A stretch of 64,000 nucleotides of DNA, from positions 2,709-66,708 of the forward strand of contig JBBINR010000007.1 in NCBI GenBank assembly GCA_037443785.1, written 5' to 3'. Positions within the stretch are counted from its first letter, which is position 1; every line of letters begins with the position of its first letter. Positions 1 through 64,000 of the stretch are shown piece after piece. This DNA is from Ignavibacteriales bacterium (GTDB taxonomy: Bacteria > Bacteroidota > Ignavibacteria > UBA10030 > UBA8401). Position numbers and translations under genes: made by a program. The notes below the pieces were generated by a model. The model ran no database searches and was not told the DNA's origin. It was given only the letters and a program-made list of their open reading frames with translations.

Positions 1-437
1 ATCCCTCTCGGGATTTGAACATATAAATATCTCCCCACAATGCCGCTTCCCACCACCGCTGCCATGCTCCAAAAGCTTACCGCTACGATTCCGCCAAATT
101 TAAATGTTGTATGATACAGCACGAGCAGCGGTCCAGTGAGACACAAAAAGATATGGAACTCAAGAAAATATCTGATACTGCCAATATGTGACAAAGTCCG
201 GATCCGTTTGCGCGAAGAGTACATCACAACGCCCACAATAATCATCGCAGAACCAACTATGCCGTAGCCATGACTTTCCAATCCACTCGGTTTTAATTCA
301 TCATATCGTTCTTGAAAGGGACGTTCTTCGATCGGTGTTGTGTAATAATCCCAGTTCTTTAATCCAATAACAGCCGCCGTTAACAAGCCCGCAAACAATA
401 AAAATGCTACAAAAAAACGGTGAACGATTTGATTCAT
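1..437 (-). CDS. Hypothetical multi-pass membrane protein, N-terminal part only. The gene runs off the left edge of the window.
   Basis: Reverse-strand ATG at 437..435, preceded by a GGAAGG ribosome-binding site. The translation MNQIVHRFFVAFLLFAGLLTAAVIGLKNW...HIFLCLTGPLLVLYHTTFKFGGIVAVSFW has several hydrophobic helices and paired His residues. There is no stop codon before position 1. Confidence 0.5.
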   Translation of the reverse strand, partial: MNQIVHRFFVAFLLFAGLLTAAVIGLKNWDYYTTPIEERPFQERYDELKPSGLESHGYGIVGSAMIIVGVVMYSSRKRIRTLSHIGSIRYFLEFHIFLCLTGPLLVLYHTTFKFGGIVAVSFWSMAAVVGSGIVGRYLYVQIPRG

Positions 438-684
438 CGGTCCCTTCCATCACAAAAAAATTCTTTATCTCATGACCGAGCTTTTTTTGCAATTCCATCA
501 TACGATTGAATGAACTGAAAAATATCCACGATGAAAGTTTGAAACCCGACAACAGCAATAAAATTTGTTCCAGATTCTCATGGCAAATGAACACCGTAGT
601 AAACCTATTTCCATTCTGCAACCATCATGCCATTGAATAAATGCGGAAATATGTGATTTTAGTTGAAGTTCATACAAAACGATC

Positions 685-717
685 TGCAAATTTTGCATAG
701 AGGGTGCAAAGGTTGCA
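685..717. promoter_or_regulatory. Two tandem palindromes, TGCAAATTTTGCA (685..697) and TGCAAAGGTTGCA (705..717). Candidate operator upstream of the membrane-protein gene that starts at 437.
   Basis: The first palindrome is perfect (6+1+6) and the second copy is imperfect. Both are read directly from the sequence and sit about 250 bp upstream of the reverse-strand start codon. Confidence 0.3.
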
Positions 718-801
718 GAATAAAATATCATTGAAAATTTTTTGAGATGAGACGAAAGATGCGTTCGCGGAAGGAATTCCAAACATCAATTTAGTATAAC
801 G

Positions 802-833
802 AAAAACCCCCGATCACTTGATCAGGGGTTTTT
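802..833 (-). terminator. Rho-independent terminator hairpin downstream of the FNR-like gene. It is a symmetric stem with A/T tracts on both sides.
   Basis: aaaaacccccgatcacttgatcaggggtttttc is a GC-rich stem flanked by A-run and T-run, directly after the stop at 849. Confidence 0.6.
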
Positions 834-848
834 CATTACGTCAATTCA

Positions 849-1730
849 TTAACCGTATGATTCGTATGTGATTTGCTCTTTTGTCATTCCAAGTTCTTTC
901 AAACTCGCCAAAGCACTTTCCAGGAATCGCGGCTGAGGTTGAACACCTTTTTCTCGCGCTAAATTTCTATCATGAACCGATATTGCAGGGCCGCAAAGAT
1001 ATATTTGCGCACTGCTCGTATCAGGAATTAATTCACGTAAAAGCTCCGTTGATATTCTTCCTTTGCGAATTGATGGCGTGTATTGAAATGTGTCGCATTC
1101 TCTTGTTAATGAATGAATAACACGAAGGCGGTCTGGATAATTCTTTTCAAGACTATTCAGTGTATCACGGAAGATAACATCGTCCCACTTTTTATTGGCG
1201 TAGATAAATGTATGCCGCAGCTTCGGATAATTCACCAGTGAATATTTCAGCATGGCATAATTGGGAACGCTTCCCGAACCTGCACACACATGCACAAGAT
1301 GATCGGTTTGTGATTCAATATCATCCGGGAGAATGTACGGACCCGTAAATCCGGTCACCACAAGACGCATTCCGCGCGATGTTCGTTTCACTAAAATCGG
1401 TGACAGCAACGGCGGATATTTTGTTACTCCGGATGTATAACGTTCTTCTTTCACGGTAATTGCCAAATATTTTTCATGCGGCGATGAACTCATGGAATAC
1501 GCGCGCGGTGGTTCTTTCTTGCCCTTGAGGTCTTCAAGAAATGAGGTAAAGCGTTCAAGCGCTTCAAACTGATGAGGATCGATGGTAAGAAAATGTCCGG
1601 GCTTATAATCAAGCCGATCGTTTCCGGTAAACAACACAAGTGTCGTCGTATCATGTGCTTCTACAATGGTATCGGCGACCATAACTTCCAATTCTTTTAT
1701 TCGTTTTCGCTCTTGCGGTTCCTTATTCAT
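849..1730 (-). CDS. FAD/NAD(P)-binding oxidoreductase of the ferredoxin-NADP reductase (FNR) type. It may start at the internal MVADTIV methionine.
   Basis: A 293 aa ORF with RAYSMSS (the RxYS FAD-binding motif) and GSGSVP (an NAD(P)-binding glycine-rich motif). The layout is typical of FNR-family reductases. Confidence 0.7.
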   Translation of the reverse strand: MNKEPQERKRIKELEVMVADTIVEAHDTTTLVLFTGNDRLDYKPGHFLTIDPHQFEALERFTSFLEDLKGKKEPPRAYSMSSSPHEKYLAITVKEERYTSGVTKYPPLLSPILVKRTSRGMRLVVTGFTGPYILPDDIESQTDHLVHVCAGSGSVPNYAMLKYSLVNYPKLRHTFIYANKKWDDVIFRDTLNSLEKNYPDRLRVIHSLTRECDTFQYTPSIRKGRISTELLRELIPDTSSAQIYLCGPAISVHDRNLAREKGVQPQPRFLESALASLKELGMTKEQITYESYG

Positions 1731-1740
1731 AACGTACCTT

Positions 1741-2658
1741 TCATCGGATATAGTGATGCTTTTGCAGCCAATGCGTTAATGCTAAAGGCCAGCCTGATTC
1801 AGTATTTTTCCCAGTTGCAAACCCGTACCCATGTCCGCCGGATTCATAGATATGCATTTCTACTGGAATGGAATGTTTGTTCAATGCTTCGAAATACTGC
1901 AATGAATTTTTTGTCGATACTGCTTTATCATCAGCAGAAAGAGCAATAAAAGCCGGCGGAGTTTTTTCAGTCACCTGCTTCTCAGCGGAAAAATGACTTA
2001 CGTCATATGAAGAAGGATGTTCTCCCAATAAATTCTTTCGCGATCCTTCGTGCGTAATTTTCTGATCCATCGAAATAACGGGATATAGTAAAATCGAAAA
2101 ATCAGGACGTGGACTCGTTCCATCTCCATCACAGACGGAATTATCAAATAATGTTGATGCCGTTGCAGCAAGATGTCCGCCGGCAGAAAATCCCATGACA
2201 CCGACTTTCATCGGATCAATATTCCATCGTACACTGTTATGCCGTGTAATTCTTATTGCCTCTTGAACATCCTGCAACGGACCAATGCGCTTATCTTTCA
2301 TAATTGCATCGGACGGAAGTCGATATTTCAATACGATGCCGGCAATTCCAAGTGTGCTCACCCACTTCGCTATGTCATGCCCTTCATGATCAATTGCCAG
2401 TACACCGTATCCTCCTCCGGGGCAGATAACAATTGCCGTACCGCTTGCTTTCTCTTTCGGCGGAAGATAGACAAACAACTGCGGATCGGAAACATTTTGA
2501 ATGAGCCGAATTCCTGTTTCCGTGAAGATTGTATCTTCACTATATGTTGGATGGACAATTGCATTAGGGGCACCGTGTTCCCACACGCGCTGCACAAAAG
2601 TTTGACCAGATACAAACGAAATGAAATAAATTGAAATGAAAAATATTTTTCGCATCAT
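1741..2658 (-). CDS. Secreted alpha/beta-hydrolase (esterase or lipase-type carboxylesterase).
   Basis: N-terminal signal peptide, an HGGG-like oxyanion region (ICPGGGYGV), the nucleophile elbow GFSAGG and a C-terminal GGHGYG motif. Confidence 0.8.
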   Translation of the reverse strand: MMRKIFFISIYFISFVSGQTFVQRVWEHGAPNAIVHPTYSEDTIFTETGIRLIQNVSDPQLFVYLPPKEKASGTAIVICPGGGYGVLAIDHEGHDIAKWVSTLGIAGIVLKYRLPSDAIMKDKRIGPLQDVQEAIRITRHNSVRWNIDPMKVGVMGFSAGGHLAATASTLFDNSVCDGDGTSPRPDFSILLYPVISMDQKITHEGSRKNLLGEHPSSYDVSHFSAEKQVTEKTPPAFIALSADDKAVSTKNSLQYFEALNKHSIPVEMHIYESGGHGYGFATGKNTESGWPLALTHWLQKHHYIR

Positions 2659-2681
2659 TGAGATTTAAAATATCCAAAGAA

Positions 2682-3179
2682 CTATTTATTCATCTGCCGA
2701 TAATATGCAATGAGGTCTGTCCCCACCGGTGAACCTCCGGCTTGCCGCACCAATGTTGTTATTTGCCCGCGATGATATGTTGAATGATTCACGAGATGAT
2801 GCAACGACTGCCACACTTTCTGCGAAACTTGCTCTCCTTTTAAGTTAAAAAAAATCAGTGTTCGGGAAAGGTCTTCTTCTTTTACCGTTTCGACATATCT
2901 TTCTAATCCGTTTTCAACATCTTTCCACTTTGTTTTTAGTGAAAGATACGAAGGGTAATTTTCTTTATTCATAAACACACCGCGATCAGCTCCATTTAAT
3001 CGCTGCAGCCAAATATCCTCCGCTCCAATAAGATGCAGAAGTGTCCCGTGAATCGTCCCAAAGCTGCTCTTTGTATCTTCAAACAATTTTTCTTCCGGCA
3101 AACTTTCTATGGCCTGCAACGTTTTAGCGTTAGCCCATCGATTAAATTCAAATAATATTTTAAAATCATTCACATTCAT
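2682..3179 (-). CDS. DinB/YfiT-family metal-dependent protein. The start is assigned to the internal ATG at 3179.
   Basis: DinB-family pattern WANAKTL...HLIGAEDIW...HHLVNHSTYHRGQ. The ORF-track start at 3323 would overlap the upstream lipoprotein gene, so the internal Met gives about 165 aa, which is typical. Confidence 0.7.
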   Translation of the reverse strand: MNVNDFKILFEFNRWANAKTLQAIESLPEEKLFEDTKSSFGTIHGTLLHLIGAEDIWLQRLNGADRGVFMNKENYPSYLSLKTKWKDVENGLERYVETVKEEDLSRTLIFFNLKGEQVSQKVWQSLHHLVNHSTYHRGQITTLVRQAGGSPVGTDLIAYYRQMNK

Positions 3180-3201
3180 CGTTAATTTTCCCTTCCTTTT
3201 T

Positions 3202-4020
3202 CTATTTTTGAATTTCTGCAAGACGTAATTTGAACCAAAAATCGAGCTGGACATTTTTATTTTCCGGCTTAAAATCAGCATGACTCCTTCCTCTTCTTTC
3301 CCCTCCCCGTTCACCGCTTTCATTTACTCCCATCCCAGGTCTTGCTTCTTCATCCTGCGATCGATCAAATTCCGTTTTCATTCCTTCTTTGTTCGGACGT
3401 TCCATCTTACCTGATTCGAGTGTAACTCCAATTTCGTTGCTCATTACATTCCATTGAAATGGATTTTCTGAATTTTCTTTTAAAGGAAATTTAAATTCGA
3501 AGATCAAACTTTCCGGCGTGCGTGACGTTGCAAATTGCATTCCTTTCAACTGTGCAACGGGAATTTGCAACGGCTTTTTCTTATCCTTCGTGATAATTTC
3601 AACTTCATTAATGTCATTCGGCATTCTCTCAAAATCATCTTCTTGCATTTCACCCGATCGAAATGGTTTTCCCGGAATACGGAACCCGTATTCCTTTTCA
3701 TTGTCGCCGGTTGGATCGAGCCAGACTGTAAGCCCTGCTGCACGAATATTCCGTATTTGCTGATGATCAAGTACCTTTATGAACAAATAAAAATTATCCG
3801 CATCATTTCGAACGCCAAGGCTGAGATTTTGCTCGTTCAGATAAAATGTGCGATCATTCCAATCTTTTTCGTTACCGTCGATCGTGATCGAATTATTTTC
3901 TCGAAGGGAGCGGACAAGAATCACCGTTGAACAACCGCTAAAAAGCAACACACTAATAACGATACTGCTCAAATACTTTTTCACTGAATTTCCTCTATGA
4001 TATGCTTTGTGGTCAGACAA
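3202..4020 (-). CDS. Hypothetical lipoprotein. The likely true start is GTG at 3984, preceded by a GAGGAA ribosome-binding site.
   Basis: Signal peptide with lipobox (VISVLLFSGCST). I recognise no conserved catalytic motif. Confidence 0.55.
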   Translation of the reverse strand: MSDHKAYHRGNSVKKYLSSIVISVLLFSGCSTVILVRSLRENNSITIDGNEKDWNDRTFYLNEQNLSLGVRNDADNFYLFIKVLDHQQIRNIRAAGLTVWLDPTGDNEKEYGFRIPGKPFRSGEMQEDDFERMPNDINEVEIITKDKKKPLQIPVAQLKGMQFATSRTPESLIFEFKFPLKENSENPFQWNVMSNEIGVTLESGKMERPNKEGMKTEFDRSQDEEARPGMGVNESGERGGERRGRSHADFKPENKNVQLDFWFKLRLAEIQK

Positions 4021-4045
4021 AAACAGAAAGAAGGTTGAATATATT

Positions 4046-6676
4046 TCACAGATTCTCTTTGAGTTTCGCCAAAAACTTCAATGCTTCCAGCGGTGTCATT
4101 GCATTGATATCAATTTTCTTGATGGCATCCCGAACTTCGTCATCTTTCATTTCAAACATTGTTATTTGCGGCAGAGCGTCAGGTGTTTTGATATGTCTGA
4201 CACCCTGAATCTGTTTGACATCTTTTTCTTCACCGCCATGCGGGTTCAATTCTGTTGCTTCTAGATTTTCCAAAATCCTTTTTGCACGGTCGGTCATATC
4301 AACCGGCAAGCCCGCCATCATCGCAACTTGAATTCCGTACGAATGATCTGCCGTTCCCGGTGTAACAGTGTGCAGAAAGACAACTTTATCGCCGTATTCT
4401 TTCACATCCACTTTATAATTTTTTATCCGTGAATACAGCGACGCAAGTTCATTCAATTCATGATAATGTGTTGCAAACAACGTACGGGCGCCGATTTTTT
4501 CGTGAAGATATTCCGTCAACGCCCATGCAATGGAAATTCCGTCGAACGTGCTTGTGCCGCGGCCGACTTCATCAAGCAGAATTAAACTTTTTTTCGTCGT
4601 GCGATTCACAATATTTGCCGCTTCATGCATTTCAACAAGAAACGTGCTCTCGCCGCTCGTAATATTGTCGCTTGCACCAACGCGCGTAAAAATATTGTCC
4701 ACCATTCCAACGACAGTGCGTTTTGCAGGAACAAAACTTCCGATGTGCGCGAGAAGGACAATCAATCCGACTTGACGCAGATACGACGATTTACCACTCA
4801 TATTCGGACCGGTGATGATGAGAATTTGCTGCCCACTGGTATTCAAATGAACCGAATTCGGAATATAACTTTCGCCGATCGGCAAAAGCTGTTCAATGAC
4901 GGGGTGCCGTCCTTCATCGATAACAAGTTCATCGCTCTCAACTATTTCCGGAAGCGAATACGAATTCTCCTCCGCAATCTGTGCTAACGAAACAAGGCAG
5001 TCCAGCGTTGCGATCTGAAAAGAGTTTGATTGAATCGTTCCGGCAAACTGCGATGCATACAAACGAAGCTCATTGAAAAGCCGTGTTTCGATGGCAAGAA
5101 TTTTTTCGTCGGCGTTCAAAACTTTATCTTCATACTCTTTCAATTCCGGTGTGATGAAACGTTCTGCATTCGTCATCGTCTGTTTACGAATATAATCCAT
5201 CGGAATTTTATCTTTGTGTGTGTGAGTGATCTCTATATAATAGCCGAACACATTGTTGAAGCCGATCTTCAACGACGAAATGCCGGTCCGCTCGCGTTCT
5301 TTCTTTTGAAGATTCGCAATCCAATCTTTTGCAGAAAAAGAAAGCGAACGCAATTCATCAAGCTCTTGATTAAATCCTTCACGAATGATTCCACCTTCTT
5401 CGAATTTTATCGGAGGATCATCGGCGATTGCACGTGAAATCGCACCAGTGAGTTCATCAAGCAGTTGAAGGTTTGTATTAATCGAGCCGAGAGTCTTATC
5501 ACTTTTCGCTTCACTCAGGATCGTTTTCAATTTGGGAATGCTTTGCAAAATTCTTTTCAATGCAAGCATCTCCCGCGGATTCGCACGACCAGTTGCGATG
5601 CGCGCAATCAAGCGTTCCATATCGCCGATTTCGGAAAGTTCGGTTTGCAGAGTTGTACGTAACGAAGAATTCTCTTTCAACACACCGACACCATTCAATC
5701 GCCAATAAATTTGGTCCAACTTTTTTAACGGATTGCTCACCCATTTCTTTAGTAATCGTCCGCCCATCGGTGTGCTTGTTTTATCGAGCACCGAAAATAA
5801 TGTTCCATCCGGCGAGCCGCCGAGCGACGAAGTGATCTCAAGATTTCGTTTCGTTGCAGGATCGAGCACAATTGTTTCATCAATCGCATACGGAACGATC
5901 TTTTGAATGTGTGCGAGGTTTGCTTTCTGTGTTTCGTTCAGATAATGCATTGCCGCACCGGCCGCAATAATGCCGATGCTCATTGAATCGATGCCAAAAC
6001 CTTTTAACGACTGCGTTTTAAAATGCTGAATGAGTTTTTCATAGCCATAATCATATTGGAACAACCAATCATCTTGCGATGTATAAATTCCTTTGTGATG
6101 CCGCTTCAATAATTCCTGCAATGAATCCTTATCCCTCTTTTGCACGAGCAGTTCTGCCGGAGCAATAGACGAAAGCATTTCGGGAAATTGGTGGAATGGG
6201 AATTCGGAGACGAAAAATTCTCCGGTAGAAATATCGACGAATGAAAACCCAACCGGATCGTTCGCGGCGGCAATTGCGCTCGGAAGCGCAACACAGGCAA
6301 GGTAATTATTTTGTTTCTGATCAAGCACTTTATCTGAGAACGAAACACCCGGCGTTACGACTTCAATCACATCGCGCTTCACAATTCCCTTCGCAAATTT
6401 TGGATCTTCCAACTGCTCGCACACTGCAACGCGCAATCCCGCTTTCAATAACTTCGGCAGATATGTCTCAAGGGCATGATGCGGAAATCCCGCAAGCGGA
6501 GTTTCCCCGGCGTTCGCTCCATTATTGCGGCGTGTTAATGTAATACCGAGAATTTTCGCCGTTGTTTTCGCATCGTCATCGAATGTTTCGTAAAAATCTC
6601 CCATGCGAAAAAGCAAAATTGTATCGGGATATTTCGCCTTCACCGAGGAATATTGTTTCATTAAGGGAGTGGACAT
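4046..6676 (-). CDS. mutS: DNA mismatch repair protein MutS.
   Basis: 876 aa. It has an N-terminal mismatch-binding domain (MKQYSSVKAKYPDTILLFRMGDFYETFDDDA), the Walker A site GPNMSGKSSYLRQ and DE(V/I)GRGTSTFDG, at canonical MutS length. Confidence 0.95.
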   Translation of the reverse strand: MSTPLMKQYSSVKAKYPDTILLFRMGDFYETFDDDAKTTAKILGITLTRRNNGANAGETPLAGFPHHALETYLPKLLKAGLRVAVCEQLEDPKFAKGIVKRDVIEVVTPGVSFSDKVLDQKQNNYLACVALPSAIAAANDPVGFSFVDISTGEFFVSEFPFHQFPEMLSSIAPAELLVQKRDKDSLQELLKRHHKGIYTSQDDWLFQYDYGYEKLIQHFKTQSLKGFGIDSMSIGIIAAGAAMHYLNETQKANLAHIQKIVPYAIDETIVLDPATKRNLEITSSLGGSPDGTLFSVLDKTSTPMGGRLLKKWVSNPLKKLDQIYWRLNGVGVLKENSSLRTTLQTELSEIGDMERLIARIATGRANPREMLALKRILQSIPKLKTILSEAKSDKTLGSINTNLQLLDELTGAISRAIADDPPIKFEEGGIIREGFNQELDELRSLSFSAKDWIANLQKKERERTGISSLKIGFNNVFGYYIEITHTHKDKIPMDYIRKQTMTNAERFITPELKEYEDKVLNADEKILAIETRLFNELRLYASQFAGTIQSNSFQIATLDCLVSLAQIAEENSYSLPEIVESDELVIDEGRHPVIEQLLPIGESYIPNSVHLNTSGQQILIITGPNMSGKSSYLRQVGLIVLLAHIGSFVPAKRTVVGMVDNIFTRVGASDNITSGESTFLVEMHEAANIVNRTTKKSLILLDEVGRGTSTFDGISIAWALTEYLHEKIGARTLFATHYHELNELASLYSRIKNYKVDVKEYGDKVVFLHTVTPGTADHSYGIQVAMMAGLPVDMTDRAKRILENLEATELNPHGGEEKDVKQIQGVRHIKTPDALPQITMFEMKDDEVRDAIKKIDINAMTPLEALKFLAKLKENL

Positions 6677-6851
6677 CAGTAAAATTGATTGATTTGAATA
6701 TTTTTAGACTGCTTGATTGGGTTCAAGGTATCAAAAAAACGAGGGCGAAACAAGGTGGGAACCTGTCCAAACACTGAGCATAGTTTAGAATGAAGAATTC
6801 CAAAAACAATGCCCGGGAAGACAGTATTTTATACGACACCGGCACAATACA

Positions 6852-7658
6852 TTAATGCAATACCCTGATAAAATATTTTGATGGAGAAATCGAGACCTCA
6901 TACTCCACAGTATGAGTAACCTCAGGAATAAAATCCTCGTTCATGGCTCCGATTTTTGTTCCGATAAAATGAAGATAGAGAGTAGTATCTGATTTTTGGC
7001 GATAAAGGATAAATCTACCCAGAGAAGTTTTGGGTTCAAACCCAAGATCTTTAAGAATCAATGGTTTGTTTTCCTTCAAGAAACTTTTCTCTCCTCCTTC
7101 TTCTTGAACAGGAAGAATATAATATTGCTGTGCTTTATCTGAAATAGTTGCTAGTGTAAACATAACATCGTCGCGGTATTGAGAAAGGGCGTTTTCTCTT
7201 TTCATTTCAGAAAAGACGAAAGACGAAACCGATGTGAAAGTAATGATCAACGCAGGCATAAGAACCACCCACGCAACACTAATGCCATATCCAATCCGAA
7301 GGGGTAGCGAGCTTTGCAATCCTACTGCATTGCTCTCCTTTTTTTTCTTCCATAAAAAGATAAATGCCGTCGGCCCCGCAACAAATGAAAGGATAAGAGA
7401 AATATACGTCGTCAGAAGATCTCCCATTTCCAGGACTGGGAGCGGATCACCACTAAATTTTGCAATTCCTTGTTGTACAGTAACTTTACCGGCGATCGCC
7501 GGCGACACAAGGTATGATGCTATTGATCCAAACCTGTCTGAAATAAACTGGAACTGATTGATGAAAAATCTGAATGCCACAACGATAAGCAACAGCACTA
7601 CCGAACCGATGAAGAATATTTCACCATTCGAAAACCGTTTTTTAATTATTTCTTTCAT
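6852..7658 (-). CDS. Hypothetical membrane protein. Start assigned to MKEIIKKRF; the longer track ORF overlaps the upstream gene.
   Basis: N-terminal TM segment and further TM helices in the middle. No recognised motif. Last gene of the sigma / anti-sigma string. Confidence 0.45.
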   Translation of the reverse strand: MKEIIKKRFSNGEIFFIGSVVLLLIVVAFRFFINQFQFISDRFGSIASYLVSPAIAGKVTVQQGIAKFSGDPLPVLEMGDLLTTYISLILSFVAGPTAFIFLWKKKKESNAVGLQSSLPLRIGYGISVAWVVLMPALIITFTSVSSFVFSEMKRENALSQYRDDVMFTLATISDKAQQYYILPVQEEGGEKSFLKENKPLILKDLGFEPKTSLGRFILYRQKSDTTLYLHFIGTKIGAMNEDFIPEVTHTVEYEVSISPSKYFIRVLH

Positions 7659-8277
7659 ACAGTGCTCCATGTTTTGAAATCGTTGCGGTATATTGAAGTT
7701 TTCCGCAATATCCGCCAATATTGACAAAATCATCCTTCAATCCGTAAGCAACAGTATCGATACTGACCAGCCGTACAAGAGAATCACCTTGATAAAAGAC
7801 AAATGTTCTTATCTGGGCACTGGAAGGACGGGGTTTCATTTCTCCGTTGAAGACGGAACCGTTGTTCATATTTTTAAATGATTCAACAATGGAGTGTCTG
7901 TTCTCTTTCGATTGAGAATAATAATTATATAGAACAGGAATTGCCCGGTCATGCAGTTCTGATGAAATAATACTTGAACTTCCAATATAGGTTCGGATGA
8001 CGGATAACAATCCTCGTTGATATGATGTCATACGGTACATATTCACGGTATATGCAGTAAACGCCAATATGAAAATAATGAACAGACTGCCAACAAGTAC
8101 ATTCTCTTTTAACGAAAATGTTTTTTTAATAACCACAAAAAAAAGAAAAAGAAGATAGAGTGTTCCACCCATTGCACCAAAGATGACCGACCGCCACAGG
8201 TCAGTCTGCTCATATCCGAAAATGAACGGAACACCGACAAACAAACATCCTGCGATAAACCACCAAAAAATTTTCAT
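7642..8277 (-). CDS. Hypothetical membrane protein.
   Basis: 211 aa with three to four N-terminal TM helices followed by a soluble domain. It lies immediately downstream of the anti-sigma factor gene. Confidence 0.45.
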   Translation of the reverse strand: MKIFWWFIAGCLFVGVPFIFGYEQTDLWRSVIFGAMGGTLYLLFLFFVVIKKTFSLKENVLVGSLFIIFILAFTAYTVNMYRMTSYQRGLLSVIRTYIGSSSIISSELHDRAIPVLYNYYSQSKENRHSIVESFKNMNNGSVFNGEMKPRPSSAQIRTFVFYQGDSLVRLVSIDTVAYGLKDDFVNIGGYCGKLQYTATISKHGALYERNN

Positions 8278-8317
8278 CTATTCTCCAATTCAAAATATAA
8301 ACATACCATTCTACTTT

Positions 8318-8749
8318 TTAATCACGACGAGTAAAGCCGGACGGAGTTTCCCGCACCGCATTGATTGTTTGACGATATTGAGACGCCATGCTTTTTTCCT
8401 GATAGCTTCCAACGGAATACATAAATAATGTTATTACGACAAGAGCACAAAGTGAATAGATTGCTGATGGCACAGAAACTGTCAATTTTCGGTTCATCAA
8501 AGGTTCATTTTTCTTAACCAGTCCAAGGACAGAAAATTTTTGGTCGAGACTTTCCGGGACAGGAAGGTAACTCAGTTTCTTAACGCTATCATGTATCGAT
8601 TTTACCTGAACAAAAAAATTTCTGCACTCATCACATTCCCCCAAATGCAAAAAAAGCGGTTGAAGGAAATTTTGCGAAAGCTCATTGTCTAAAAACTGAC
8701 TGATATATTCTTTACTTGTTTGGCAGTTCATAATAATTTCTCCTTTCAA
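8318..8749 (-). CDS. Zinc-finger (ZAS-like) anti-sigma factor with a single transmembrane segment.
   Basis: HLGECDECRNFF HxxxCxxC motif, a TM helix (IYSLCALVVITLFMYSV), and a position directly downstream of the ECF sigma gene. Confidence 0.7.
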   Translation of the reverse strand: MKGEIIMNCQTSKEYISQFLDNELSQNFLQPLFLHLGECDECRNFFVQVKSIHDSVKKLSYLPVPESLDQKFSVLGLVKKNEPLMNRKLTVSVPSAIYSLCALVVITLFMYSVGSYQEKSMASQYRQTINAVRETPSGFTRRD

Positions 8750-8794
8750 AGCTTTTCTTTATGGATTCCCGATAGAAACATTCGGAAATAACAA

Positions 8795-9346
8795 CTACAT
8801 AAACGGTGCAAGCATTTCATTCAATGCCGCACGCGATTTAAATAATTTCGATTTTACTGCACTCACGGTCGACTCAGTTGCTTGAGCGATTTCTTCGTAC
8901 GATAATCCTTCGATTTCGCGGAGCATATATGCTTCACGGTATGCCGGTTTTAACCGCAGAATTGACTGCTGAATTTTTTCTTTCATCTCGGAATGGATTG
9001 CCGTGTGAAGCGGTGAATCACTGTCAAAAGCAGATTCATCTTCATCAAATCTTTCCATTGGAATAATTTTCTTTCTCCTCACGATCATCAACACTTCGTT
9101 TCGCGCCACCGAAAACAGCCATGATTTAAATACCATTCCATTGTGCAGCATTTGGATCTTTGTCATCATTTTCAAAAATGTTTCCTGAGTTGCGTCTTTC
9201 GACAATTCCGTATCTTCAAGCATTCTCAAACAAAAGGAAAAGATTGCATTTTTATAACGGGAATACAGTGCAGATCCCGCTTTGAGATTGCCATTCCGAA
9301 ATTGCGCAACTAATTCATCGTCTGAAAGCGGGATTGTATTCATCAT
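8795..9346 (-). CDS. RNA polymerase ECF-type sigma-70 factor.
   Basis: 183 aa. It has the region-2 pattern (FSFCLRMLEDTELSKDATQETFLKMM) and region 4 (YREAYMLREIEGLSYEEIAQATESTVSAVKSKLFKSR). Confidence 0.85.
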   Translation of the reverse strand: MMNTIPLSDDELVAQFRNGNLKAGSALYSRYKNAIFSFCLRMLEDTELSKDATQETFLKMMTKIQMLHNGMVFKSWLFSVARNEVLMIVRRKKIIPMERFDEDESAFDSDSPLHTAIHSEMKEKIQQSILRLKPAYREAYMLREIEGLSYEEIAQATESTVSAVKSKLFKSRAALNEMLAPFM

Positions 9347-9490
9347 TTTCGATAGAGTTGTCTATTCTCCGACTAAGATGCACAAGATCGAAGAAAGTTG
9401 CCAACTCCCGTCATTGCTTTCTCTTTCCATTCTCTCTATATTGCTACCACTTTCGTTAACCATCACCCCAATAATTTTTGGAGACCTGCT

Positions 9491-10378
9491 ATGAAACGCA
9501 TTGGTGTTATTGTCTTAATGCTTTTGTTTGCTCTTTCGGCAAATGCACAATTGAAAAAACGTGTTGCTGTTTCGCGATTCGAAAACCGTTCCGGTACCGG
9601 ATACAATCATCTCGGTGAAGGTGTTGCCGATATGCTTGTTACTGCTTTGGTGAAATCAAAGAAGTTCTCCGTTTTGGAACGACAGGAACTTGAAAAAGTT
9701 CTTGAGGAGCAAAAACTTGGCGAGAGCGGACTTGTAACACCGGAAACTGCCCCGAAACTTGGTAAATTGCTCGGCGTGGAGTTGCTTGTTATCGGTTCGG
9801 TCTCGGAATTTGGCACGAAGGAAAACAAAGTATCCGGCGGACTCTCATCATTCATTAGCGGCGGAATAAAAACAAAAACTTCACGCGCAGTTGTCGATAT
9901 TCGTTTGGTTAATACAGTCACCGGTGAAATTGTTGCCGCTGAAAAAGAAGAAGGCGAAGAGTCATCAACCGGCATCGCGGTTGATTACGAAGGAATTGAT
10001 TTCAACAATATGGACAGCTGGGATGATACCGATATCGGCAAAGCATGCCGCAAAGCAGTTGATGGCGTTGTTGAATTGATCGTGAAGAACATGGCAAGCA
10101 TTCCGTGGAGCGGAAAAATTTTAAAGATCAACAGCGATGGAACATTGCTGATGAAGCCCGGCTCCGAAGGGAATGTTAAACCTGGGATGGAATTCGATAT
10201 TTTCCGCGTTGGCGAACCGATTAAAGATCCCGATACCGGACTTGATCTGGGAGCCGAAGAAACAAAAGTCGGCCATATTAAAGTGATTGAAGATGCTCTG
10301 AAAGGAAAAGCGGCAAAAGCGAAAATTGTTGAGGGAAAAGACATTCAGGCAACCGATGTGCTTCACGAAGTAAAATAA
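9491..10378 (+). CDS. CsgG/LpoB-like periplasmic protein with an extra C-terminal domain of about 95 aa. The signal peptide is cleaved by signal peptidase I, not a lipobox.
   Basis: MKRIGVIVLMLLFALSANAQ signal. CsgG-family pattern VAVSRFENRSG...GVADMLVTAL...ERQELEKVLEEQ...VDIRLVNTVTGEI. No csgE or csgF partner nearby. Confidence 0.6.
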   Translation: MKRIGVIVLMLLFALSANAQLKKRVAVSRFENRSGTGYNHLGEGVADMLVTALVKSKKFSVLERQELEKVLEEQKLGESGLVTPETAPKLGKLLGVELLVIGSVSEFGTKENKVSGGLSSFISGGIKTKTSRAVVDIRLVNTVTGEIVAAEKEEGEESSTGIAVDYEGIDFNNMDSWDDTDIGKACRKAVDGVVELIVKNMASIPWSGKILKINSDGTLLMKPGSEGNVKPGMEFDIFRVGEPIKDPDTGLDLGAEETKVGHIKVIEDALKGKAAKAKIVEGKDIQATDVLHEVK

Positions 10379-10402
10379 TACAATTGTATATCGACAAAAC
10401 AA

Positions 10403-10435
10403 AAAACGGATGATCACTCATCCGTTTTTTGTTTT
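10403..10435 (+). terminator. Rho-independent terminator after the CsgG-like gene.
   Basis: aaaacggatgatcactcatccgtttttt hairpin followed by a T-run. Confidence 0.6.
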
Positions 10436-10520
10436 AAAATTACAAAATAAATTTCGTCGATTGCTCGTTGATAATAAGCGTCGTTCTCTCTATCTTGACT
10501 AACAATTTTCCCGGGCACCC

Positions 10521-11441
10521 ATGGCAACAGACATCATTCTCCAAACGTTTACACTCGGTAAGCAGTATAAAAATCGATGGGCGGCAAACGATATTAATCT
10601 GGAAGTGCATCGTGGCGACGTATTCGGGTTTCTCGGACCGAACGGTGCGGGGAAAAGCACGACGATTAGGATGATTCTTTCGTTGATCAAACCTACCACA
10701 GGATCAGTAGCAATTTTCGGACATGATCTTTTCGATGAACGTGAAAAAGCGCTGCAGAATGTTGCAGGAATTGTGGAGAAGCCGGATTTCTATTTATATC
10801 TCTCCGCGTTCAGAAATATGCAGATTGCCGGATCGCTGACACTTGGATCGGCGCCCACCGATAAAAAAATTATGGATACGCTTGCAATGGTGGGGCTTGC
10901 CGACCGCGCAAAAGATAAAGTGAAAACTTTTTCGCACGGAATGAAGCAGCGTCTTGGCATCGCTCAATCGTTATTATGCGACCCGCAATTGATTATGCTC
11001 GATGAACCGACGAATGGCCTCGATCCGCAAGGGATGAAAGAGGTGCGCGAGTTGATTACACTCCTTTCAAAAGAAAAAGGCATCACCGTTTTTCTTTCAT
11101 CCCATTTATTAAACGAAGTGGAACAAGTAGCAACGCGCATGGCAATTATCAACAAAGGAAAAATGATCGTGCAAGGAAGCGTGGATGAACTGCTTCGCGC
11201 GAATGCAAACAAAATATTATTCAATGTCGAACCGCGGAAAAAAGCTCTCACCATCCTTTCGTCTTTAAAATATATCACCGAATCGGTAATAACTAATGAG
11301 GGAATCACCGTAAAAATCGATGCAAAAAGAATTCCTGCTGCCGCAGCCAAACTCGTTGAACAGCGCTGTAAGATTTTTTCCATTGAACCAAAACACTCTC
11401 TTGAAGAATATTTCTTAAACGTTACAGAAAAAAGTGAATAA
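10521..11441 (+). CDS. ABC transporter ATP-binding protein (ABC-2 / exporter-type partner).
   Basis: Walker A GPNGAGKSTT, the signature LSGGM-like FSHGMKQR, Walker B LIMLDEPTNGLD and an H-loop, plus a C-terminal extension of about 85 aa. Confidence 0.9.
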   Translation: MATDIILQTFTLGKQYKNRWAANDINLEVHRGDVFGFLGPNGAGKSTTIRMILSLIKPTTGSVAIFGHDLFDEREKALQNVAGIVEKPDFYLYLSAFRNMQIAGSLTLGSAPTDKKIMDTLAMVGLADRAKDKVKTFSHGMKQRLGIAQSLLCDPQLIMLDEPTNGLDPQGMKEVRELITLLSKEKGITVFLSSHLLNEVEQVATRMAIINKGKMIVQGSVDELLRANANKILFNVEPRKKALTILSSLKYITESVITNEGITVKIDAKRIPAAAAKLVEQRCKIFSIEPKHSLEEYFLNVTEKSE

Positions 11442-13260
11442 GCAATTTTCAAAGATTATTACGCTGGCATATATGTGCTTGCACCTAACAGCAGCTCAGG
11501 ACACCGTTCAATATCAATTACCGCAGGTCGTGGTTTCTTCTTCAAAGTTTTCCCTCTCGCCAATTGAAATGAATCGATCGGTGACAGTCATTGATTCTGC
11601 TTCAATAAATAATGCGGCTCCGCTTTCCATTGATGAAGCATTGCAAATGTTCACCACTACAGAATTGCATCGACGCGGAGCATTAGGGGTGCAAACGGAT
11701 ATCGGAATACGCGGATCGACATTCAGCCAGCAAGCTATCTTGCTGAACGGAATACGAATTAACGATCCACAAACGGCGCATCATAATTTTGATATTCCCA
11801 TTCCGATGAGTTCAGTAAAACAGATCGAAATTGTGCGCGGCCCCTCTTCCTCTCATTTCGGTCCCGATGCATTTGGAGGAACGATCAATATTGTCACGGC
11901 ACATGAAACACCATCAACAACGTTTGAGCTTTCGGGCGGACAATTTGGATACTATTCGGGTTCGGGTCTCTATGGATTTTCCTACAATCAATTACATTCT
12001 TCAACAACAGTGCAATATGAAAAATCCGATGGATATCGGTATGATACTGAATTTGAAAATGTGACAGCAACAACAAGTAATTCCGTAATGCTTCCCGACG
12101 CATCATTTCATCTCCTTCTTGGGTATGTGAAGAAAAATTTCGGCGCATTCGATTTTTATTCTCCGGGAAAGAACAATCCATCCCACGAAAAAACCGAAAC
12201 AATTTTCTCCGGCATGGGTACAGAATTTTCTGTCAATGATTGGGATATTACGGTGCACAGTACTTACCGTCATCATTACGATGATTTCATTTACATCATC
12301 ACGAATCCGTCGTATTCGCACAATCAGCACAACACCAATGTTTACACGGTTGATGGTAATGGACTGCACTCTTTCACTTCATCGTTGCTTCTTAAAACAT
12401 CAGCTGAAGCGAATCTGGATAATATCAACAGCACAAAATTAGGAATTCACACCAGAAAATCTCTCGCACTCTCAGCCGTTACACGATGGAATCCTGTAAC
12501 ACCATTAAGCATTGATGCCGGACTTCGATTTGATATTCGATCTGATTATGAAAATCAGGTTCATCCCATCATCAGCGCGGGATATTTTTTGAATGAAGAA
12601 AATAAAATCTTCGTTTCGGTTGGAACTTCGTTCCGCGCGCCAAGTTACACTGATCTTTATTACAGCGACCCTTCAACCGTTGGCAATCCGAATTTAAAAC
12701 CGGAAAAAGGAACATCGTACGAAGCGGGAATTTCATCATTTCCTCATCCAGCCTTGGTTTTACAATTCTCCGGATTTTTGCGGCATCAAGATAATTTGAT
12801 TGATTTCGTTTTGCACCAACCAAATGGAAAATATTACGCAGTCAATTTTACAGCACTGGATGTGAAAGGAGTCGAATTTCAATCGACATGGTCAAATAGT
12901 TCATCACGTGCTCATTGGTTCAAACAATTTTTTGCGGGCTACACATTTCTTGAATCCATTGTAGATACAAAAGGTGCGTTGAAAACTCGATATAGTTTAA
13001 CTCATCCCAAGCATCAACTTAATGGAGCGGCAACGTTTGAAGTACCGTCGGACATGATGATAACGTTTGGCGGTTCATACGCTCATCGCAGCGATTATGA
13101 CGATCAAACGAATTTTGACGTAACCGTGACAAAAAAAATTGAGATGGTCGAGATGATTGTAAAAGCAATGAATGTATTCAATTCATCGTACGAAGAAATT
13201 CCGGGCATTCCCCTTCCCGGACGATGGATCATCGGAAAAATTCGTTGGACAATTTTATAA
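11434..13260 (+). CDS. Small TonB-dependent-receptor-like outer-membrane barrel (plug plus barrel, 608 aa) encoded inside the ABC operon.
   Basis: Signal peptide; a TonB-box-like PQVVVSS; plug-domain motifs (TVIDSASINNAAPLSIDEALQMF, IRGSTFSQQAILLNGIRINDPQ, IEIVRGPSSSHFGPDAFGGTINIV). Start overlaps the ATPase stop by 8 bp. Confidence 0.7.
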   Translation: MNKQFSKIITLAYMCLHLTAAQDTVQYQLPQVVVSSSKFSLSPIEMNRSVTVIDSASINNAAPLSIDEALQMFTTTELHRRGALGVQTDIGIRGSTFSQQAILLNGIRINDPQTAHHNFDIPIPMSSVKQIEIVRGPSSSHFGPDAFGGTINIVTAHETPSTTFELSGGQFGYYSGSGLYGFSYNQLHSSTTVQYEKSDGYRYDTEFENVTATTSNSVMLPDASFHLLLGYVKKNFGAFDFYSPGKNNPSHEKTETIFSGMGTEFSVNDWDITVHSTYRHHYDDFIYIITNPSYSHNQHNTNVYTVDGNGLHSFTSSLLLKTSAEANLDNINSTKLGIHTRKSLALSAVTRWNPVTPLSIDAGLRFDIRSDYENQVHPIISAGYFLNEENKIFVSVGTSFRAPSYTDLYYSDPSTVGNPNLKPEKGTSYEAGISSFPHPALVLQFSGFLRHQDNLIDFVLHQPNGKYYAVNFTALDVKGVEFQSTWSNSSSRAHWFKQFFAGYTFLESIVDTKGALKTRYSLTHPKHQLNGAATFEVPSDMMITFGGSYAHRSDYDDQTNFDVTVTKKIEMVEMIVKAMNVFNSSYEEIPGIPLPGRWIIGKIRWTIL

Positions 13261-13263
13261 TAT

Positions 13264-14103
13264 ATGATAACCTTACTTCGATTTGAACTCTTTAAAACAT
13301 ACGCCAAGTGGCGAACCTATATCGGATTTCTTGCCGTCGGAATTCTCATCCCTGTCATCATGTGGATCATGGCCTATTCCGGAGAGCAAATGGTTCAACG
13401 CCAGCTTCGGTCGCTGCAAAATGATTTTTTCATTTCGGGAAATTTATTTAACGGCTGGGTGATTTCGCAATTGATTATGAACGGTCTGTGGGTTCACGTT
13501 CCGGCATTAATCGCACTGGTTGCCGGCGATCAATTATCCGGCGAGGCAACGGCGGGAACATTTCGTCTGATTCTCATTCGTCCCGTGTCACGCACACGGA
13601 TTTTGAATGCAAAATATTGTGCAACACTCCTGTATACCGCATCACTTGTCCTCTCAATTGCCGCACTTTCATTGGGACTTGGAATGTCAATTTTCGGTTC
13701 AGGCGATCTTATTGCTATCGACAGAGAAGGGATTTCGATCCTTCCGGAATCGGAACTTGTCATGCGTTTCATTTTTGCCTACGCATTAGCAATCTGGTCG
13801 ATGTTTGTTGTTGCATCCCTCGCATTTTTTATTTCATCATTTGTAGAAAATGCCATTGGACCGATAATTACGACAATGACGGTGATTGTGATTTTTTTTA
13901 TCATTTCAAACCTGCCGGTTGAGTCTGTCGAGGGCATTAAACCATACTTATTTACCACACACATGAGTGTATGGCAGGAAGCATTTCGTGAAACGTACGA
14001 TTGGAAGAAAATTATTGATTCGTGTATTGCCCTTGGACTAAACAGTGTAGTTTTTTATACGGCAACATTGTTCATCTTTAAACGAAAAGATATTCTCACG
14101 TAA
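13264..14103 (+). CDS. ABC-2 family transporter permease.
   Basis: 279 aa with six predicted TM helices. It starts 4 bp after the preceding gene. Confidence 0.7.
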   Translation: MITLLRFELFKTYAKWRTYIGFLAVGILIPVIMWIMAYSGEQMVQRQLRSLQNDFFISGNLFNGWVISQLIMNGLWVHVPALIALVAGDQLSGEATAGTFRLILIRPVSRTRILNAKYCATLLYTASLVLSIAALSLGLGMSIFGSGDLIAIDREGISILPESELVMRFIFAYALAIWSMFVVASLAFFISSFVENAIGPIITTMTVIVIFFIISNLPVESVEGIKPYLFTTHMSVWQEAFRETYDWKKIIDSCIALGLNSVVFYTATLFIFKRKDILT

Positions 14104-14140
14104 AAACAATGTCAGATATTTCTCATTAACCAGGAGCTTT

Positions 14141-15409
14141 ATGGCACTCACCGATAAACTCAAAGAATTTCGTGAAGGATTTCACCCGTCATTCTGGACC
14201 GCCAACGGAATGGAATTGTTTGAGCGCCTTGCATACTACGGACAGCAGATTGTTTTTATGGTATACCTGCGCAACAGACTCGGTTTCACCGAAACAGAGG
14301 CTGGAGCACTCTCTGGTTTATTTGGCGGATTGATTTACCTTCTTCCCATTCTTGGCGGTACATTGGCGGATAAGTGGGGATTCAGACGCGCATTCAGTGT
14401 TGCCTTTTCAATTCTTGGGATTGGATATTTTCTTATCGGATCAGTCGGCATGACTGCATTCGAAGGGCTGTATGCAAATCTCCCCCAGTATTGGCTGCTT
14501 ACGGCTTTTCTTGTTTTTACTGCCTTCGGAGGTTCATTCATTAAACCGTCGGTGCTCGGCACAGTGAGCGTAACAACAAATGAAAAAACAAAATCACTCG
14601 GCTTTGCGATTTATTACTGGCTTGTCAATGCCGGCGCGATGATTGGACCGACGATCGCCTATTTTGTTCGTGACAGCTTTGGCAATGAATATGTCTATCT
14701 CGTTTCTTCCCTCAGTTGTTTTGGAATGCTGATTGCAAATCTCATTCTTTACAAAGATGTAAAAAGTGAAAAAACAGAAACATCGGAATCGCTCGGTAAA
14801 AAGATTACAAATCTTTTTGTGGTCCTCGGCAATTTTAAATTCATAATCTTCCTGCTGATTTATTCGCTGTATTGGATCATTTTCTGGCAGGAGTTCATCA
14901 TTGTTCCGTATTACATCACCGATTACATTGGGAAAGAAACGCCGTACGAAATCGTACAATCGTGGTCGGCGGCAGGAGCAATTATTCTTTTCCAAATTCC
15001 GATTAACAGGCTGACGAAAAATATTCACACACGAACGGCGATTCTTATCGGATTCATTGTTTCCTCGTTTATCTGGATTATCATAGCCATCCATCCTTCT
15101 ATTCCAACAATTGCAGCAGGAATTGTTGCCTTTGCAGTCGGCGAAATGATTCAGGCTCCACGCTATTATGAATATATTTCGGAAATTGCGCCGCGCGGCC
15201 AGCAGGGATTATATCAAGGATACGCATTTTTACCAATTGCCATCGCTCGATTTGTCGGCGATCCTTTTGGCGGCTGGATTTACCAAACTGCAAAAGCGGC
15301 TGGCACTCCATCGCTTGTGTGGTTTTCTCTCATCGGTATAGGGATTTTTGGCGCTGTTTGTATGGCACTTTATAACAAAATCATCGCAAGACAAGAAGCG
15401 AGGGTTTAG
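14141..15409 (+). CDS. MFS transporter resembling the POT/PTR2 family.
   Basis: 422 aa with 12 TM helices. N-terminal ELFERLAYYGQQIVFMVYL and GGTLADKWGFRRA resemble the POT-family ExxERFxYYG and GxxADxxxG motifs. Confidence 0.6.
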   Translation: MALTDKLKEFREGFHPSFWTANGMELFERLAYYGQQIVFMVYLRNRLGFTETEAGALSGLFGGLIYLLPILGGTLADKWGFRRAFSVAFSILGIGYFLIGSVGMTAFEGLYANLPQYWLLTAFLVFTAFGGSFIKPSVLGTVSVTTNEKTKSLGFAIYYWLVNAGAMIGPTIAYFVRDSFGNEYVYLVSSLSCFGMLIANLILYKDVKSEKTETSESLGKKITNLFVVLGNFKFIIFLLIYSLYWIIFWQEFIIVPYYITDYIGKETPYEIVQSWSAAGAIILFQIPINRLTKNIHTRTAILIGFIVSSFIWIIIAIHPSIPTIAAGIVAFAVGEMIQAPRYYEYISEIAPRGQQGLYQGYAFLPIAIARFVGDPFGGWIYQTAKAAGTPSLVWFSLIGIGIFGAVCMALYNKIIARQEARV

Positions 15410-15411
15410 AT

Positions 15412-16104
15412 ATGAAAAAGGTTCATGGAATAATTTTCTTTTTGGTGATTGGTTTTCATTTGTCATCAGCACAGCATATAACGGCCCAGAAAATTCTCGA
15501 TAACGTGAAAACGCATTTTGATGACGTGAACGATTATTCCGTTACGCTTGATATCAAACCAAACATCGAACGATTCAATGCAAAAGAGATGCATTTGAAA
15601 TTATTTTATAAACAGCCGAACAAAGTCCATATTGAATCCAAGGGATTTGTCATGCTGCCGAAGCAATTATTCGAAGTAACCCCGTCTCAGCTCATCTCAA
15701 AATTCGATCCGGTCTTGATTGATACCAAAAAAGAAAATGGAAAAACTATCTACGTACTTCGCCTGATTTCGAAACCGGAAAAGAATCGACCAACGATTGA
15801 AAATTATATTACGATTGACGGAAATCGCTGGGTAATAGTGAAAATGCAGGCAACCCCAGCTGAAGGACGATCCATCGACGTGAATTTTGACTACACTACC
15901 ATCGACGGTAAATATATTCTTCCTTCGTCAATGATGGCCTCATTTAATTTCGGCGGTGATGATGATTCGCTCGCACGGATGAAAGGATTCCGAGGAGTTC
16001 CGACGAAGGGCACGGTAGAAATCCAATACTCCGATTACAAAGTGAATCAAGGATTGAGTGATGAGATTTTTGAGAAGAAAGAAACACAAAAAGGAAATAG
16101 GTGA
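15412..16104 (+). CDS. LolA-like outer-membrane lipoprotein-sorting / lipid-carrier fold protein.
   Basis: Signal peptide; about 230 aa. The MFS stop codon is followed within 3 bp by its start, suggesting translational coupling. Confidence 0.45.
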   Translation: MKKVHGIIFFLVIGFHLSSAQHITAQKILDNVKTHFDDVNDYSVTLDIKPNIERFNAKEMHLKLFYKQPNKVHIESKGFVMLPKQLFEVTPSQLISKFDPVLIDTKKENGKTIYVLRLISKPEKNRPTIENYITIDGNRWVIVKMQATPAEGRSIDVNFDYTTIDGKYILPSSMMASFNFGGDDDSLARMKGFRGVPTKGTVEIQYSDYKVNQGLSDEIFEKKETQKGNR

Positions 16105-16110
16105 CATAGT

Positions 16111-16139
16111 AAAAAGCCGCTGAAGTCAGCGGCTTTTTT
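16111..16139. terminator. Bidirectional terminator between the convergent LolA-like gene and carA.
   Basis: aaaaagccgctgaagtcagcggcttttttta is a perfect stem flanked by an A-run and a T-run. Confidence 0.7.
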
Positions 16140-16140
16140 A

Positions 16141-17283
16141 TTAATTCTTATTTTTCTCCATCATCTTCACAAACTTCGAGAAGAGATAATCGCTGTCGTG
16201 CGGACCGGGCGATGCTTCGGGATGGTATTGAACGCAGAAGAGCGGCAACTTTTTATGCTCAAAGCCTTCCACAGTCTGGTCGTTCAAATTCAAATGTGTC
16301 AGTTCTACTTGTGATTCATCCATCGATTTCCAGTCAACGGCAAAGCCGTGATTTTGGGAGGTAATTTCAATCTCGCTCGTTTTTAAATTCTTCACAGGAT
16401 GATTTGCCCCGCGATGTCCGAATTTCAACTTGTATGTTTTTCCGCCGAGCGCTAACGCCAGCAACTGATGGCCGAGACAAATTCCGAAGATCGGTTTCTT
16501 CCCCACCAACTTCTTGATGTTCATGATAGCATATTTCACAGCATCAGGGTCGCCGGGGCCGTTAGAAAGAAATATTCCATCGGGATTCATTGCCAAAACT
16601 TCTTCAGCGGAAAAACTTGCCGGAACGACAGTGAGATCACATCCATAGCTGGTCAATCGGCGAAGAATATTTTGTTTCACACCATAATCGAACACAACAA
16701 CATTGTATTTCTTTTCAGCCTTCTCTCCATTTTTTGTTGCAAGAGCAAAAGGAGTTTTATCGACTTCACTCCATCGATATTCTTTCGATGTCGTCACTTT
16801 CTTTGCGAGATCAAGCCCGGTCATTTCAGGAGATTTTTTTGCTTTGGCAACTAATGATGTGTCATCAAGGTCAATCGTAGAAATTACCCCGCGCATCGCT
16901 CCTTGATCGCGAAGGATCTTCGTCAGCATTCGTGTATCAATTCCCTGAATTGCGAGAATGTTATTTTTCTTTAACCAATCACCAAGGGACGATCGCGAGC
17001 GCCAGTTACTGTGAAAATCAAAATATTCTTTCACCACAAATCCGCTGACTTGCGGTTTCACTGATTCAACATCATCACTGTTCACACCGTAATTGCCGAT
17101 CTGTGTATATGTCATTGTCACGATTTGTCCAGCGTACGACGGATCGGTAAGAATCTCCTGATATCCCGTGATACTCGTGTTAAAGCAGACTTCCCCGGTC
17201 ACTTCACCTTCGGCACCAAAATGCTCACCGGTAAATACTGTTCCATTTTCTAATGCAAGCTTTGCTATCATATATCCATTCAT
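16141..17283 (-). CDS. carA: Carbamoyl-phosphate synthase small (glutamine amidotransferase) subunit.
   Basis: 380 aa with the N-terminal CPSase small-chain domain ([34 protein letters not shown]) and GATase catalytic [10 protein letters not shown]...HGFAV. No carB is adjacent. Confidence 0.93.
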
Positions 17284-17464
17284 TCGTCATTGCGAGAAGC
17301 GAAGCGGCAAAATAATTCCCTAAAGATTTTACCGTCCCGATACGTTCGGAACCCGCAATAACGCGATGATAAAAAAAATCTTCGCTGAATTAAAAATACG
17401 AAATTTTTTCCATTTGAAGAAATACTTCTTGACTAATTTCACGCAAATGTGTTTATTTAAGTAG

Positions 17465-17680
17465 TCTTAGAGGAGCGGTACACACAAGTACGCACATCGA
17501 AAGTGAACAACTTGATGACATGTGCAGAAAAGGTTCGCAATAAGTACCGCCGAAAGTTCATAGGGAGTTTCCTCTGTTAACTTGGGATGCAAGTAAAGAG
17601 CTTGCATACTGTTGTTTCGACATAACGAAACAAAGCGCTAACGACCATCTGCACATAGTTGTTTTGTACCGCTCGTAATG
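17465..17680 (+). ncRNA. Candidate lysine riboswitch (L-box) aptamer in the dapB leader.
   Basis: AGAGGAGCGGUAC at the 5' end pairs with GUACCGCUC at 17666..17674 (P1). Internal CCGCCGAAAG and CUGUUAAC match the L-box CGCCGAAG and CUGUCA cores. There are several internal perfect hairpins (atgcaag/cttgcat, ttgtttcg/cgaaacaa). Lysine-biosynthesis genes lie directly downstream. Confidence 0.5.
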
Positions 17681-17696
17681 CGGTCATATCAATCAA

Positions 17697-17731
17697 AAGT
17701 AGAGAGTCCTAAGCGCACCTCTACTTTTTTC
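17697..17731 (+). terminator. Intrinsic terminator / attenuator hairpin of the dapB leader.
   Basis: gtagagag...ctctac stem followed by tttttt at 17725..17730, 18 nt before the dapB ATG. Confidence 0.65.
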
Positions 17732-17748
17732 GTTTTAAAAGGATTGAT

Positions 17749-18495
17749 ATGAACATTGCACTTATCGGTTACGGAAAAATGGGCAAAGAAATCGAACAAA
17801 TTGCCGTCGAACGAGGACATTTGATCGTTGCCAAATTTGACATCGATTCTCCCTTGCCATCGCCAAATTCACCATTATACGGTTCAACCCCCATTGATTG
17901 CTGTATCGATTTTAGTACGGCATCCGCAGTCGCGGTTAATGTAACAACTCTCGTACAAAGCGGAATTCCATTGGTCATTGGAACCACAGGATGGTCCGCA
18001 GAGATGGAAAACATTCGGAATATTGTAAAAACCAATAATGGTTCGGTTGTCTATTCATCCAATTTTTCCCTTGGCGCAAATATCATGTTCCGGCTTGTAG
18101 AAGCCGCTTCGGTAATTTTCAATCATTACGATCAGTATGATATTTCTGTTCACGAAACGCATCATATGATGAAGAAGGATGCGCCAAGCGGAACCGCATT
18201 GACGATTGCGAATAAAGTATTGACGCACATAGATCGAAAGAAAAAAATTACATCTACTACTCCTTCTAAAGAAGAATTATTTGTTTCAAGTTCTCGCGTT
18301 GGCACAGTGGTTGGCGAACATGCAGTACGATTCAATTCTCTCGCAGACGACATTGTTATTTCACACACAGCGCACAATCGAAGCGGATTTGCATTAGGCG
18401 CTGTTCTCGCTGCCGAATGGATTGTCGACAAAAAAGGATTGTATTCGTTCGAGGAGTTATTGTGGGACCAATACAATACAGAAATTAAAAAATAA
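17749..18495 (+). CDS. dapB: 4-hydroxy-tetrahydrodipicolinate reductase.
   Basis: N-terminal NAD(P)-binding IGYGKMGK and the DapB signature HETHHMMKKDAPSGTAL. 248 aa. Confidence 0.92.
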   Translation: MNIALIGYGKMGKEIEQIAVERGHLIVAKFDIDSPLPSPNSPLYGSTPIDCCIDFSTASAVAVNVTTLVQSGIPLVIGTTGWSAEMENIRNIVKTNNGSVVYSSNFSLGANIMFRLVEAASVIFNHYDQYDISVHETHHMMKKDAPSGTALTIANKVLTHIDRKKKITSTTPSKEELFVSSSRVGTVVGEHAVRFNSLADDIVISHTAHNRSGFALGAVLAAEWIVDKKGLYSFEELLWDQYNTEIKK

Positions 18496-18526
18496 AAATA
18501 TCACTTATCATTTAAGGAATACCATT

Positions 18527-19429
18527 ATGACACCAAATTTTTCATTTCGCGGAGCGGCAACGGCATTAGTTACACCGATGCTTCCAAACGGAGATGTAGA
18601 CACTGAAGCACTTCAACGCCTCGTTGAATTTCAAATCGAAAATGGAATCAACGCGTTGGTTCCCGTCGGAACAACCGGTGAAAGTGCAACACTCTCCCAT
18701 CCTGAACATCATCATGTTATGGACGTTGTTGCCGAGCAAGCAAAAGGCCGCGTACCGATTATCGTTGGTGCCGGAAGTAATTCAACACGTGAAGCAATTT
18801 CGTTAACGCAACATGCGCGCGCAATCGGTGCAAATGCCGTGTTGTCTGTCGCTCCATATTACAATAAACCAACACAGCAAGGATTCTTTGAGCATTACAA
18901 AGCAATCACGGAAGCGGTCGATATTCCGGTTTTCGTGTACAATGTTCCCGGGCGGACAGGAAGTAACATCAATGCTGAAACAACGCTGCGCCTCGCTGAA
19001 CTGCCGGGCATTGCAGGAATTAAAGAAGCATCGGGAAATATTTCTCAAGTAATGGAAATTCTTCGGCATCGCCCAAATAATTTCGTTCTTCTCTCCGGTG
19101 ATGATGCTTTAACACTGCCGATGATGGCATGTGGTGCAGATGGAGTAATTTCCGTTGTCGCAAACGAAGTTCCAAAAGATTTTTCGACAATGGTTCGGTT
19201 CTGCCTCGAGGGAAATTTCATTGCAGCACGAAAAATTCATGAACGATTGCTCGACTTGATGAATTTGAATTTTATGGAATCAAATCCAATACCGGTAAAG
19301 TCCGCCCTTGCCATGATGGGAATGATCAACGAAGCGTATCGGCTCCCGTTAACGCGAATGTCGATGGATCATCGATTAAAATTACGAAGAGTACTTGAAG
19401 AGCTTTCATTGCTGGGACAACACGCATGA
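18527..19429 (+). CDS. dapA: 4-hydroxy-tetrahydrodipicolinate synthase. Start assigned to the internal MTPNFSF methionine rather than the track's 18422.
   Basis: DapA-family motifs [10 protein letters not shown] and [10 protein letters not shown], plus the active-site lysine region. About 300 aa. Confidence 0.9.
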
Positions 19430-20262
19430 CAACACCGGATCTTCGCGGTCAAATACTAAAGGTCTTTGGCGATTCAGGAACTTCGAAGGCAAAAGCCCTT
19501 GGTCTCTTCCGAAAATTTTTAGATCAGCTTGATTCAGGAAAGATCAGATCAGCAGAAAAAATCGACGGAACATGGGTTGTTCATGAATGGGTAAAAAAAG
19601 GAATCCTTCTCGGATTTCGTTTGGGACAGCTCAAAGAAATTCCGCGAGGTTTGCCATTTAAATTTTTTGATAAAGATACGATTCCTTTAAAGAAAATTTC
19701 CGCAAAAAATAATATTCGCGTGGTCCCCGGCGGATCATCGATTCGCAAAGGTGCCTACGTTGCTTCTTCGGTCATTGTCATGCCACCCGCTTACATTAAT
19801 ATCGGCTCGTACGTTGATGAAGGAACCATGGTCGATTCGCATGCGCTTGTCGGCTCCTGCGCTCAAATCGGAAAGCGGGTTCACATTAGTGCAGCTTCAC
19901 AAATTGGCGGCGTGCTCGAACCGATTGGTGCGTTGCCGGTTATTATTGAAGACGATGTTTTGATTGGCGGCAATTGCGGAATTTATGAAGGAACAATTGT
20001 CAGCAGGCGTGCCGTGATTGCTACCGGTGTTACATTAACGGCTTCCACTCCAGTGTATGATATCGTCAATGAAACAATCATAAGGAAGAACGAAAACGGC
20101 TCATTAATCATCCCGGAAAACGCGGTTGTTGTTGCCGGCACAAGAAAGATTGATTCTTCCTTTGCACGAAATAACGGATTACACTTGTATACACCGCTGA
20201 TCGTTAAATATCGCGATGAAAAAACGGACGCAAAGACTGCACTGGAAGAAAGCTTGCGGTAA
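19426..20262 (+). CDS. dapD: 2,3,4,5-tetrahydropyridine-2,6-dicarboxylate N-succinyltransferase (long hexapeptide-repeat form).
   Basis: Left-handed beta-helix hexapeptide repeats ([41 protein letters not shown]...) with a DapD-like N-terminal domain. It overlaps the dapA stop by 4 bp. Confidence 0.8.
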
Positions 20263-21639
20263 TTATTTTTCTTTAAGATTATACTGCTGGATTTTTGTGT
20301 AGAGAGTTTTAAGGCTGATGTCTAAAATTTTTGCAGAAAGATTTTTGTTCCATTTGCTGTTTTCGAGAACGGCGGCAATATGCTGGCGTTCTAATTCCTG
20401 AATTGACACCGCACTGCCAATAATTCCGTTACCTTCTTTTTGTGCCGCAGATTGGACGCCAAGCCGTTGGGGCAAGGCAAGATCTTTGGTGCGAATAATT
20501 TCTTCCGAAGAAAGAATGATTGCCCGCTCCAGCACATTTTCCAATTCACGAATATTACCGGGCCAGTCATATTCCATTAACGCCTGCAGTGCATCCGGAT
20601 GTAAAGATTTTTTTGCCTTTGTTTTATTTTTCCGCTCAAGAATACTTTGCACAAGAATTGGAATGTCGTCTTTTCTCTGCATAAGCGACGGCAAATGAAG
20701 TGTGATAACATTCAACCGGTATAAAAGATCTTCGCGAAATCTTCCTTCTTTTACTTCCTCCAAAAGATTTTTATTCGTAGCAGAAATAAGACGAATGTCT
20801 GATTTTAAAGTTTTATTTCCGCCAACGCGCCGGTACTCCCCGGTTTGAATGAAGCGGAGCAATTTCGGCTGAAACACCGGGCTGATTTCCCCAATTTCAT
20901 CCAAGAAAAGTGTGCCGCCGTTTGAGATCTCCACTAATCCCTGCCGCATAACTTGCGCATCGGTGAATGCGCCTTTTTCATGACCGAATAATTCACTCTC
21001 AATCAACGTATCAGGAATAGAAGCGCAGTTGAGTGCGACAAATGGTTTTTCGTTTCGTGGAGAATTTTTGTGAAGAAAATTTGCAAATAACTCTTTTCCG
21101 GTTCCGCTTCCTCCTTCAATAAGAACCGTAGAGTCTGTAGGAGCAACTTTACTTGCCAGCTCAATTACTTTTACAAATTCTGCACTTTCCCCAACAAGGT
21201 GTGACGATTGAGCAAGTCTCGACAACTCACTCTTCATTACTTTATTTTCAATCACCAATGTCCGTTGATCTAACGCTCGCTCGAGAAGTGAAACGAGTTC
21301 ATCGATCGAATACGGCTTCGTGAGATAATAGAATGCACCGTTTTTCATGCAATCAACCGCCATCCGAACATCATCAACACCGGTAAGCATAATAACCTGC
21401 ATATCGATATAGTGCTCTTTGATGTACTTTAAGACTTCAATGCCGTCAACGCGCGGCATTCGTACATCGAGAAGTGCTACATCCAAAGAATGTTCCTGCA
21501 GGCAATTGATCGCCGCCGCACCATCTTCCGCCGTAACAACAGTGTGCCCTTCGCCGGCAAGAACACTTTCTAGCGTAGATCGAAAATCGACTTCATCATC
21601 AGCGACAAGAATTTTTGCATTTATTTTTTTCTTTGCCAT
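20263..21639 (-). CDS. Sigma-54-dependent response regulator (NtrC family) with REC, AAA+ and Fis-type HTH domains. It has no adjacent kinase.
   Basis: REC domain (ILVADDE...D at the phospho-site). The sigma-54 interaction module GESAEFVKVIELASKVAPTDSTVLIEGGSGTGKELFANFLH and the ESELFGHEKGAFTDA motif. C-terminal HTH. Start taken at MAKKKIN (21639). Confidence 0.88.
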   Translation of the reverse strand: MAKKKINAKILVADDEVDFRSTLESVLAGEGHTVVTAEDGAAAINCLQEHSLDVALLDVRMPRVDGIEVLKYIKEHYIDMQVIMLTGVDDVRMAVDCMKNGAFYYLTKPYSIDELVSLLERALDQRTLVIENKVMKSELSRLAQSSHLVGESAEFVKVIELASKVAPTDSTVLIEGGSGTGKELFANFLHKNSPRNEKPFVALNCASIPDTLIESELFGHEKGAFTDAQVMRQGLVEISNGGTLFLDEIGEISPVFQPKLLRFIQTGEYRRVGGNKTLKSDIRLISATNKNLLEEVKEGRFREDLLYRLNVITLHLPSLMQRKDDIPILVQSILERKNKTKAKKSLHPDALQALMEYDWPGNIRELENVLERAIILSSEEIIRTKDLALPQRLGVQSAAQKEGNGIIGSAVSIQELERQHIAAVLENSKWNKNLSAKILDISLKTLYTKIQQYNLKEK

Positions 21640-21751
21640 ATGGTGACAAAAATATACCTTTTTATCAATTGACCTGCAAACACAGCTCATCGCTTGCAAA
21701 AATTTTTATAATATGATACATTATACGGTATGTTAAACTTTTGAGAACTGC

Positions 21752-22081
21752 ATGACGACTGTTTTACTGTTGACAGCCTCCAATATTTTCATGACGTTTG
21801 CCTGGTATGGGCATCTAAAATTTAAGGATGTTGCCCTCTGGAAAATTGTTTTGGTCAGTTGGGGAATAGCCTTTTTCGAATATTGCTTTATGATTCCCGC
21901 AAATAGAATTGGATATGGGGAATTTTCCGCACCGCAATTAAAAATCATTCAAGAGATTATCACATTAGTGGTTTTTTCACTTTTTTCTGTGTTTTACTTG
22001 AAAGAACAACTCCGCTGGAATTACGTTGCCGGCTTTCTGTGCATTATTGCAGCAGCTTATTTCATTTTTAAAAAATGGTAG
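21752..22081 (+). CDS. DUF486 / DMT-superfamily small membrane protein.
   Basis: 109 aa, four TM helices, MTTVLLLTASNIFMTFAWYGHLKF. Confidence 0.6.
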   Translation: MTTVLLLTASNIFMTFAWYGHLKFKDVALWKIVLVSWGIAFFEYCFMIPANRIGYGEFSAPQLKIIQEIITLVVFSLFSVFYLKEQLRWNYVAGFLCIIAAAYFIFKKW

Positions 22082-22270
22082 ATCCACGCCAAAACTACCT
22101 GCCGATATATAACCCCTGCTAGCCGAAAATATATCCTACACTGCGATTTATAATATTATTTTAGTCCATCGTTATTCTAAGTTCTTTGGAAAACAACATT
22201 TTCTTATCATTTTGGACAGAAATTAATTTTTCTTTATCCACTTGAAAAAGAGATGAAACTAACTTATATT

Positions 22271-22298
22271 GGAAACCGTAGAAACCGTTACGGTTTCC
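22271..22298. promoter_or_regulatory. Palindromic operator GGAAACCGTA-GAAACCGT-T-ACGGTTTCC. Candidate binding site of the downstream TetR repressor.
   Basis: A perfect 8-bp inverted repeat with a 1-bp spacer (22281..22297) sits inside a 10-bp inverted repeat, about 110 bp upstream of the tetR start. Confidence 0.5.
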
Positions 22299-22407
22299 TA
22301 CAATAAATATTTTCTCGTTTCGTCTATAAATGCAGGAAATCTGCATTTTTTAATAAACCTGCGGAAACTAAAAAAACAAAGCAGGTTTCCAAAAAAAGAG
22401 GATTAAA

Positions 22408-23040
22408 TTGTCTGATTCAGAATTGAAAGCCAGGATCTTTGAAGTCGCAAAGGAAAATTTTTTCAACAACGGCTTCAGCAAAATAACGATGGAAGAATTT
22501 GCTCAGAGCATGGGCATGAGCAAAAAAACGATTTATAAATTTTTCCCAAGTAAAGTTGAATTGGTCCGAGAAATCACGCACGAAAAGATGAACAGCATTC
22601 ATTCGACCTGTATGAAATTGCATAATGATAAATCGGTAGACTTTATGGAAAAAATTCGATGCGTCACGAATTATCTGTCAAAGGAAATGCGTTCGATGAA
22701 ACCACAGTTCTATACTGATCTCCAGCGGACGATGCCCGATGTGTGGAAAGAAATTGAAGAATTTCGTACGGAACGCATCTTGCAGGATTTCTCACGGACA
22801 ATTCGTGAAGGTGTCGAGCTCGGGGTATTTCGCAAAGATATCAATATCGATGTATTAGTATTAATGTATGCCAATGCCATGCAGTCGATTATTAACCCTG
22901 AAACATTGTCAACACTTCCACTGAACGCTTCACAAGCGTACGAAGCAATTATCGAAATAATTTTTGGCGGAGTGTTTACGCAACAAGCAAAAGATAAATA
23001 TATACATCAGAACAGTGATCCTATGGAGGAAAAGATCTAA
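22408..23040 (+). CDS. TetR/AcrR-family transcriptional regulator (TTG start).
   Basis: N-terminal HTH FFNNGFSKITMEEFAQSMGMSKKTIYKFFPSKVEL. 210 aa. Its stop overlaps the TolC gene start. Confidence 0.85.
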   Translation: MSDSELKARIFEVAKENFFNNGFSKITMEEFAQSMGMSKKTIYKFFPSKVELVREITHEKMNSIHSTCMKLHNDKSVDFMEKIRCVTNYLSKEMRSMKPQFYTDLQRTMPDVWKEIEEFRTERILQDFSRTIREGVELGVFRKDINIDVLVLMYANAMQSIINPETLSTLPLNASQAYEAIIEIIFGGVFTQQAKDKYIHQNSDPMEEKI

Positions 23041-24365
23041 TGAAATATTATGGAATTCTTGGAGTCGTATTATTTGTTGGAATATTATCAGCACAAACAT
23101 CGAAGCACGCGAGCCTTACAATCGATCAGGCGCTTCAAATCGGTTTGGAAAACAGTAAAACGCTTAAAACTTCGCAATTTAAAGTTGTTGCTGCAGAAGC
23201 AAAAGCATACGAAACAGATGCGCTTGGTTTGCCGTCTTTAAAATTTAACGGAACATATACACGATTGAGTGAAGTTCCTACGCCTGTTTTAGATTTCTCG
23301 AAGCTAGGATTACCTATTCCTCCACAGAAATTCGGAGACAATGTTGTAAATACTTACGGACTGAAGGCAACTGTGCAGCAGCCGTTATTTACGGGAGGAA
23401 AACTTTCCGGAGCGATTGATGCCGCTCAATATGTTTCCGATGCGTCGAAAGAAGATTTCAACAAAGATAAAGCTGATGTTATTTACAACATCAAAGCGGC
23501 GTATTGGAATTTATACAGAGCAATTGAATTTAGCAAAGTTGTCGATGAAAATGTAAATCAAATAAAATCACACGCAGCAGATGCAGAAAATTTGATGAAG
23601 CAAGGATTACTGACAAATAACGAATTATTGAAAATTCAAGTGCAACTTTCCGATGCCCTTGTCCGTCAGATAGATGCAACAAACAATATTAAACTTTCAA
23701 CATATGCGTTGAACAATACGCTGGGACTTCCAATTACCGCCGACATTACACTCGCTTCTAAGATTGAGGTAAGCGATCGAAACTGGTCAGATATCGAACA
23801 ATTGCTCAAGGTGGCATTTGATAAACGACCGGACCTCCTGGCGATGAGTGCACGTGTAAAAGCAAGCGAAGCGGGGTTAACATCTGCTCGCGGTGGATGG
23901 TGGCCTCAGGTGTATCTCGTGGGTAATTATAATTATCTTCGGCCGAATTCTCGAATTTTTCCGACAAAAGATGTATTCAAAGATACATGGGATGTAACGC
24001 TTTCTGTTTCTCTTGATATTTGGAACTGGAATCAAACGGGAAATCAAACGACGCAGGCAGAAGCTGTGTTTTCTCAAACTGAACAAGGTTTTTCTTTAAT
24101 GAAGGATGGCGTAACGTTAGAGGTAACACAAAACTATCTTGCCGTCAATCAAACAAAGGAACGCATTGCGGTAGCCGAACAAGGCGTGAAACAAGCCGAG
24201 GAAAATTACCGTGTTACCAATGAAAAATATAAAAAAGGCCTAACAACAAATTCTGAATTACTCGATGCTGAATCGTTGTTATTGCAGTCAAAATTAAATT
24301 ACACGCAATCGTTAGTTGAATTTGAATTAGCCGGCGCACGGCTGTCAAAATCAGTCGGCGAATAA
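23040..24365 (+). CDS. TolC-family outer membrane efflux protein.
   Basis: 441 aa with a signal peptide and two repeated halves carrying the coiled-coil-rich TolC/OEP pattern (LTIDQALQIGLENSKTLK...). Confidence 0.85.
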   Translation: MKYYGILGVVLFVGILSAQTSKHASLTIDQALQIGLENSKTLKTSQFKVVAAEAKAYETDALGLPSLKFNGTYTRLSEVPTPVLDFSKLGLPIPPQKFGDNVVNTYGLKATVQQPLFTGGKLSGAIDAAQYVSDASKEDFNKDKADVIYNIKAAYWNLYRAIEFSKVVDENVNQIKSHAADAENLMKQGLLTNNELLKIQVQLSDALVRQIDATNNIKLSTYALNNTLGLPITADITLASKIEVSDRNWSDIEQLLKVAFDKRPDLLAMSARVKASEAGLTSARGGWWPQVYLVGNYNYLRPNSRIFPTKDVFKDTWDVTLSVSLDIWNWNQTGNQTTQAEAVFSQTEQGFSLMKDGVTLEVTQNYLAVNQTKERIAVAEQGVKQAEENYRVTNEKYKKGLTTNSELLDAESLLLQSKLNYTQSLVEFELAGARLSKSVGE

Positions 24366-24392
24366 AATATTTATCAGGAAGGATACAGTTAT

Positions 24393-25454
24393 ATGAATAC
24401 ATTCAAATTAATTTCCATCAGTGTCGTGATTCTCGGGGTGGCGCTCGGCTTTGTCTTTAACAAAGAAGATGGAAAACAGAACACGACTACGTCGTCGGCC
24501 AACACTATTGCCACCTCCTACTCCGTTTCCGTGATAAAAGCGGCAAGGAAAAATCTTTCGGAGAACTTCTCGCTCGTCGGCACAATCGTCGCCAATAACG
24601 ACGTCGTCATTCTTTCGGAAACGCAGGGACGGGTTGTGAAAATCAATGCAGAAGTTGGCGATTACAAACCCGCCGGATCAGTCATTGTTGAGGTAGAAGG
24701 CGAATTAAAAGAGGCCGCCTATAAAACTGCAAAGATGACTTTTGATAAATCAAAAAAAGACCTTGAACGTTTTGAATCGTTATACAAAGAAAATTCCGTT
24801 TCCGAATCTCAAATTGAACAAGCACGGTGGAATTTTCAAAATGCCGAAGCTCAATATATTGTTGCAAAAAAACAGTACAGTGATACAAAAATCACCACAC
24901 CGATTTCCGGCATCGTGACTGCACGATATGTCAATATTGGAACAACCGTTATCGGCGCACCACAATCAACGGCAATCGCCAATGTGGTTGATATTTCAAA
25001 ATTGAAAGTGAAAGTAAACGTTGCGGAAAAAGATGTGTTCAAATTAACCGTTAATGATAAAGTCAATGTCTCGACTGACGTATTTCCGAATATAGAATTC
25101 ACCGGTGTCATCACCAACATCTCTGCCAAAGGAGACGATGCACACACGTATCCGGTCGAAGTAATGCTGAATAATTCCAAAAAACAATTAAAAGCCGGCA
25201 TGTTCGGCCGCGTAACATTTTCACCGAAATCGTCGGCAACAGCATTAATTGTTCCGCGTGAGGCAGTCATCGGAAGTTTGAAAGACGCTAAAATCTACAT
25301 CGTACAAAATAATGTTGCAAAACTCCGTGATGTTACCATTGGCGGAGAATATGGAACCGATGTAGAAGTCTTGAGCGGATTACAGCAAGGAGAAATCGTT
25401 GTCGTCAATGGACAGAACAACCTGAAAGATAACGCCACCGTTATTATCCGTTAA
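24393..25454 (+). CDS. RND efflux periplasmic adaptor (membrane fusion protein, HlyD family).
   Basis: 353 aa with an N-terminal anchor, a coiled-coil hairpin and lipoyl/beta-barrel segments (TITTPISGIVTARYVNIGTTV). Confidence 0.85.
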   Translation: MNTFKLISISVVILGVALGFVFNKEDGKQNTTTSSANTIATSYSVSVIKAARKNLSENFSLVGTIVANNDVVILSETQGRVVKINAEVGDYKPAGSVIVEVEGELKEAAYKTAKMTFDKSKKDLERFESLYKENSVSESQIEQARWNFQNAEAQYIVAKKQYSDTKITTPISGIVTARYVNIGTTVIGAPQSTAIANVVDISKLKVKVNVAEKDVFKLTVNDKVNVSTDVFPNIEFTGVITNISAKGDDAHTYPVEVMLNNSKKQLKAGMFGRVTFSPKSSATALIVPREAVIGSLKDAKIYIVQNNVAKLRDVTIGGEYGTDVEVLSGLQQGEIVVVNGQNNLKDNATVIIR

Positions 25455-25486
25455 TCCGAAACTGAAAAGAGAAAAGGATTTTTTAT

Positions 25487-28400
25487 ATGACAATTACTGA
25501 ATTAGCAATAAAACGCCCGTCGTTTATTGTGGTAATCTTTAGTGTGCTGGGTGTTCTGGGATTGTTCAGTTTCATCCAATTAAACTACGACCTGCTGCCG
25601 AAAATCACTCCGCCGGTTGTTACGATCAGCACATTCTATCCCGGCGCTTCACCGTACGAAGTTGAAAATAATGTCACAAAAGTTATTGAAGATGCGGTAT
25701 CTGGAATAGACAAGATTGATGCAGTTCGATCAACATCATTGGAAGGAGCTTCAATTGTTATCGTCGAATTCAAACAATCTGCAATTATCGACGTTGTGCT
25801 GCAGGAGGCATCACGTAAAGTGAACGCTGTCGTCAGTCAGCTGCCCAATGGAGCGAAGCAGCCGACGATTGCAAAAATTGCACTGGACGAAATTCCCGTT
25901 CTGCGTGTTGGCGTTACAAGCACAATGGATTCGCGCGAGTTTTATCAGTTCTTAATAGATCGTGTTCAACCGCGTATCTCTAAAATTGCAGGCGTTGCAC
26001 AAGTCGTGCTTTCCGGCGGTGATGAGCGCGAAATAAAAGTAAATCTCGATGCTGGGAAAATTCGTGCTTACGGACTTTCAATCCTTCAAGTAACACAGGC
26101 TATTAAGGCCGCCAATCTTGATTTTCCGACAGGAAAAATAAAAGATACCGATGGTCAATATATTGTCCGTATATCGGGTAAATTTACGCATTTGGATGAA
26201 CTGCGGAATTTGATCATTGCTCGCTCAAAACAAGGCGGCGACATTCACCTTGATGATATTGCAGAAGTTCAAGACGGCGCAAAAGATATGTCACAGGTAA
26301 ACCGCGTTAACGGGATTTCTTCGGTTGGAATACAAATCGTAAAACAATCCGACGCTAACGCTGTAAACGTCAGCAAGCTTGTACGCGATGAGCTGAAGAA
26401 GATTCAGGAGGAATATAAAAAACAAGGCATCACTTTTGATATCGCACAGGACAGCTCCCTCTTTACACTCGATGCTGCAGGTGCAGTGAAAGAAGATCTC
26501 GTCCTCGCCGTCATTATGGTCGCTATCGTCATGCTTCTTTTTTTACACAGCGTCAGGAATTCGTTCATTGTTCTCATCGCTATTCCATCGTCGTTGATTT
26601 CAACATTCGCCTTCATGTATGCGATGGGTTTTACATTAAACTTAATGACAATGCTTGGCATGTCTCTTGTCATCGGTATTCTTGTCGATGATTCGATTGT
26701 GGTGCTGGAAAATATTTATCACTTTCTTGAAAAAGGCGAACAGCCTCGGATAGCGGCACTGCGCGGAAGAAATGAAATCGGCTTTGCGGCTCTTTCGATT
26801 ACTCTTGTTGATGTCGTTGTGTTTCTTCCGTTATCACTCGTCGGCGGGCTTGTTGGAAATATTATGCGGGAATTTGCGCTGGTTGTTGTTGGATCAACAT
26901 TGATGAGCTTATTCGTTTCGTTCACCATTACACCACTGCTTGCGTCACGATTTGCAAAATTAGAACGATTAACAGAGAGAACAGTGCTTGGTAAATTTGC
27001 GCTTGCATTCGAGAAATTCTACAATGCTTTTGCTGCACATTATCAAAGATTATTGAAACGGAGTTTGATGCATAAACGCTGGGTTGCGGCTGCAACAATT
27101 GTTATGTTGCTCGGTTCATTTATGCTGTTCCCGCTCGGTCTCATTGGATTCGAGTTTATGACGCAAACGGATCGCGGGGAATTTAGCGTAACGATTGAAC
27201 TGCCGGCGGGAGCAACAATTGAGCAGACAAATCAAACATCATTGCTCGTTGAACGCACACTTGCGACTTTTCCCGAAATCAAAAAAGTATTTACGTCTGT
27301 GGGTGTCGCACAAAACGGGCTTCTTGGACAAGCAAGCAATAATACCACACAGTTAAATGTTGCTCTCATTCCTAAAGGAGATCGTAAAAAATCTACAACA
27401 CAAATTGGCGAGGAAATAAAAGAAAAGATTCGAGAAATTCCCGGTGCAAAAGTGTACGTCAGCCCGATTGGTATTTTCGGAACTGCCGATCAAGCACCGA
27501 TTCAAATTGCGGTCAATGGAACCGATATGAAAGAAGTTGAGCACACTGCCGATAAATTAAAAGGAGTGCTTGAAGAAATTAAGGGAACGGCAGACGTGCG
27601 TCTTTCTACAGAATTAGGAAAACCGGAAATGAAAATTGAGATTGACCGAGCAAAGATGGCGCAATTCGGCCTGTCCGTCGCCGATATCGGAACAACACTT
27701 CGCGTTGCGCTTGCCGGCGATGATGAGTCTAAATTTCGTGATGGAACGAACGAATACGACATTCGCATTCAACTTGATGAATTCAATCGTTCGGCAACTT
27801 CCGATATCCGGAATTTGACATTCATGAACAATCGTGGCCAGCAAATCGAATTGCAGCAATTTGCCTCCGTTGAGCAGTCTTCGGGTCCGTCAAAACTTGA
27901 ACGAAAAGACCGCATTGGTGTCATGTATATTAACGGCCAAGTCGTCGGACGCCCATCGGGAAATATCGTTCAAGAATTCAAACAAAAAGTTGCAAAGATG
28001 GAATTGCCGGCTGGAATCTCGCTTATCTATCTTGGCAATGAAAAAAATCAATCTGAAGGTTTCGGAAGCATGGGCCTTGCTATGCTCGCGGGTATCTTGT
28101 TTGTTTATTTGATTATGGTTGCATTGTACGATTCGTACGTCTACCCGTTTGTTGTGTTATTTTCAATTCCGATGGCTGTAATCGGTGCTTTTATTGCACT
28201 CGCCATTACTGGAAAATCGCTTACGATATTTTCTATGCTTGGTTTAATTATGTTGATCGGTTTGGTTGCGAAGAACGCAATCCTTCTTGTCGACAGAACA
28301 AATCAAACTCGATTGGAAAATGGATTGAGCGTATACGACGCTCTTCTGGAGGCAGGGCAATCGAGACTTCGTCCGATTTTGATGACAACTTTAACAATGA

Positions 28401-28678
28401 TTTTTGGAATGATGCCTATTGCGTTATCGAAATCTGCCGGTGCTGAATGGAAAACAGGTCTTGCGTGGGCGCTTGTCGGCGGATTAACCAGTTCAATGTT
28501 TCTTACGTTGATTCTTGTTCCTGTTGTGTACATGAAAGTCGATGAATGGAAAACAAAAATACCTGCGTTCTTTAAAAAACCTTCGAGAATGTTTTCACGA
28601 TTGAAAAACGGCAAAAAAGGAACAAACGGTATTGCGGCACATACCAACGGAGAGTTGGAATCGTTAAAAATACGATAA
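25487..28678 (+). CDS. RND efflux pump permease (AcrB/CzcA family).
   Basis: 1063 aa with 12 TM helices in two 6-TM bundles and large periplasmic loops. Conserved RND motifs (AIKRPSFIVVIF, GMSLVIGILVDDSIVVLENI). Confidence 0.92.
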   Translation: MTITELAIKRPSFIVVIFSVLGVLGLFSFIQLNYDLLPKITPPVVTISTFYPGASPYEVENNVTKVIEDAVSGIDKIDAVRSTSLEGASIVIVEFKQSAIIDVVLQEASRKVNAVVSQLPNGAKQPTIAKIALDEIPVLRVGVTSTMDSREFYQFLIDRVQPRISKIAGVAQVVLSGGDEREIKVNLDAGKIRAYGLSILQVTQAIKAANLDFPTGKIKDTDGQYIVRISGKFTHLDELRNLIIARSKQGGDIHLDDIAEVQDGAKDMSQVNRVNGISSVGIQIVKQSDANAVNVSKLVRDELKKIQEEYKKQGITFDIAQDSSLFTLDAAGAVKEDLVLAVIMVAIVMLLFLHSVRNSFIVLIAIPSSLISTFAFMYAMGFTLNLMTMLGMSLVIGILVDDSIVVLENIYHFLEKGEQPRIAALRGRNEIGFAALSITLVDVVVFLPLSLVGGLVGNIMREFALVVVGSTLMSLFVSFTITPLLASRFAKLERLTERTVLGKFALAFEKFYNAFAAHYQRLLKRSLMHKRWVAAATIVMLLGSFMLFPLGLIGFEFMTQTDRGEFSVTIELPAGATIEQTNQTSLLVERTLATFPEIKKVFTSVGVAQNGLLGQASNNTTQLNVALIPKGDRKKSTTQIGEEIKEKIREIPGAKVYVSPIGIFGTADQAPIQIAVNGTDMKEVEHTADKLKGVLEEIKGTADVRLSTELGKPEMKIEIDRAKMAQFGLSVADIGTTLRVALAGDDESKFRDGTNEYDIRIQLDEFNRSATSDIRNLTFMNNRGQQIELQQFASVEQSSGPSKLERKDRIGVMYINGQVVGRPSGNIVQEFKQKVAKMELPAGISLIYLGNEKNQSEGFGSMGLAMLAGILFVYLIMVALYDSYVYPFVVLFSIPMAVIGAFIALAITGKSLTIFSMLGLIMLIGLVAKNAILLVDRTNQTRLENGLSVYDALLEAGQSRLRPILMTTLTMIFGMMPIALSKSAGAEWKTGLAWALVGGLTSSMFLTLILVPVVYMKVDEWKTKIPAFFKKPSRMFSRLKNGKKGTNGIAAHTNGELESLKIR

Positions 28679-28700
28679 GATTTTTTTGCAGAAAAGAACA

Positions 28701-28736
28701 AAAAGGCAATCATAAATGATTGCCTTTTTTATTTTT
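28701..28736 (+). terminator. Rho-independent terminator of the efflux operon.
   Basis: aaaaggcaatcataaatgattgcctttttt is a perfect 10-bp stem followed by a T-run. Confidence 0.7.
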
Positions 28737-28797
28737 AGTGGAACATTTCTCTCCATTCTCAGGTATAGTAGTGACAACAATCCACAGGAGATCAACA

Positions 28798-29047
28798 ATG
28801 CTTATACTTATTACCAATACAGTTGAGGAAAAAAATTACAATGTACCACGGACTTGTCGGTGGACGGTCTGCCGCGTATGAACAAGAATTGCGATAAGCC
28901 AAAGATATTGCCGTAGAAGAAATGCAGATACAAGCGCGCTCACGTGGAGCAAATGTGATACTTGGCGTCGATTTGGATTACGAGACGGTTGGAAACGGTA
29001 CAATGTTTATGGTCAGTGCCAGCGGAACTGCTGTAACGATCGAATAA
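28798..29047 (+). pseudogene. Decayed YbjQ/UPF0145 (DUF74) family gene. It carries an internal deletion or frameshift and an in-frame TAA.
   Basis: Frame 1 gives MLILITNTVEEKNYNV (YbjQ N-terminus-like). A shifted frame gives [67 protein letters not shown]. This matches the YbjQ core IVGGRSGAYEKELR.AR.IA.EEM...GA.A..GIDIDYE....G..M.VSVSGTAV, but with a TAA at 28895..28897. Confidence 0.65.
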
Positions 29048-29092
29048 CGTATCTTTTGCAGTTGCGTAAATATGTTTTGGACGTTCAAGCAG

Positions 29093-29680
29093 CTACATTG
29101 TTTTCAAAATATCAACCGCTTTTTGTAAAGCCCGTGCACGATGACTTAAAGTGTTCTTTTCATCAATAGTCATCTCGGCATACGTTCTAACAAGCCCATT
29201 CGGAACAAACAGCGGATCATAACCAAACCCCTGGGTGCCGTGAAGCTCTTCTAAAATTTTCCCCTCAACAATCCCCTCAACCGTTTGTTCAATTCCTTTT
29301 CCGACAATAGTTATCACCGTGCGAAAACGTGCGTTACGCTTACGTTCAGGGACTCCACGTAATTTGTACAATAGTTTTTTATTATTGTCAGCATACGTAG
29401 CGTTTTCTCCAGAGTATCGAGCTGAATATACTCCCGGTTCAAGCCCGAGATAATAGACTTCTAATCCTGTATCATCAGCAAGAGTCAACAATCCGGAAGC
29501 ATGAAAAGCTTCTCGTGCTTTTTTTATTGCATTCCCTTCCAGTGTTGGCTGGTCTTCAATCGTTTGAGGGGCGTGAGGAATTTCAGAAAGACCCAGCACG
29601 TCGTAATCGGCGGGGTTTAGAAAAGCGGAAATTTCTTCAACTTTATGTCTATTGTTCGTTGCAAGAAGAATTTTTTTCAT
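29093..29680 (-). CDS. rdgB: Non-canonical purine NTP pyrophosphatase (dITP/XTP pyrophosphatase, Ham1/RdgB family).
   Basis: 195 aa. ILLATNNRHKVEEI, the SGLLTLADDTGLEV region and FGYDPLF are the Ham1 signatures. Confidence 0.9.
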   Translation of the reverse strand: MKKILLATNNRHKVEEISAFLNPADYDVLGLSEIPHAPQTIEDQPTLEGNAIKKAREAFHASGLLTLADDTGLEVYYLGLEPGVYSARYSGENATYADNNKKLLYKLRGVPERKRNARFRTVITIVGKGIEQTVEGIVEGKILEELHGTQGFGYDPLFVPNGLVRTYAEMTIDEKNTLSHRARALQKAVDILKTM

Positions 29681-29934
29681 ACAGTGTTTCTAGGAAAAAC
29701 TCCATAATAAAGGTTAATCAGGCTGGCAAGTGTTGTATAGCTATTCAACAAAATCAACGGAAGATTGTTTAATCCTACCGCTTGCAGCATCAGCATTCCT
29801 GCGCCGAGAGCATACATTAACAGAAATGATTTTTGCATTGCCACTTTTCCCTTTTTAATTGTTTCCATCGTTTGAGGTATCCAGCAGATTCCAAGGAAAA
29901 TGAATCCGCCGTATCCAAGTATGTCAAGCATCAT
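29677..29934 (-). CDS. SemiSWEET-like PQ-loop small membrane protein (MtN3/saliva family, 85 aa, three TM helices).
   Basis: MMLDILGYGGFIFLGICWIPQTMETIKKGKV...NLPLILLNSYTTLASLINLYYGVF has the PQ motif in TM1 and the overall pattern of bacterial SemiSWEETs. Start placed at ATGATG 29934. The longer track ORF (to 30195) overlaps the deaminase gene in another frame. Confidence 0.6.
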   Translation of the reverse strand: MMLDILGYGGFIFLGICWIPQTMETIKKGKVAMQKSFLLMYALGAGMLMLQAVGLNNLPLILLNSYTTLASLINLYYGVFPRNTV

Positions 29935-29935
29935 A

Positions 29936-30403
29936 TCAATAATGTATTTTATCTTGTTTTTGTTCCCATGCCCGAAACGCTGCGAGCCCTTCATTGCGGA
30001 GAATTTGGACGGTGGGAATTTTACGTTGATGAACTTCTTTGGTGAGTTCGTTGTAAAGGAAAAGATCGTCGAAATCAATTTTCGCTGCATCCTCCCTGCT
30101 GTTGGCAAAAAATATTTTTTGAGGACGCGCCCAATAAATCGCACCCAGGCACATCGGGCATGGTTCACATGATGTGTACACTTCACACCCTTCAAGTTGA
30201 AACGTATTCAAGACGTTACACGCTTCACGGATCGCAACAATTTCGGCATGAGCTGTCGGATCATTGCTCCGTGTAACGGAATTTGTACCACGCGCAATTA
30301 TTTTCCCGTTTTTCACGATAATGCATCCAAAAGGACCGCCCCCCTGTTTCACGTTTTCGATCGAAAGGCGGATCGCCTCCCGCATAAACAATTCATCATT
30401 CAT
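29936..30403 (-). CDS. CDA-fold nucleoside deaminase, Bacillus GuaD-like guanine deaminase (alternatively a TadA-like enzyme).
   Basis: GGPFGCIIVKNGKIIARGTNSVTRSNDPTAHAEIVAIREA...YTSCEPCPMCLGAIYWAR is a zinc-binding H(A)E ... PCxxC motif set. It resembles B. subtilis GuaD across the whole length as I recall it. Confidence 0.7.
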   Translation of the reverse strand: MNDELFMREAIRLSIENVKQGGGPFGCIIVKNGKIIARGTNSVTRSNDPTAHAEIVAIREACNVLNTFQLEGCEVYTSCEPCPMCLGAIYWARPQKIFFANSREDAAKIDFDDLFLYNELTKEVHQRKIPTVQILRNEGLAAFRAWEQKQDKIHY

Positions 30404-30430
30404 AAAGTATTTTTCTACTGCAGCGCCGTA

Positions 30431-31789
30431 TTAACCCAACAATTCTTTAATTGCGTCCTGAATTGTCTCGACGCCAACAATCGATATTCCATCCGTTGAT
30501 TTTAATTTTCGCGCATTTGATTTTGGCGTAACAATTTTCTTAAAACCTAACTTTGCTGCCTCCTGGACACGTTTATCACAATGTGCGATCGTTCTGATTT
30601 CTCCTCCCAATCCGATTTCACCAACCGCTACCGTCAGAGAATCAACCGGAACGTCTCGCAGTGATGAAACAATCGATGTTGCAATGCCAAGATCTACCGC
30701 GGGTTCGTCGATACGAATCCCCCCCGCAACATTGACAAACACATCATGGGCACCGACATTAACACCAACACGTTTATCCAATACGGCAAGAAGCATTGAA
30801 AGCCGGCGTCCATCAAATCCCGTTGCCGTACGCTGCGGCATTCCGTAATTGCTCGTTGAGACCAAGGCCTGCACTTCAATCAACAATGGCCGCGTTCCTT
30901 CCAGTGTAGAAACAATTGTTGCACCGCTTGCTCCGTACGTTCGCTCTGAAAGAAAAACTTCCGAGGGATTCAAAACCTCTCGCAGTCCCGTATCATGCAT
31001 TTCAAAAATGCCGATTTCATTCGTCGATCCAAACCTGTTTTTAATCGCACGAAGAATTCTATACGCGTAATGACGTTCTCCTTCAAACTGAAGAACAGTA
31101 TCAACCATGTGTTCAATCACACGCGGACCGGCAATCACTCCCTCTTTCGTTACATGGCCGATTAAAATGATCGGGACATGTTTCGTTTTTGCAATCCGTG
31201 TCAGCAATGCTGTCGATTCGCGAACCTGTCCAACACTTCCTGGAGCACTTTCTAGGTTTGGATGAAAGAGAGTTTGTATGGAATCGATGATGACGAGATC
31301 AGGAATGGAACGTTCAATAATATCAGCGATAATTTCTAAATTCGTTTCAGGTAAAATCTGGATTGAATCCGAAATTTTCCCGAGGCGCTCTGCGCGGAGT
31401 TTTACTTGCTTTGGCGATTCTTCGCCGGTAACATACAAAACGACTTTCTTTTGTAATTGCAGTGCAACTTGCATCATTAATGTCGATTTTCCAATGCCCG
31501 GATCGCCGCCAAGAAGAATTACGCTTCCGCCTACCACACCGCCGCCAAGCACGCGGTCAAACTCAGCGATCGTCGTAGAAAAACGAACATCATCAATTGA
31601 ATCAACATCCGACAGGGCAATCGGATCAAGTTTCGATGCAACACCGCCCGATTTCCTTGCAACGGCAGCAGGGACAGAAACTTCTTCAACAAATGTGTTC
31701 CATTCGTTGCAGTTCGGACATTTTCCGGTCCATCGCGGTGAAACATAACCGCATGATTGGCAAACATATTTGGAGTTTTGTTTCGACAT
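30431..31789 (-). CDS. radA: DNA repair protein RadA/Sms.
   Basis: N-terminal zinc finger YVCQSCGYVSPRWTGKCPNCNEWNTF. The Walker A site GDPGIGKSTL, the RadA KNRFG motif and a C-terminal Lon-like domain. Confidence 0.93.
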   Translation of the reverse strand: MSKQNSKYVCQSCGYVSPRWTGKCPNCNEWNTFVEEVSVPAAVARKSGGVASKLDPIALSDVDSIDDVRFSTTIAEFDRVLGGGVVGGSVILLGGDPGIGKSTLMMQVALQLQKKVVLYVTGEESPKQVKLRAERLGKISDSIQILPETNLEIIADIIERSIPDLVIIDSIQTLFHPNLESAPGSVGQVRESTALLTRIAKTKHVPIILIGHVTKEGVIAGPRVIEHMVDTVLQFEGERHYAYRILRAIKNRFGSTNEIGIFEMHDTGLREVLNPSEVFLSERTYGASGATIVSTLEGTRPLLIEVQALVSTSNYGMPQRTATGFDGRRLSMLLAVLDKRVGVNVGAHDVFVNVAGGIRIDEPAVDLGIATSIVSSLRDVPVDSLTVAVGEIGLGGEIRTIAHCDKRVQEAAKLGFKKIVTPKSNARKLKSTDGISIVGVETIQDAIKELLG

Positions 31790-31880
31790 ATCAGAATAAA
31801 TATAACGACAAAGTCAGAGAGGCACAAAGTTTAATTTGTTCCTCTGAAAACGCTTTACGAGGAAACTTACCGGCTGAGCA

Positions 31881-33143
31881 CTACTTTACCAGCCACAAAC
31901 TCAATTCCGGCACGTATGTGATAATAAGAAGTGCAATAAAAAGAACAGCAATAAACGGAAGTGTTGCGAACGCTACTTCTCCGATTGATTTTTTGAATCG
32001 GAAACTTGCCATAAATAAATTCAATCCGACCGGCGGCATCAAGTACGCAATTTCTAAATTGGCAAGGAAAATAATTCCAAGATGAATCGGGTCAATGCCG
32101 TATTGCTGTGCAACCGGCACAATCAGCGGCACAACAACAATTGCCGAAAAAATTTCCATCATCATTCCGATAGCAAGAAGAAAAAGATTGAGAAGGACCA
32201 AAAAGAATGTTCTGCTCTCCACGACGGAACTGATATAAGAAAATAACTGCTGGGGCACTTGCTGATCAATGAGGTAACTTGTTAATCCCATCGCGCATCC
32301 GAGAATCATCAAGATTGCTCCGACAAGCACCATGCTTTCTTTCATTACGCGGGGAACATCAGTCGTAAACTTCAAATCTTTGTAAATGAATACCTCCACA
32401 ACAAAAACATAGAATGCGGTTACAGCCGCCGCTTCCGTTGCCGTGAAAAATCCGCCGTAAATTCCGCCAATAATAAAGAATGGAAGAGGAAGTTCCCAAG
32501 CCGATGCAAAGAGTGCTTTTTTGACTTTTTTTAACTCAAACGGATGCCGCGGAACATGCGATTTCGCACCCTGTTGAATTCCATAGATCGCAATTACCAA
32601 AACTAAAATAATTCCCGGTACGATACCGGCTTTAAAAAGTGAGTCGACGGAAACCCCGGCAAATGTTCCGTACAAAATAATCGGCAGTGACGGTGGAAAT
32701 AATAATCCAAGGCTTCCAGATGTGGTGACAAGGCCAAGGGAAAATTTTTCAGAGTACTTTTCCGAAAGCAGAATTGGAAAAACAAGTCCACCAAGCGCGA
32801 CAATCGTTACGCCTGATCCGCCTGTAAACGCAGTAAAAATAGCACATGTTATCAGAACAACAATTGCCAAACCGCCCGGCATCCATCCGATAATTGATTG
32901 AGCCAGTGCAACTGTTCGTTGAGGCGCTTTGCTTTCGGCAAGAAAATATCCGGCAACGGTAAACAGCGGGATCGCAAGCAATACCGGCTGATCGGCAAGA
33001 CGATACAATTCGATCATGATTGCGGCAGTATCAATTCCTTCTTTTGAAAAGCCGATAATTGAAATTGAACCGATGATCGTAAACAGCGGCGTTCCAATGA
33101 GAACAAAAATGACAAGAACAATAGCAATGTAAAGTATCGGCAT
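31881..33143 (-). CDS. TRAP transporter large permease subunit (DctM family).
   Basis: 420 aa, about 12 TM helices, DctM-type. Confidence 0.85.
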   Translation of the reverse strand: MPILYIAIVLVIFVLIGTPLFTIIGSISIIGFSKEGIDTAAIMIELYRLADQPVLLAIPLFTVAGYFLAESKAPQRTVALAQSIIGWMPGGLAIVVLITCAIFTAFTGGSGVTIVALGGLVFPILLSEKYSEKFSLGLVTTSGSLGLLFPPSLPIILYGTFAGVSVDSLFKAGIVPGIILVLVIAIYGIQQGAKSHVPRHPFELKKVKKALFASAWELPLPFFIIGGIYGGFFTATEAAAVTAFYVFVVEVFIYKDLKFTTDVPRVMKESMVLVGAILMILGCAMGLTSYLIDQQVPQQLFSYISSVVESRTFFLVLLNLFLLAIGMMMEIFSAIVVVPLIVPVAQQYGIDPIHLGIIFLANLEIAYLMPPVGLNLFMASFRFKKSIGEVAFATLPFIAVLFIALLIITYVPELSLWLVK

Positions 33144-33655
33144 TAGTGCACCGCCTCCTCAATTTCCCAATTCCCTTTTACAATTTCCGTAATCCATTGC
33201 AACGCATGCACGGCAAATCGAAATGATATCAATGCATATCCTGCAGGAATAATGGAGATAAAATACCACCGCGACAGATTTAAGATCAAAATGCTGTCGG
33301 ATTCCATTTCCAACTGCACAAAGGAGATTGCCGCTTGCATCAACAAAAACGTGACCACAGCGGCGAAGATGTTGGTGAAAACAAAAAATACTTTTCTTAT
33401 TTTTTGCGGAACGATCTTACTGATGAATTCGATACGCAGATGGCGTCTCTGCCCGGTTGCAATCACCGCTCCTAAAAAACCAACCCACAACACAAGATGC
33501 CGTAAAAAAATATCACCCCATTCAATACTGCTATGGAAAAAATTTCTCAGGACAACCTGCCCAAACGCCATAACAATCATCAGGCCGAGAAGGCCAATCA
33601 TCATCCATCCGGAAACCGCATCAAGCCAGCGGTCAATAAATTTCAGAATCTTCAT
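33143..33655 (-). CDS. TRAP transporter small permease subunit (DctQ family).
   Basis: 170 aa with four TM helices. Its stop overlaps the dctM start. Confidence 0.8.
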   Translation of the reverse strand: MKILKFIDRWLDAVSGWMMIGLLGLMIVMAFGQVVLRNFFHSSIEWGDIFLRHLVLWVGFLGAVIATGQRRHLRIEFISKIVPQKIRKVFFVFTNIFAAVVTFLLMQAAISFVQLEMESDSILILNLSRWYFISIIPAGYALISFRFAVHALQWITEIVKGNWEIEEAVH

Positions 33656-34650
33656 TTTCCGCCCTTTGCACGAAATTCTGCCAGCGATTTTTCAACTCGA
33701 TTTAACAAATCTTCCGTGAAAAGTTTTCCAACCAATGCTTTTCGCGATCGTTTTCCAATCTCATCATACGTTTTTACTTCGCTCGGATCAGGTTTGACAA
33801 AATGCATTCCGTTCTTCTTTAAAATATCGAGAGATTTTGCGTTATCCTTGCGGCTTTGTTCGGTCAATTTGCGCATATACTGCTTTCCATTTTTTAAAAG
33901 GATCTGCTGCAAATCGCTCGGCAATTTATCAAACTCCTTTTTGGAAATGACCACTGCACCGGACGCGTTGGTGATCGGATATTCCATTAAGTAACTTGTT
34001 GCCGTGTTCCATTGCAGCGTTAGGATCGCATACGGCGATGCATACGCCCCTGTGATCAATCCTGTTTGAAGCGATGTGATGACATCCTGCAATTTCAATT
34101 GAATTGGACTGATGCCGACCGCATTAAACATTGCCGACGCAACAGGATCGCCTTCCCACTGCCACATTTTTACACTTTGGAGATCGCTGACTTTTGAAAC
34201 GGGAGTTTTAGAAATGATGTAGACAGTTCCAACTTCCGCCCATCCAAGCAGCACAAATCCGTTATTTTCAAATTCCCTGCGGAATTCTTCATCGAATCGA
34301 TCAAGAATGAAATCAACTTCAGCCTGAGTCTTAAAGAAAAACGGAAGGTCGAGCACACGCACCGGTTTTGCAATTTCACTGATACCATTTCCCGTTATTC
34401 CTTCGCTGTGAAACTGTCCGAGGCGAATCTTGCGAAGCACATCCTGTTCATCTCCGGCAACGCTTCCCGCCCAAATCTTAAATCCGAGTTTTCCGCCGCT
34501 TTCTTTTCGTACTGCCGCATCGTATTCTTTCATAATGTTCACCCACGAGCTGCCGTCGGGCGCAACAGTTGCAAATTTAACGATGTGCTCTTGTGAAACA
34601 AGAAGTGAGTTAAAAAGGAACAGATAAACTGCAATGAGTGTTATTTTCAT
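33652..34650 (-). CDS. TRAP transporter solute-binding subunit (DctP family).
   Basis: 332 aa with a signal peptide. A DctP-type periplasmic binding protein that overlaps dctQ by 4 bp. Confidence 0.8.
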   Translation of the reverse strand: MKITLIAVYLFLFNSLLVSQEHIVKFATVAPDGSSWVNIMKEYDAAVRKESGGKLGFKIWAGSVAGDEQDVLRKIRLGQFHSEGITGNGISEIAKPVRVLDLPFFFKTQAEVDFILDRFDEEFRREFENNGFVLLGWAEVGTVYIISKTPVSKVSDLQSVKMWQWEGDPVASAMFNAVGISPIQLKLQDVITSLQTGLITGAYASPYAILTLQWNTATSYLMEYPITNASGAVVISKKEFDKLPSDLQQILLKNGKQYMRKLTEQSRKDNAKSLDILKKNGMHFVKPDPSEVKTYDEIGKRSRKALVGKLFTEDLLNRVEKSLAEFRAKGGK

Positions 34651-34733
34651 GACTACCCTTATAAAAAATCGTCGTAATACTCTATAGCCGCAAAGACTAT
34701 TATTTTTTTGCAGCCTTCGTGAAAGTGTAAAAC

Positions 34734-35612
34734 TTAATAAAAGAAATCGTCAACTTTTCCGGCGAGCTGTTTTGCTTTTCGCTTCGCAATCGAATTCACA
34801 AGGCGCTGCTCAGGAAGAATATCGATAGAGATTTCGTCAACTGTTTGTAACGATTTTAAAAACAATTCTTTATCCTGAATTTGAACGCAGTAACTTTTTG
34901 CCATATACACGTACGGAAGCAGAAGTTTTTTCTGCCCGAGTTCAAGACATCGGTCAAAATGATATTTTGCACTGTCCGGCTTGCCGCCAAGATTTTTTGG
35001 AATCGTTGCAAGAATCGTCCCAAAATATAAATGGGCTCCGCCGTAAAAATATCCTTCGTCGTTCTTCAATACAAATTCCATCATCGCATTGACTTTCGGA
35101 AGATCGCCGACGATTGCCGGATCGGAAATGCTGACATTGATAAGGTTTCCCCATGCATTGGCCGTCCAAAAAACAACCGGCACATCGTCTTTGCCAAATG
35201 ATTCAAGACTCTTCTTAAACGAATCGTTATCACCGTCAAACGCATCGGCAAACTTTTTATTTTTCTTCAAGATGTGAAGCCCGTAATTCCGTGCCCGTGC
35301 ATAGAGCATTTTTGCCCGCTCTGCATCAACATCTTCTACAAAACCGAGTGTGTAACCGGTATATCCCTGCAGCAATAAAAATCCGAGGTGATCGTCGTTT
35401 TGATCTTTGGCTCGATACAGGGCCTCAAGCAACGTGAGATTTCCGGGAATTGCTTTTTCGGCAAGATCGAGATCGGATTCTTCAAAGATTGAAATAAGTC
35501 CGTAATCGACAATATTTGTGGTTGCGTTAACGGCGACCGTGTTTACCACTCCGCAGGACCAGGTATTGAAAAGGAAAATGACCGAAAAGAAAGTAAGGAT
35601 GCTCAGTTTCAT
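34734..35612 (-). CDS. TatT-family TPR-like protein (TRAP-transporter-associated T component).
   Basis: 292 aa, secreted (signal peptide, Cys at position 20), helical-repeat rich. It sits first in the TRAP operon, as in TPAT systems. Family assignment is from recalled similarity, not a database search. Confidence 0.5.
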   Translation of the reverse strand: MKLSILTFFSVIFLFNTWSCGVVNTVAVNATTNIVDYGLISIFEESDLDLAEKAIPGNLTLLEALYRAKDQNDDHLGFLLLQGYTGYTLGFVEDVDAERAKMLYARARNYGLHILKKNKKFADAFDGDNDSFKKSLESFGKDDVPVVFWTANAWGNLINVSISDPAIVGDLPKVNAMMEFVLKNDEGYFYGGAHLYFGTILATIPKNLGGKPDSAKYHFDRCLELGQKKLLLPYVYMAKSYCVQIQDKELFLKSLQTVDEISIDILPEQRLVNSIAKRKAKQLAGKVDDFFY

Positions 35613-35775
35613 ATATGAGAAATATAGAAAGAAGTTGCTGATTATCCAAGATTAGAGAAAACGGGATCGTGCATTTTTACATTGAATCGTCCCTTGCTTC
35701 CTTTTTTTTATTCGCCTACTTTTACTACGGAAGGCTGCACCATTCTGAATGTAATCTGCAAACTTCAAAAACTAT

Positions 35776-36471
35776 ATGAAAAAGGCGAACTCAAATTTTC
35801 AGATCCTTATTATCGAGGATGAAAAAAAAATCTCTGCTCTTATCCGGAAGGGATTGGAAGGAGAACATTACAGCGTCACCGAATCGTTTGACGGTGAAAA
35901 AGGTGAACAACTGCTCGCAAAACAGCAGTTCGATCTTGTTCTTCTTGATATCATGCTTCCGAAGAAGGACGGCTTATCCGTTTTGAAATCTTTGCGGGAA
36001 AATAACAATGACATCCCCGTCCTCATGCTGACAGCGAAAGGAACCGTTGATGATCGTGTAAAAGGCTTGGACACGGGGGCGGATGATTATCTCGTAAAAC
36101 CGTTCGCCGTTAGTGAGATGCTGGCCCGCGTTCGATCGCTGCTTCGAAGAAAAAAAGGAACGGAGAAATCGGCAACGACATTAACCATTGCCGATCTCTC
36201 TCTGGATCTTGTTGCCCACAAAGCGAGCCGCGGCGGCAAAGTTATTGAACTGACATCGAAAGAGTTTGCGCTGCTGGAATATTTTATTCGCAACAAAAAT
36301 AAGCCGCTGAATCGAAGCACAATTACCGAACATATCTGGAATTATAATTTTGACACCGGTACTAATATTATTGATGTTTATATTAACCACCTTCGAAGTA
36401 AGATCGACGGCGAATTTAACACTAAACTGCTTCATACCGTTCGCGGTATCGGCTATATCATGAAAGACTAA
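35776..36471 (+). CDS. OmpR-family response regulator (REC plus winged-helix).
   Basis: LIIEDE...DLVLLDIMLP phospho-acceptor region and a C-terminal Trans_reg_C domain (TVRGIGY). Confidence 0.9.
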   Translation: MKKANSNFQILIIEDEKKISALIRKGLEGEHYSVTESFDGEKGEQLLAKQQFDLVLLDIMLPKKDGLSVLKSLRENNNDIPVLMLTAKGTVDDRVKGLDTGADDYLVKPFAVSEMLARVRSLLRRKKGTEKSATTLTIADLSLDLVAHKASRGGKVIELTSKEFALLEYFIRNKNKPLNRSTITEHIWNYNFDTGTNIIDVYINHLRSKIDGEFNTKLLHTVRGIGYIMKD

Positions 36472-36480
36472 TATCAAACG

Positions 36481-38013
36481 ATGAAATTTTTACGAACCAT
36501 ACGTGTAAAACTAACATTATATTACACGCTCATCGTTGGAGCGACGTTGATCGGATTCGCCGTTGCATCATATTATTTTACGGAGCAAAGCCTCCTTTCA
36601 AATTTAGATCGATCCCTCTACAACGAAGTCGTTTGGCTCAAAAATTTCGTCGAACCGGAAGCTCGTAAGGTAAAGCTGAAAAAACAACGGATAAAACCAA
36701 AACGCCAGGCTGCCAATGAAAAAAAATCATCGACCCAGTCGATTAGGAAGAGCGATGAAATTGAAATGGTGCAAAACGATTCTGTCGATGTAGAATTTGA
36801 CGCGATCTGGAATCAAATTTATGAGCACACACTGCTGACACCGAAAAAACAAATTATTCAAATCCGTGACCGTAACAACGACATTCTTTATAAATCCGGC
36901 CTTGGCAAAGAAGTGATCGAGTACGATGATATTCCGTTCAACAGCACACGTTTGGTGACAATTTGGAATTCCTCTTCGCAACAGATCAGACTTGCCGTCA
37001 GCCAGGATCAATACATGAAAGTGTACGTTGCCTACCCGATCTCAGAAGTCAGTGATGTGCTCAGCAATCTTTTTTCTATCTTTATTTATTTTATTCCAGT
37101 CGCATTGATTGTTTCTGTTTTTGGCGGATATTTTCTCGCGCTTCGTTCATTCAAACCGGTCGATGACATTCGCCGTACTGCTTTGGCAATTACTGCTCAA
37201 AATCTTGATAAACGAATACAATATACCGGCGTTGACGATGAACTGGGAAAACTTGTGGCAACATTTAATGAAATGATCGGCCGATTACAAAACTCCTTCA
37301 GTCAAATACAGCAGTTTTCCATTGATGCGTCGCATGAACTTCGCACCCCGTTGACCATTATGCGCGGTGAATTAGAACTTGCACTCCATGCCAAAAAATA
37401 TTCGACAAAAGAATATCACGATGTGCTTTCCAGCTTATTTGAAGAAACTATTCGAATGACAAGCATTATCGAAAATCTTCTTTCGCTGACAAAAGCGGAT
37501 ATTGGACGTGGTCACACGGAATTTCATGACGTATGGCTCCGTGAAATTGTCGAGGAATTAAGTGAAGACAGCGAAATGCTTGCGGAGAATAAGCACATCA
37601 AAGTAAAAGTAGCTGCCCTTGATGATGCGTTGATTTCGGGTGATCATGTTCGTCTCCGTCAATTGTTGTTGAACCTAATCGATAATGCAATCAAATACAC
37701 AGCCGAAAAAGGAACGGTCACCCTGGCGTTGACACGTACTGACGGCGCTGCGAAAATTTCTGTTTCCGATACCGGCATCGGCATTCCTAAAGAAGAGCAA
37801 TTAAAAATCTTCGACCGATTTTACCGCGTTGATAAGGCACGATCACGCGAAATGGGCGGCAGCGGACTTGGCCTTTCTATTTCAAAATGGATCGCCGAAC
37901 TTCATGGAGGCACACTTTCCGTTGAAAGCGAACCAAACGTTGGTTCAACATTCACCGTCACACTTCCTTTAAAACATTCCAAGCCTGACCAATTGGAAAT
38001 TTTCAAATCGTAA
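36481..38013 (+). CDS. Sensor histidine kinase (two TM segments, HAMP, HisKA, HATPase_c).
   Basis: H-box SHELRTPLT, N-box LLLNLIDNAIKYT, G-boxes DTGIGIP and GGSGLGLSI. 510 aa. Confidence 0.9.
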   Translation: MKFLRTIRVKLTLYYTLIVGATLIGFAVASYYFTEQSLLSNLDRSLYNEVVWLKNFVEPEARKVKLKKQRIKPKRQAANEKKSSTQSIRKSDEIEMVQNDSVDVEFDAIWNQIYEHTLLTPKKQIIQIRDRNNDILYKSGLGKEVIEYDDIPFNSTRLVTIWNSSSQQIRLAVSQDQYMKVYVAYPISEVSDVLSNLFSIFIYFIPVALIVSVFGGYFLALRSFKPVDDIRRTALAITAQNLDKRIQYTGVDDELGKLVATFNEMIGRLQNSFSQIQQFSIDASHELRTPLTIMRGELELALHAKKYSTKEYHDVLSSLFEETIRMTSIIENLLSLTKADIGRGHTEFHDVWLREIVEELSEDSEMLAENKHIKVKVAALDDALISGDHVRLRQLLLNLIDNAIKYTAEKGTVTLALTRTDGAAKISVSDTGIGIPKEEQLKIFDRFYRVDKARSREMGGSGLGLSISKWIAELHGGTLSVESEPNVGSTFTVTLPLKHSKPDQLEIFKS

Positions 38014-38049
38014 ATTTGTGTTGTTTAAATTTCAACTTTATTCAAACCA

Positions 38050-38300
38050 CAATTGTCATTCCCGCGGTTTTTGGCGGGTCCGAAGGACTCCTTTGGAGAA
38101 TCCACCAATGAATGCCCGATAGAAACATTCGGGCATGACTGACACAGTGAAACTAAAACACTGCCTGGCACTTCAATTTATTGCATCTCGCCCGTCGAAT
38201 TAGTATTATTTTCCATTTGTTATCTCAAAATCAAAATTAGTCATTGCGAGACGTTTTCTCGCCGGAGTCCCGCTGTACGGGACTCCGTACAGCGGAGCAA
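38050..38300. repeat. Leader rich in hairpins and short dispersed repeats (gtcattcccgcgg / gtcattgcgag units, cccgatagaaacattcgg hairpin, mutually exclusive GC hairpins) upstream of the APC permease.
   Basis: gtcatt unit at 38055 and gtcattgcgag at 38240..38250 (also at 17286..17296). gcccgatagaaacattcgggc hairpin at 38114..38134 (18-nt core also at 8768..8785). Hairpin ggagtccc/gggactcc (38264..38286) overlaps ccgctgtacgg/ccgtacagcgg (38270..38295). Confidence 0.55.
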
Positions 38301-38323
38301 TCTTATTAAACGAGGAACAATGA

Positions 38324-39727
38324 ATGTCTTCTTCCCAAACAAGCAATGAAACAACTCTGGCGCGCCGATTAACGTTGACCAACGCTATCATGGTCGTCAT
38401 TGGATCGGTTATTGGTTCCGGAATTTTTTTAACACCGCAAAATGTTGCTGCGACGGTTCAAATTCCCGGCATCATGATTTTTGTATGGATCCTAACGGGA
38501 CTTTTAACGCTGGCCGGCGCGCTGACGAATGCCGAAGTGGCAAGTTTAATTCCTGAAGCAGGCGGACAGTACGTTTTCTTTCGTGTCACATTCAAACAAC
38601 TCACGGCGTTTCTGTACGGATGGACAACATTTATTGTGTATCAAACAGGATCAATTGCCGCCATCGCCGTTGCGTTCGCAAAATATTTCGGATACTTTGT
38701 TGTCCTGCCGCATTTCGGCCCTGAGTTAGAGGCATGGAAACTCCCGTTGATCGGAAACATTTATCCGCTAAAAGATTTCGGCGTTACGATGCTCGCAATT
38801 CTTGCAATTGTTACCGTAACAACGATTAATTATTTCGGAGTCCAATTCGGCGGATTAATACAAAATGTTTTTACGTTCTTAAAAGTACTCGCGATCGGAA
38901 GCATTATCGTTCTTGCATTTACTGTCGGAAAAGGAAGTGTTGAACATTTCTTTCCGCTCTGGGGCGCTCCATCATCAAACGGATTGCTCGCCGCCATTGG
39001 TGTTGCAATGATTGCAACGCTCTGGTCGTATGATGGATGGAACAGCCTTACCTTTCTTGCCGGTGAAGTGATCGAGCCGCAAAAAAATATTCCCCGTGCA
39101 TTAATTATTGGGACAGTTGCCATCATCATCATTTACGTCCTCACCAACATGGCGTATTTGTATATCCTTCCCATCGGTCAGATTGCTCAATCAAAACTTG
39201 TTGCCGCGGATGTGATGGACACGATCTTCCCTTCGCTCGGCGGAGCAATTATTTCTGCGATGGTGATGATCTCGACATTCGGAACGGTAAATGCATCATC
39301 GATGACAACCGCACGAGTGTTTTATGCGATGGCAAAAGATAAAATGTTTTTCAAAAGCATGGGGAAAGTCCATCCGAAATTCAGGACACCGGGAAAATCG
39401 CTCATCATTCAAGGAACATGGGCAAGCATCTTGTGCCTTACAGGCACATACGACCAGATTTTTACGTACGTAATTTTCGCCGGTTGGATTTTTTATGCAC
39501 TTGGCGCTGTTGCAGTTTTTATTCTTCGCCGCCAGCAACCGGATAGTCATCGCGCGTACAAAGTTCCACTCTATCCGTTCGTTCCAATTCTCTTCATCAT
39601 TGTTGCAACATGGTTCGTGTTCAATACCATTGTGCAGCAAACGGCTGATTCGATGGTGGGATTGCTTCTTGTTGCGGCGGGGATTCCGTTCTATTTGTAT
39701 TGGCAAAAGCAGATGACGAAGGAGTAA
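38324..39727 (+). CDS. APC-superfamily amino-acid permease.
   Basis: 467 aa with 12 TM helices. N-terminal LTLTNAIMVVIGSVIGSGIF is the consensus APC signature. Confidence 0.85.
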   Translation: MSSSQTSNETTLARRLTLTNAIMVVIGSVIGSGIFLTPQNVAATVQIPGIMIFVWILTGLLTLAGALTNAEVASLIPEAGGQYVFFRVTFKQLTAFLYGWTTFIVYQTGSIAAIAVAFAKYFGYFVVLPHFGPELEAWKLPLIGNIYPLKDFGVTMLAILAIVTVTTINYFGVQFGGLIQNVFTFLKVLAIGSIIVLAFTVGKGSVEHFFPLWGAPSSNGLLAAIGVAMIATLWSYDGWNSLTFLAGEVIEPQKNIPRALIIGTVAIIIIYVLTNMAYLYILPIGQIAQSKLVAADVMDTIFPSLGGAIISAMVMISTFGTVNASSMTTARVFYAMAKDKMFFKSMGKVHPKFRTPGKSLIIQGTWASILCLTGTYDQIFTYVIFAGWIFYALGAVAVFILRRQQPDSHRAYKVPLYPFVPILFIIVATWFVFNTIVQQTADSMVGLLLVAAGIPFYLYWQKQMTKE

Positions 39728-39750
39728 ATAACTTTTTCGATTTAAAACAC

Positions 39751-39786
39751 AAATCCCCGAAACCTTCTTGAGATTTCGGGGATTTT
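39751..39786. terminator. Bidirectional terminator between the convergent permease and fusion-protein genes.
   Basis: aaatccccgaaaccttcttgagatttcggggattt is a perfect 12-bp stem. Confidence 0.7.
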
Positions 39787-39803
39787 CTTGACCTTCTATG
39801 ATT

Positions 39804-42800
39804 CTAAAAATCTCCGCCAAGAGAGAAGTAATATTTTGGGGGCGAAAAGTTCTGGTAGGTGTACGACCAGGCAACATCGATCTTGAGCGGCAAGCCGAAA
39901 ATAATCAAGCGCAATCCAAAACCGGTGCCGACTAAAAGATCCTGCGTTACGGTATTGCCGCTCGCCGTTTTTCCAATTCCTTTATAAGCTTTATCGTCTG
40001 TCCACGAAGATCCGACATCCAAAAATGTTGCGCCGGTAATATTATTGAATGCAATCGGCAATCCGCCGGTGACCAAATATTGAATGAACGGATAGCGAAG
40101 CTCGTAGTTCATCAATGCAAACTTCGTCCCATTTTCGACATTGTAATTGTATCCTCGCAGCGGAAGCGCAGGAGTAAGAAACGCATAATCGGCAATGCTG
40201 TTGATCGGAATCCGGTTATTCTCGAACTCGCGGTTAATCCATCCGTCTGTTCCGCCGATAAAAAATCGCTGTGCATTTTTCCCCACGCTGATGCCGCCGG
40301 AATAGCGAATCACAAATGAATAATCTCTCCAAAATTTCGTATAGGTCCGGTAATCAAACGTATATGTTTGAAAGTCAAGCGCATTAGGACCGATATGAGG
40401 ACTGAACATTGCATTGATATTGTACCTCGTTCCGTTGTTCGGTGCGGTATATCCCCACAGCGTGTTGTCATGAATATAGCTGAATGACGGAATAACTAAC
40501 GAACTGTTTTGGTTTGGCTCCGCGCTGTAATCAAGGTTTTCCCGGAGCAGATTCATCCATGCAAGCGAGCCTTCAATCCGGTTGAATCGATCCAACGGCA
40601 GCGACGCCGATAATCCAAGCCCCCATGTTCTGAAGCGGTAAAGAGCGGAATTCCCGTATGAATCATAATTATATAAGAAGCGTGCGGAATGATATCCCTG
40701 AATTCCCCAGTCGATCATTTGGGGAAGATAGTAATACGCAAAAACATAATCGCTGTTTTTCAGGTCAAGGAGAAGATTCGTCAAAAAATAAATTTGATGA
40801 TCCCCCATCATGTCGCTGAACGCCATCATCGTCGTTCCCTGCACACCGTAAAACGTGCTGAACGCTGCGTTTCCGTATATAATATCAGGTGAAAAATTCA
40901 GTTTGTACTTATTAACGATATAATTTCCGTCGCTGTCAATATTATCGGAAACAGCGATATCTTTCTCAGATCCCGGATCGTAATAGGTCTGCTCTTTTTC
41001 TTTTACCGGCTCTTCAGAAAAAACATAATTATTGAAGTCGATCCGAATATTATCTCCGTAGACGCTTGTTGTATCTTTGGGCGCGATAAGATTCGCACCC
41101 GGCGCAGAATCTGTCTGTGTCACGGCAAATAATTTTTTCCGTTTCATATATTCTGTCGGCTCAACCTCGGCAACCTTCAGCGGGTGCTCAAACGGGGTTT
41201 TCAACAAAAAGATATCGAAGCCGGCTTTGTTGAGCGATGAGAAAGCAAGTTTATTTCCGTCGGCGGAAAGCGAAAGCTGATATACTCCCGTAATCGAATT
41301 CGTCACCGGTTTATCTTCACCCGTTTGAAGATTCCGCTCATACACATTGCCGATACCGTTTCGATCCGAAACGTACAGCATTTTTTTCCCATCCTGAGAA
41401 ATTACGGGCGATGTCTCGTCGCTGTTGTTATATTCAATCACGCGTTTGATTTCCTTCGATGCGAAATCGAACGAGTAAATATCGAGCTGCGAATAATCGA
41501 ATCTCGAAATCCTGAAATTATTTGGATGAAGCAGCGGCGTCGTAAAATCACGCCGATCGGACGCAAAATAAATTTTCTTCCCGTCCGGAGAAAATACCGG
41601 ATCGGCATCGGAGAACACATCATCCGTAATATTCTCCAGTTTTTTTGAATTCACGTCATAGACATAGACGTCGGATTGCGATGAAGTGTTTCCAATAAAG
41701 GCAATCTTGTTGCCTTGCTTCGACCAGTCCACCGAGAAAATTCCATCAAGATCAAATTCCAATTTCTCTTCGTCGCCGCTCGCAATATCGATCAAATGAA
41801 CCGCATCGTGATCGCCGCTTTTCACCGCCAAGGCAATTCTTTTTCCGTCAGGAGACCATGACATTCCCGGTGTTAACAAATGAAGTTCTTCAAAATTTTT
41901 CGTCCGCTGGCCGTCAACAATTTTTGTAATTTTATTGTCAATCGTCGAGATAACATACACATCAAAGTAATCATCGCGATCAGAGATGAAGGCGATCTTG
42001 TCTCCCTGCGGAGAAATTGCCGGACTTGTATTATAGAAATTATTTTCTTTTGTGTGATTTGTTATACGCGTCGCAAAATCAGCCGGTTCTTCCCGCTTCG
42101 CTACATCGGGCCAATACACCACTTTTTGTTCTTTCTGCCACCGTTCGGATAATTCTGAAATCGTTAATCCGATAGCGGATTTAAATCCCGCATCGATACT
42201 CCTCGCCCCTTTTACGCGGTGAAGAATTTCAGCAATTTTTTGATCGCCGTACTTGTTGGCGATATAGTACCACACCGATTGTCCGCCGCGATAGGCAAAA
42301 TAGCCTCCGAGATATTCGATCGGCGGAAGATATGTATTAATTGTTGCATCGCGCATAAACATATCGGAATTCACATCCCACTTCAACGCTTCGTACTCGG
42401 CAAGCCCTTCGTTCATCCACATTGGCAATTGAATTCTGATATTATTGGAAATGATCGATTGAATGGAGCCCCCGTAAAACATATCATTGAGCACCGCGTG
42501 AACCAACTCATGGTGAATGACATGCCGAAACTGACGGTAGTTCCCTTCATACGGAAGGACAACACGGTTCTTGAATAATTCCGTTACACCACCGATGCCC
42601 TCTTCAAGATATTCACCGACAATATTCGTCTGTTGAAAATCGTTGTGGGAATTGTATACCATGATCGGAATGCGATTATTCAGCTGATATTTAAACGATG
42701 TACTTATTGATGTGTAGGCAGATTCTGCTGCTGCTGCAGTAAAGTTCGCAATCTTCACCCCGCCTTCGTAAAAATAAATATCGAAGTGATCGGTTTGGAT

Positions 42801-42950
42801 GTATGACCAATTAAACCGCTTATACTGAACTTTATTTTTTCCAAAATTCCCGTCTTGAGAAAGACCAAGCTGGAGTGCTGTGATGCACAGAATCAAAAGA
42901 ATTTTTCTCATAGATTTCCTCATTCCTCTTTCTACAATAACATTTCTCAC
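39804..42950 (-). CDS. Large secreted fusion protein with three modules: an N-terminal HExxH gluzincin-like domain, TolB-like PD40/WD40 beta-propeller repeats, and a C-terminal Omp85/BamA-type beta-barrel.
   Basis: Signal peptide (probably from MRKILLIL). HHELVHAV...NEGLAEY zinc-site-like motif. Repeated PD40 units (ISPQGDKIAFISDRDDYFDVYV, WSPDGKRIALAV, FSPDGKKIYFASDRR, ISQDGKKMLYVSDRNGIGNVY). C-terminal FFIGGTDGWINREF...LRGYNY...FLDVGSSW...GTGFGLRL...YYFSLGGDF matches Omp85 barrel motifs, with a terminal Phe. Confidence 0.7.
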   Translation of the reverse strand: MRNVIVERGMRKSMRKILLILCITALQLGLSQDGNFGKNKVQYKRFNWSYIQTDHFDIYFYEGGVKIANFTAAAAESAYTSISTSFKYQLNNRIPIMVYNSHNDFQQTNIVGEYLEEGIGGVTELFKNRVVLPYEGNYRQFRHVIHHELVHAVLNDMFYGGSIQSIISNNIRIQLPMWMNEGLAEYEALKWDVNSDMFMRDATINTYLPPIEYLGGYFAYRGGQSVWYYIANKYGDQKIAEILHRVKGARSIDAGFKSAIGLTISELSERWQKEQKVVYWPDVAKREEPADFATRITNHTKENNFYNTSPAISPQGDKIAFISDRDDYFDVYVISTIDNKITKIVDGQRTKNFEELHLLTPGMSWSPDGKRIALAVKSGDHDAVHLIDIASGDEEKLEFDLDGIFSVDWSKQGNKIAFIGNTSSQSDVYVYDVNSKKLENITDDVFSDADPVFSPDGKKIYFASDRRDFTTPLLHPNNFRISRFDYSQLDIYSFDFASKEIKRVIEYNNSDETSPVISQDGKKMLYVSDRNGIGNVYERNLQTGEDKPVTNSITGVYQLSLSADGNKLAFSSLNKAGFDIFLLKTPFEHPLKVAEVEPTEYMKRKKLFAVTQTDSAPGANLIAPKDTTSVYGDNIRIDFNNYVFSEEPVKEKEQTYYDPGSEKDIAVSDNIDSDGNYIVNKYKLNFSPDIIYGNAAFSTFYGVQGTTMMAFSDMMGDHQIYFLTNLLLDLKNSDYVFAYYYLPQMIDWGIQGYHSARFLYNYDSYGNSALYRFRTWGLGLSASLPLDRFNRIEGSLAWMNLLRENLDYSAEPNQNSSLVIPSFSYIHDNTLWGYTAPNNGTRYNINAMFSPHIGPNALDFQTYTFDYRTYTKFWRDYSFVIRYSGGISVGKNAQRFFIGGTDGWINREFENNRIPINSIADYAFLTPALPLRGYNYNVENGTKFALMNYELRYPFIQYLVTGGLPIAFNNITGATFLDVGSSWTDDKAYKGIGKTASGNTVTQDLLVGTGFGLRLIIFGLPLKIDVAWSYTYQNFSPPKYYFSLGGDF

Positions 42951-42956
42951 AACCGA

Positions 42957-45146
42957 TTAGTGCCGACGCCTTTTCCCCGGTTTCTTTTGTTTTGCCTTCT
43001 CTCCAATATCATTTTCGGCAAGCACAAAATCAATCTGCCGGCGTTCGGGATTGACCTTGGCCACCTTGACAATTACAGAGTCTCCAAGGCGATAACGATG
43101 CCCGCGTTTTTCTCCAATCAACGCATACTGGCGTTCATCGTAGGAATAATAATCATCATTCAAATCACGAACGTGCAAAAGCCCTTCGACCAAAAGATCA
43201 TTGATTTCAACAAAAATTCCGTACTGCATCACGCCGGAAATAATCCCTTCAAACTCATCGCCGATGTGCTGCTTCATATATTCCACCTGCATCACTTTAA
43301 TCGTCTCGCGTTCGGCTTCTGTGGCAACTCGTTCGCGGTCGGAAGAATGCCGGCACATTTCCGAAAGATGTTTTTCGAAATATTCTCTCCTGCTCGGATG
43401 TATTCCGCGGTGATACTCGTCGAGCAAACGATGGACGATCAAATCGGGATACCGGCGAATGGGTGACGTGAAATGCGTATAGTGCGAAAACCCCAAGCCG
43501 TAATGCCCGATATTTTGCGGGGAATATACTGCTTTTGCCATACTTCGAAGCGCCACCTCGGAAATAACGTTTTCTTCCTTTGAATCTTTCACGTCGCTTA
43601 ACAATTTCTGTAATTCTTTAGACGATGCAGATTCATTAATGTTTAATGTATAACCGAATTTTTGCACGAACATTGAAAGGTTTCGCAGTTTATCCGGGTC
43701 CGGTGTGGCATGAATACGGTAGACAAAGGGAAGAATTTCTTTTTTCTTTGCAATCGATGAGATATAGGTTGCCACCGTTTGATTTGCAAGGAGCATACAT
43801 TCTTCAACCAACTGATGACTTTTCAAACGTTTCTTGATATTGATTTCAACCGGTTTCCCTTTTTCATCATAGCGGAATTTTGCTTCCGGCGAATCGAAAT
43901 CGATGCTGCCGTTCTTCATCCGTTTCTTTCGCAGAATCTGCGCAAGAGACCAGAGCGTCGCCAATTCATTGACGAAATCGCCTTTTTTATCATCGAGAAT
44001 TTTTTCTACTTCTTCGTATGTGAACCGCCGTTTTGAATTAATGACACTTCTCGTAAATGAGTAGTCGGTTATTTTCCCGCGATTCGAAACCGTCATGAAG
44101 CATGTATAGGCAAACCGATCGACGTGCGGCATTAAGCTGCACAGTTTATTGGAAAGTTTTTCGGGAAGCATCGGGATGACTTGATTGGCAAGATACACGC
44201 TTGTTCCGCGTGAGTATGCCTCTTCATCAAGCCGAGTTCCTTCTTTCACATACGCGCTGACATCAGCAATGTGTACACCAAGCGTATACGATCCATCCGA
44301 AAGATGGTCAATCGAAAGCGCATCGTCAAAATCTTTTGCATCGTACGGATCAATTGTCACGATCGTCGCACCGCGAAGATCCGTTCGCTTCGAAATTTCT
44401 TCGGCGGGAATTGTTTCTTTGAAAGCGGCAACTTCATGTTCAACGTCTTTCGGAAAGGACGTTGGGAGTCGAAACGCTTGAATCACGGAGCGGACTTCAA
44501 CAAACGGATCACCGGCTTTCCCAAGCACGGCGATGATTTTTCCTTCGGGATTTAGCTGAACGTCCTCCCATGCCAATAATTCTACGGTTACTTTATCGCC
44601 GGCCCGTGCACCGCGTAATTCGTTGGCAGAAATATAAATATCACGGTGCATCGTTGGATCATCGGGAAGAACGAAATAAAAATTTTGACTCCGTTCAAGT
44701 GTTCCGATAAATTCGACATGATTTCGCTTTATCACCGAAAGCACTTCACCTTCAACCAACCGTTCGACATTCGTCAAATGTTTCTTAGCAGCAAACAAAG
44801 AAACATTCACCGTATCGCCGTTTAACGCTGTTCCCATGGATTTTTTATCGATAAAAATCTCTTCGCCCTTTTCGGTCGTAACAATACCGAATCCCTGTTT
44901 TGTAATAACGATTGTTCCGGCAATTCCGCCGGATTTTTTCGAGATTTTGTGATATCCTTTTTTCTTTGTCCACACCAATTCGCCTTTTTCAACCATTTTA
45001 TGAAGGATGTCGCGCATCGCTTCAAAATCATAATCGGTGGTAATATTCAACCGGCGTTTCAACTGGCGCGATTTGAAGCCTTCATGCGGATGCTTATCCA
45101 GGTATGCAAGAATTTTTGTACGAAACTCAGATCTGTTCATAGTCAC
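42957..45146 (-). CDS. rnr: Ribonuclease R (RNB-family 3'-5' exoribonuclease).
   Basis: 729 aa with an N-terminal HTH/cold-shock region, the RNB catalytic domain (DPYDAKDFDDALS, HYGLGFSHYTHFTSPIRRYPDLIVHR), an S1 domain and a basic C-terminal tail KQKKPGKRRRH. Confidence 0.92.
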   Translation of the reverse strand: MTMNRSEFRTKILAYLDKHPHEGFKSRQLKRRLNITTDYDFEAMRDILHKMVEKGELVWTKKKGYHKISKKSGGIAGTIVITKQGFGIVTTEKGEEIFIDKKSMGTALNGDTVNVSLFAAKKHLTNVERLVEGEVLSVIKRNHVEFIGTLERSQNFYFVLPDDPTMHRDIYISANELRGARAGDKVTVELLAWEDVQLNPEGKIIAVLGKAGDPFVEVRSVIQAFRLPTSFPKDVEHEVAAFKETIPAEEISKRTDLRGATIVTIDPYDAKDFDDALSIDHLSDGSYTLGVHIADVSAYVKEGTRLDEEAYSRGTSVYLANQVIPMLPEKLSNKLCSLMPHVDRFAYTCFMTVSNRGKITDYSFTRSVINSKRRFTYEEVEKILDDKKGDFVNELATLWSLAQILRKKRMKNGSIDFDSPEAKFRYDEKGKPVEINIKKRLKSHQLVEECMLLANQTVATYISSIAKKKEILPFVYRIHATPDPDKLRNLSMFVQKFGYTLNINESASSKELQKLLSDVKDSKEENVISEVALRSMAKAVYSPQNIGHYGLGFSHYTHFTSPIRRYPDLIVHRLLDEYHRGIHPSRREYFEKHLSEMCRHSSDRERVATEAERETIKVMQVEYMKQHIGDEFEGIISGVMQYGIFVEINDLLVEGLLHVRDLNDDYYSYDERQYALIGEKRGHRYRLGDSVIVKVAKVNPERRQIDFVLAENDIGEKAKQKKPGKRRRH

Positions 45147-45148
45147 TT

Positions 45149-48100
45149 TCAGAAAGTGAAGCGGTAAAAAATTCGAGCGCCAAAGCTCGTGCGGGCTTGA
45201 ATCGAGTAATCGAAATTCTCAGTCTTTTTTTCTATCTCGAGCATGAAATTTCTTTTTTGTTTATCACCAAGCGGATATTGAAAACTGATGTTTGCATTAT
45301 TCACGTCTGAAAACACGCGGCCCCCGGCGTTGATCGTCGCATCCAAAAATTCCAAGCCAAATCGTACATCCGGATCGGCGCCAACCTGTCGAACTTCAAA
45401 AGATTTAACAAACGGAATATTATTCTTCTGGACGAATTCCATAACGTACGATGAGAGCATGCTGTTTACAAACGTCAAGCTGACATTGGAGAGCTGATCT
45501 GCAATTCTTTTTTGATCATCCGCTGTCAATTCATCGCGGAATTTCCCCGGCACGCCAGTCGATGAGGTAAGCAGGAATGACACTGCATCGTTTTCAACAT
45601 CGCCCGTACGTTCTGTCTCTTTGCCGGATTGATCGATTGTCTTTAATCCAATCTTTAATTTTGGCTGTATCCTGTTGCCGGTAATTGTTAATGTGACTAC
45701 GGCTCTTTCGGTTTTCTTTTCATCATTAAACGGTTGATGCGTTCCTTCATAGGTTGCGAGAATATTCAACTGCGGATTTTGAGGATCGCCGACAAACGTT
45801 AACGATCCGCTCGCGTTAAATTTTTTATAGAACGTATAGTTTGACTCATTGCCAACGTTGATCGTCCCTTTCAGCTGGACACCATTTTCACTTTTCGAGA
45901 GAACTAATTTTCCATTTAATTCAGCGTACAATTCTTCGTACGCTCCGGCATTTGCATTAAACACCATATCCACACGCACCGGTCCACGCGTCTGAATCGT
46001 CAATTCATAACCGAAACCGTCCAAAAATGTTTTTTCACTTTTCAGCGGAACAACAGCAATCGCCTGAATCGATTTTGCAATGGTTTCAACGAATGAGGTA
46101 TCCCTCTTCGGTTTCGATGTATCATCAACAAACTCCACGGTGTTAATAACAGAGGAAGAATATGATGTTGCTTGCTGAGTGGGGGGAAAAGTAAGAAAGC
46201 CTTGTTGAATATAAACAATACCGGCAACATGGGAACGATCAAAACTTCCATCGAATCGTAAGCTGTCACTTCCTGTTGAAGCGACTAATGTCCCAAAAAA
46301 AGTGGAACCGGTAGAACGAGAACGATCAGAAAGAATCAATAGCTCTCCTTTGGCTGTAAGGTGGTATTGATTCGGGACAAATCCGTTCATCACGATGTGA
46401 CCTCCGATATTCATTTTTCCTTCACTATAGTCGGACGGGACATTTGAAACAATAAGAGCCGGAAAACGAACTCGATTGCTGTCAAAGAGAAGTGTGCCGG
46501 CTGCGTCATACCGCAATCCGTTCATTTCAAAGACAAAATGTCCCTCTTCCAGCGTTGCCGTTCCATCAATAATTGGTTTTTTCATCGAGCCGCCGACATG
46601 GATGGCGCTTTTTATCCTTCCCGTAATTTCCTTTAACTCGGGAATAAATGGATCCAACGTTGAAAACTGCAGATTAGAAGTTGACAAAGAAACATCGAGA
46701 CCTTGAAAGTTTAATCGGTCAGGAACATCAACTAACCGCAAATCAATTGGAACATGTCCTTTCAGTACGATGTCTTTTGTTTTACTCGAATCCGGACTGT
46801 TTGAAATTTCAACGTTAATTGAAGCAAGGGTTTTTGCATAATCAATAATTGCACTTAAATTTCCCCATGGCGATTGCTGATACGACAGTGAATCACCCTT
46901 TACAGAAACTCTGAAATGAGGATCGTTTAATGAACCTTGAATCTCAGCATCGGCATTAATCGTGCCGCCCAAATTCATTACATAATCTTTAAATTCCGAA
47001 GATGATGTAAAATAGGAAAGATCGGAAAATTCGAATCCCTTCACTGCGGCCTTTGCCCTTATGCGGCCGTCAAATTCATATTGACCGGCAACCGAAACGG
47101 TTTGTGCCCGATGTAAAAAACTCGCAGAATCGACGGTAATTCCCTTTTGATCCATTTGAACGGCAAGAGCACCGTCATTAGAAAGCAAATACCCTCGATA
47201 TTTTACAAACATTTTTGAAAAATCAAATCGTTCAGACAAAGGAGAAATGAACATTTTTCCCTCGGCACCGACTGAAATTGTTGTATCAAGGTCAGAATAC
47301 GCGTTGATTGAGCCGATGGAATCATCAACATTCATTTGAAAATTAACAAACCTTAGAAGTGTTTTTCCAATCAATAATTCATTTGCAGTCGATTGAATAT
47401 TAGCAGTCATTGGAAGGACCACACTTCGAGCAAATTTTGGTTTGTCAGAAATTGAATACTCGACATTGATATTTTTTCCTTGAATCGATGTCGAATCTTG
47501 GTCATACAGGAATTTTTGCAAATTGATTTTCCCGCCCATCGAAGCAGTTTTATTATTGCCTTCCATAACACCCGCGAGAGTTCCCTGAGCATCGAATTGC
47601 GGAAGTTTAAAAAAAAGAGTAACCGGGCGGAGGTTCTTAACAAGAAAATCGTATTTCATACGGTGAGTCGTTGTATCATCGGCAATATTTTCGATAGAAT
47701 CTTGCTGAACGATAAACGTAGAATCAACGATGTGTCTTTGATATGAATACAATTGACTCATTTTTTTCACATTTCGCTCGAGAGTTTTAAGAAACCCTGC
47801 AAATGTAAAAAATCCGGAAATTTCTCCGTCGGCAACGGGAGATTGGACACTAATCGTTCGTTTGTGTAATGAATCAACAGAGATTTTTACAACGGCATGA
47901 GCTGAATCAATTGCTGAATGTTGAAACACGGAAGGATAAATTTCTACCCGGGTCTGAGAATTACCGGCAAGCAAATCAAGACTTTCGGCCGATCGTTGAA
48001 TATTGAATGATAATCGCGTTTGATAATATTCGTCACGGAAAATAGGAGCAAGATTTAACCCATTCGCAGTTGCAGAAACACTGTACGACGGAACAGTTCG

Positions 48101-49624
48101 GGTAAAATCAATATTTCCGTTTGAAACGATCTGTCCATCGGGAGACGCTACTGTCAACTGTGCATCAATTTTTTTCTCTTTTGCTTTTAGTTCTAATGCG
48201 GCAGACGAAACAGGGATTCCGCGAATGGATGAAGAATCAATCTCAATACGGGCTTCAGCATTCAACTTGTCTATCGATGTTCCTTCGCCTTTAATATAGG
48301 CTTTGGTATTCAAATGGGTGACAAAATCCGACGTCGTAAATATTTTTTCAAGATTTACATCCGTTCCCGCAAGCAGTCCTTTATAGTGAAGATTATCTTC
48401 CGTAATAATCATTTCGCCATCCACTTTCACAAGTCCTGCGGCAGATTTTATTGTCGAAACTACCATAAAATCTAACGGTCTGCCAACATATTGGAAATCC
48501 ATCGTTACCTTGCCGAGTGACGAATAATCAGGAATCCTAAAATACGGCATCAAGGCAGGAATATCTGCGGGATTAATCTCGCTTTGCTTTGAAACAATAT
48601 TCAGATGTAAATCTTTCGGTGTATGAAGATCGGAAATGGAACCGGAAAACCGGAGCGTTGTTTGGGCAAAAGACGCATCAAATTTTTTAATGCTTAATTG
48701 ATCAAACGTTCCCTGCAATTGTGCATCAAGAAAAATTTTCCCTTTCAGAAAATAGAGTGAAGGAAGGAAAATTTGGAGATCATTCATGGCGACTGTTGAC
48801 GATACAACCGTTACTTTTGTCGGCGCTCCTTGAAATTTTTTCAAATCAGTCGCTTTCAAGACTTCCACGCCAAGAAGCGTTGCCTCCATCGAAATTTTAG
48901 AATTCGGAGTTTCAATCGTCAATTCTTTTACGATAGCTGAATCTTTCGTGTATAAAACATCAGTCGAAAGATTATCGAGTACAAATTTTTCCCGGGGTAG
49001 CTTCAACGACAAAGATTTGACCACGGCAGAAATTTTTTTTGCAGAATAGAAGACTTTCGAATCAAGATTCAGATTGGTAATTTTGAGATTCGAATAATTG
49101 ACGGTTTTGTTTCCTTCAATCGTGGTGCTTGAATTGAAATCGCCCGTAGAGTCAATAAGTCTAAACGATGCATTGCGAATCGCAATTTTTTCAACATTAA
49201 CGACAATCGCAGAAGGAACTGAATCCGGCTGGGAAGCTGTTGTATCGAGCCGGCTTACATTCCAGACTCCGTTTTTTGAGCGAATAAGATTGATCGAGGG
49301 ATTTTCAATTTGAATGGAATTCACAGAAATTTTATTTCTCAGCAGATCAAACGCATCATAGTGAAGTGAAATCCGCCCCGATTCGACAAACGGAGCATTA
49401 TCCACATACACCATAACCGTATCAATCGTAAAACCCGAAATAAGATTGCCGTTAATTTCACCAAGGTACACGGAAGCATTGAGATTAGATTCAATAACCT
49501 TGTACAGTATTGATTGAAGGTTTGATCGAAACAAGCTTGTTTGAGAGTAAATGGCAAGCGCCCCCATCATCAGCAACAATACACCCAATAAATACAAAAA
49601 TATTTTCGAAACCGTTTTTGTCAT
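45149..49624 (-). CDS. tamB: TamB/AsmA-like translocation and assembly module protein (DUF490 C-terminus).
   Basis: 1491 aa with a single N-terminal TM anchor, a long beta-rich repeat region, and a C-terminal DUF490-like segment ending GARIFYRFTF. Confidence 0.75.
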   Translation of the reverse strand: MTKTVSKIFLYLLGVLLLMMGALAIYSQTSLFRSNLQSILYKVIESNLNASVYLGEINGNLISGFTIDTVMVYVDNAPFVESGRISLHYDAFDLLRNKISVNSIQIENPSINLIRSKNGVWNVSRLDTTASQPDSVPSAIVVNVEKIAIRNASFRLIDSTGDFNSSTTIEGNKTVNYSNLKITNLNLDSKVFYSAKKISAVVKSLSLKLPREKFVLDNLSTDVLYTKDSAIVKELTIETPNSKISMEATLLGVEVLKATDLKKFQGAPTKVTVVSSTVAMNDLQIFLPSLYFLKGKIFLDAQLQGTFDQLSIKKFDASFAQTTLRFSGSISDLHTPKDLHLNIVSKQSEINPADIPALMPYFRIPDYSSLGKVTMDFQYVGRPLDFMVVSTIKSAAGLVKVDGEMIITEDNLHYKGLLAGTDVNLEKIFTTSDFVTHLNTKAYIKGEGTSIDKLNAEARIEIDSSSIRGIPVSSAALELKAKEKKIDAQLTVASPDGQIVSNGNIDFTRTVPSYSVSATANGLNLAPIFRDEYYQTRLSFNIQRSAESLDLLAGNSQTRVEIYPSVFQHSAIDSAHAVVKISVDSLHKRTISVQSPVADGEISGFFTFAGFLKTLERNVKKMSQLYSYQRHIVDSTFIVQQDSIENIADDTTTHRMKYDFLVKNLRPVTLFFKLPQFDAQGTLAGVMEGNNKTASMGGKINLQKFLYDQDSTSIQGKNINVEYSISDKPKFARSVVLPMTANIQSTANELLIGKTLLRFVNFQMNVDDSIGSINAYSDLDTTISVGAEGKMFISPLSERFDFSKMFVKYRGYLLSNDGALAVQMDQKGITVDSASFLHRAQTVSVAGQYEFDGRIRAKAAVKGFEFSDLSYFTSSSEFKDYVMNLGGTINADAEIQGSLNDPHFRVSVKGDSLSYQQSPWGNLSAIIDYAKTLASINVEISNSPDSSKTKDIVLKGHVPIDLRLVDVPDRLNFQGLDVSLSTSNLQFSTLDPFIPELKEITGRIKSAIHVGGSMKKPIIDGTATLEEGHFVFEMNGLRYDAAGTLLFDSNRVRFPALIVSNVPSDYSEGKMNIGGHIVMNGFVPNQYHLTAKGELLILSDRSRSTGSTFFGTLVASTGSDSLRFDGSFDRSHVAGIVYIQQGFLTFPPTQQATSYSSSVINTVEFVDDTSKPKRDTSFVETIAKSIQAIAVVPLKSEKTFLDGFGYELTIQTRGPVRVDMVFNANAGAYEELYAELNGKLVLSKSENGVQLKGTINVGNESNYTFYKKFNASGSLTFVGDPQNPQLNILATYEGTHQPFNDEKKTERAVVTLTITGNRIQPKLKIGLKTIDQSGKETERTGDVENDAVSFLLTSSTGVPGKFRDELTADDQKRIADQLSNVSLTFVNSMLSSYVMEFVQKNNIPFVKSFEVRQVGADPDVRFGLEFLDATINAGGRVFSDVNNANISFQYPLGDKQKRNFMLEIEKKTENFDYSIQARTSFGARIFYRFTF

Positions 49625-49627
49625 CAG

Positions 49628-50110
49628 TTATTTTTGCGAGAACCTGCTTACAATAGTTTCGACGATCCCTGTGGTCGATTTGTCCGGGACAAACTCAATC
49701 GTTTGCACCGTCCCGCCAGCCCGTTCTACCACATCGCGTCCCACAATATCATTCAATGCATAGTCTGCACCTTTGACAAGCACATCCGGAACCAGCGTTG
49801 AAATAAGGTTGAACGGAGTATCTTCGCTGAACAAGCATGCGGCATCAACACACACAAGCTGCGACAGAATATAAGCACGATCACTTTCGGAGACAATCGG
49901 ACGCAGCGGGCCTTTGATTCTTTTTACCGATTCATCGGAATTAACGCCAATAATCAATACATCGCCAAGACGTTTTGCCGCGGCTAAATATTCTACATGG
50001 CCGCGATGAAGAATGTCGAACACTCCGTTGGTGAAGACAACCCTTTTGCGCAGTTGTTTCCACAACGTTCGTTCTTTTTGAAGTTCTGGAAGTGAATAGA
50101 CTTTTCCCAT
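49628..50110 (-). CDS. hldC: D-glycero-beta-D-manno-heptose 1-phosphate adenylyltransferase (RfaE domain II; cytidylyltransferase fold).
   Basis: 160 aa. VFTNGVFDILHRGHVEYL is the nucleotidyltransferase HxGH motif. Confidence 0.85.
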   Translation of the reverse strand: MGKVYSLPELQKERTLWKQLRKRVVFTNGVFDILHRGHVEYLAAAKRLGDVLIIGVNSDESVKRIKGPLRPIVSESDRAYILSQLVCVDAACLFSEDTPFNLISTLVPDVLVKGADYALNDIVGRDVVERAGGTVQTIEFVPDKSTTGIVETIVSRFSQK

Positions 50111-51097
50111 TTATCGTACAAGTTGAGATTGTAATACCCCAGGATCAATCGGAACAATCCCGACTTCACCGCAGACGATACCTCCCGCGGTGTTGGCAAT
50201 CTCCGATGCTTCTTGTATCGTTGCACCGGCCGCGAGCAGCAATGTAAGTGTTGCAATAACCGTATCCCCCGCACCGGAAACATCCGCAACATGACGTGCC
50301 ATGGTTGGAATAGTCGTCATCGATCCGTTTTTTTGGAAAAGAGACATTCCTTTTTCACTTCTTGTTAACAAAATATTTTCGGCGTTCAATTTTTCCAGTA
50401 AAATTTTACCGGCAGCAACAACATCGTCTTCTGTTTTTAATTTCTTTCCCAGGGCTTCTTCAGTCTCTTTTTTATTGGGTTTAAAGACAGTGACATTCTT
50501 ATATTCAAAAAAATTATTAAACTTAGGATCGACCGTGACAATTTTGTTTTTCTTTTTCGCTAAGGCAATGATATTGACCAGAAGATCTTTAACGACAACC
50601 CCTTTGTTATAATCTTCAATAATTATCCCATCAAGCCCGTCGATATTCTTTTCAAGCGCTGAAAAAATCTTTTGTTGTATCTCTTCATTCACATCCTTTT
50701 TGTCTTCGCTGTCGATTCGAACCACATGCTGGTCGTGTGCAATCACTCTCGTTTTCACCGTCGTCGGCCGTGAAGCATCGGTGACAATTCCATCGGATGA
50801 ATTCTTGTCGTTGATCAAAAACTGACGAAGCTCCTCTCCGCTTCGATCATTGCCAACAACTCCCACTAGAAATGCCGAAGCGCCTAACGAAGTAATATTA
50901 TTGGCGACATTGGCTGCTCCGCCAAGCCGTGAAGTCTCACTGTCGACTTCTACGACGGGAACAGGGGCTTCCGGAGAAATGCGTGATACACGCCCCCACA
51001 CATAACGGTCGATCATCACATCTCCGATAACGGCAATGCGTTTTGAACGTGCGGAATGAAATAATTGTTTGATTCGGTCAGATGTAAATGCAGGCAT
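50111..51097 (-). CDS. hldA: D-glycero-beta-D-manno-heptose-7-phosphate kinase (RfaE domain I; PfkB carbohydrate kinase).
   Basis: IAVIGDVMIDRYVWGRVSRISPEAPVPVV...GGAANVANN is the HldE kinase-domain signature. A C-terminal PfkB motif GAGDT. Confidence 0.88.
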   Translation of the reverse strand: MPAFTSDRIKQLFHSARSKRIAVIGDVMIDRYVWGRVSRISPEAPVPVVEVDSETSRLGGAANVANNITSLGASAFLVGVVGNDRSGEELRQFLINDKNSSDGIVTDASRPTTVKTRVIAHDQHVVRIDSEDKKDVNEEIQQKIFSALEKNIDGLDGIIIEDYNKGVVVKDLLVNIIALAKKKNKIVTVDPKFNNFFEYKNVTVFKPNKKETEEALGKKLKTEDDVVAAGKILLEKLNAENILLTRSEKGMSLFQKNGSMTTIPTMARHVADVSGAGDTVIATLTLLLAAGATIQEASEIANTAGGIVCGEVGIVPIDPGVLQSQLVR

Positions 51098-51171
51098 TGA
51101 GTAATTCTATTTTGTTCGATAATTACTATGAATATACCCATTCTCCAAACCAGTATCAACGAGCAGGAAAT

Positions 51172-51200
51172 AAAAAACCCCGCTATTCGCGGGGTTTTTT
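51172..51200. terminator. Terminator hairpin between the hldA start region and the end of the T9SS cluster (symmetrical).
   Basis: aaaaaaccccgctattcgcggggtttttt. Confidence 0.65.
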
Positions 51201-51220
51201 ATGACAAAAAATGAAATGCC

Positions 51221-52573
51221 TTATTTCAGCAGCAACATTTTCTTTGTTTCGATAAATCCATCAGATGTTCTGAGCGTATAGAAATAGATTCCTGCAGAAA
51301 GATTTGTTGCATCAAACTTTGCAGTATAAACACCTGCAGTATGCGCACCTTCCGCAAGAGTAACAATTTCTTTACCCAAGACATCGTACACTGTCAAGCT
51401 GATTGTCGCATTGTTCAACAAGCTGAACTTGATTTGTGTTGATGGGTTGAACGGATTCGGATAGTTTTGCATTAACGAGTAGTTGCTTGCAACGATTCCG
51501 TTTTCTTGGTAAACCGAAGTTGGTGATTTCACAAATCGTTGAATCGAGTACATTCCCGCTTTTGCACCAAACATACAAACATATAATGTGTCACCATTCT
51601 TTGTCGTAGAAACACCTCTTGGTTTAACATTAAGACTATCTGTATTATTCCATGTATTTAACCCATTCCATTTTACACTATCCTTTATTTGATTTGTTGT
51701 CGGGTCCCAAAGATACCATGTATGTGCACTATAATACGTTTTTACCTGAGGATATTTATTTGGTAAATCAGCATTTGTATTTCCGGCTGCTGCCCAGAGC
51801 ATGTCTGTTTGTCCATGACGTGTAAGCGCCTCACAATCAAATCCTTTTAACACTGTATCTGCAGTAAATCCGCTGAGAGCATCGCCGGTATATCGAATAA
51901 TGCAGTGTCCTGTGTAACCGGCATAATATACTTTACCCCCATCACGCGAGCAAGTAAGCGTACGAGAAAAATATCGCGTCGTGTCTGTAACGTTTGCTAC
52001 TTTTGTGCCAGTGTTATCGAACATTTGAATTGGTTCGAGATTATTTGCTACAGGTCCAGTAAAAATATTTCCGGAAACATCTGTTGCCACAGCTATTCCA
52101 GAGTTTTTGGGACTTGCAACAATCTTTGTAATAACAGCACCGGTTTTATAATTAATCAAATACACGTTTGAGAACCAGGTAAAAAGAATATTGCCGTCAG
52201 CTGCCGTTGCAAGTCCACGTCCGGTATTTCCTTTATACAATGTATCGTTTACAGCACCACCTTTAAGAATCATTAATGGCGAAAATGAAACCGGAGTTCC
52301 ATCGGGTTTAAATATACGCAACGGCAAAACAGCTTTTGTGACATTCGTAACCGGATCTTTGATGCTATCGCCCTTAATATACGTATTATAATTCACCGTC
52401 CATACATTTCCATAAGGGTCTACTGCTACACCATGTAAACCATTTCCTGTTCCAATCAAAACTGAGTCCGCAGATAAACTTTTGTTTGGGAAATTCGGAT
52501 CATAGGTATACTGCCCATAGGATACCGAAAGTATCAAACATATTGATGCCGCAAAAAGAAGAAGTTTTTTCAT
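51221..52573 (-). CDS. Secreted beta-propeller (NHL/SMP-30-like repeats) protein with a T9SS C-terminal sorting domain.
   Basis: Signal peptide. The C-terminal 80 aa, NYPNPFNPSTQIKFSL...VYDVLGKEIVTL...SAGIYFYTLRTSDGFIETKKMLLLK, are a classical type-A T9SS CTD. Confidence 0.8.
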   Translation of the reverse strand: MKKLLLFAASICLILSVSYGQYTYDPNFPNKSLSADSVLIGTGNGLHGVAVDPYGNVWTVNYNTYIKGDSIKDPVTNVTKAVLPLRIFKPDGTPVSFSPLMILKGGAVNDTLYKGNTGRGLATAADGNILFTWFSNVYLINYKTGAVITKIVASPKNSGIAVATDVSGNIFTGPVANNLEPIQMFDNTGTKVANVTDTTRYFSRTLTCSRDGGKVYYAGYTGHCIIRYTGDALSGFTADTVLKGFDCEALTRHGQTDMLWAAAGNTNADLPNKYPQVKTYYSAHTWYLWDPTTNQIKDSVKWNGLNTWNNTDSLNVKPRGVSTTKNGDTLYVCMFGAKAGMYSIQRFVKSPTSVYQENGIVASNYSLMQNYPNPFNPSTQIKFSLLNNATISLTVYDVLGKEIVTLAEGAHTAGVYTAKFDATNLSAGIYFYTLRTSDGFIETKKMLLLK

Positions 52574-52632
52574 TTGTTACCTCCTGTTAGTATTGAATGA
52601 TGAAGTGGATTAGATATTACTGTATCATTGTT

Positions 52633-53892
52633 TCATTGTCCATAATATGGGGCGCTGACTTTTCCTAACATATCAATTTTAAATAGCCCTGTTAGTTTAC
52701 CCGTTGGTGTGGCTTTTTCTCTGACTCCATAAAGATAAGAATCTTTTCCCCATGCCAAATATTTAAAACTCGACCCGATTAAACCAGAATAAAGAGGATG
52801 GCTCGATTTATCAGGCGCGACAACATAAATTCCCGCATCGGCATCAGTACCAACATAAAGGTTTCCTTGATCATCAAAGGTAATGCCGTATGTTTTATTC
52901 GTCGTATTTCCGACAGTCGCAGATAGGTCAAAATATTTTTCGGGTGTTCCTAAACTGTTATCTGGATTTATCGGTATCTTATAAACACTGTTTACTGCAT
53001 CTAAAGACGATTCGTGGCTGACATACACTGCATTGTTAAACACTCGAACGGAACGCACTATTCCATTTAAAGCGGTCAGAGGAAAATTTTGCACATTTCT
53101 TTGAGTATCAATGCGAACAAGGCCGCCGACAGAATTATTTCCTCCAATCCACAAAAACAGTTTTTGATCATAGTCGAAATCACTTACAAACAGCGGCAAA
53201 TTATTAGGATACGTTGCATTAAATATATTCATAAAATTTGTGTTACTATTGCGGGAGGCAATTACTTTAAAGTTTCCCGATCGAGCAGCATAAACGGAAT
53301 CACCTCGACATTTCAAACCGGTAAAAAACGCCTCTCCGCCAGATGGAGCTCTCTGAGCAAACTGCGTAAACGTACCAGTGGGTGAAAGCTGATAAATACC
53401 AATGCTGGAACCGCTTGCGATAAGCGAAACAAAAAGATTACCAGCTTTATTAAAGGTAATTGCTGCAGGTATTTGTTTGGTGGTATCAATTTCTTTAACT
53501 AAAATCAATACCGAACGAATGCTGATATATTTTATATCGGAGAATTCGCCAGCACCGTCTACTCGTATTCTTACTCTGATAGAATCTTTGATCATCTGCG
53601 GAGTCGGGAGTTTTATTTGAGTTGCCGTCACCGAAGTTATCGTCATTGGTATATTATCAAAAAACAAATGCAACGATGTATCCGTGGGAAATCCCGTGCC
53701 ATTGATAACAATGGTGGTTATACCTGCAACAAAATATGGCGCCCCATCTGGAACTATCGACGTTACGGTTGGTCCAACACCAGGATATTTGTAATTTGGA
53801 TCAAAGATTCCTTGCGGTGCATCTTTTGTACAACTCCCGAACATCAAAAGAGTTACTGCCGCAAGAGTGAAAGTAAACAATGTTGTTTTCAT
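52633..53892 (-). CDS. Lipoprotein with an IPT/TIG-like domain followed by beta-propeller repeats.
   Basis: Lipobox LMFGSC. 419 aa. No CTD. Confidence 0.5.
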   Translation of the reverse strand: MKTTLFTFTLAAVTLLMFGSCTKDAPQGIFDPNYKYPGVGPTVTSIVPDGAPYFVAGITTIVINGTGFPTDTSLHLFFDNIPMTITSVTATQIKLPTPQMIKDSIRVRIRVDGAGEFSDIKYISIRSVLILVKEIDTTKQIPAAITFNKAGNLFVSLIASGSSIGIYQLSPTGTFTQFAQRAPSGGEAFFTGLKCRGDSVYAARSGNFKVIASRNSNTNFMNIFNATYPNNLPLFVSDFDYDQKLFLWIGGNNSVGGLVRIDTQRNVQNFPLTALNGIVRSVRVFNNAVYVSHESSLDAVNSVYKIPINPDNSLGTPEKYFDLSATVGNTTNKTYGITFDDQGNLYVGTDADAGIYVVAPDKSSHPLYSGLIGSSFKYLAWGKDSYLYGVREKATPTGKLTGLFKIDMLGKVSAPYYGQ

Positions 53893-53913
53893 AATAGTCT
53901 AGTCATTGAGTAT

Positions 53914-54912
53914 TTAAAAATACATTTGCAACGCAAACCGATTGACGCTTCCGAAAATGCCAAAGGGCGTATAAGCATAATCCAAGCCAATCCCGACTCC
54001 TTCAATAACTTGTTGCACTCCAATACCGCCTGTAAATCCGCGCTCATCATATCCAAACATATATCCCGCACGGAGAGCGAGTAATTTCATAAACACATAC
54101 TCGGCACCTAGATTTACTGTTTCCGGATAATCGCGGGCATTCACCGCATCCACTGATACGATGAAAGAATCGCCATCTTTTTCATTAGAAATAAAGTCCA
54201 TCGCATTTGCCGAAAAGCCAATGCGAAACATGAGGGGAAGCTGAAATGATTCTCGTTGATATTTTACTTCTTTAGAAAAATTTCGAACGCTTGCCGCAAA
54301 ACTTAAACTTTTTAATCCCGTTTTATAATGCATACCAAAATCAAAAGACAGGACTTCTTTCTTATTTCCCGAACTCACTGGGTTTTTATTACCGTCAATT
54401 TGACTAAAACCGGCACTAAGATCTTGAATATTATAGGCGACACGGCCACCAATGGAGAATCGATCGCTGAGTGATCGAGCATATCCAACTCCTAATGACA
54501 TTGCCACCGGTGAAAATGTTCCCATATCAACATAGCCATCCGAATTGTCCGCAATTACCGTGCGATCGATATTACCATAATCGACCGATTGAAAGGTAAT
54601 ACCGAATACACCATAATCATTATTCGGTGTCGCAATTGCAACACTTCCATAAAAATGTTTTATGTCGGCAATCCAATTTGTATTACCGAATTCTGCATGG
54701 ACACTCGATTGCATTCTTGCTAAACCTGCAGGATTAAAAAACAATGATGCAGACGTTCCTTCAACCGAAGTGACCGCTTCACCCATGGCAACGGCCCGGG
54801 GATCTGTTGCAACATTCAAAAATTTTAAACCTGTTTGACCAAGTTTTTGATTTTGTCCAAAAATTGGCAGCGCCAACAAAATCAGAAGTACCAGAAGAAG
54901 ATTTTTTTTCAT
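53914..54912 (-). CDS. PorV/PorQ-like (FadL-fold) outer-membrane beta-barrel protein.
   Basis: Signal peptide. N-terminal GLKFLNVATDPRAVAMGEAVTSVEGTSASLFFNPAGLA is the hallmark ...AR..AMG.A..A......NPAGL of the PorV/PorQ/FadL-like family. 332 aa ending in an aromatic-rich barrel terminus (QMYF). Confidence 0.55.
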   Translation of the reverse strand: MKKNLLLVLLILLALPIFGQNQKLGQTGLKFLNVATDPRAVAMGEAVTSVEGTSASLFFNPAGLARMQSSVHAEFGNTNWIADIKHFYGSVAIATPNNDYGVFGITFQSVDYGNIDRTVIADNSDGYVDMGTFSPVAMSLGVGYARSLSDRFSIGGRVAYNIQDLSAGFSQIDGNKNPVSSGNKKEVLSFDFGMHYKTGLKSLSFAASVRNFSKEVKYQRESFQLPLMFRIGFSANAMDFISNEKDGDSFIVSVDAVNARDYPETVNLGAEYVFMKLLALRAGYMFGYDERGFTGGIGVQQVIEGVGIGLDYAYTPFGIFGSVNRFALQMYF

Positions 54913-54935
54913 AATGACCCGCTTTTTCTTAAACG

Positions 54936-55595
54936 CTATTTCAAAATATCAATTCCACGTACTGAAAATGCCATATTTTTTATTTGTACCGTTACCGTCG
55001 TTGTTTTCATCGTATCAATTACCGAAGCGCCAGTATAGGCATTCCAGTTTACAATAAGCTGCACTTTAAATCTCTTGCTGCATGAATCCGGATTGATGCT
55101 TGGCTGATATGAGTACAATATATTCGACGCAAATGCGCGGGGCTGGGTAAACACACTGTCTTTCCCTGCAGTTCGTATAATCCCGCGCACTTTCCCAAAT
55201 TGGAAATATGCATACTTGGAAGTATCGTGGGTGACAGGATCAACCTGGACTGTGGAAAGAAGCATTGAATCCGGCTTTGAAGAGATGGTTGCAAAAATAG
55301 ATAATTGAGCGCTTGATCCAGATTCGATATTCGAGATAACATGCATTGATGGAAATGTCGTGATCAATAAACCAAGCGTATCGACAATATTTGAGTTGCT
55401 AATTGTTGCCTTATAACTAAATCCGCCATTCTCCGCTGCAATACCACTCAGCTCTGTTCTTCCATCAGAACCAAACCAGGATGTTTTTGAATACGGCTGC
55501 CAATCCCAATTATATTCATCGGACGATGTCGGTTTTACACATGACATAAAAACACACGTTCCAATGAATACAGCGATCAATAATAAATATTTCAT
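54936..55595 (-). CDS. Hypothetical lipoprotein.
   Basis: Lipobox FMSC. 219 aa. No recognised motif. Confidence 0.45.
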   Translation of the reverse strand: MKYLLLIAVFIGTCVFMSCVKPTSSDEYNWDWQPYSKTSWFGSDGRTELSGIAAENGGFSYKATISNSNIVDTLGLLITTFPSMHVISNIESGSSAQLSIFATISSKPDSMLLSTVQVDPVTHDTSKYAYFQFGKVRGIIRTAGKDSVFTQPRAFASNILYSYQPSINPDSCSKRFKVQLIVNWNAYTGASVIDTMKTTTVTVQIKNMAFSVRGIDILK

Positions 55596-55616
55596 ACGAA
55601 TACCTAGAATATTTTT

Positions 55617-57698
55617 TTAACGAATGACAACAAATTTATAGATTCCTCTGTCACCTTTAGGAGTCTCGATAACTGCGATATAAATTCCGCTAACGATAAA
55701 TTGATTTGATGATGTCGTTAGATCATAATCCTGAGACCCTGTCTCATCGATATGATTAATTGTTTTTATCAATTCACCGAGTTCTGTGTAAATCTTAATT
55801 GTGCAGATACTGGGAATATTTTTAAACACAATTTTATTTTCTTGTCCCGGCCACAACAAACTGCTGTTAGCACCGAGGTTATACGGATTTGGAACAATCC
55901 TTACTTTTGACTTTTGAAGCAATGGAGATGGTTCGGCACCCAATCGGCGATAGGCAGGCGCGTAGGTTTGAGTGTAATAACGACTGCTCGTTAATCTGCC
56001 TGGCGGCGTGAATCCGGCGCCATTGTTATCCGAAACTTTACCCGCAGAAACAAGGTAATAATAGTATGCCGCATCAAATACAGCCGTTGTGTCATTAAAA
56101 CTTGTTGCACTTGCCGGACCTTCCCAAATTTTATAATAGGTGCTATCATATTGAGCAGATGCCCGCCAAACTTCCCACCCATCAATCTTTGGGTCGCCAG
56201 ATGAAACCCACTCTAAATGTATTTTATTCGCCTTGCTCAAAACATTAAATGTCGTCGGCGGCGCCGGCGGTTCCGGAATATTCCATCCGCTGTTATAATT
56301 TGCAAGCGCCCGGCGAACAGCTTGGAACAATGAATCTTTTCCGGTAAATACCCAATCATTTTTCGTTTTCGTCGCGCCGTTGTACGTAATTGGCAGGCCG
56401 GAATTTGCCTTAAAGGCTTTTCCAATTTGAATAGAAGCCTCCCTCGATATTCCAGCAGCAACTTCAGCGATAACAATATGAATGCTTTCTTGCGGAGCAA
56501 TCGTAAATGGACCATAACCATTTGCTAATGATTGTCCTCCAGAAGTATTAAGGGCAGGATCGCCGGATGTTGGTGTAAGCAAGTCTGCATGCCGAGGGAT
56601 AACATGACCTTTTGTAATCATTCCCCATTGTGCTGCCATTGCCGTCGAGTTATATTGATCTAAAGCTCCGGAACCTACCAACGCCCCATCGGAAGATTCA
56701 TACGAAGTTGTTGACGGTTGTCGAACATCATCGGTTGTATCATGTGTGGATTTGTCTACATGAAGGGTTGCCCATCCGACAAATTGATAAGAGCCTAGTC
56801 GCCCAACCGTATCACCGGCAACATGACCCGTTGCTTGCTTGAGTATTGGCCCCCCAATATTGTCATACCCGCCTGTGAATGAAGGATAATATCCATGCCA
56901 TGCGAAACTTACACGAAGATCATTGTTGTCGAGATTTGTTGAAAAATATTTTGCGGGGCCAGGATTTGAAGTATCGCCTCGAACATCGTTCACCGTATTT
57001 TTACCATAGGCGATCGGATCGCCAAAAACAGTCTGCACATCGCGATTTATTCCGTACCGGCTTTGAAAATATACGTACACATCAGTAAGTGTCCGATCAT
57101 CGCGCTTTGTTGACTTGTCGTCGATATATCCAGTATTCGTAAACATATAATCGTAAACGATATAATTGTCATGGTAGGATTGACCGAAGGCGATAATTTT
57201 CCGATGCATCGTCAGACCAATGGGGGTATTCACGGTATTGTCAATCATTCTGTCCCATTTCAGTGAAGCATCGACATCGTCGTTTTCAGCAAGCGTCCCA
57301 TACGTTACGACGCCGTCAACAGTAACTCGCGTTGGATCGTACTTACTAATCATTTTAAAGTTCATCGGAAAAGTTTCACCCGCCATATTTCCCGCAGTGG
57401 AACGAGGGCCAACATGGATAATTTTATAAGGGAAGGCTCCTCTTGCATCGGTATAATTCGACGTAGCAATCCACAATCCTTTTGCCGCTTGCATATCTTG
57501 CGTTCGATAAATCGCCGGCCAGCGTAAGCCATCTGCTTGATCTGCATTCTTTCCCGTTCTGCCAATTTCAATTTCCGAGCCGTAATTTGAATATAAATTT
57601 TGAAGGGATCCGATTGTCATCCATTTATATTCATTTGAAGCTTGACCAAAAGCAAGTGATGAAAAAAGTACAACGAAAAAAAATTTATTATAATTCAT
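55617..57698 (-). CDS. Large secreted protein with an FN3-like region and a T9SS C-terminal sorting domain.
   Basis: Signal peptide. C-terminus VPNPYN...CTIKIYTELGELIKTI...SGIYIAVIETPKGDRGIYKFVVIR matches the T9SS CTD pattern. Confidence 0.7.
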   Translation of the reverse strand: MNYNKFFFVVLFSSLAFGQASNEYKWMTIGSLQNLYSNYGSEIEIGRTGKNADQADGLRWPAIYRTQDMQAAKGLWIATSNYTDARGAFPYKIIHVGPRSTAGNMAGETFPMNFKMISKYDPTRVTVDGVVTYGTLAENDDVDASLKWDRMIDNTVNTPIGLTMHRKIIAFGQSYHDNYIVYDYMFTNTGYIDDKSTKRDDRTLTDVYVYFQSRYGINRDVQTVFGDPIAYGKNTVNDVRGDTSNPGPAKYFSTNLDNNDLRVSFAWHGYYPSFTGGYDNIGGPILKQATGHVAGDTVGRLGSYQFVGWATLHVDKSTHDTTDDVRQPSTTSYESSDGALVGSGALDQYNSTAMAAQWGMITKGHVIPRHADLLTPTSGDPALNTSGGQSLANGYGPFTIAPQESIHIVIAEVAAGISREASIQIGKAFKANSGLPITYNGATKTKNDWVFTGKDSLFQAVRRALANYNSGWNIPEPPAPPTTFNVLSKANKIHLEWVSSGDPKIDGWEVWRASAQYDSTYYKIWEGPASATSFNDTTAVFDAAYYYYLVSAGKVSDNNGAGFTPPGRLTSSRYYTQTYAPAYRRLGAEPSPLLQKSKVRIVPNPYNLGANSSLLWPGQENKIVFKNIPSICTIKIYTELGELIKTINHIDETGSQDYDLTTSSNQFIVSGIYIAVIETPKGDRGIYKFVVIR

Positions 57699-57722
57699 AA
57701 GTTCCTCTTTAAAAACTCTGTC

Positions 57723-60700
57723 TTAAAAATCAAAACTGACTTTCAGTCCCCAAAAAATATCCCGAGGATTTAGGAATACCAAGAAATCCATATTTGGCAT
57801 ATCGATATATGATTTATCATCTAAAATTTTATTCATGCGGGTTGAACTTACTTCGGTCCAGCCTGATCCTTGATTCTCCATATATTTTTTGGTTGATCTA
57901 TCATAGTAAACTGCTGTCGATCTGATATAGGTTGCATCGGCAAGTTTATTTACAGCAACAATTGGAACAAACGGTGCTCCCTCTTTTCTCACATCACCGG
58001 GTTTATCCTCACCGGGAATATTTGAATAGTATTCACTTGCAGGCAAATGCAATGACTGCCAATAACTGTCTTCGTCTTGAATGCTGGTAAACCCGTAATT
58101 TGAAAAATTCCTGATGTTAAAAATATTATTCACATCAACAAATAATTGTACATTGGCAGTGCCAAATTTAAAATTTTTGCTCAATCGAATATTCGAAGAA
58201 TAGGTGTCGTTCCATTGAACATTATATCTCACATCATCCCGCGGATTGCTCCGGCTCCCGGTCCATGTATCATATGTGCCTGAAGCCCAGCTGGAAGTAA
58301 TATTAAAACGCCAATCGTTTAATAATCCTATGCCCGCAATGTGTACATCATTTTCCATAAAATCTGTCGGCGTAAATAGATCAAGACTTAACCTTGCGAA
58401 TGGCGCAGGAACTGGTTTCGTCTGAAAAATATCACTCTTATGGGTTGACTCATAAATCAGCTGATCGTTCGGACTTTGCGACAATTGTCGATAACCAAAA
58501 CGCCCGGTCGACCGAGCCATATAGGTATAATTGAGAAATCCAGTAATCCAATTGCCCCGATTGCGTGACACTGTCGCTTCAAAACCACGTATATCCTCAT
58601 AGGAATTTGGCATTGAAACACTGTAATTCACTTTTGAACCAAGAACCGATACCGTTGTAATTTGATCTGAGACATTCTTGTAATATCCGGCAACGCGTAT
58701 CAAATACTCTTCGAATAAACTGTGCTCGTAGCCTAATTCATACGCTACCGTTTTGGGAAGAGGGTTATTCGGATTCGCCAACCGTGAAACACTTTTACTG
58801 ACGGGATCATGACGAACTAAAAATAAATCTTCGGGCTGGGGCATCGAACGGAAATGACCATAGTTGAAAAACAATTTTGCATATTCTGTAATCGGAAAGG
58901 CAACTCCCAAACGCGGACTAAAGGTGATATTTTTTTCAATCTGAGAACGAACCAATGACGTGTCGATACCATATGATTGTCCGCCATACAGCCTATTATC
59001 AAATGGATTATAATTGTACCACGTACCATTAGGATCGGAAATATCCATTCGAATACCGAAATTTGCAATCATTCCTTCATATTCAAACTTGTCTTGCGCA
59101 TATAATGAAGCACGATAGGGATACGTTTTCCAATACGATCGTGTTGCGGCATTATTGACACTGCTCACCGAAGCATAATTAGAATTATTGACGCTTAATA
59201 CAAGCTCTGCTCCGGTTTTAATTTGATTATATCGATTCAGCTGGCTGTTAAAATCGAATTTGATGGTGGTTGTTGAAATAATGCTCGTATCTCGTGATCC
59301 GCTCTGGCCGTATTTATTTGTAAAGGCAGGAGTAAAATAATAATCATTATTTTGCTGCACATACCCAAATGGCGTTTCATCGACATAATAATTGTTTCCA
59401 AACAAGAGAACTTTTGTTGGATCACGTTTGCGTCCAGGATTTGTATCATATTTAAATCCGACGTAATTAACACTTGCTTCATAAAACGTTTGAGAGGATA
59501 AAACCTGCGTTACCTTACCGCCAAAACTATTCATCTTCACTGTTGATGGAGCAAAATAATCATTGGTATAAATTTGAAGATCGGCATAATTTGCTTTATT
59601 CAAACTCGAAGCAATGCCACCGGCGGATTGGAATAATCCTGAATTTCCGGAGTTGTTGTCATTACTTCCCTTTTGTTGTCCGACCATTCCGCTTACCATT
59701 ACCTTTAATGTACTTGTAATGTCTGACGTTATTTTGAACTGCCCGTTGTAATCTTCATACGCCTCGCGAGAAAGCGGAATCATATACATTGTTTTTTGTT
59801 GACGGTAGGACCCAAAAAAACGAAGATTGCCAAGCAATGAACTGACATAAGGAACGGGTCCGCCAAAACCTGCATCAATATCGTAATCAGGTTTTGTTAT
59901 TTCTCCATTTTTTCGGTGATAATACATGAATAACTGACGTGCCGCTTCAGGTGTTAAATCATTCGTTGGATCTTTGTCCGCCAACGATGCTTGAGACACT
60001 GCGTTCCAACCGCCAATAAATGAACGGTATTGTTCGCGCGTCCATTTATCCCAAGCCCCTGGTTCTTCTCCCGTGCCCGTACCCGTGTACGCTACAGCCG
60101 GATCAACAAACGGTCGAATGAAATATGAATTTGAATTGTAAATTGATGGGCCGAAATTTTTCGCCGTAGGCGGACTCAGGCGGAATGTCGCCGAGAAAGA
60201 ATACCCGTTGGCATTTCCTTCTTTTGTGACAACATTGACAACACCCGATCGGATATTTCCGTATTCAGCATTAAATCCACCGGTCTGAACTTGAATGTCC
60301 TGGACGGAACTCAAGCTGATACTCGAATACGGTTGATTGTTTCGTTCATCGCGAAGAGTCAACCCATCCACAATAAAAGCTGTTTGATCCGCGTTATCCG
60401 ATCCCCTAATCACAAGTCCGGATTGAATACCAGCCTGCAGACCAACAACTGCGCTGATACTTATAACCGGAAGGCTCGCGATCTGTTCCGTCGTAATATT
60501 TGCAACACTCGTCGCGACATCTTTTAACACGACAGGGCGCTGGGCAATAACAACAACTTCTTCCCCTTTGATAATTTCCTGGGACAAATTACATTTGATT
60601 TCAGTGGTCAGATCAATGTTGACACGCACTTTTGTTTGGACAAGAGCCGAGTACCCCAGCATCGATGCACGAACGCTGTATTCTCCGGGCGGCACATTGG

Positions 60701-60890
60701 TTATTACAAAATTCCCTTCAAGATCCGAAATAGCGCCAAGTTGTGTTCCGACGATAACAATATTTGCTCCAACAAGTTTTTCACCATTTTGAGAATCTAT
60801 TACCGTTCCGGATATTTTACCGGTTGTTCCGGCCAGAAGAAGAATGAAGGGAAGCGTACATAAAAAGGACACGATAGCAATTCGTTTCAC
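57723..60890 (-). CDS. TonB-dependent receptor with an N-terminal carboxypeptidase-regulatory-like domain (SusC-like layout, no SusD partner).
   Basis: 1055 aa. ISGTVIDSQNGEKLVGANIVIVGTQLGAISDLEGNFVI is the CarbopepD_reg-like domain. Plug motifs (IASLPVISISAVVGLQAGIQ, IRGSDNADQTAFIVDGL, NPLSSIS-like). Terminal barrel ending FDF. Confidence 0.85.
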   Translation of the reverse strand: MKRIAIVSFLCTLPFILLLAGTTGKISGTVIDSQNGEKLVGANIVIVGTQLGAISDLEGNFVITNVPPGEYSVRASMLGYSALVQTKVRVNIDLTTEIKCNLSQEIIKGEEVVVIAQRPVVLKDVATSVANITTEQIASLPVISISAVVGLQAGIQSGLVIRGSDNADQTAFIVDGLTLRDERNNQPYSSISLSSVQDIQVQTGGFNAEYGNIRSGVVNVVTKEGNANGYSFSATFRLSPPTAKNFGPSIYNSNSYFIRPFVDPAVAYTGTGTGEEPGAWDKWTREQYRSFIGGWNAVSQASLADKDPTNDLTPEAARQLFMYYHRKNGEITKPDYDIDAGFGGPVPYVSSLLGNLRFFGSYRQQKTMYMIPLSREAYEDYNGQFKITSDITSTLKVMVSGMVGQQKGSNDNNSGNSGLFQSAGGIASSLNKANYADLQIYTNDYFAPSTVKMNSFGGKVTQVLSSQTFYEASVNYVGFKYDTNPGRKRDPTKVLLFGNNYYVDETPFGYVQQNNDYYFTPAFTNKYGQSGSRDTSIISTTTIKFDFNSQLNRYNQIKTGAELVLSVNNSNYASVSSVNNAATRSYWKTYPYRASLYAQDKFEYEGMIANFGIRMDISDPNGTWYNYNPFDNRLYGGQSYGIDTSLVRSQIEKNITFSPRLGVAFPITEYAKLFFNYGHFRSMPQPEDLFLVRHDPVSKSVSRLANPNNPLPKTVAYELGYEHSLFEEYLIRVAGYYKNVSDQITTVSVLGSKVNYSVSMPNSYEDIRGFEATVSRNRGNWITGFLNYTYMARSTGRFGYRQLSQSPNDQLIYESTHKSDIFQTKPVPAPFARLSLDLFTPTDFMENDVHIAGIGLLNDWRFNITSSWASGTYDTWTGSRSNPRDDVRYNVQWNDTYSSNIRLSKNFKFGTANVQLFVDVNNIFNIRNFSNYGFTSIQDEDSYWQSLHLPASEYYSNIPGEDKPGDVRKEGAPFVPIVAVNKLADATYIRSTAVYYDRSTKKYMENQGSGWTEVSSTRMNKILDDKSYIDMPNMDFLVFLNPRDIFWGLKVSFDF

Positions 60891-61073
60891 GGGAAGATCT
60901 CCTTATTAAAAAGGATTACACTAAGTTCTGTGTAGAAACTGCACGTAATTGTTGCAGGTTATTTACTTTGTCGTTATGGGGCGTACCAAAGATTCAATAA
61001 TTTTTCTTTGCCGCTATAGTAAGAACATTTTTAACACTAAAGCAACAATTAATTGATGAATATTTATGCATTG

Positions 61074-63473
61074 TTACTTCTGTAAAACCATTTTCTTTGT
61101 TTCTGAATATTTTCCTGAAATTAAGCGGTAAATATACACTCCGCTCGCAAGATTTTCTCCATTAAAGACAACTGTGTACGTCCCGGAAGGAAGTTGCTCA
61201 TTCACCAGTGTATATACTTCACTTCCGAGAATGTCATAAACTTTTAAGATCGTGAAGTCATTCCCAACAACGGCGAAACGAATTTTGGTTTCAGGGTTAA
61301 ATGGATTAGGATAGTTTTGGTACAATGCGAATTCGCTGGGAACGGTTTCTTCGCCGTAAACAAAGGTCGCCGTTTTTGTTTTAAACCGAAATATCGATGA
61401 CCAGACAGATTCACCAAAAATATTTTTTGCACTGACACGCCAATTATAAATCTTGTTGTAATTAAGATTGAAAACAGTCATTGTCGTATCGAGCAATCCG
61501 ATCGAATCCAAAACAGGTGTTGAGAAGTCTAATGACAACGAAAGCTGAGCTCGGTATGATGATGCCGCTTTGGTTTTATTCCAAGAGAAAACAATATTAT
61601 TCACATCAAGATTTGTGGAAAGATTTGCCGGAAATGCCAAGAGAGGGGTTTCCGGTTGTCCGGTCATAAATGAAGAGAATGAAGAATAATTTCCTTCGCC
61701 GACAAAATTTATCCCTTTCACTCGCCAGTAGTATGATCGCTGCCCTTCAAGATTTGAAGCAATGTACGAACTGTCTTGAAGCAAGCCGGTTGTTGTCGTC
61801 AATGAATCCACAAAACTCGAATCCCGCGAAATCTGAATTTTGTAAGCACTTGAAAGCGGTGTATAATTCCATCGCAGCGGTACTGATGCCGACAGGGAAT
61901 CTTCATTATTTGCCGGCGATGCAAGAACAGGCTGCAACGGTGGTGTGGTAATCGAAACAACGCCGCTGGCTGGACTTTCATTGTGGTTTCTATCCAACGT
62001 AGTTACAACAAAATTTCCGGTGACTGGTGTTGCGATATTCAGTGGATTGATGTAATGTGAATTTGAAACGGAAAGAATATTTTTTGCATCATCAATATCG
62101 GTTTGTGAAACACTTGCAGAAGGAGTTTTGTACACCACATAAAATCCTGCGGTGTCACCATCCGAGGCAGGTGATGGAGTATCCCATTGAACAACGTCGA
62201 TCGGGTTTGATCCTAATCGCGCAAAACGGATTTGCTGCGGAGCGTTCGGCGGAATGGTATCTTTCCATTTCATCGGAGGAAGAAGCGCCTTGTAATGATA
62301 TAAATCGTTTTTTAATGTATCGATAATCCCGCCAAAATTTCCCGTTATACTATTCGTTGTGTACAGAAAATTTCCCGCCTCTGTTGAACCATCGGCACGG
62401 TCAAATCGAATTTGGTTTGCAATTTCACTTGCCGGACCAAAACCTGAAGCGTTAATTCTATAAGCAGCGAGCCCCGGAATAATTTCCCTTCCGTTCGAAA
62501 CCGAATTCCACCACGGTAATAATTTTGTATAGTCCTGATTACCGCCAATTTTCCAATACAATTGCGGCGCAAGATAATCGATATACTTTCCATTGAGCCA
62601 CGCTTTTGCATCACAAAAAATTGTGATGTAATTATCATTGCCAACTATTCCTGTTGGAACTCCGTTTCTCCAGATTCCGCGCGGGCTTATTCCCCACTTC
62701 ACCCACGGCTTTATAACTTGAATACTGTCGTACACCTGTTTGATAAGAAGATTAACATTGTCGCGTCTCCAATCGCCGAGATCAGTAAATCCTCGCGGAA
62801 AATTCGCAAATGTAGTTGCATCTTGATTTCCCATTGGCTCGACATAAAAATAATCATCCATGTGCGCCGCATCGACATCATATCTGCGGACAACATCCGA
62901 AATGATTTTTGAAACATAATCGCGGACAGCTTGTAATCCTGGGTCTAAAAAATTTACTTTAGCGCCAGTTGTTGGACTGGTTACTACTTGTAAAATCCAT
63001 TCAGGATGGGTTTTCGTAACATGATTTGACGAAGTTGAATAATTTCCAACTGAGCGCTCCGCACGATATGGATTGAACCATGCATGCAATTCCATGCCGC
63101 GTTCGTGCGCTAATTGCACTGCATACGCAAGCGGATCCCACAATGGATTCGGAGCAGTTCCCTGGCTTCCAGTCAACCAATACGACCACGGATCGTATGG
63201 CGATTGATACATCGCATCACATTCGGAACGGATTTGAAAAATTGCGACGTTAATTCCGGCCGCAGAAAGCTGGTCAAATATAGACGTGAGTTGTGCTTGT
63301 TGTGCTGCAACGGAAGATGTGTTGGAGCTGGGCCAATCAATATTTGCCACTGTTGCAATCCATGCACCGCGGGTTTCTCGTTTAATTGGAATGGTTTGAC
63401 ATTGAATGAGGTCAAGGAAAAAGAGAACTAATATGGAGAATAGTATCGAACGTTTCATGGATTCTCGGGGCAA
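61074..63473 (-). CDS. Family-10-like glycosylhydrolase (GHL10/DUF4015-type TIM barrel) with FN3-like domains and a T9SS C-terminal sorting domain.
   Basis: Signal peptide. ETRGAWIATVANIDWP...GINVAIFQIRSECDAMYQS...ELHAWFNPYRA resembles the GHL10 catalytic core. C-terminus YQNYPNPFNPETKIRF...VYDILGSEVYTL...SGVYIYRLISGKYSETKKMVLQK is a type-A T9SS CTD. Confidence 0.7.
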   Translation of the reverse strand: MPRESMKRSILFSILVLFFLDLIQCQTIPIKRETRGAWIATVANIDWPSSNTSSVAAQQAQLTSIFDQLSAAGINVAIFQIRSECDAMYQSPYDPWSYWLTGSQGTAPNPLWDPLAYAVQLAHERGMELHAWFNPYRAERSVGNYSTSSNHVTKTHPEWILQVVTSPTTGAKVNFLDPGLQAVRDYVSKIISDVVRRYDVDAAHMDDYFYVEPMGNQDATTFANFPRGFTDLGDWRRDNVNLLIKQVYDSIQVIKPWVKWGISPRGIWRNGVPTGIVGNDNYITIFCDAKAWLNGKYIDYLAPQLYWKIGGNQDYTKLLPWWNSVSNGREIIPGLAAYRINASGFGPASEIANQIRFDRADGSTEAGNFLYTTNSITGNFGGIIDTLKNDLYHYKALLPPMKWKDTIPPNAPQQIRFARLGSNPIDVVQWDTPSPASDGDTAGFYVVYKTPSASVSQTDIDDAKNILSVSNSHYINPLNIATPVTGNFVVTTLDRNHNESPASGVVSITTPPLQPVLASPANNEDSLSASVPLRWNYTPLSSAYKIQISRDSSFVDSLTTTTGLLQDSSYIASNLEGQRSYYWRVKGINFVGEGNYSSFSSFMTGQPETPLLAFPANLSTNLDVNNIVFSWNKTKAASSYRAQLSLSLDFSTPVLDSIGLLDTTMTVFNLNYNKIYNWRVSAKNIFGESVWSSIFRFKTKTATFVYGEETVPSEFALYQNYPNPFNPETKIRFAVVGNDFTILKVYDILGSEVYTLVNEQLPSGTYTVVFNGENLASGVYIYRLISGKYSETKKMVLQK

Positions 63474-63570
63474 TATGACGAATGGTGCTTTTGTGGGTGT
63501 TTAAATGTACGCGGAGTTTGCGAAAATTGCAATCGACAATTGTTCTCATTTTTTGGGAAACCACACAAGT

Positions 63571-64000
63571 TTACCCGGGTAAGAAATAGAAAACCAATGC
63601 AAATATTACGTAGACTGAAAGCAATTGCACACCTTCGAGCCAGTTGCTTTCACCATCGCTGTCAATTTGTTCGGTAATCAGTGCGGCCAATGCAATCACT
63701 AAAATTTCAATCGGCGTAAAAACCAAATCCATTGGTCGGCTTCCAATAACATAACTTGCCAATACAAGCATCGGTGCAACAAAAAGTGCCACTTGAATGC
63801 TGCTTCCGATTGCAATTCCTAAACTCAAGTCCATTCTGTTTTTTATTGCGACGGAAATTGCGGTGCTGTGTTCTGCCGCATTACCAATAATCGCAACAAC
63901 AATCACACCGACAAACACGCTTGTTAATCCCATGGCATGTGCGGCATATTCAACAGTCCCTACAAGAATTTCACTCATCCACGCAATAAAAATTGTGGCG
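63571..64000 (-). CDS. CaCA-family cation/proton antiporter (Ca2+/H+ exchanger-like). C-terminal half only; the gene continues beyond the right window edge.
   Basis: The alpha-2 repeat region [36 protein letters not shown] is characteristic of ChaA/CAX exchangers. Upstream ORF continuity could not be followed past position 64000. Confidence 0.6.

Follow-up and report, generated by a model that had tools for sequence, protein, structure and literature searches.

A five-gene operon of an Ignavibacteriales bacterium is organized around an evolutionarily stable unit of three genes, which encode an ABC ATPase, an ABC-2 permease and a secreted LolA-like protein. The remaining two genes, for a POT-like MFS transporter and a TonB-dependent receptor (TBDR), are insertions. 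The operon lies in a stretch of 64 000 nucleotides (the window; GCA_037443785.1 JBBINR010000007.1:2709-66708). The three-gene core is recognized because its members stay together where the others are absent. In a comparison set of 102 non-redundant related loci, of which 49 or 48 are testable per question and which, as phylogenetically clustered best-scoring matches, do not amount to an unbiased census, the ATPase gene lies upstream of the permease gene in 49/49 loci and the LolA-like gene downstream of it in 46/48; the MFS gene is found in 36/48 and the TBDR gene in 6/49. The trio probably represents a small, so far uncharacterised module of exporter and periplasmic carrier. This module would have gained the gene of a peptide transporter and, in a few of the lineages, that of a BtuB-like outer-membrane receptor.

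The five genes are co-directional and separated, in order, by −8, +3, +37 and +2 nt; the GTG start of the TBDR gene overlaps the ATPase stop by 8 nt. The preliminary description of this DNA had delimited five tightly linked genes, and its reading frames prove exact. Its family calls for all five products are likewise upheld by profile searches, AF2 models with Foldseek comparisons, and POT motifs. The upstream neighbour of the block is a CsgG-like gene, with a hairpin, ACGGATGA-TCAC-TCATCCGT followed by a T-run, 3' of it and dividing it from the operon. This hairpin is likely to be the terminator that sets the 5' boundary. It has no entry in the consensus terminator scan, probably because an A/T extension of the stem consumes the T tail. 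The hairpin at the other end has a stem of 12 bp with 6 GC pairs, continues into the T-rich tail TATTAATTCT, and stands between the LolA-like gene and the convergent carA.

Table 1. Features of the operon and its boundaries (positions counted within the window).
Feature	Position	Strand	Remarks
Likely terminator hairpin, 5' operon boundary	10405..10434	+	sequence read directly
ABC ATPase, core component 1	10521-11441	+	306 aa, C-terminal extension
TonB-dependent receptor (TBDR), accessory	11434-13260	+	608 aa, GTG start
ABC-2 permease, core component 2	13264-14103	+	279 aa
POT-like MFS transporter	14141-15409	+	422 aa, 12-TM-size
Secreted LolA-superfamily protein, core component 3	15412-16104	+	230 aa
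Bidirectional terminator hairpin, 3' operon boundary	16111..16138	.	hairpin scan

The ATPase matches ABC_tran (PF00005, E 8e-30) in a profile search and scores 227 bits against the NCBIfam drrA model TIGR01188, which is under the cutoff. Its best PDB matches are nucleotide-binding domains of TM_1403-type proteins, of the ABCA lipid transporters (ABCA1/3/4/7) and of NosF, and judged from its sequence it belongs to the DrrA/ABCA/NosF-like subfamily. The permease matches PF12730 (ABC2_membrane_4, 38.8 bits) and PF12679 (ABC2_membrane_2, 34.0 bits) where cutoffs are about 27, and its six hydrophobic segments are read as six transmembrane (TM) segments. These matches, the six TM segments and the adjoining DrrA/ABCA-type ATPase together predict an ABC-2 permease of type V and of the exporter type. 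Against the PDB the permease finds nothing significant, only a marginal match to NosY (E 0.08). Mean column identity in its alignment is 74% across relatives that are 47-100% identical. The motifs GNLFN, FG.GD and P..FTT....W are invariant, and invariant residues occur in all three periplasmic loops.

The last gene encodes a protein for which structural modelling predicts a LolA-superfamily fold, an unclosed antiparallel beta-barrel with a helical lid. In profile searches it matches PF17131 (LolA_like, TP_0789-like) at E 7e-5, with 22.9 bits where the gathering cutoff is 30, and orthologues range from no match up to 32.3 bits. A precomputed PF17131 domain is carried by 19/46 homologues found (approx. 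40%); the family appears peripheral to PF17131. A sequence search of the PDB returns no match, LolA included. The AF2 model (pLDDT 81, pTM 0.73) finds in Foldseek top matches that all belong to the LolA superfamily: 3buu (E 2.6e-9), LolA3 9tp6 (E 1e-8) and 3bk5, with 4z48 and then LolA, LprG and RseB following. Essentially all of the 43 PDB matches at E<=1e-3 are LolA, LolB, LprG, RseB or DUF1329-type proteins. The LolA fold of the last protein is supported by structure despite the sub-cutoff Pfam score. The protein has an SPI-type signal peptide and lacks a lipobox cysteine, as do all orthologues inspected. Membership of the canonical LolA (LolA1) or LolA3 families is not supported by the equivalog scores, which are under cutoff (LolA1_Flavo, 19.4 bits against 100; LolA3_fam, 18.9 against 83), both confined to the signal-peptide region. 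At E<=1e-3 the family comprises 913 cluster representatives, all from uncultured lineages, judging by source names. The three core proteins are all without a characterised homologue.

The TBDR is composed of a signal peptide, a TonB box (LPQVVVSS, residues 29-36), a plug and a 22-strand barrel. Plug (PF07715, E 1.4e-16) and TonB_dep_Rec_b-barrel (PF00593, E 2.7e-32) both score over gathering. The consensus TonB box of the family alignment is L..VVVT..R; that of Escherichia coli BtuB is DTLVVTA. The AF2 model (pLDDT 92, pTM 0.90) has E. coli BtuB as its best Foldseek match (TM 0.81/0.85), and the two are related in sequence at E 4e-21, with 18-20% identity to solved BtuBs. The protein was earlier called small; at 608 aa it is of unremarkable size for a TBDR, BtuB-shaped and close to the 594 aa of BtuB chains. 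Scores against the BtuB equivalog models (TIGR01779, 135 bits, cutoff 599.7; NF007926, 129.7 bits, cutoff 836) fall under the cutoffs, no cobalamin riboswitch is found at gathering or at E<=1, and a domain search among the neighbours finds no BtuG-like or btuF/CD genes. BtuB identity is not supported by these scores or by the context, which lacks B12-linked genes. TBDRs of the operon type are monophyletic, 48-66% identical and known at this position only. Their clade is sister to receptors of thiamine and MetH contexts, the nearest outgroups lying in TPP-riboswitch/thiamine-pyrophosphokinase operons and beside B12-dependent MetH. Most likely the receptor imports a vitamin-like small molecule. 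Since the group is old, it appears to be a long-term resident of the operon and may be functional there.

The MFS protein matches MFS_1 in Pfam (E 3e-29) and falls under the cutoffs of PTR2 (PF00854, 23.6 bits, cutoff 27) and TIGR00924 (59.5 bits, cutoff 130.2). Searched against the PDB, it matches POT transporters best: PepT (4lep/6ji1, E 4e-14), DtpD (4.8e-13), DtpB (1.3e-10) and DtpA (9.1e-9). The signature motifs of POT transporters are ExxERFxYY in TM1 and FYxxINxG in TM5. The counterparts here, ELFERLAYY (from residue 25) and YYWLVNAG, are kept in each of the MFS subtypes that occupy this position, and the protein is probably a proton-coupled di/tripeptide symporter. Three deeply diverged subtypes occur at the locus. 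Wherever the gene is present it is immediately 5' of the LolA-like gene, exactly between it and the permease gene, an arrangement seen in two of three clades. An M24 peptidase gene (prolidase-type) precedes it in 7/10 loci carrying M24, in a sister clade. The locus is cassette-like: some copies have the TBDR gene and others lack it, and the POT gene occurs as three subtypes.

The five-gene arrangement is not due to chance: five more assemblies, all non-redundant, share this order of genes, in seven loci retrieved (L002, L014=L039, L024=L040, L030 and L031). The preliminary description had pointed to synteny in related genomes, and to a plug and barrel in the 608-aa protein, as tests of its proposal, and both are found. 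Its view of the barrel as an integral part between ATPase and permease is not supported by the comparison. The TBDR is limited to a minority of the window's own clade; it is absent from 43/49 loci, and there the ATPase gene directly abuts the permease gene. Nor is there support for one trans-envelope machine of all five genes, as had been supposed, the stable part being the three-gene core. In 13 of the most distant loci (permease 47-53% identical) the core genes are directly adjacent, with gaps of approximately 10-130 nt, and their flanking genes differ among at least six contexts. The most distant group has only the trio and is without the MFS gene throughout; the one MFS gene in the vicinity, that of L108, lies further downstream on the opposite strand. 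Two loci, L025 and L063, have the ABC pair without a LolA-like gene within 8 kb.

We propose that the locus is a mosaic operon, in which a core of ABC-2 exporter and LolA-fold periplasmic carrier is co-transcribed with independent nutrient importers. We regard the chances of this being correct as evenly balanced. Against it stand the two loci that have the ABC pair but no LolA-like gene, and the long association of the MFS and TBDR genes with the operon, which could be functional. The mechanism would be as follows. (i) An (ATPase)2(permease)2 complex would spend ATP to pull a hydrophobic or amphipathic envelope molecule out of the inner membrane, candidates being a lipid, a lipid-linked compound, a lipopeptide or a lipoprotein. 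(ii) The cargo would pass to the LolA-like protein, docked on the highly conserved periplasmic loops of the permease. (iii) The LolA-like protein would shield the cargo in the periplasm, by the same logic as in LolCDE-LolA, MlaFEDB-MlaC or Rv1410-LprG on a different ABC fold. (iv) The short POT-family transporter, inserted during evolution and co-transcribed, would most likely import di/tripeptides coupled to protons. (v) The BtuB-class TBDR, also co-transcribed, would be an insertion confined to part of the window's clade. The order of the genes, the families and folds assigned to their products and the co-occurrence of genes are observations; we infer the direction of transport, all substrates and, from gene adjacency, the contact between permease and carrier. 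Exporters paired with LolA-fold carriers have a precedent in LprG-Rv1410 (PMC10576003, PMC6519032) and, as a proposal, in Borrelia BBJ26-28 (PMC13078400).

Alternatives differ mainly in how many of the proteins they join in one task. All five could form one pathway for a single lipid, lipoprotein or peptide-like cargo, from cytoplasmic ATPase through inner-membrane permease and MFS and periplasmic LolA-like carrier to outer-membrane barrel. The tight, overlapping spacing, the persistence of the block among different flanking genes in L031, the age and exclusive position of the operon-type TBDR clade and a similar in silico proposal for Borrelia of ABC, LolA-like and outer-membrane barrel proteins (PMC13078400) favour it. 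We nevertheless consider it very unlikely: the trio persists where the TBDR or the MFS gene (12/48 loci) is missing, and loci without the TBDR retain no remnants of one. It is also unlikely that all five proteins share one direction of transport, because the TBDR, with its TonB box and BtuB architecture, and the MFS, with its POT motifs, belong to importer families, opposite to the exporter-type ABC-2 pair. Alternatively, the LolA-like protein could act as a periplasmic binding protein in an uptake chain, receiving a hydrophobic or peptide-like nutrient from the TBDR (or another outer-membrane channel in relatives that lack it) and passing it to the MFS for entry into the cytoplasm; the ABC-2 pair would be a separate exporter or would secrete a re-imported 'phore'. 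The constant place of the MFS gene, 2 nt from the LolA-like gene in the window, the M24 peptidase gene and DtxR/Nramp pair that adjoin the module in sister clades and the existence of MFS/LolA-fold pairs such as LprG-Rv1410 (PMC10576003) are consistent with this chain. It seems improbable nonetheless, given that the LolA-like gene directly follows the ABC-2 permease gene across the distant group with no MFS between, that L025 retains ABC-M24-MFS and lacks the LolA-like gene, and that the present sample points towards the LolA-like gene accompanying the ABC-2 pair more often than the MFS. We also know of no POT transporter that uses a periplasmic binding protein.

The core could instead be a module for immunity or detoxification, a LanFEG-like ABC-2 pump that expels membrane-active peptides or lipopeptides with the LolA-like protein as a LanI-like periplasmic scavenger. 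The lantibiotic-protection ATPase model TIGR03740 gives the ATPase 214 bits, and the sole NCBIfam match of the permease is the lantibiotic-immunity permease MutG (E 1.3e-5). One paper (PMC13103446) states that LolA proteins of Porphyromonas gingivalis and Vibrio cholerae are reported to bind polymyxin. Both model scores are far under cutoff, however, and the trio is single-copy, strongly conserved and surrounded by housekeeping genes, which sets it apart from the variable loci typical of immunity. Neither biosynthetic nor two-component regulatory genes are found adjacent, and PADLOC detects generic ABC-ATPase similarity alone, leaving TBDR, permease, MFS and LolA-like protein without a match to anti-phage systems. 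This reading is doubtful. Synteny inherited within one uncultured lineage, with no functional coupling of the LolA-like, MFS and TBDR genes to the ABC pair, is a further explanation. All loci do come from related FCB-type metagenomic lineages, and in the window's clade the flanking ECF sigma, CsgG-like, carA and dapB genes are syntenic too. It is a remote prospect, as the trio is retained while its flanks change completely and the gaps between permease and LolA-like genes remain short in the distant group.

The mosaic operon has a more far-reaching version, which we offer tentatively and think fairly unlikely. In an uncultured Bacteroidota/Ignavibacteria-related lineage, the trio would form an envelope-trafficking route that has so far gone unrecognised. 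A dedicated LolA-fold chaperone would receive lipid, lipopeptide or lipoprotein from a type-V exporter in place of a MacB-like LolCDE. A functional link would then lie behind the repeated acquisition of POT genes and of a private TBDR clade at exactly this locus; the peptide or head group of the exported molecule could, for instance, be recycled. The fixed position of the MFS gene in its three subtypes could reflect such a real functional tie or mere hitch-hiking. To our knowledge, only a handful of machine types carry hydrophobic molecules across the periplasm (Lol, Lpt, Mla, AsmA-like bridges and LprG-Rv1410). The conserved association of an ABC-2 exporter and a dedicated LolA-fold protein would, if true, be a further combination and would give function-less LolA paralogues (LolA3-like in Bacteroidota) a testable partner. 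The locus is also instructive in that the five genes, tightly packed as they are, gave the impression of one machine, which comparative genomics resolves into a three-gene core and two importer genes. The cassette-like behaviour of the TBDR and POT genes is informative on how operons accrete genes.

The E. coli LolCDE-LolA system likewise combines an ABC ATPase, an inner-membrane permease and a soluble periplasmic LolA-fold carrier, with extraction of hydrophobic cargo presumed here. LolC and LolE are type VII, MacB-like proteins with 4 TM segments and a large periplasmic domain, in contrast to the six-TM type V permease with its short loops. The locus carrier has no sequence similarity to LolA, and in structure it stands closer to NE2245 and LolA3 than to the canonical LolA. 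The locus does not match a Lol lipoprotein export system, since the permease is ABC-2 and not FtsX/MacB-type and no LolB-like gene is present in the locus. In mycobacterial LprG-Rv1410 (triacylglyceride/LAM export), a transporter gene also lies directly beside that of a LolA/LppX-fold carrier, and LprG is among the structural matches of the LolA-like model. Rv1410 is a drug-efflux-type MFS and LprG a lipoprotein (PMC10576003); the locus has a POT-type MFS and a carrier without lipobox, whose constant partner is the ABC-2 pair rather than the MFS. The Borrelia BBJ23-29 cluster, an in silico proposal (PMC13078400), has a MacB-like permease of type VII and a barrel of the Omp85 family, unlike the ABC-2 permease and TBDR here, the latter dispensable in most relatives.

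With the vitamin B12 receptors E. coli BtuB and Bacteroides BtuB1-3, its best match in sequence and structure, the TBDR shares size, plug, barrel and TonB box; low identity, genetic context and a clade of its own set it apart. The MFS has the TM1 and FYxxINxG-type motifs of POT/PTR transporters (DtpA-D, PepT) and, in the sister clade, a peptidase neighbour, but is shorter than the bacterial POTs matched (approx. 490-520 aa), with similarity in the N-terminal half only. NosDFYL and GldAFG also combine a DrrA-type ATPase and an ABC-2 permease with periplasmic accessory proteins. GldAFG is excluded by the GldA score (TIGR03522, 187.4 bits, cutoff 402.6) and by the lack of a GldG-like ORF in the locus, and NosDFY(L) by the marginal NosY match and the lack of NosD, NosL and NosZ domains among the neighbours. 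The earlier statement that the locus corresponds to no Gld, Nos or Btu system is therefore borne out. Among solved ABC-2 systems, NosF and NosY come closest to the locus pair. No link of LolA3 to an ABC-2 pair is reported in PMC11885536 or PMC13103446. The LolA3 proteins of Bacteroidota (P. gingivalis PGN0947, Flavobacterium johnsoniae Fjoh_0605) resemble the locus carrier as secreted LolA paralogues without assigned function from the same broad phylum, and LolA3 is its second-best structural match (TM approx. 0.58, approx. 13-14% identity).

Three of the five genes between the CsgG-like lipoprotein gene and carA, those for the ABC ATPase, the ABC-2 permease and the secreted LolA-like protein, recur together in relatives from uncultured lineages; the gene for the TonB-dependent receptor (TBDR) and that for the POT-like MFS transporter are additions. 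The five open reading frames coincide exactly with those of the preliminary description. Their junctions measure, in order, -8, +3, +37 and +2 nt, and a hairpin closes the block at either end. Rfam yields no element in or ahead of the block, whether the whole window is searched at gathering score or positions 9300-16300 at E<=1; the terminator hairpins drew chance matches in the latter. A vitamin riboswitch controlling the TBDR or the operon was considered and rejected: apart from chance matches, Rfam reports only a lysine riboswitch, and it finds no riboswitch for the TBDR or operon in the TBDR-containing loci L002, L014 and L024. The lysine riboswitch, the sole real Rfam match in the window, precedes dapB of a dapB-dapA-dapD-like operon and is also present in two related loci, L002 and L014. 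Upstream of the block is a divergent arrangement, in which a minus-strand set (an ECF sigma factor, a zf-HC2 anti-sigma factor and two proteins with no Pfam match) lies opposite the CsgG-like gene. This sigma/CsgG-like region adjoins the operon throughout the window's clade, with the terminator in between.

Features of the operon, its borders and other parts of the window (window positions)
Feature	Position	Strand	Basis or remark
Gene 1, ABC ATPase	10521-11441	+	ORF
Gene 2, TBDR	11434-13260	+	ORF
Gene 3, ABC-2 permease	13264-14103	+	ORF
Gene 4, POT-like MFS	14141-15409	+	ORF
Gene 5, LolA-like protein	15412-16104	+	ORF
CsgG-like lipoprotein gene, upstream neighbour	9398-10378		PF03783 E 4e-40
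Hairpin and T-run, 3' end of CsgG-like gene	10405-10434		5' limit of block; read in sequence
Hairpin between gene 5 and convergent carA	16111-16138		3' limit of block; 12-bp stem
Divergent arrangement	6852-10378
zf-HC2 anti-sigma factor	8318-8749	-
ECF sigma factor	8795-9346	-
Lysine riboswitch	17460-17648		Rfam, 78 bits
Riboswitch and dapB-dapA-dapD-like operon	17460-20262
TetR-OEP-HlyD-AcrB RND efflux operon	22408-28678
Ham1	29093-29680
RadA	30431-31789
TRAP transporter, TAtT-type T-component	31881-35612		DctP, DctQ, DctM
1491-aa protein	45149-49624		N-terminal DUF748, below gathering score
Cluster with type IX secretion proteins	51221-63473
Type IX secretion C-terminal-domain protein	51221-52573
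PorV-like protein	53914-54912
SusC-like TBDR	57723-60890		1055 aa
Type IX secretion C-terminal-domain protein	61074-63473		GHL10

Related loci came from three sources. With the permease as query, species-representative genomes contributed 25 loci from uncultured MAGs labelled Bacteroidota or Ignavibacteria; a permease alignment run against metagenomes contributed a further 80, the most distant at 47% identity; and look-ups of single homologues added a few. Freshwater and groundwater are the source habitats. These loci are the best-scoring subset of the matches, and 102 are non-redundant. Window proteins were compared with all of them by tblastn, and a locus was counted as testable where it carried enough flanking DNA. 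The ATPase gene lies directly upstream of the permease gene in all 49 testable loci, and a LolA-like gene follows downstream in 46 of 48. The MFS is present in 36 of 48 and the TBDR in 6 of 49; an M24 (prolidase-type) peptidase occurs in 10 of 48. A quick neighbour-joining tree of ATPase and permease resolves three groups. (i) Group I, whose permeases are 47-53% identical to that of the window, places ATPase, permease and LolA-like gene next to one another, the last set off by a gap of roughly 10-130 nt. (ii) Group II typically has the order ATPase-permease-M24 peptidase-MFS-LolA-like, and the MFS or LolA-like gene is absent from the sequenced stretch in several members. (iii) Group III, which includes the window, has ATPase-(TBDR)-permease-MFS-LolA-like. 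Clustering of open reading frames shows the trio kept in at least six contexts whose flanking genes are entirely different. What has stayed together in evolution is therefore the trio; the TBDR and the MFS, the latter with or without M24, were inserted into it later. Conserved functional neighbours of the trio were also sought and rejected, as flanking gene clusters vary from group to group; the one downstream pair that recurs, in two clades, is a DtxR-type regulator plus an Nramp transporter.

The domain assignments of the preliminary description hold for all five proteins by Pfam, solved relatives and AF2 models, and the TBDR, ABC-2 and LolA-superfamily classes are confirmed. The product of gene 1 is a DrrA/ABCA/NosF-type ABC ATPase (PF00005 E 8e-30; TIGR01188 at 227 bits, under that model's cutoff), closest among solved structures to the nucleotide-binding domains of TM_1403-type transporters, ABCA1/3/4/7 and NosF. 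Gene 3 encodes a permease with six transmembrane segments by hydropathy (PF12730 and PF12679 above gathering). Its profile retrieves no significant solved relative from the PDB, NosY being marginal at E 0.08. Conservation is unusually strong: mean column identity is 74%, and invariant residues are numerous in all three loops predicted to face the periplasm, which include the motifs GNLFN, FG.GD and P..FTT....W. The gene 5 product, whose signal peptide is of SPI type and lacks a lipobox, is a secreted, non-lipidated protein. It scores below threshold against the LolA_like Pfam model and has no sequence-level profile match in the PDB. Its AF2 model (pLDDT 81, pTM 0.73) matches LolA-superfamily structures almost exclusively: 3buu (NE2245) is best at E 2.6e-9, 9tp6 (P. 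gingivalis LolA3) gives E 1e-8, 3bk5 and the DUF1329 protein 4z48 also match, and canonical LolA, LolB, LprG and RseB follow more weakly. At E<=1e-3 the family comprises 913 cluster representatives (50% clusters), of which a cutoff of E<=1e-10 leaves 536; sources that name it at all call it just 'outer membrane lipoprotein-sorting protein' or 'hypothetical'. Elsewhere in the window, the 1491-aa protein has a sub-threshold match to DUF748, an AsmA/TamB-like family, as its sole Pfam signal and may be another candidate for envelope lipid transport.

The 608-aa gene 2 product is indeed a plug-and-barrel protein, as had been proposed. Both Pfam domains score above gathering, the best solved relative by sequence is E. 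coli BtuB (E 4e-21), and the AF2 model (72-sequence alignment; pLDDT 92, pTM 0.90) superposes on BtuB with TM 0.81/0.85. Because sequence and model are both BtuB-class, 608 aa is a normal size, and the description of the barrel as small is withdrawn. Translated from the GTG at 11434, the protein has a proper signal peptide, followed by the TonB box LPQVVVSS; this start agrees with an independent gene call (608 aa) and fits both the N-terminal helix predicted by the model and the alignment of the family. The start in the NCBI record, 13 codons downstream at 11473 (595 aa), loses the signal peptide. Orthologues are 48-66% identical, form a single old clade and, in the loci inspected (L002, L014=L039, L024=L040, L030, L031), always lie between ATPase and permease. 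TBDR-bearing loci are scattered among TBDR-less sisters on the tree, and tblastn at E<=10 detects no decayed remnants in the ATPase-permease gap of the latter. Two accounts of this pattern are likely: the gene has long resided there and has repeatedly been lost without trace, or it has been exchanged through recombination between the conserved flanking genes. Receptors of the closest outgroup, which are 35-41% identical, recur in two settings: TBDR-TBDR-thiamine pyrophosphokinase-SSF operons, of which one carries a TPP riboswitch, and Ham1-TBDR-MetH, MetH being the B12-dependent methionine synthase. These contexts place the TBDR in a vitamin-type radiation, and it would most likely import a small cofactor-like molecule.

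The outgroup loci have features of their own. In L029 (4473-11024), L112 and L113, genes for two TBDRs (about 750 and 615 aa) and for thiamine pyrophosphokinase form a conserved operon. The gene of an SSF-family transporter comes next, whole in L029 and L113 and split between calls in L112; in L029 a TPP riboswitch precedes the operon. The arrangement looks like thiamine-salvage uptake with SSF replacing PnuT. The order RadA-Ham1-TBDR-MetH is found in L027/L028 (4806-13164), and L027 has no cobalamin riboswitch at gathering score. The window has RadA and Ham1 with no TBDR or MetH behind them. It also encodes an RND efflux operon and a TRAP transporter. In its last part, proteins with a type IX secretion C-terminal domain cluster with a PorV-like protein and a SusC-like TBDR, which is consistent with an FCB/Bacteroidota-type organism.

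Assignment of the MFS to the POT family gives a mixed result. The match to POT peptide symporters (PepT 4lep/6ji1 at E 4e-14, then DtpD, DtpB and DtpA) lies in the N-terminal half, and the motifs ELFERLAYY and YYWLVNAG are present, but the protein is short (422 aa) and scores for PTR2 and TIGR00924 fall under the cutoffs. Three deeply diverged subtypes, all with POT motifs, occupy the same site between permease (or M24) and LolA-like gene; their identities to the transporter encoded in the window are about 83%, 60% and 41%. Their patchy distribution does not follow the ATPase and permease tree, which suggests cassette-like replacement at one fixed site. Window-subtype transporters in group II are 69-76% identical, with permeases there just about 52% identical; they are preceded by the M24 peptidase, and the LolA-like gene is usually followed by the DtxR-type regulator and Nramp transporter. 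The simplest reading is a di/tripeptide importer working with the peptidase, which leaves its lasting placement inside the module unexplained. In the sister clade (L025 8917-14207; L059, L065, L069, L081, L082) the peptidase precedes the MFS, and behind the module most longer loci have a DtxR-type regulator that includes a FeoA domain, in general accompanied by an Nramp-Usp fusion. These surroundings may be a peptide-use or Mn-homeostasis neighbourhood.

A mosaic architecture, a conserved trio with passenger genes, is thus very probable. Within the trio, the ABC-2 dimer would draw some hydrophobic or amphipathic molecule out of the inner membrane and pass it to the LolA-fold protein, docked on the conserved periplasmic loops of the permease. 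This hand-off is proposed by analogy and tentatively, at a little under even probability; the account as a whole, trio and passengers together, stands about evenly balanced. The preliminary description saw instead one trans-envelope operon, and five-gene synteny does exist in related genomes: L031 keeps all five genes amid different flanks. A single five-part machine is nevertheless improbable, and the trans-envelope reading over-interprets a mosaic operon, given how often the TBDR and MFS are missing. Mere synteny is equally improbable. Conservation inside the window's clade says little, because the flanking ECF sigma, CsgG-like, carA and dapB genes are syntenic there too; it is the trio's retention elsewhere that argues for a unit. 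An uptake chain running from the TBDR through the LolA-like protein to the POT transporter is quite unlikely. An immunity pump of the LanFEG/LanI kind, to which sub-threshold lantibiotic-immunity similarities point, is unlikely.

The operon does not correspond to a Gld, Nos or Btu system, as had been stated: membership of BtuB, GldAFG and NosDFY is rejected on low scores and missing partner genes. Assignment to canonical LolA, LolA3 or the Lol system was likewise rejected. As for known defence systems, PADLOC shows generic ATPase similarity alone, and its models do not match the non-ATPase parts of the operon. Within the library covered, the literature search returned no paper mentioning an ABC-2 transporter together with a LolA-like protein, and for 'TP0789' a proteomics mention, nothing else. 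In F. johnsoniae, deletion of LolA3, the structurally closest Bacteroidota paralogue of gene 5, leaves gliding and amylase secretion, a read-out of type IX secretion, unaffected (PMC11885536), and LolA3 binds LolB only weakly (PMC13103446). Analogues of the hand-off are LolCDE-LolA, Rv1410-LprG (PMC10576003, PMC6519032) and, as an in-silico proposal, Borrelia BBJ26-28 (PMC13078400). Set beside these, the core would pair an ABC exporter with a periplasmic partner of LolA fold.

Follow-up and report, generated by a model that had tools for sequence, protein, structure and literature searches.

A lysine riboswitch with a conserved terminator and a predicted start-codon clamp precedes dapB-dapA-dapD in an Ignavibacteria-like Bacteroidota lineage

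The divergent spacer between carA and dapB in the window (the whole stretch of 64,000 nucleotides that was analysed) holds an element which, as judged from its agreement with the covariance model of the family, is a canonical lysine riboswitch (L-box) and not a divergent variant. A lysine riboswitch with an intrinsic-terminator attenuator in front of dapB-dapA-dapD had been proposed in an earlier note on this DNA, and the proposal is borne out by the match to Rfam family RF00168, by conserved and covarying helices and by the identities of the genes (Table 1). We consider it very likely that the leader acts as a canonical L-box OFF switch on the operon, working through termination, a clamp on the start codon as backup and a double strand exchange. 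The class of element is known and the novelty is low, the riboswitch being an added member in an uncultured Ignavibacteria-like Bacteroidota lineage. For the placement of the lineage, MutS comparisons gave identities of 79-86% with proteins labelled 'Bacteroidota bacterium' and of 66-73% with proteins from Ignavibacteria MAGs.

Table 1. Features of the carA/dapB spacer and the flanking genes (positions within the window).
Feature	Positions	Strand	Partner, basis or remark
carA (carbamoyl-phosphate synthase small subunit)	16141..17283	-	TIGR01368, 534.9 bits; divergent neighbour
-35 box TTGACT, putative leader promoter	17429..17434	+	TTGAC[TA], at constant distance to the aptamer in 10/10 relatives with upstream sequence
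AT-rich -10-like box TTTATTTA	17452..17459	+	T[TA]ATT[AG], 18-19 nt past the -35 box in all relatives
Lysine riboswitch aptamer, five-helix junction P1-P5, 189 nt	17460..17648	+	RF00168
P1 5' strand GUCUUAG	17464..17470	+	partner CUAACGAC 17638-17645, C17642 bulged
P2 5' strand GCGGUAC	17475..17481	+	partner GUACCGC 17544-17550; Rfam alignment
P2a	17492-97/17520-25	+	GCACAU/AUGUGC, perfect hairpin
P2b hairpin	17501-04/17510-13	+	AAGU/ACUU, loop GAACA
P3 hairpin	17554-65/17572-83	+	loop GUUU(C) 17567-71
P4 hairpin	17584..17610	+	perfect AUGCAAG/CUUGCAU 17587-93/17601-07
P5 hairpin UUGUUUCG/CGAAACAA	17612-19/17626-33	+	perfect stem
Antiterminator 5' strand GCGCUAACGACCAUCUGC (J5/1, P1 3' strand, linker)	17635..17652	+	partner 17699-17716
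GUACCGCUC, 'P1' arm of the earlier note	17666..17674	+	overlaps 5' arm of linker hairpin
Anti-start box UCAUAUCAAUC	17684..17694	+	partner GAUUGAUAUGA 17742-17752; encloses terminator, covers AUG
Intrinsic terminator, stem AAAAGUAGAG / CUCUACUUUU	17695..17730	+	14-nt partly paired loop; U6 at 17725-30
CCUCUA, terminator 3' strand	17717..17722	+	ON-fold partner UAGAGG 17468-73, replaces P1 as junction closer
Shine-Dalgarno AAGGA	17739-43	+	sequence
dapB start codon AUG	17749-51	+	sequence
Regulated operon dapB-dapA-dapD	17749..20262	+	gene calls on the same contig and NCBIfam matches
dapB	17749-18495	+	NCBIfam profiles
dapA	about 18527-19429	+	NCBIfam profiles
dapD	19426-20262	+	NCBIfam profiles

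The spacer measures 465 bp from the carA start at 17283 (-) to the dapB ATG at 17749 (+), close to the 460 bp given before, and carA itself is not part of the switch. The three downstream genes match the NCBIfam profiles TIGR00036, TIGR00674 and NF008808, each above the cut-off, and the 3' end of the aptamer lies 101 nt upstream of them, which makes this a lysine biosynthesis leader. That the spacer encodes a structured RNA, also part of the earlier note, is supported by the predicted folding energy of the + strand between 17460 and 17748, which is -87.7 kcal/mol and stands at z = -4.6 relative to dinucleotide-shuffled sequences. The leader is probably driven by a promoter with the conserved TTGACT box, whose -10-like box directly follows a TG at 17450-51, and from its position transcription would start at about 17461-17466, which is the base of P1; a consensus scan of the leader for sigma-70 promoters called none.

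Scanning with RF00168, a check that the earlier note had suggested, yielded a match at 17460-17648 (+) with 78.2 bits, the gathering score of the family being 30 bits (E = 9.8e-19 in the 64-kb window, i.e. 1e-18 when rounded). The alignment covers model positions 1-182/182, end to end and without truncation. The element had been described as about 215 nt long and as deviating from the textbook L-box, perhaps as a lineage-specific variant; neither description stands, as the aptamer has 189 nt and the model is matched over its full length at this score. All segments of the lysine-model core (AGAGG-GC, GCCGAA, UGG, ACUG and AG-GCUA) were found by cmscan and are invariant in 10 leaders. Two L-box-like core strings had been singled out before, the first of which, CCGCCGAAAG, is indeed present at 17547-56, while the second, CUGUUAAC at 17574-81, turned out to be simply the 3' strand of P3 rather than core sequence; the junction that is conserved is ACUGU, at 17608-12. 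The perfect internal hairpins that had been noticed are P4, P5 and P2a. For P1, the Rfam alignment gives 17465-70/17638-43, which we extended to 17464-70/17638-45, reading the register of the bulge from the sequence. The P2-P2a-P2b region contains AGUA and GAUGA, motifs that at the sequence level are typical of loop-E / K-turn; on the same level AGUA (17487-90) and GAAAAGG are invariant, and GAUGA (17514-18) is replaced by GGUGA, GACGA, AGCGA, UGCGA or AACGA in relatives.

By family membership, lysine is probably the ligand. We give hardly any credence to a drift of the aptamer towards another ligand, or to a protein or leader peptide as the regulator in place of lysine: the conserved junction nucleotides all agree with the lysine model and are invariant among relatives, the context is purely that of lysine (DAP) biosynthesis, and no second Rfam family matched the leader in cmscan. 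The short ORFs of the spacer are neither lysine-rich nor conserved and have no obvious ribosome-binding site, and leader-peptide attenuation was rejected as a candidate.

The earlier note had also proposed a comparison of orthologous leaders, and in these the helices are conserved and covary. The comparison set comprised 12 loci from 10 distinct relatives with DapB sequences 47-67% identical (one relative, P0003, was left out of the leader set), and the layout of carA diverging from the leader and dapB-dapA-dapD is common to 10/10 relatives. RF00168 matched all 12 related loci with 59-80 bits. In the aptamer alignment 93.7% of the cells are paired, as opposed to 33-39% when slid, and compensatory changes occur at 30 of the 55 base pairs, a covariation that was equalled by 0/500 shuffles. 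An RNAalifold consensus of 10 leaders recovers P1-P5, with compensatory changes in 29 of 49 pairs. Such changes were seen in 3/8 pairs of P2, 7/7 of P2a, 3/4 of P2b and 6/9 of P5; the top three pairs of P1 are invariant in the relatives, which leaves P1 itself uninformative for covariation. A kissing interaction of L2 with L3 would pair GAAC (17505-08) with GUUU (17567-70), amounting to only 4 pairs in the window. Its columns are 92.9% paired versus 30-54% when the partner was slid, one pair changes from G-C to A-U in 3 sequences, and its covariation score was reached by 6/500 shuffles.

More distant dapB loci were searched in three ways. With the leader as query, nhmmer gave no match beyond L001 among 161 dapB loci, and among 20 of the distant loci compared with Rfam, L001 was the sole match. 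A clade-specific covariance model (R1) detected nothing past L001 in 160 more distant dapB loci (DapB 41-49% identical), a model that distant L-boxes could escape. Because these searches returned only L001, the leader appears to be confined to one clade.

A different closing helix had been proposed for the element in the earlier note, in which GAGCGGUAC (17473-81) pairs with GUACCGCUC as P1 of a larger, divergent L-box and GUACCGC is a mere alternative partner of the same 5' strand. This 9-bp duplex is perfect and appears in the MFE of the whole leader, and with -19.1 kcal/mol it is more stable in the window than its shuffled controls (z = -4.4). However, the full-length Rfam match puts P1 and P2 elsewhere, and P2 (17475-81/17544-50) covaries in the relatives. 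GUACCGC does exist, at 17544-50 and not at about 17556, but its role is that of the true 3' strand of P2. Against shuffled linkers the corresponding duplex was significant in none of the 10 relatives (z +0.8 to -1.8), and the GUACCGCUC arm overlaps the 5' half of a hairpin within the linker (ACCGC 17668-72 / GCGGU 17680-84), which is predicted in 11/11 leaders and is kept in all relatives with other sequences. The long helix would moreover destroy the lysine-binding junction. We regard the larger L-box as very improbable, and GAGCGGUAC/GUACCGCUC was refuted as a conserved P1 by its lack of significance in the relatives.

The terminator that had been placed shortly before dapB was confirmed as a hairpin followed by U6, with 18 nt between its end and the AUG. 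Across 11 leaders 97.3% of its cells are paired, hairpin and U5-7 tract are kept throughout, and 2 pairs (4 cells) are compensatory, giving a covariation score that was reached by 0/500 shuffles. The stem is short, with 6 core pairs plus A-U pairs, and the consensus scan missed this terminator because its loop exceeds 8 nt. The sole 'terminator-like' call of that scan was P4, a false positive, since P4 is an aptamer hairpin.

Complementary to the terminator 5' half and loop is an antiterminator strand that includes the 3' side of P1, and 14 of 18 positions pair between 17635-52 and 17699-716; the local fold has -29.8 kcal/mol (z = -4.75). For a transcript ending at the U-tract the antiterminator is the unconstrained MFE, with -85.4 kcal/mol, whereas aptamer and terminator together, free of ligand, have -74.4 kcal/mol. 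The MFE includes it in 10/11 relatives for transcripts extended far enough to contain its 3' strand, and in 7/11 for those that end at the U-tract. Of its cells 74% pair, versus 22-50% in slid controls. The strands are almost invariant, with a single compensatory change and a shuffle control that was not exceeded, and for this reason the support for the antiterminator consists in conserved complementarity. The MFE at the U-tract end also contains the pairing of UAGAGG with CCUCUA, and an equivalent duplex of 6-8 bp (-8 to -10 kcal/mol) is found in 10/11 leaders. On the basis of these folds the platform is most likely a classic OFF switch by terminator and antiterminator, at which transcription would end upstream of dapB.

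Around the terminator, the anti-start box and its partner can form a clamp of 11 perfect pairs across the AUG. The duplex has -16.0 kcal/mol in the window (z = -5.0; 0/300 shuffles as good), and the local fold of terminator plus clamp has -29.5 kcal/mol (z = -4.2). The clamp is significant in 7/11 leaders, namely in the window and in six others at z -2.6 to -6.3; L171, L172 and L173 have a weak clamp or none. Column-wise covariation was unusable here because the register of the clamp is shifted by 5 nt in L163 and L164, and shuffle and partner-swap tests were used instead: across lineages cognate partners pair with -12.0 kcal/mol versus -8.9 kcal/mol for swapped ones (11/20000 permutations). 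The probability that the AUG is unpaired is 0.00 with the terminator forced (OFF) versus 0.46 with the antiterminator forced (ON); for the Shine-Dalgarno itself no extra opening was predicted in the ON-state ensemble. Covarying in about 7/10 lineages, the clamp suggests a dual control of transcription and translation, in which hiding of the start codon would probably serve as a backup to termination.

Control could alternatively reside in translation only, if the hairpin at 17695-17730 were an inefficient terminator in the host and the lysine-bound fold acted mainly via the AUG clamp. The short stem and large loop, which had gone uncalled by the consensus scan, would agree with this, as would the strong and covarying clamp and the fact that Gram-negative lysine riboswitches, e.g. 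lysC of E. coli, act on translation. But hairpin and U-tract occur in 11/11 leaders with compensatory changes, and the terminator is kept also in the three leaders without a convincing clamp. In three leaders, furthermore, 37-73 nt lie between terminator and start codon, a spacing that is sensible only for a terminator. We consider control by translation only to be unlikely.

For the favoured OFF switch, in which termination is backed up by the clamp, the following sequence of events can be proposed. On binding lysine the five-helix aptamer would close P1, whereby the antiterminator 5' strand would be locked away and the terminator could therefore form and stop transcription short of dapB. In transcripts that read through, UCAUAUCAAUC (17684-94) would clamp GAUUGAUAUGA around the terminator, leaving the AUG buried. 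When lysine is absent, P1 would open and a double strand exchange would follow, GCGCUAACGACCAUCUGC pairing with the terminator 5' half and loop and UAGAGG with the terminator 3' strand. Since these pairings cross those of terminator and clamp, the antiterminator would exclude both, so that the operon would be transcribed with its start codon free.

According to the folding model, the full-length leader is not explained by this simple two-state picture. Its predicted global MFE is a third fold, at -100.6 kcal/mol versus -90.5 kcal/mol for the ON fold, in which terminator and clamp are combined with long-range pairing of the linker to P2/P2a strands (in the window 17649-56 and 17666-74 with 17520-27 of the P2a 3' side and 17473-81 of the P2 5' side). 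A three-state switch might be read from this, in which the long-range anti-aptamer conformer would lock ligand-free full-length mRNA in a silent form with terminator and clamp, serving perhaps as a timer or to shut expression off irreversibly. Besides the MFE of the window, terminator together with aptamer-core:linker pairing in 8/11 relatives would fit such a switch, as would a linker whose match to the 3' side of P2a is better than in shuffles, at z = -3.3 in the window, -3.5 in L001, -3.0 in L166 and -2.3 in L164. Strands and positions vary by lineage, however, and half of the relatives show nothing; a free 50-nt linker usually finds some partner in a 190-nt RNA, the UCUGC/GCAGA part of the complementarity results incidentally from the antiterminator strand, and a P2/P2a that has already folded is unlikely, on kinetic grounds, to be displaced while transcription proceeds. 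An 'anti-P2a' pairing of the linker, significant in 3-4/11 leaders and at inconsistent positions, was retained only as an unexplained observation. A third, silencing state seems unlikely to us, and equally improbable is the fuller proposal that double strand exchange, a coevolving clamp and a slow anti-aptamer conformer silencing the ligand-free full-length mRNA act together in a leader with more than two states. If true, this three-part reading would mean that dapBAD expression carries its own timer, in an uncultured Ignavibacteria-like clade without earlier catalogued lysine riboswitches.

The value of the two-state OFF switch described here lies mainly in annotation, as it would place dapB-dapA-dapD of an uncultured Ignavibacteria-related Bacteroidota clade under direct lysine feedback at the RNA level. 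In addition, the taxonomic range of lysine riboswitches is modestly extended relative to the 2017 survey (PMC5584792), which is without Bacteroidetes or Ignavibacteria. DapB gene calls that had been extended too far on related metagenome contigs were corrected, and the compact natural arrangement of a terminator within a start-codon clamp could, if confirmed, be of use in dual-level riboswitch engineering. The understanding of lysine riboswitch function is unchanged.

The L-box of B. subtilis lysC and other lysine riboswitches of Firmicutes use terminator/antiterminator platforms. With these the leader described here shares the five-helix aptamer with its conserved core and also the OFF logic, in which the antiterminator would be formed by the P1 3' strand and the terminator 5' half. 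It differs from B. subtilis lysC in its host, a Gram-negative, Ignavibacteria-like Bacteroidota MAG, in the predicted ON fold, where UAGAGG of the P1 5' side additionally pairs with the 3' half of the terminator, and in the extra clamp helix that would hide the AUG. The lysC riboswitch of E. coli controls translation initiation as well as RNase E-dependent decay; it is not known to possess an intrinsic terminator, and mRNA decay rather than termination forms its second level. The two have in common the aptamer class, a Gram-negative host and, in the model proposed here, more than one level of control per ligand-bound fold, whereas a terminator, in place of mRNA decay, would provide the additional level here.

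Lysine-riboswitch DAP operons were catalogued in 2785 complete genomes, with a contrast drawn between Gammaproteobacteria and Firmicutes (Mukherjee et al., 2017; PMC5584792), and the text of that survey has 0 occurrences of Bacteroidetes, Ignavibacteria or Chlorobi. As in the operons listed there, one lysine riboswitch stands ahead of an operon with dapB, dapA and dapD; unlike them, the operon consists of dapB-dapA-dapD only and is divergent from carA. Expression platforms with 'dual transcription and translation attenuation' were described by Barrick and Breaker (2007; PMC2258182), the criterion being a terminator hairpin located <=10 nt from the start codon or a ribosome-binding site in its 3' arm. 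Similar to these, the predicted ligand-bound fold contains a terminator and would occlude the translation start of read-through transcripts. In contrast to them, the terminator ends 18 nt upstream with the Shine-Dalgarno outside the hairpin, and it is a separate box 5' of the terminator that is predicted to pair with the spacer and the AUG, in a clamp that encloses the terminator.

The leader in front of dapB-dapA-dapD carries the lysine riboswitch RF00168, which was the sole above-threshold Rfam match in the 64-kb window (17460-17648 (+); 78.2 bits, gathering score 30, E = 9.8e-19, model positions 1-182 of 182); a permissive Rfam scan of 17300-17800 on both strands returned no other family. 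All consensus blocks (UAGAGG-GCG, AGUA, GAUGA, GAAA-G, CGCCGAA, UGGG, ACUG and AG-GCUA) were matched in the covariance-model alignment, and the aptamer is a standard member of this long-known family without atypical features. The proposal in the earlier note of a lysine riboswitch and attenuator acting on dapBAD is supported, while its suggestion of a divergent variant finds no support given the full-length match. The element and all strings quoted there are real, but the helix model drawn from them is wrong: the 3' arm assigned to P1, GUACCGCUC (17666-74), lies outside the aptamer, and since the covariance-model helices place GUACCGC (17544-50) in P2, the supposed alternative partner is the true P2 3' strand. 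Among the quoted cores, CCGCCGAAAG is truly conserved (P2 3' strand and J2/3), but CUGUUAAC is merely the P3 3' strand. P1 itself we would read as GUCUUAG (17464-70) paired with CUAACGAC (17638-45), with C17642 bulged.

Features of the carA/dapB region (window coordinates)
Feature	Position	Strand	Sequence or basis
carA	16141-17283	minus	divergent neighbour
-35 box	17429-34	plus	TTGAC[TA]; spacing constant in every relative that has upstream sequence
-10-like box	17452-59	plus	AT-rich; spacing constant in every relative that has upstream sequence
P1	17465-70 / 17638-43	plus	covariance-model alignment
P2	17475-81 / 17544-50	plus	GCGGUAC / GUACCGC; covariance-model alignment
P2a	17492-97 / 17520-25	plus	covariance-model alignment
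P3	17554-65 / 17572-83	plus	covariance-model alignment
P4	17584-94 / 17600-10	plus	covariance-model alignment
P5	17612-18 / 17627-33	plus	covariance-model alignment
Antiterminator	17635-52 / 17699-716	plus	GCGCUAACGACCAUCUGC (J5/1, P1 3' strand, linker) / GUAGAGAGUCCUAAGCGC; 14/18 positions paired
Anti-start box	17684-94	plus	UCAUAUCAAUC; just upstream of terminator; conserved
Terminator stem	17695-704 / 17719-28	plus	AAAAGUAGAG / CUCUACUUUU; U6 17725-30; sequence, conservation
dapB	17749-18495	plus	
dapA	about 18527-19429	plus	
dapD	19426-20262	plus	

The divergent spacer between carA and dapB measures 465 bp, and the Logan assembly of SRR11582159 contains the same contig. A gene call for this contig starts dapA at 18527 (300 aa); a mechanical ORF (TTG 18422, 335 aa, to 19429) overlaps dapB and is over-extended. 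A 4-nt overlap between the dapA stop and the dapD start (19426) points to translational coupling. A gene for a sigma-54-dependent response regulator (20263-21699, minus) is convergent with dapD, and the two abut at 20262/20263 with zero intergenic bases, leaving no space for a terminator after the operon. As the consensus promoter scan called no promoter at the leader, we infer one from the conserved boxes, with transcription probably starting at the foot of P1. All relatives also share an A-rich box (AAAAATAC[AG]AAA or GAAATA[CT]) 8-25 nt upstream of the -35 box (about 17390-17425 in the window), which may serve as an UP element or belong to the promoter/regulatory region of the divergent carA.

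Among GTDB representative genomes and JGI metagenomes, the DapB relatives reached at most 41-49% identity, and only one of these 160 dapB loci (L001, DapB 47% identical) carries the riboswitch; no other was found by Rfam (20 loci) or nhmmer (all loci), and a clade-specific covariance model run on all 160 again recovered L001 alone. Closer DapB relatives (50-67% identical) came from a large protein collection; contigs were used for nine of them, and the tenth, P0003, was represented by a gene table only, which gives the same synteny. The arrangement of divergent carA, leader and dapB-dapA-dapD was present in 12/12 loci with DNA (nine distinct lineages), each with an RF00168 match of 59-80 bits. 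L001 brings these nine lineages to ten distinct relatives. Compared with proteins labelled 'MAG: Bacteroidota bacterium', the window MutS shows 79-86% identity, and with those of Ignavibacteria/Ignavibacteriales MAGs 66-73%. Going by these database labels, the host belongs to Bacteroidota and is an uncultured relative of Ignavibacteria.

An alignment of ten full-length aptamers yielded an RNAalifold consensus with P1-P5 recovered and compensatory changes in 29 of 49 pairs. Including the kissing loop, 93.7% of cells were paired against 33-39% with partners slid, and double changes occurred in 30 pairs, values matched by 0/500 shuffles. The L2-L3 contact (GAAC 17505-08 / GUUU 17567-70 in the window) was 92.9% paired across the set, with a G-C to A-U switch in one pair. 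This helix conservation and the RF00168 match are the opposite of the refuting outcome set in the earlier note, and clearly favour a lysine riboswitch.

Each of the 11 leaders (window and ten relatives) finishes with a hairpin and then a U5-7 tract. The terminator stem is 97.3% paired across them, two pairs show compensatory changes, and no shuffle (0/500) scored as high in covariation. The consensus scan did not call it because its loop is 14 nt long; the only terminator-like site called in the region, the P4 hairpin with a U-rich stretch after it (17587-17607), is a false positive, distinct from the actual terminator hairpin at 17695-17730.

The 5' half of the terminator partners with the 3' end of the aptamer, not with the helix of the earlier note. 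The unconstrained minimum free energy (MFE) structure of the transcript ending at the U-tract is this antiterminator (-85.4 kcal/mol, against -74.4 kcal/mol for ligand-free aptamer plus terminator); it also pairs UAGAGG (17468-73) with CCUCUA (17717-22), a type of duplex present in 10/11 leaders, and leaves P2-P5 intact. The local fold (17630-17722) reached -29.8 kcal/mol (z = -4.75, 32% of the ensemble). Folded singly, 10/11 leaders have the antiterminator in their MFE once its 3' strand is out, and 7/11 at the U-tract end. Its columns are 74% paired (22-50% in slid controls), and as the strands are nearly invariant, with one compensatory change, its support is conserved complementarity rather than covariation. 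The platform is predicted to follow textbook L-box logic, elaborated into a four-strand exchange: lysine would close P1 and withhold the antiterminator strand, so that the two P1 strands pair with each other and likewise the two terminator strands, while in the ON state the P1 3' strand would pair with the terminator 5' strand and the P1 5' strand with the terminator 3' strand.

The anti-start box can form a perfect 11-bp duplex with GAUUGAUAUGA (17742-52), which comprises the spacer after the Shine-Dalgarno sequence and the AUG (17749-51). This clamp duplex stands out against shuffles in the window (z = -5.0) and in L001 (-4.2), L166 (-3.9), L168 (-4.2), L169 (-3.4), L170 (-6.3) and L163 (-2.6); it is weak in L164, L171, L172 and L173, although L164 nevertheless has a 9-bp match. 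The strands vary in step between lineages (CAAUC/GAUUG, CAUUCU/AGAAUG, UAUUCAUCA/UGAUGAAUA), and cognate strands paired better than swapped ones (mean -12.0 versus -8.9 kcal/mol; 11/20000 permutations as good, in a statistic that ignores phylogeny). The terminator-plus-clamp fold (17660-17760) reached -29.5 kcal/mol (z = -4.2). Clamp pairs cross antiterminator pairs, so the two folds are mutually exclusive, and the AUG is unpaired with a probability of 0.00 when the terminator is forced and 0.46 when the antiterminator is. A clamp that excludes the antiterminator and buries the AUG inclines us to the reading that transcripts reading through with lysine would also be silenced translationally. 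In the predicted ON fold, GUUG (17658-17661) pairs with CAAU (17690-17693) of the anti-start box, lengthening the linker hairpin, which may keep the box off the start codon; L166 is predicted to have a comparable pairing (AUGAU/AUCAU), though not every relative does.

The long-range helix GAGCGGUAC/GUACCGCUC of the earlier note is a real 9-bp complement and forms part of the MFE fold of the entire leader, alongside CUGCACAU (17649-56) / AUGUGCAG (17520-27) and the terminator. Such terminator folds with some long-range pairing of the linker to aptamer-core P2/P2a strands are the global MFE of 8/11 full-length leaders (window, L001, L166, L168, L170-L173), and the linker is significantly complementary to the P2a 3' strand in 3-4 leaders, at differing positions. 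Only in the window does the duplex formed with the P2 5' strand reach significance (z = -4.4); in the ten relatives z spans +0.8 to -1.8, without significance in any. The GUACCGCUC arm shares bases with the 5' side of a linker hairpin (ACCGC 17668-72 / GCGGU 17680-84) predicted at that site in 11/11 leaders with differing sequences. A functional, aptamer-disrupted third conformer seems improbable, and the fold may instead reflect how folding programs treat a free 50-nt linker.

In metagenome contigs of the relatives, public DapB gene calls of 275 and 288 aa (L164/L165 1501-1605, P0003) start inside the riboswitch/terminator, annotation errors that arose because the leader went unrecognised; the correct start is the conserved ATGAATATC, at L164 position 1606. 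Between terminator and dapB start, L163 (about 1445-1490) carries an insertion, a perfect inverted repeat of 16 bp (ACCAGTGAACTGTTCG...CGAACAGTTCACTGGT), perhaps a REP-like or mobile element; at that place the sister contig L162 shows a run of N.

In Firmicutes, Thermotogae and Fusobacteria, lysine riboswitches are well documented before operons that include dapA, dapB and dapD, and Bacteriovorax has one before lysC-dapB-dapA-dapD-lysA (PMC5584792). Covering 2785 complete genomes, that survey names Firmicutes, Gammaproteobacteria, Tenericutes, Actinobacteria, Fusobacteria, Thermotogae, Acidobacteria and Beta-/Deltaproteobacteria, with no mention of Bacteroidetes or Ignavibacteria (PMC5584792), and our literature search found no paper on a lysine riboswitch in either. 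The element is of an already known kind, and its taxonomic placement is a modest extension of the known range. The 'dual transcription and translation attenuation' of Barrick and Breaker has the ribosome-binding site in the terminator 3' arm and the terminator ≤10 nt from the start codon (PMC2258182); with 18 nt between terminator and start codon and a separate clamp, the window leader falls outside that definition, but it appears to work alike, through start occlusion by the clamp, whose geometry is a small variation.

Follow-up and report, generated by a model that had tools for sequence, protein, structure and literature searches.

The gap in front of an APC-family amino-acid permease gene in the 64-kb stretch of DNA analysed here (the window, to which all coordinates refer) is dense with hairpins, and it raises the question whether these form a regulatory RNA of the permease or belong to a family of dispersed repeats. 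Both readings had been put forward in a first-pass annotation of the sequence, and the hairpins, the overlapping stems and the two recurrences elsewhere in the window that it described were all found where it had placed them. The gap lies between a histidine kinase gene (36481-38013, plus strand) and the permease gene (38324-39727, plus strand; 467 aa; Pfam AA_permease_2, E = 1.4e-56), whose ribosome-binding site GAGGA is located at 38312-38316. The window stems from an Ignavibacteriales-like MAG. An exact database look-up of the 467-aa permease found no entry; for the same strain, a call of 445 aa was found instead. On Logan contig L001, which stems from the same strain, the kinase-permease gap is identical to that of the window.

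The gap is 310 nt long and contains two inserted repeat units. The first of these starts 41 nt past the histidine kinase stop codon and is a doublet (38055-38139), in which a forward GTCATTCCCGC...GCGGG...AATCC hairpin (type A) faces an inverted GTCATGCCCGAATGTTTCTATCGGGCAT hairpin (type B). The second, which we call type C, occupies 38240-38302 on the plus strand and reads GTCATTGCGAG...GCAATC. As set out below, we consider it quite likely that small, dispersed hairpin repeats of the NTS/SRM kind have colonised the gap, where they would act on the DNA level. NTS is a repeat of Neisseria with the sequence CGTCATTCCCGCGMAVGCGGGAATCYRG, and the broader class of Ssn-related motifs (SRM) was defined in the same work (Chenal et al., Nat Commun 2025, PMC11893778).

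A pair of alternative stems is located within the type C unit. Stem 1 (8 bp) is formed by ggagtccc at 38264-38271 and gggactcc at 38279-38286, and stem 2 (11 bp) by ccgctgtacgg at 38270-38280 and ccgtacagcgg at 38285-38295, both on the plus strand; because their arms overlap, the two stems cannot coexist. Their distance from the ribosome-binding site, given as about 40 nt in the first-pass annotation, is approximately right: the site lies 17 nt past the point where stem 2 ends, and stem 1 starts about 48 nt before it. As RNA, stem 2 has an energy of -22.1 kcal/mol and stem 1 one of -16.0 kcal/mol. The minimum-energy RNA fold contains stem 2 together with a separate GCGAGA/TCTCGC hairpin, and the region 38236-38310 folds as RNA with z = -4.76, none of 200 shuffled sequences being as good. 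A pseudoknot, as the X-Y-X'-Y' arrangement of the arms might suggest, was considered and rejected, since the stems share bases and no linkers are left.

These properties could speak for a switch in the 5' UTR of the permease mRNA, in which the 8-bp stem forms first and is then replaced by the 11-bp stem, so that either termination or the accessibility of the ribosome-binding site is controlled. Such a leader would share with attenuators and riboswitches its structured 5' position, its alternative pairings and its place upstream of a transporter gene; it folds much better than shuffled sequences, the type C unit is probably transcribed (see below), and a weak terminator-like site (CTCCGTACAGCGGAG + CAATCTTATT) is present. 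However, the two stems are about 6 kcal/mol apart, which argues against a balanced switch; the tail AGCAAUCUUAUUAAA is poor in U and matches the terminator consensus only weakly; and the stems stop 17 nt before the ribosome-binding site, which is left uncovered. The opposite DNA strand folds equally well (38236-38310 as DNA, z = -5.8 and -5.9 for the two strands). Furthermore, the Rfam scan of 37950-38400 detected no family at the permease leader at E <= 10 except for 14.8-bit HTH-XRE noise on the opposite strand. The only Rfam match in the window at the gathering threshold is a lysine riboswitch at 17460-17648 (78 bits).

The comparison with orthologous loci also speaks against the RNA switch. 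The gene order response regulator, kinase, permease and peptidase is conserved in relatives, in which the permeases are 82-91% identical. In five related genomes the kinase-permease gap measures 92, 87, 88, 164 and 90 nt as compared to 310 nt in the window, and the hairpin units of the window, including the type C unit that carries both stems, are absent from all five of these orthologous gaps. The sole conserved part in an alignment of the six gaps consists of TTGCATCT, a spacer and TAT(T)nTTTT, with TTGCATCT and TAT.TTT as invariant columns. In the window this block spans 38181-38212 on the plus strand (TTGCATCT...TATTATTTT); it resembles the promoter of the Bacteroidetes type (-33 TTG / -7 TAnnTTTG). 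Relative to the other gaps, the window has about 160 nt added upstream of the promoter-like block and about 60 nt, the type C unit, downstream of it. From its position downstream of the block the type C unit is probably transcribed as part of the permease 5' UTR, and its presence in the permease leader is strain- or species-specific by this comparison. As the hairpins are missing at the same spot in close relatives, they do not constitute a regulator dedicated to the permease. Since, in addition, the unit has the head and the tail of a repeat dispersed over many genomes and phage contigs, we regard an RNA switch as very unlikely, and the attenuator or riboregulator that the first-pass annotation had offered as one of its two explanations finds no support in a leader that has neither orthologue conservation nor an Rfam family, a balanced alternative or a U-tract.

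Another explanation, namely that the hairpins arose by chance or serve as terminator of the upstream two-component operon, could draw on the short distance between the doublet and the stop codon of the kinase gene. Yet the hairpins of the doublet are not followed by a T-tract, the orthologous gaps do without hairpins, and the folds reach z-scores of -3.4 to -5.9, with none of 200 shuffled sequences as good. The recurrence of GTCATTGCGAG at 17286, which had been reported as evidence of dispersal, is real and lies on the plus strand, but two such copies in 64 kb are not significant by themselves: 45 of 100 shuffled windows gave at least two matches with at most one mismatch. This recurrence becomes meaningful only because of the external evidence for the family described below. 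The 18-mer CCCGATAGAAACATTCGG within the perfect hairpin of the doublet recurs exactly at 8768-8785, as had been noted, with 0.09 chance matches expected, and the likeness between the two sites extends to 32 nt. With profile E-values of 1e-9 to 1e-10 for the type B copies, chance or terminator hairpins are an extremely improbable account of the locus, and the evidence for the family from other genomes contradicts it.

The perfect hairpin itself, gcccgatagaaacattcgggc at 38114-38134, belongs to the type B arm, which is inverted and occupies 38109-38139 on the minus strand (nhmmer match 38139-38108, E = 2.6e-10). The minus strand of this arm reads GTCATGCCCGAATGTTTCTATCGGGCATTCA, with the stem ATGCCCGA/TCGGGCAT and a 9-nt loop ATGTTTCTA; read from 38139, head to stem, it is GTCATGCCCGA atgtttcta TCGGGCAT. 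The copy at 8768-8785 is part of a solo, partly decayed type B unit (8761-8793, minus strand, nhmmer E = 1.2e-9), which lies in the short gap between the gene of an ECF sigma factor and that of its zf-HC2 partner. Its minus strand is TGTTATTTCCGAATGTTTCTATCGGGAATCCAT, spelled from 8793 as GTTATTTCCGA atgtttcta TCGGGAATCC, with GTT for GTC and one mismatch in the stem. The third gap with such repeats lies between the start of carA and the lysine riboswitch and contains a degenerate inverted pair of type C heads (17286-17362). Here, the forward head is GTCATTGCGAGAAGCGAAGCGGCAA, spelled GTCATTGCGAG AAGCGAAGCG GCAA, and GTTATTGCGGG follows on the minus strand from 17362; the pair encloses a B-like hairpin CCCGATACGTTCGG at 17336-17349, the hairpin near carA that the first-pass annotation had likewise related to the leader. 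The type C profile matches 17284-17305 with E = 0.001, and in the fold of the minus strand one head is paired with the other (z = -2.35).

Repeat density is low, the profile search having found five units in three intergenic gaps over the whole 64-kb window. On its proper strand each of the five has a GTCAT-type head, GTTAT in the copy at 8793, followed by a palindrome. The heads fit the form H-GTC-W-Y with TGTCAT at 38054-59 (+), AGTCAT at 38140-35 (-), AGTCAT at 38239-44 (+) and CGTCAT at 17285-90 (+), and the solo type B copy has TGTTAT at 8793 (-). This common head, the composite nature of 38055-38139 as one doublet and the location of the perfect hairpin on the minus strand are observations that go beyond the first-pass annotation. 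A tail with this C is found as AATCC in the type A arm, as GCAAT-C in the type C unit and as GGGAATCCAT in the solo copy, whereas the type B arm has T directly after the palindrome where the family has C (CATTCA vs CATCCA). All units of the window are imperfect as compared to the family consensus.

The type A arm (38055-38103, plus strand) is the other half of the doublet. It consists of GTCATTCCCGC (38055-38065), the loop GGTTTTTG (ggtttttg) and GCGGG (38074-38078), after which a nested 20-nt hairpin module, TCCGAAGGACTCCTTTGGAG (38079-38098), interrupts the palindrome before AATCC (38099-38103), the canonical tail, follows. For the 5' half of the arm the type A profile gives a match with E = 0.026. 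An unrelated metagenome contig (L260) has the nested module as well, with one mismatch, within a GTCAT hairpin that neighbours an Ssn-like gene. Nested loop hairpins are common in natural copies, for example in Endomicrobium, where a B core stands within an A frame, or as CCCCGC...GCGGGG-TAAACT modules. Canonical type A, GTCATTCCCGC-N-GCGGGAATCC, occurs 51 times among the listed loci of the 18-mer and also flanks Ssn-like genes. Among the same listed loci, GTCATTCCCGC is typically followed 5-40 nt further on by an inverted type B unit, and 26 distinct doublets of forward A and inverted B, 65-94 nt in length, were found in other genomes.

An exact scan with the 18-mer of the B arm, covering one genome per species, revealed at least 119 genome stretches in many phyla (Elusimicrobia, Ignavibacteria, Desulfobacterota, Nitrospirota, Planctomycetes, Gemmatimonadota, Chlorobi, Cyanobacteria, Firmicutes and others), and nearly all listed copies have the GTCAT head and the tail ATCCAG. 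The type B consensus is yGTCATnC-CCGAATGTTTCTATCGGG-nATCCAg, which agrees with NTS in head and tail. A type B nhmmer profile built from 94 copies of other genomes matches exactly two sites in the window, the type B arm and the solo copy. The stem comprises 8 bp with 95% of cells paired, and covariation is seen in the two pairs that the fixed 18-mer does not include, with UA in 36, CG in 33 and GC in 13 copies at pair 8-28 and UA in 71 and CG in 16 at pair 7-29. Double changes were found in 68 cells as compared to 19 +/- 7 in shuffles, none of 500 of which reached as high a number, and pairing is lost when the partner columns are shifted. Sequence, structure and covariation thus all place the A and B arms in this family.

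To what system the family belongs is indicated by its neighbourhood in other genomes. Ssn proteins are small single-domain GIY-YIG proteins (cd10448; 94 aa in N. meningitidis), which bind NTS hairpins exclusively in single-stranded form and cleave the DNA a few bases upstream, and their genes are usually flanked by repeats (PMC11893778). Among the listed loci of the 18-mer, small GIY-YIG ORFs directly abut it in two (L021 and L026) and a fragment of such an ORF does so in a third (L083). The encoded Ssn-like proteins have 94-108 aa with Pfam GIY-YIG (PF01541) as the only domain, and the spacing of their Y/Y/E residues is the same as that of the catalytic residues Y6/Y17/E64 of N. meningitidis (Nm) SsnA (PMC11893778). 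Their homologues are very numerous; a comparison with solved structures and NCBIfam yielded nothing specific. Judging by size, single domain, catalytic-residue spacing and flanking repeats, they probably belong to cd10448. In two Bacteroidota MAGs (L250 and L251) A and B units surround the Ssn-like genes, L251 having the textbook layout with TGTCATTCCCGCGAAGGCGGGAATCCAG upstream of the gene and its inverse downstream.

With an alignment of the Ssn-like proteins as query, a metagenome scan gave 80 loci, at 76 of which a GTCAT-headed perfect hairpin lies no more than 400 nt from the Ssn-like gene. Hairpins on both sides of the gene, forward upstream and inverted downstream, are present at 60 of the 80. 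The 208 flanking hairpins at these loci include 83 of type A and 13 B-like ones, the remaining 112 being other stem variants; some of the Ssn-flanking hairpins have ATTGCCC...GGGCAATCC stems (L298, L331). The same arrangement was found at all eight Ssn-like loci in IMG/VR. The published association between repeats and Ssn is hereby independently reproduced, and types A and B have their place within it.

In the window itself, no Ssn-like or GIY-YIG gene was detected in its 64 kb by phmmer or jackhmmer, and an HMM of the Ssn-like alignment found no Ssn-like gene in the 295 kb of the window plus its relatives. This absence speaks in favour of a different kind of mobile repeat, of the REP/BIME or MITE type, for whose mobilisation a transposase (for instance a RAYT, IS200/IS605 kind) would be responsible and which would be unrelated to Ssn, its GTCAT likeness being convergent. 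The units are indeed short, extragenic, palindromic and arranged in inverted doublets like REPINs, and both systems involve a proposed enzyme that recognises single-strand hairpins and whose gene is flanked by repeats. For type C, moreover, no protein partner was detected. An insertion-sequence likeness of the NTS-ssnA-NTS layout was noted by the authors of the Ssn work as well (PMC11893778). However, types A and B have precisely the head, the stem and the tail that are found in the repeats flanking Ssn-like genes (76 of 80 loci), and the 18-mer itself abuts GIY-YIG genes; in relatives, the associated gene encodes a GIY-YIG nuclease, as opposed to a TnpA of the IS200/IS605-like kind. The ORFs near type C copies included none that was both transposase-like and recurrent. 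A conserved head of the GTAG type is characteristic of REPs and is lacking in the units of the window, with their GTC-AT head. Mobilisation by a transposase is accordingly an unlikely origin for these units. The other explanation of the first-pass annotation, a family of REP-like dispersed palindromes, is supported in its general sense, with the specification that these are GTCAT-headed NTS/SRM repeats, which are located near GIY-YIG genes in other genomes.

The likeness to NTS/SRM covers several levels. The repeats are oriented, with a (C/T)GTCAT head, an ATTCCCG.../...CGGGAAT palindrome and a C-containing tail (ATCCAG); they are intergenic, occur in many copies and frequently form inverted pairs; and hairpins of the same design surround small single-domain GIY-YIG genes in other genomes. 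The dRS3 repeat of Neisseria, ATTCCC-N8-GGGAAT, is counted among the NTS/SRM systems (PMC11893778). The nested hairpins in natural copies have their counterpart in the in-vitro tolerance of NTS towards extensions of the loop (PMC11893778). In contrast, the copies of the window fall outside the published degenerate pattern. The SRM search pattern HGTCWYN(0-2)YYVSBRHN(0-5)WNVSBRGN(0-2)RNCYNB (PMC11893778) had no match in the window on either strand (mean of shuffles, 0.09). It permits just 0-5 loop bases, as compared to the 9-nt loop of the B arm, and requires G/C at a position where type B has an A-T pair, and the A arm is split by its 20-nt nested hairpin. Further differences are the mutation of key positions in two of the window copies and the lack of an ssn gene in the window. 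One of the affected positions, the C right after the palindrome, is the top base for binding in Neisseria (PMC11893778). As the pattern misses long-loop type B units, A/B doublets and units with nested hairpins, censuses of SRM that are based on it will undercount.

The type C unit requires separate consideration. Its head comprises GTC, ATTGC and GAG (38240-38250) and its tail GCAAT and C (38297-38302). The 46-nt inner part consists of the GCGAGA/TCTCGC hairpin (38246-38262) and the two overlapping stems (38264-38295), whose sequence is absent from all other loci compared. The type C profile gives E = 0.18 for the head and E = 5 for the tail of this unit. In an Ignavibacteriales MAG (L029) the form GTCATTGCGAG-variable-CGAAGCAATC is found with A and B units in neighbouring gaps, and type C copies are also present at another locus of a close relative (L246). 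Beyond these, type C occurs in at least 120 phage-like IMG/VR contigs with up to six copies per contig, in inverted pairs and in one case as a tandem array; among the IMG/VR loci listed, CGAAG is the commonest insert. Its fold has two tiers, in which GTC is followed by the outer stem ATTGC/GCAAT, a purine-rich internal loop, a variable inner hairpin and finally C.

With GTC before the palindrome and C just after it, type C retains the features relevant for Nm SsnA, for which both were found to matter (PMC11893778), and it may be a relative of the same superfamily. It differs from NTS/SRM in that GTCATTGCGAG...CGAAGCAATC contains a purine-rich internal loop and was never seen beside an Ssn-like gene: none of the 208 hairpins flanking Ssn-like genes in the metagenome loci is of type C, and neither is any at the eight IMG/VR loci. 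Conversely, the at least 120 listed IMG/VR loci of type C include a single GIY-YIG ORF fragment, 2.3 kb away. Clustering of the ORFs within 150 nt of type C yielded just phage structural and terminase-like proteins as well as spurious peptides encoded by the repeats; the ORFs between inverted type C heads include no nuclease, and those beside type C copies no recurrent transposase-like family. A search of the literature with the sequence of type C turned up nothing relevant, and the published SRM pattern does not capture this type. We raise, as a tentative possibility, that type C (GTC-ATTGC-GAG / variable inner hairpin / CGAA-GCAAT-C) is a distinct, so far undescribed and very widespread repeat family, which may have its own partner enzyme or a function as single-stranded DNA or RNA.

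Overall, the colonisation of the permease gap by NTS/SRM-kind repeats can be pictured as follows. Members of the family would follow one plan, in which an oriented GTC head leads into a palindrome and a C-containing tail. By analogy with Neisseria, an Ssn protein would bind the hairpin in DNA that has become single-stranded, with cleavage a few bases upstream. At the locus studied here, the A + inverted B doublet lies upstream of the promoter-like block and the type C unit within the probable 5' UTR; both units carry additional nested hairpins, and the mutually exclusive stems are the nested inner part of the type C unit. The units would then act as DNA elements and not as an RNA switch, and any effect on the permease, for example of a stable 5' UTR hairpin that changes mRNA stability or translation, would be incidental. 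What is directly observed in support of this reading is that the A and B arms belong to the family, that such units accompany Ssn-like genes elsewhere, and that the corresponding gap of related genomes does not contain them.

For the annotation of such genomes the results remove a false lead, as there is no new riboregulator of an amino-acid transporter at this locus, and they indicate that units of this type account for many spurious small ORFs and 'structured leaders'. We also flag the GTCATTGCGAG...GCAATC repeat, which is common but has no known partner. If the view of type C given above holds true, the stems in the 5' UTR of the permease would exemplify how type C units gain cargo hairpins and carry them into transcripts. 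Taken together with the work in which Ssn-type repeats were described in 2025, mainly in Neisseria and other Proteobacteria, our results show that repeats of this type extend to Ignavibacteriales-like genomes.

The GTCAT-headed hairpin repeats, of the kind shown elsewhere to be targets of small single-domain GIY-YIG nucleases (Ssn), contain nested modules that recur between contigs. A 20-nt hairpin module, TCCGAAGGACTCCTT(C/T)GGAG, is nested in a GTCAT hairpin at two places, namely at 38079-38098 of the window and at 1818-1870 of an unrelated metagenome contig (L260), where the hairpin adjoins an Ssn-like gene. The presence of this module in both contigs suggests that the repeats carry recurrent "cargo" hairpins. 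A second repeated nested module, CCCCGC-ttcg-GCGGGG followed by TAAACT, was found in the loops of hairpins flanking Ssn-like genes in different metagenomes (L272:1313-1357, L294:1443-1487, L306:1411-1465, L315:626-656 and L323:1250-1295).

The type C repeat, GTCATTGCGAG...CGAAGCAATC, is frequent in phage-like IMG/VR contigs, at least 120 of which carry it (L125-L244; e.g. L139, L160 and L170:2695-2818). Among the IMG/VR matches listed, it is placed between structural and terminase-like genes in up to six copies per contig; some copies form inverted pairs separated by about 10-25 nt, and in one case four copies are arrayed in tandem with 33-nt spacing. In the relative L246, the intergenic gap that separates dctM from a radA-like gene with RadA/Sms-type Pfam domains likewise holds an inverted type C pair (2102-2234).

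In the window, the solo type B copy (8761-8793, minus strand) occupies a gap of roughly 45-60 nt between the genes at 8795-9346 and 8318-8749, both on the minus strand, which form an ECF sigma factor / zf-HC2 (anti-sigma-like) pair; it would therefore be co-transcribed within that operon. A full-length lysine riboswitch was detected at 17460-17648 on the plus strand (Rfam RF00168, 78 bits), followed by dapB (17749-18495; DapB_N and DapB_C domains). The degenerate repeat pair at 17286-17362 lies just upstream of this riboswitch. At 51170-51205, the sequence GTC + ATAAAAAACCCC gcgaatagc GGGGTTTTTTAT forms a hairpin with a perfectly paired 12-bp stem and runs of A/T on either side; it looks like a bidirectional intrinsic terminator and not a member of the repeat family.

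When the gap between the histidine kinase and permease genes was compared with those of five relatives (L002, L004, L245, L246 and L247), the block TTGCATCT...TAT(T)nTTTT at 38181-38212 was its sole conserved part. This block is a likely Bacteroidetes-type promoter of the permease in Ignavibacteriales-like genomes. Upstream of it, L246 contains a different 75-nt addition (9837-9945) with the hairpin GGGACGAAGC-aac-GCTTCGTCC. In the more distant relatives, a PhoD-family gene separates the TAtT gene from the response regulator (L245:6381-7667, L246:6231-7595 and L247:6315-7679); it is absent at the corresponding place in the window (about 35613-35775), L002 and L004. This distribution suggests that the two-component system may at first have had a phosphate-related role.
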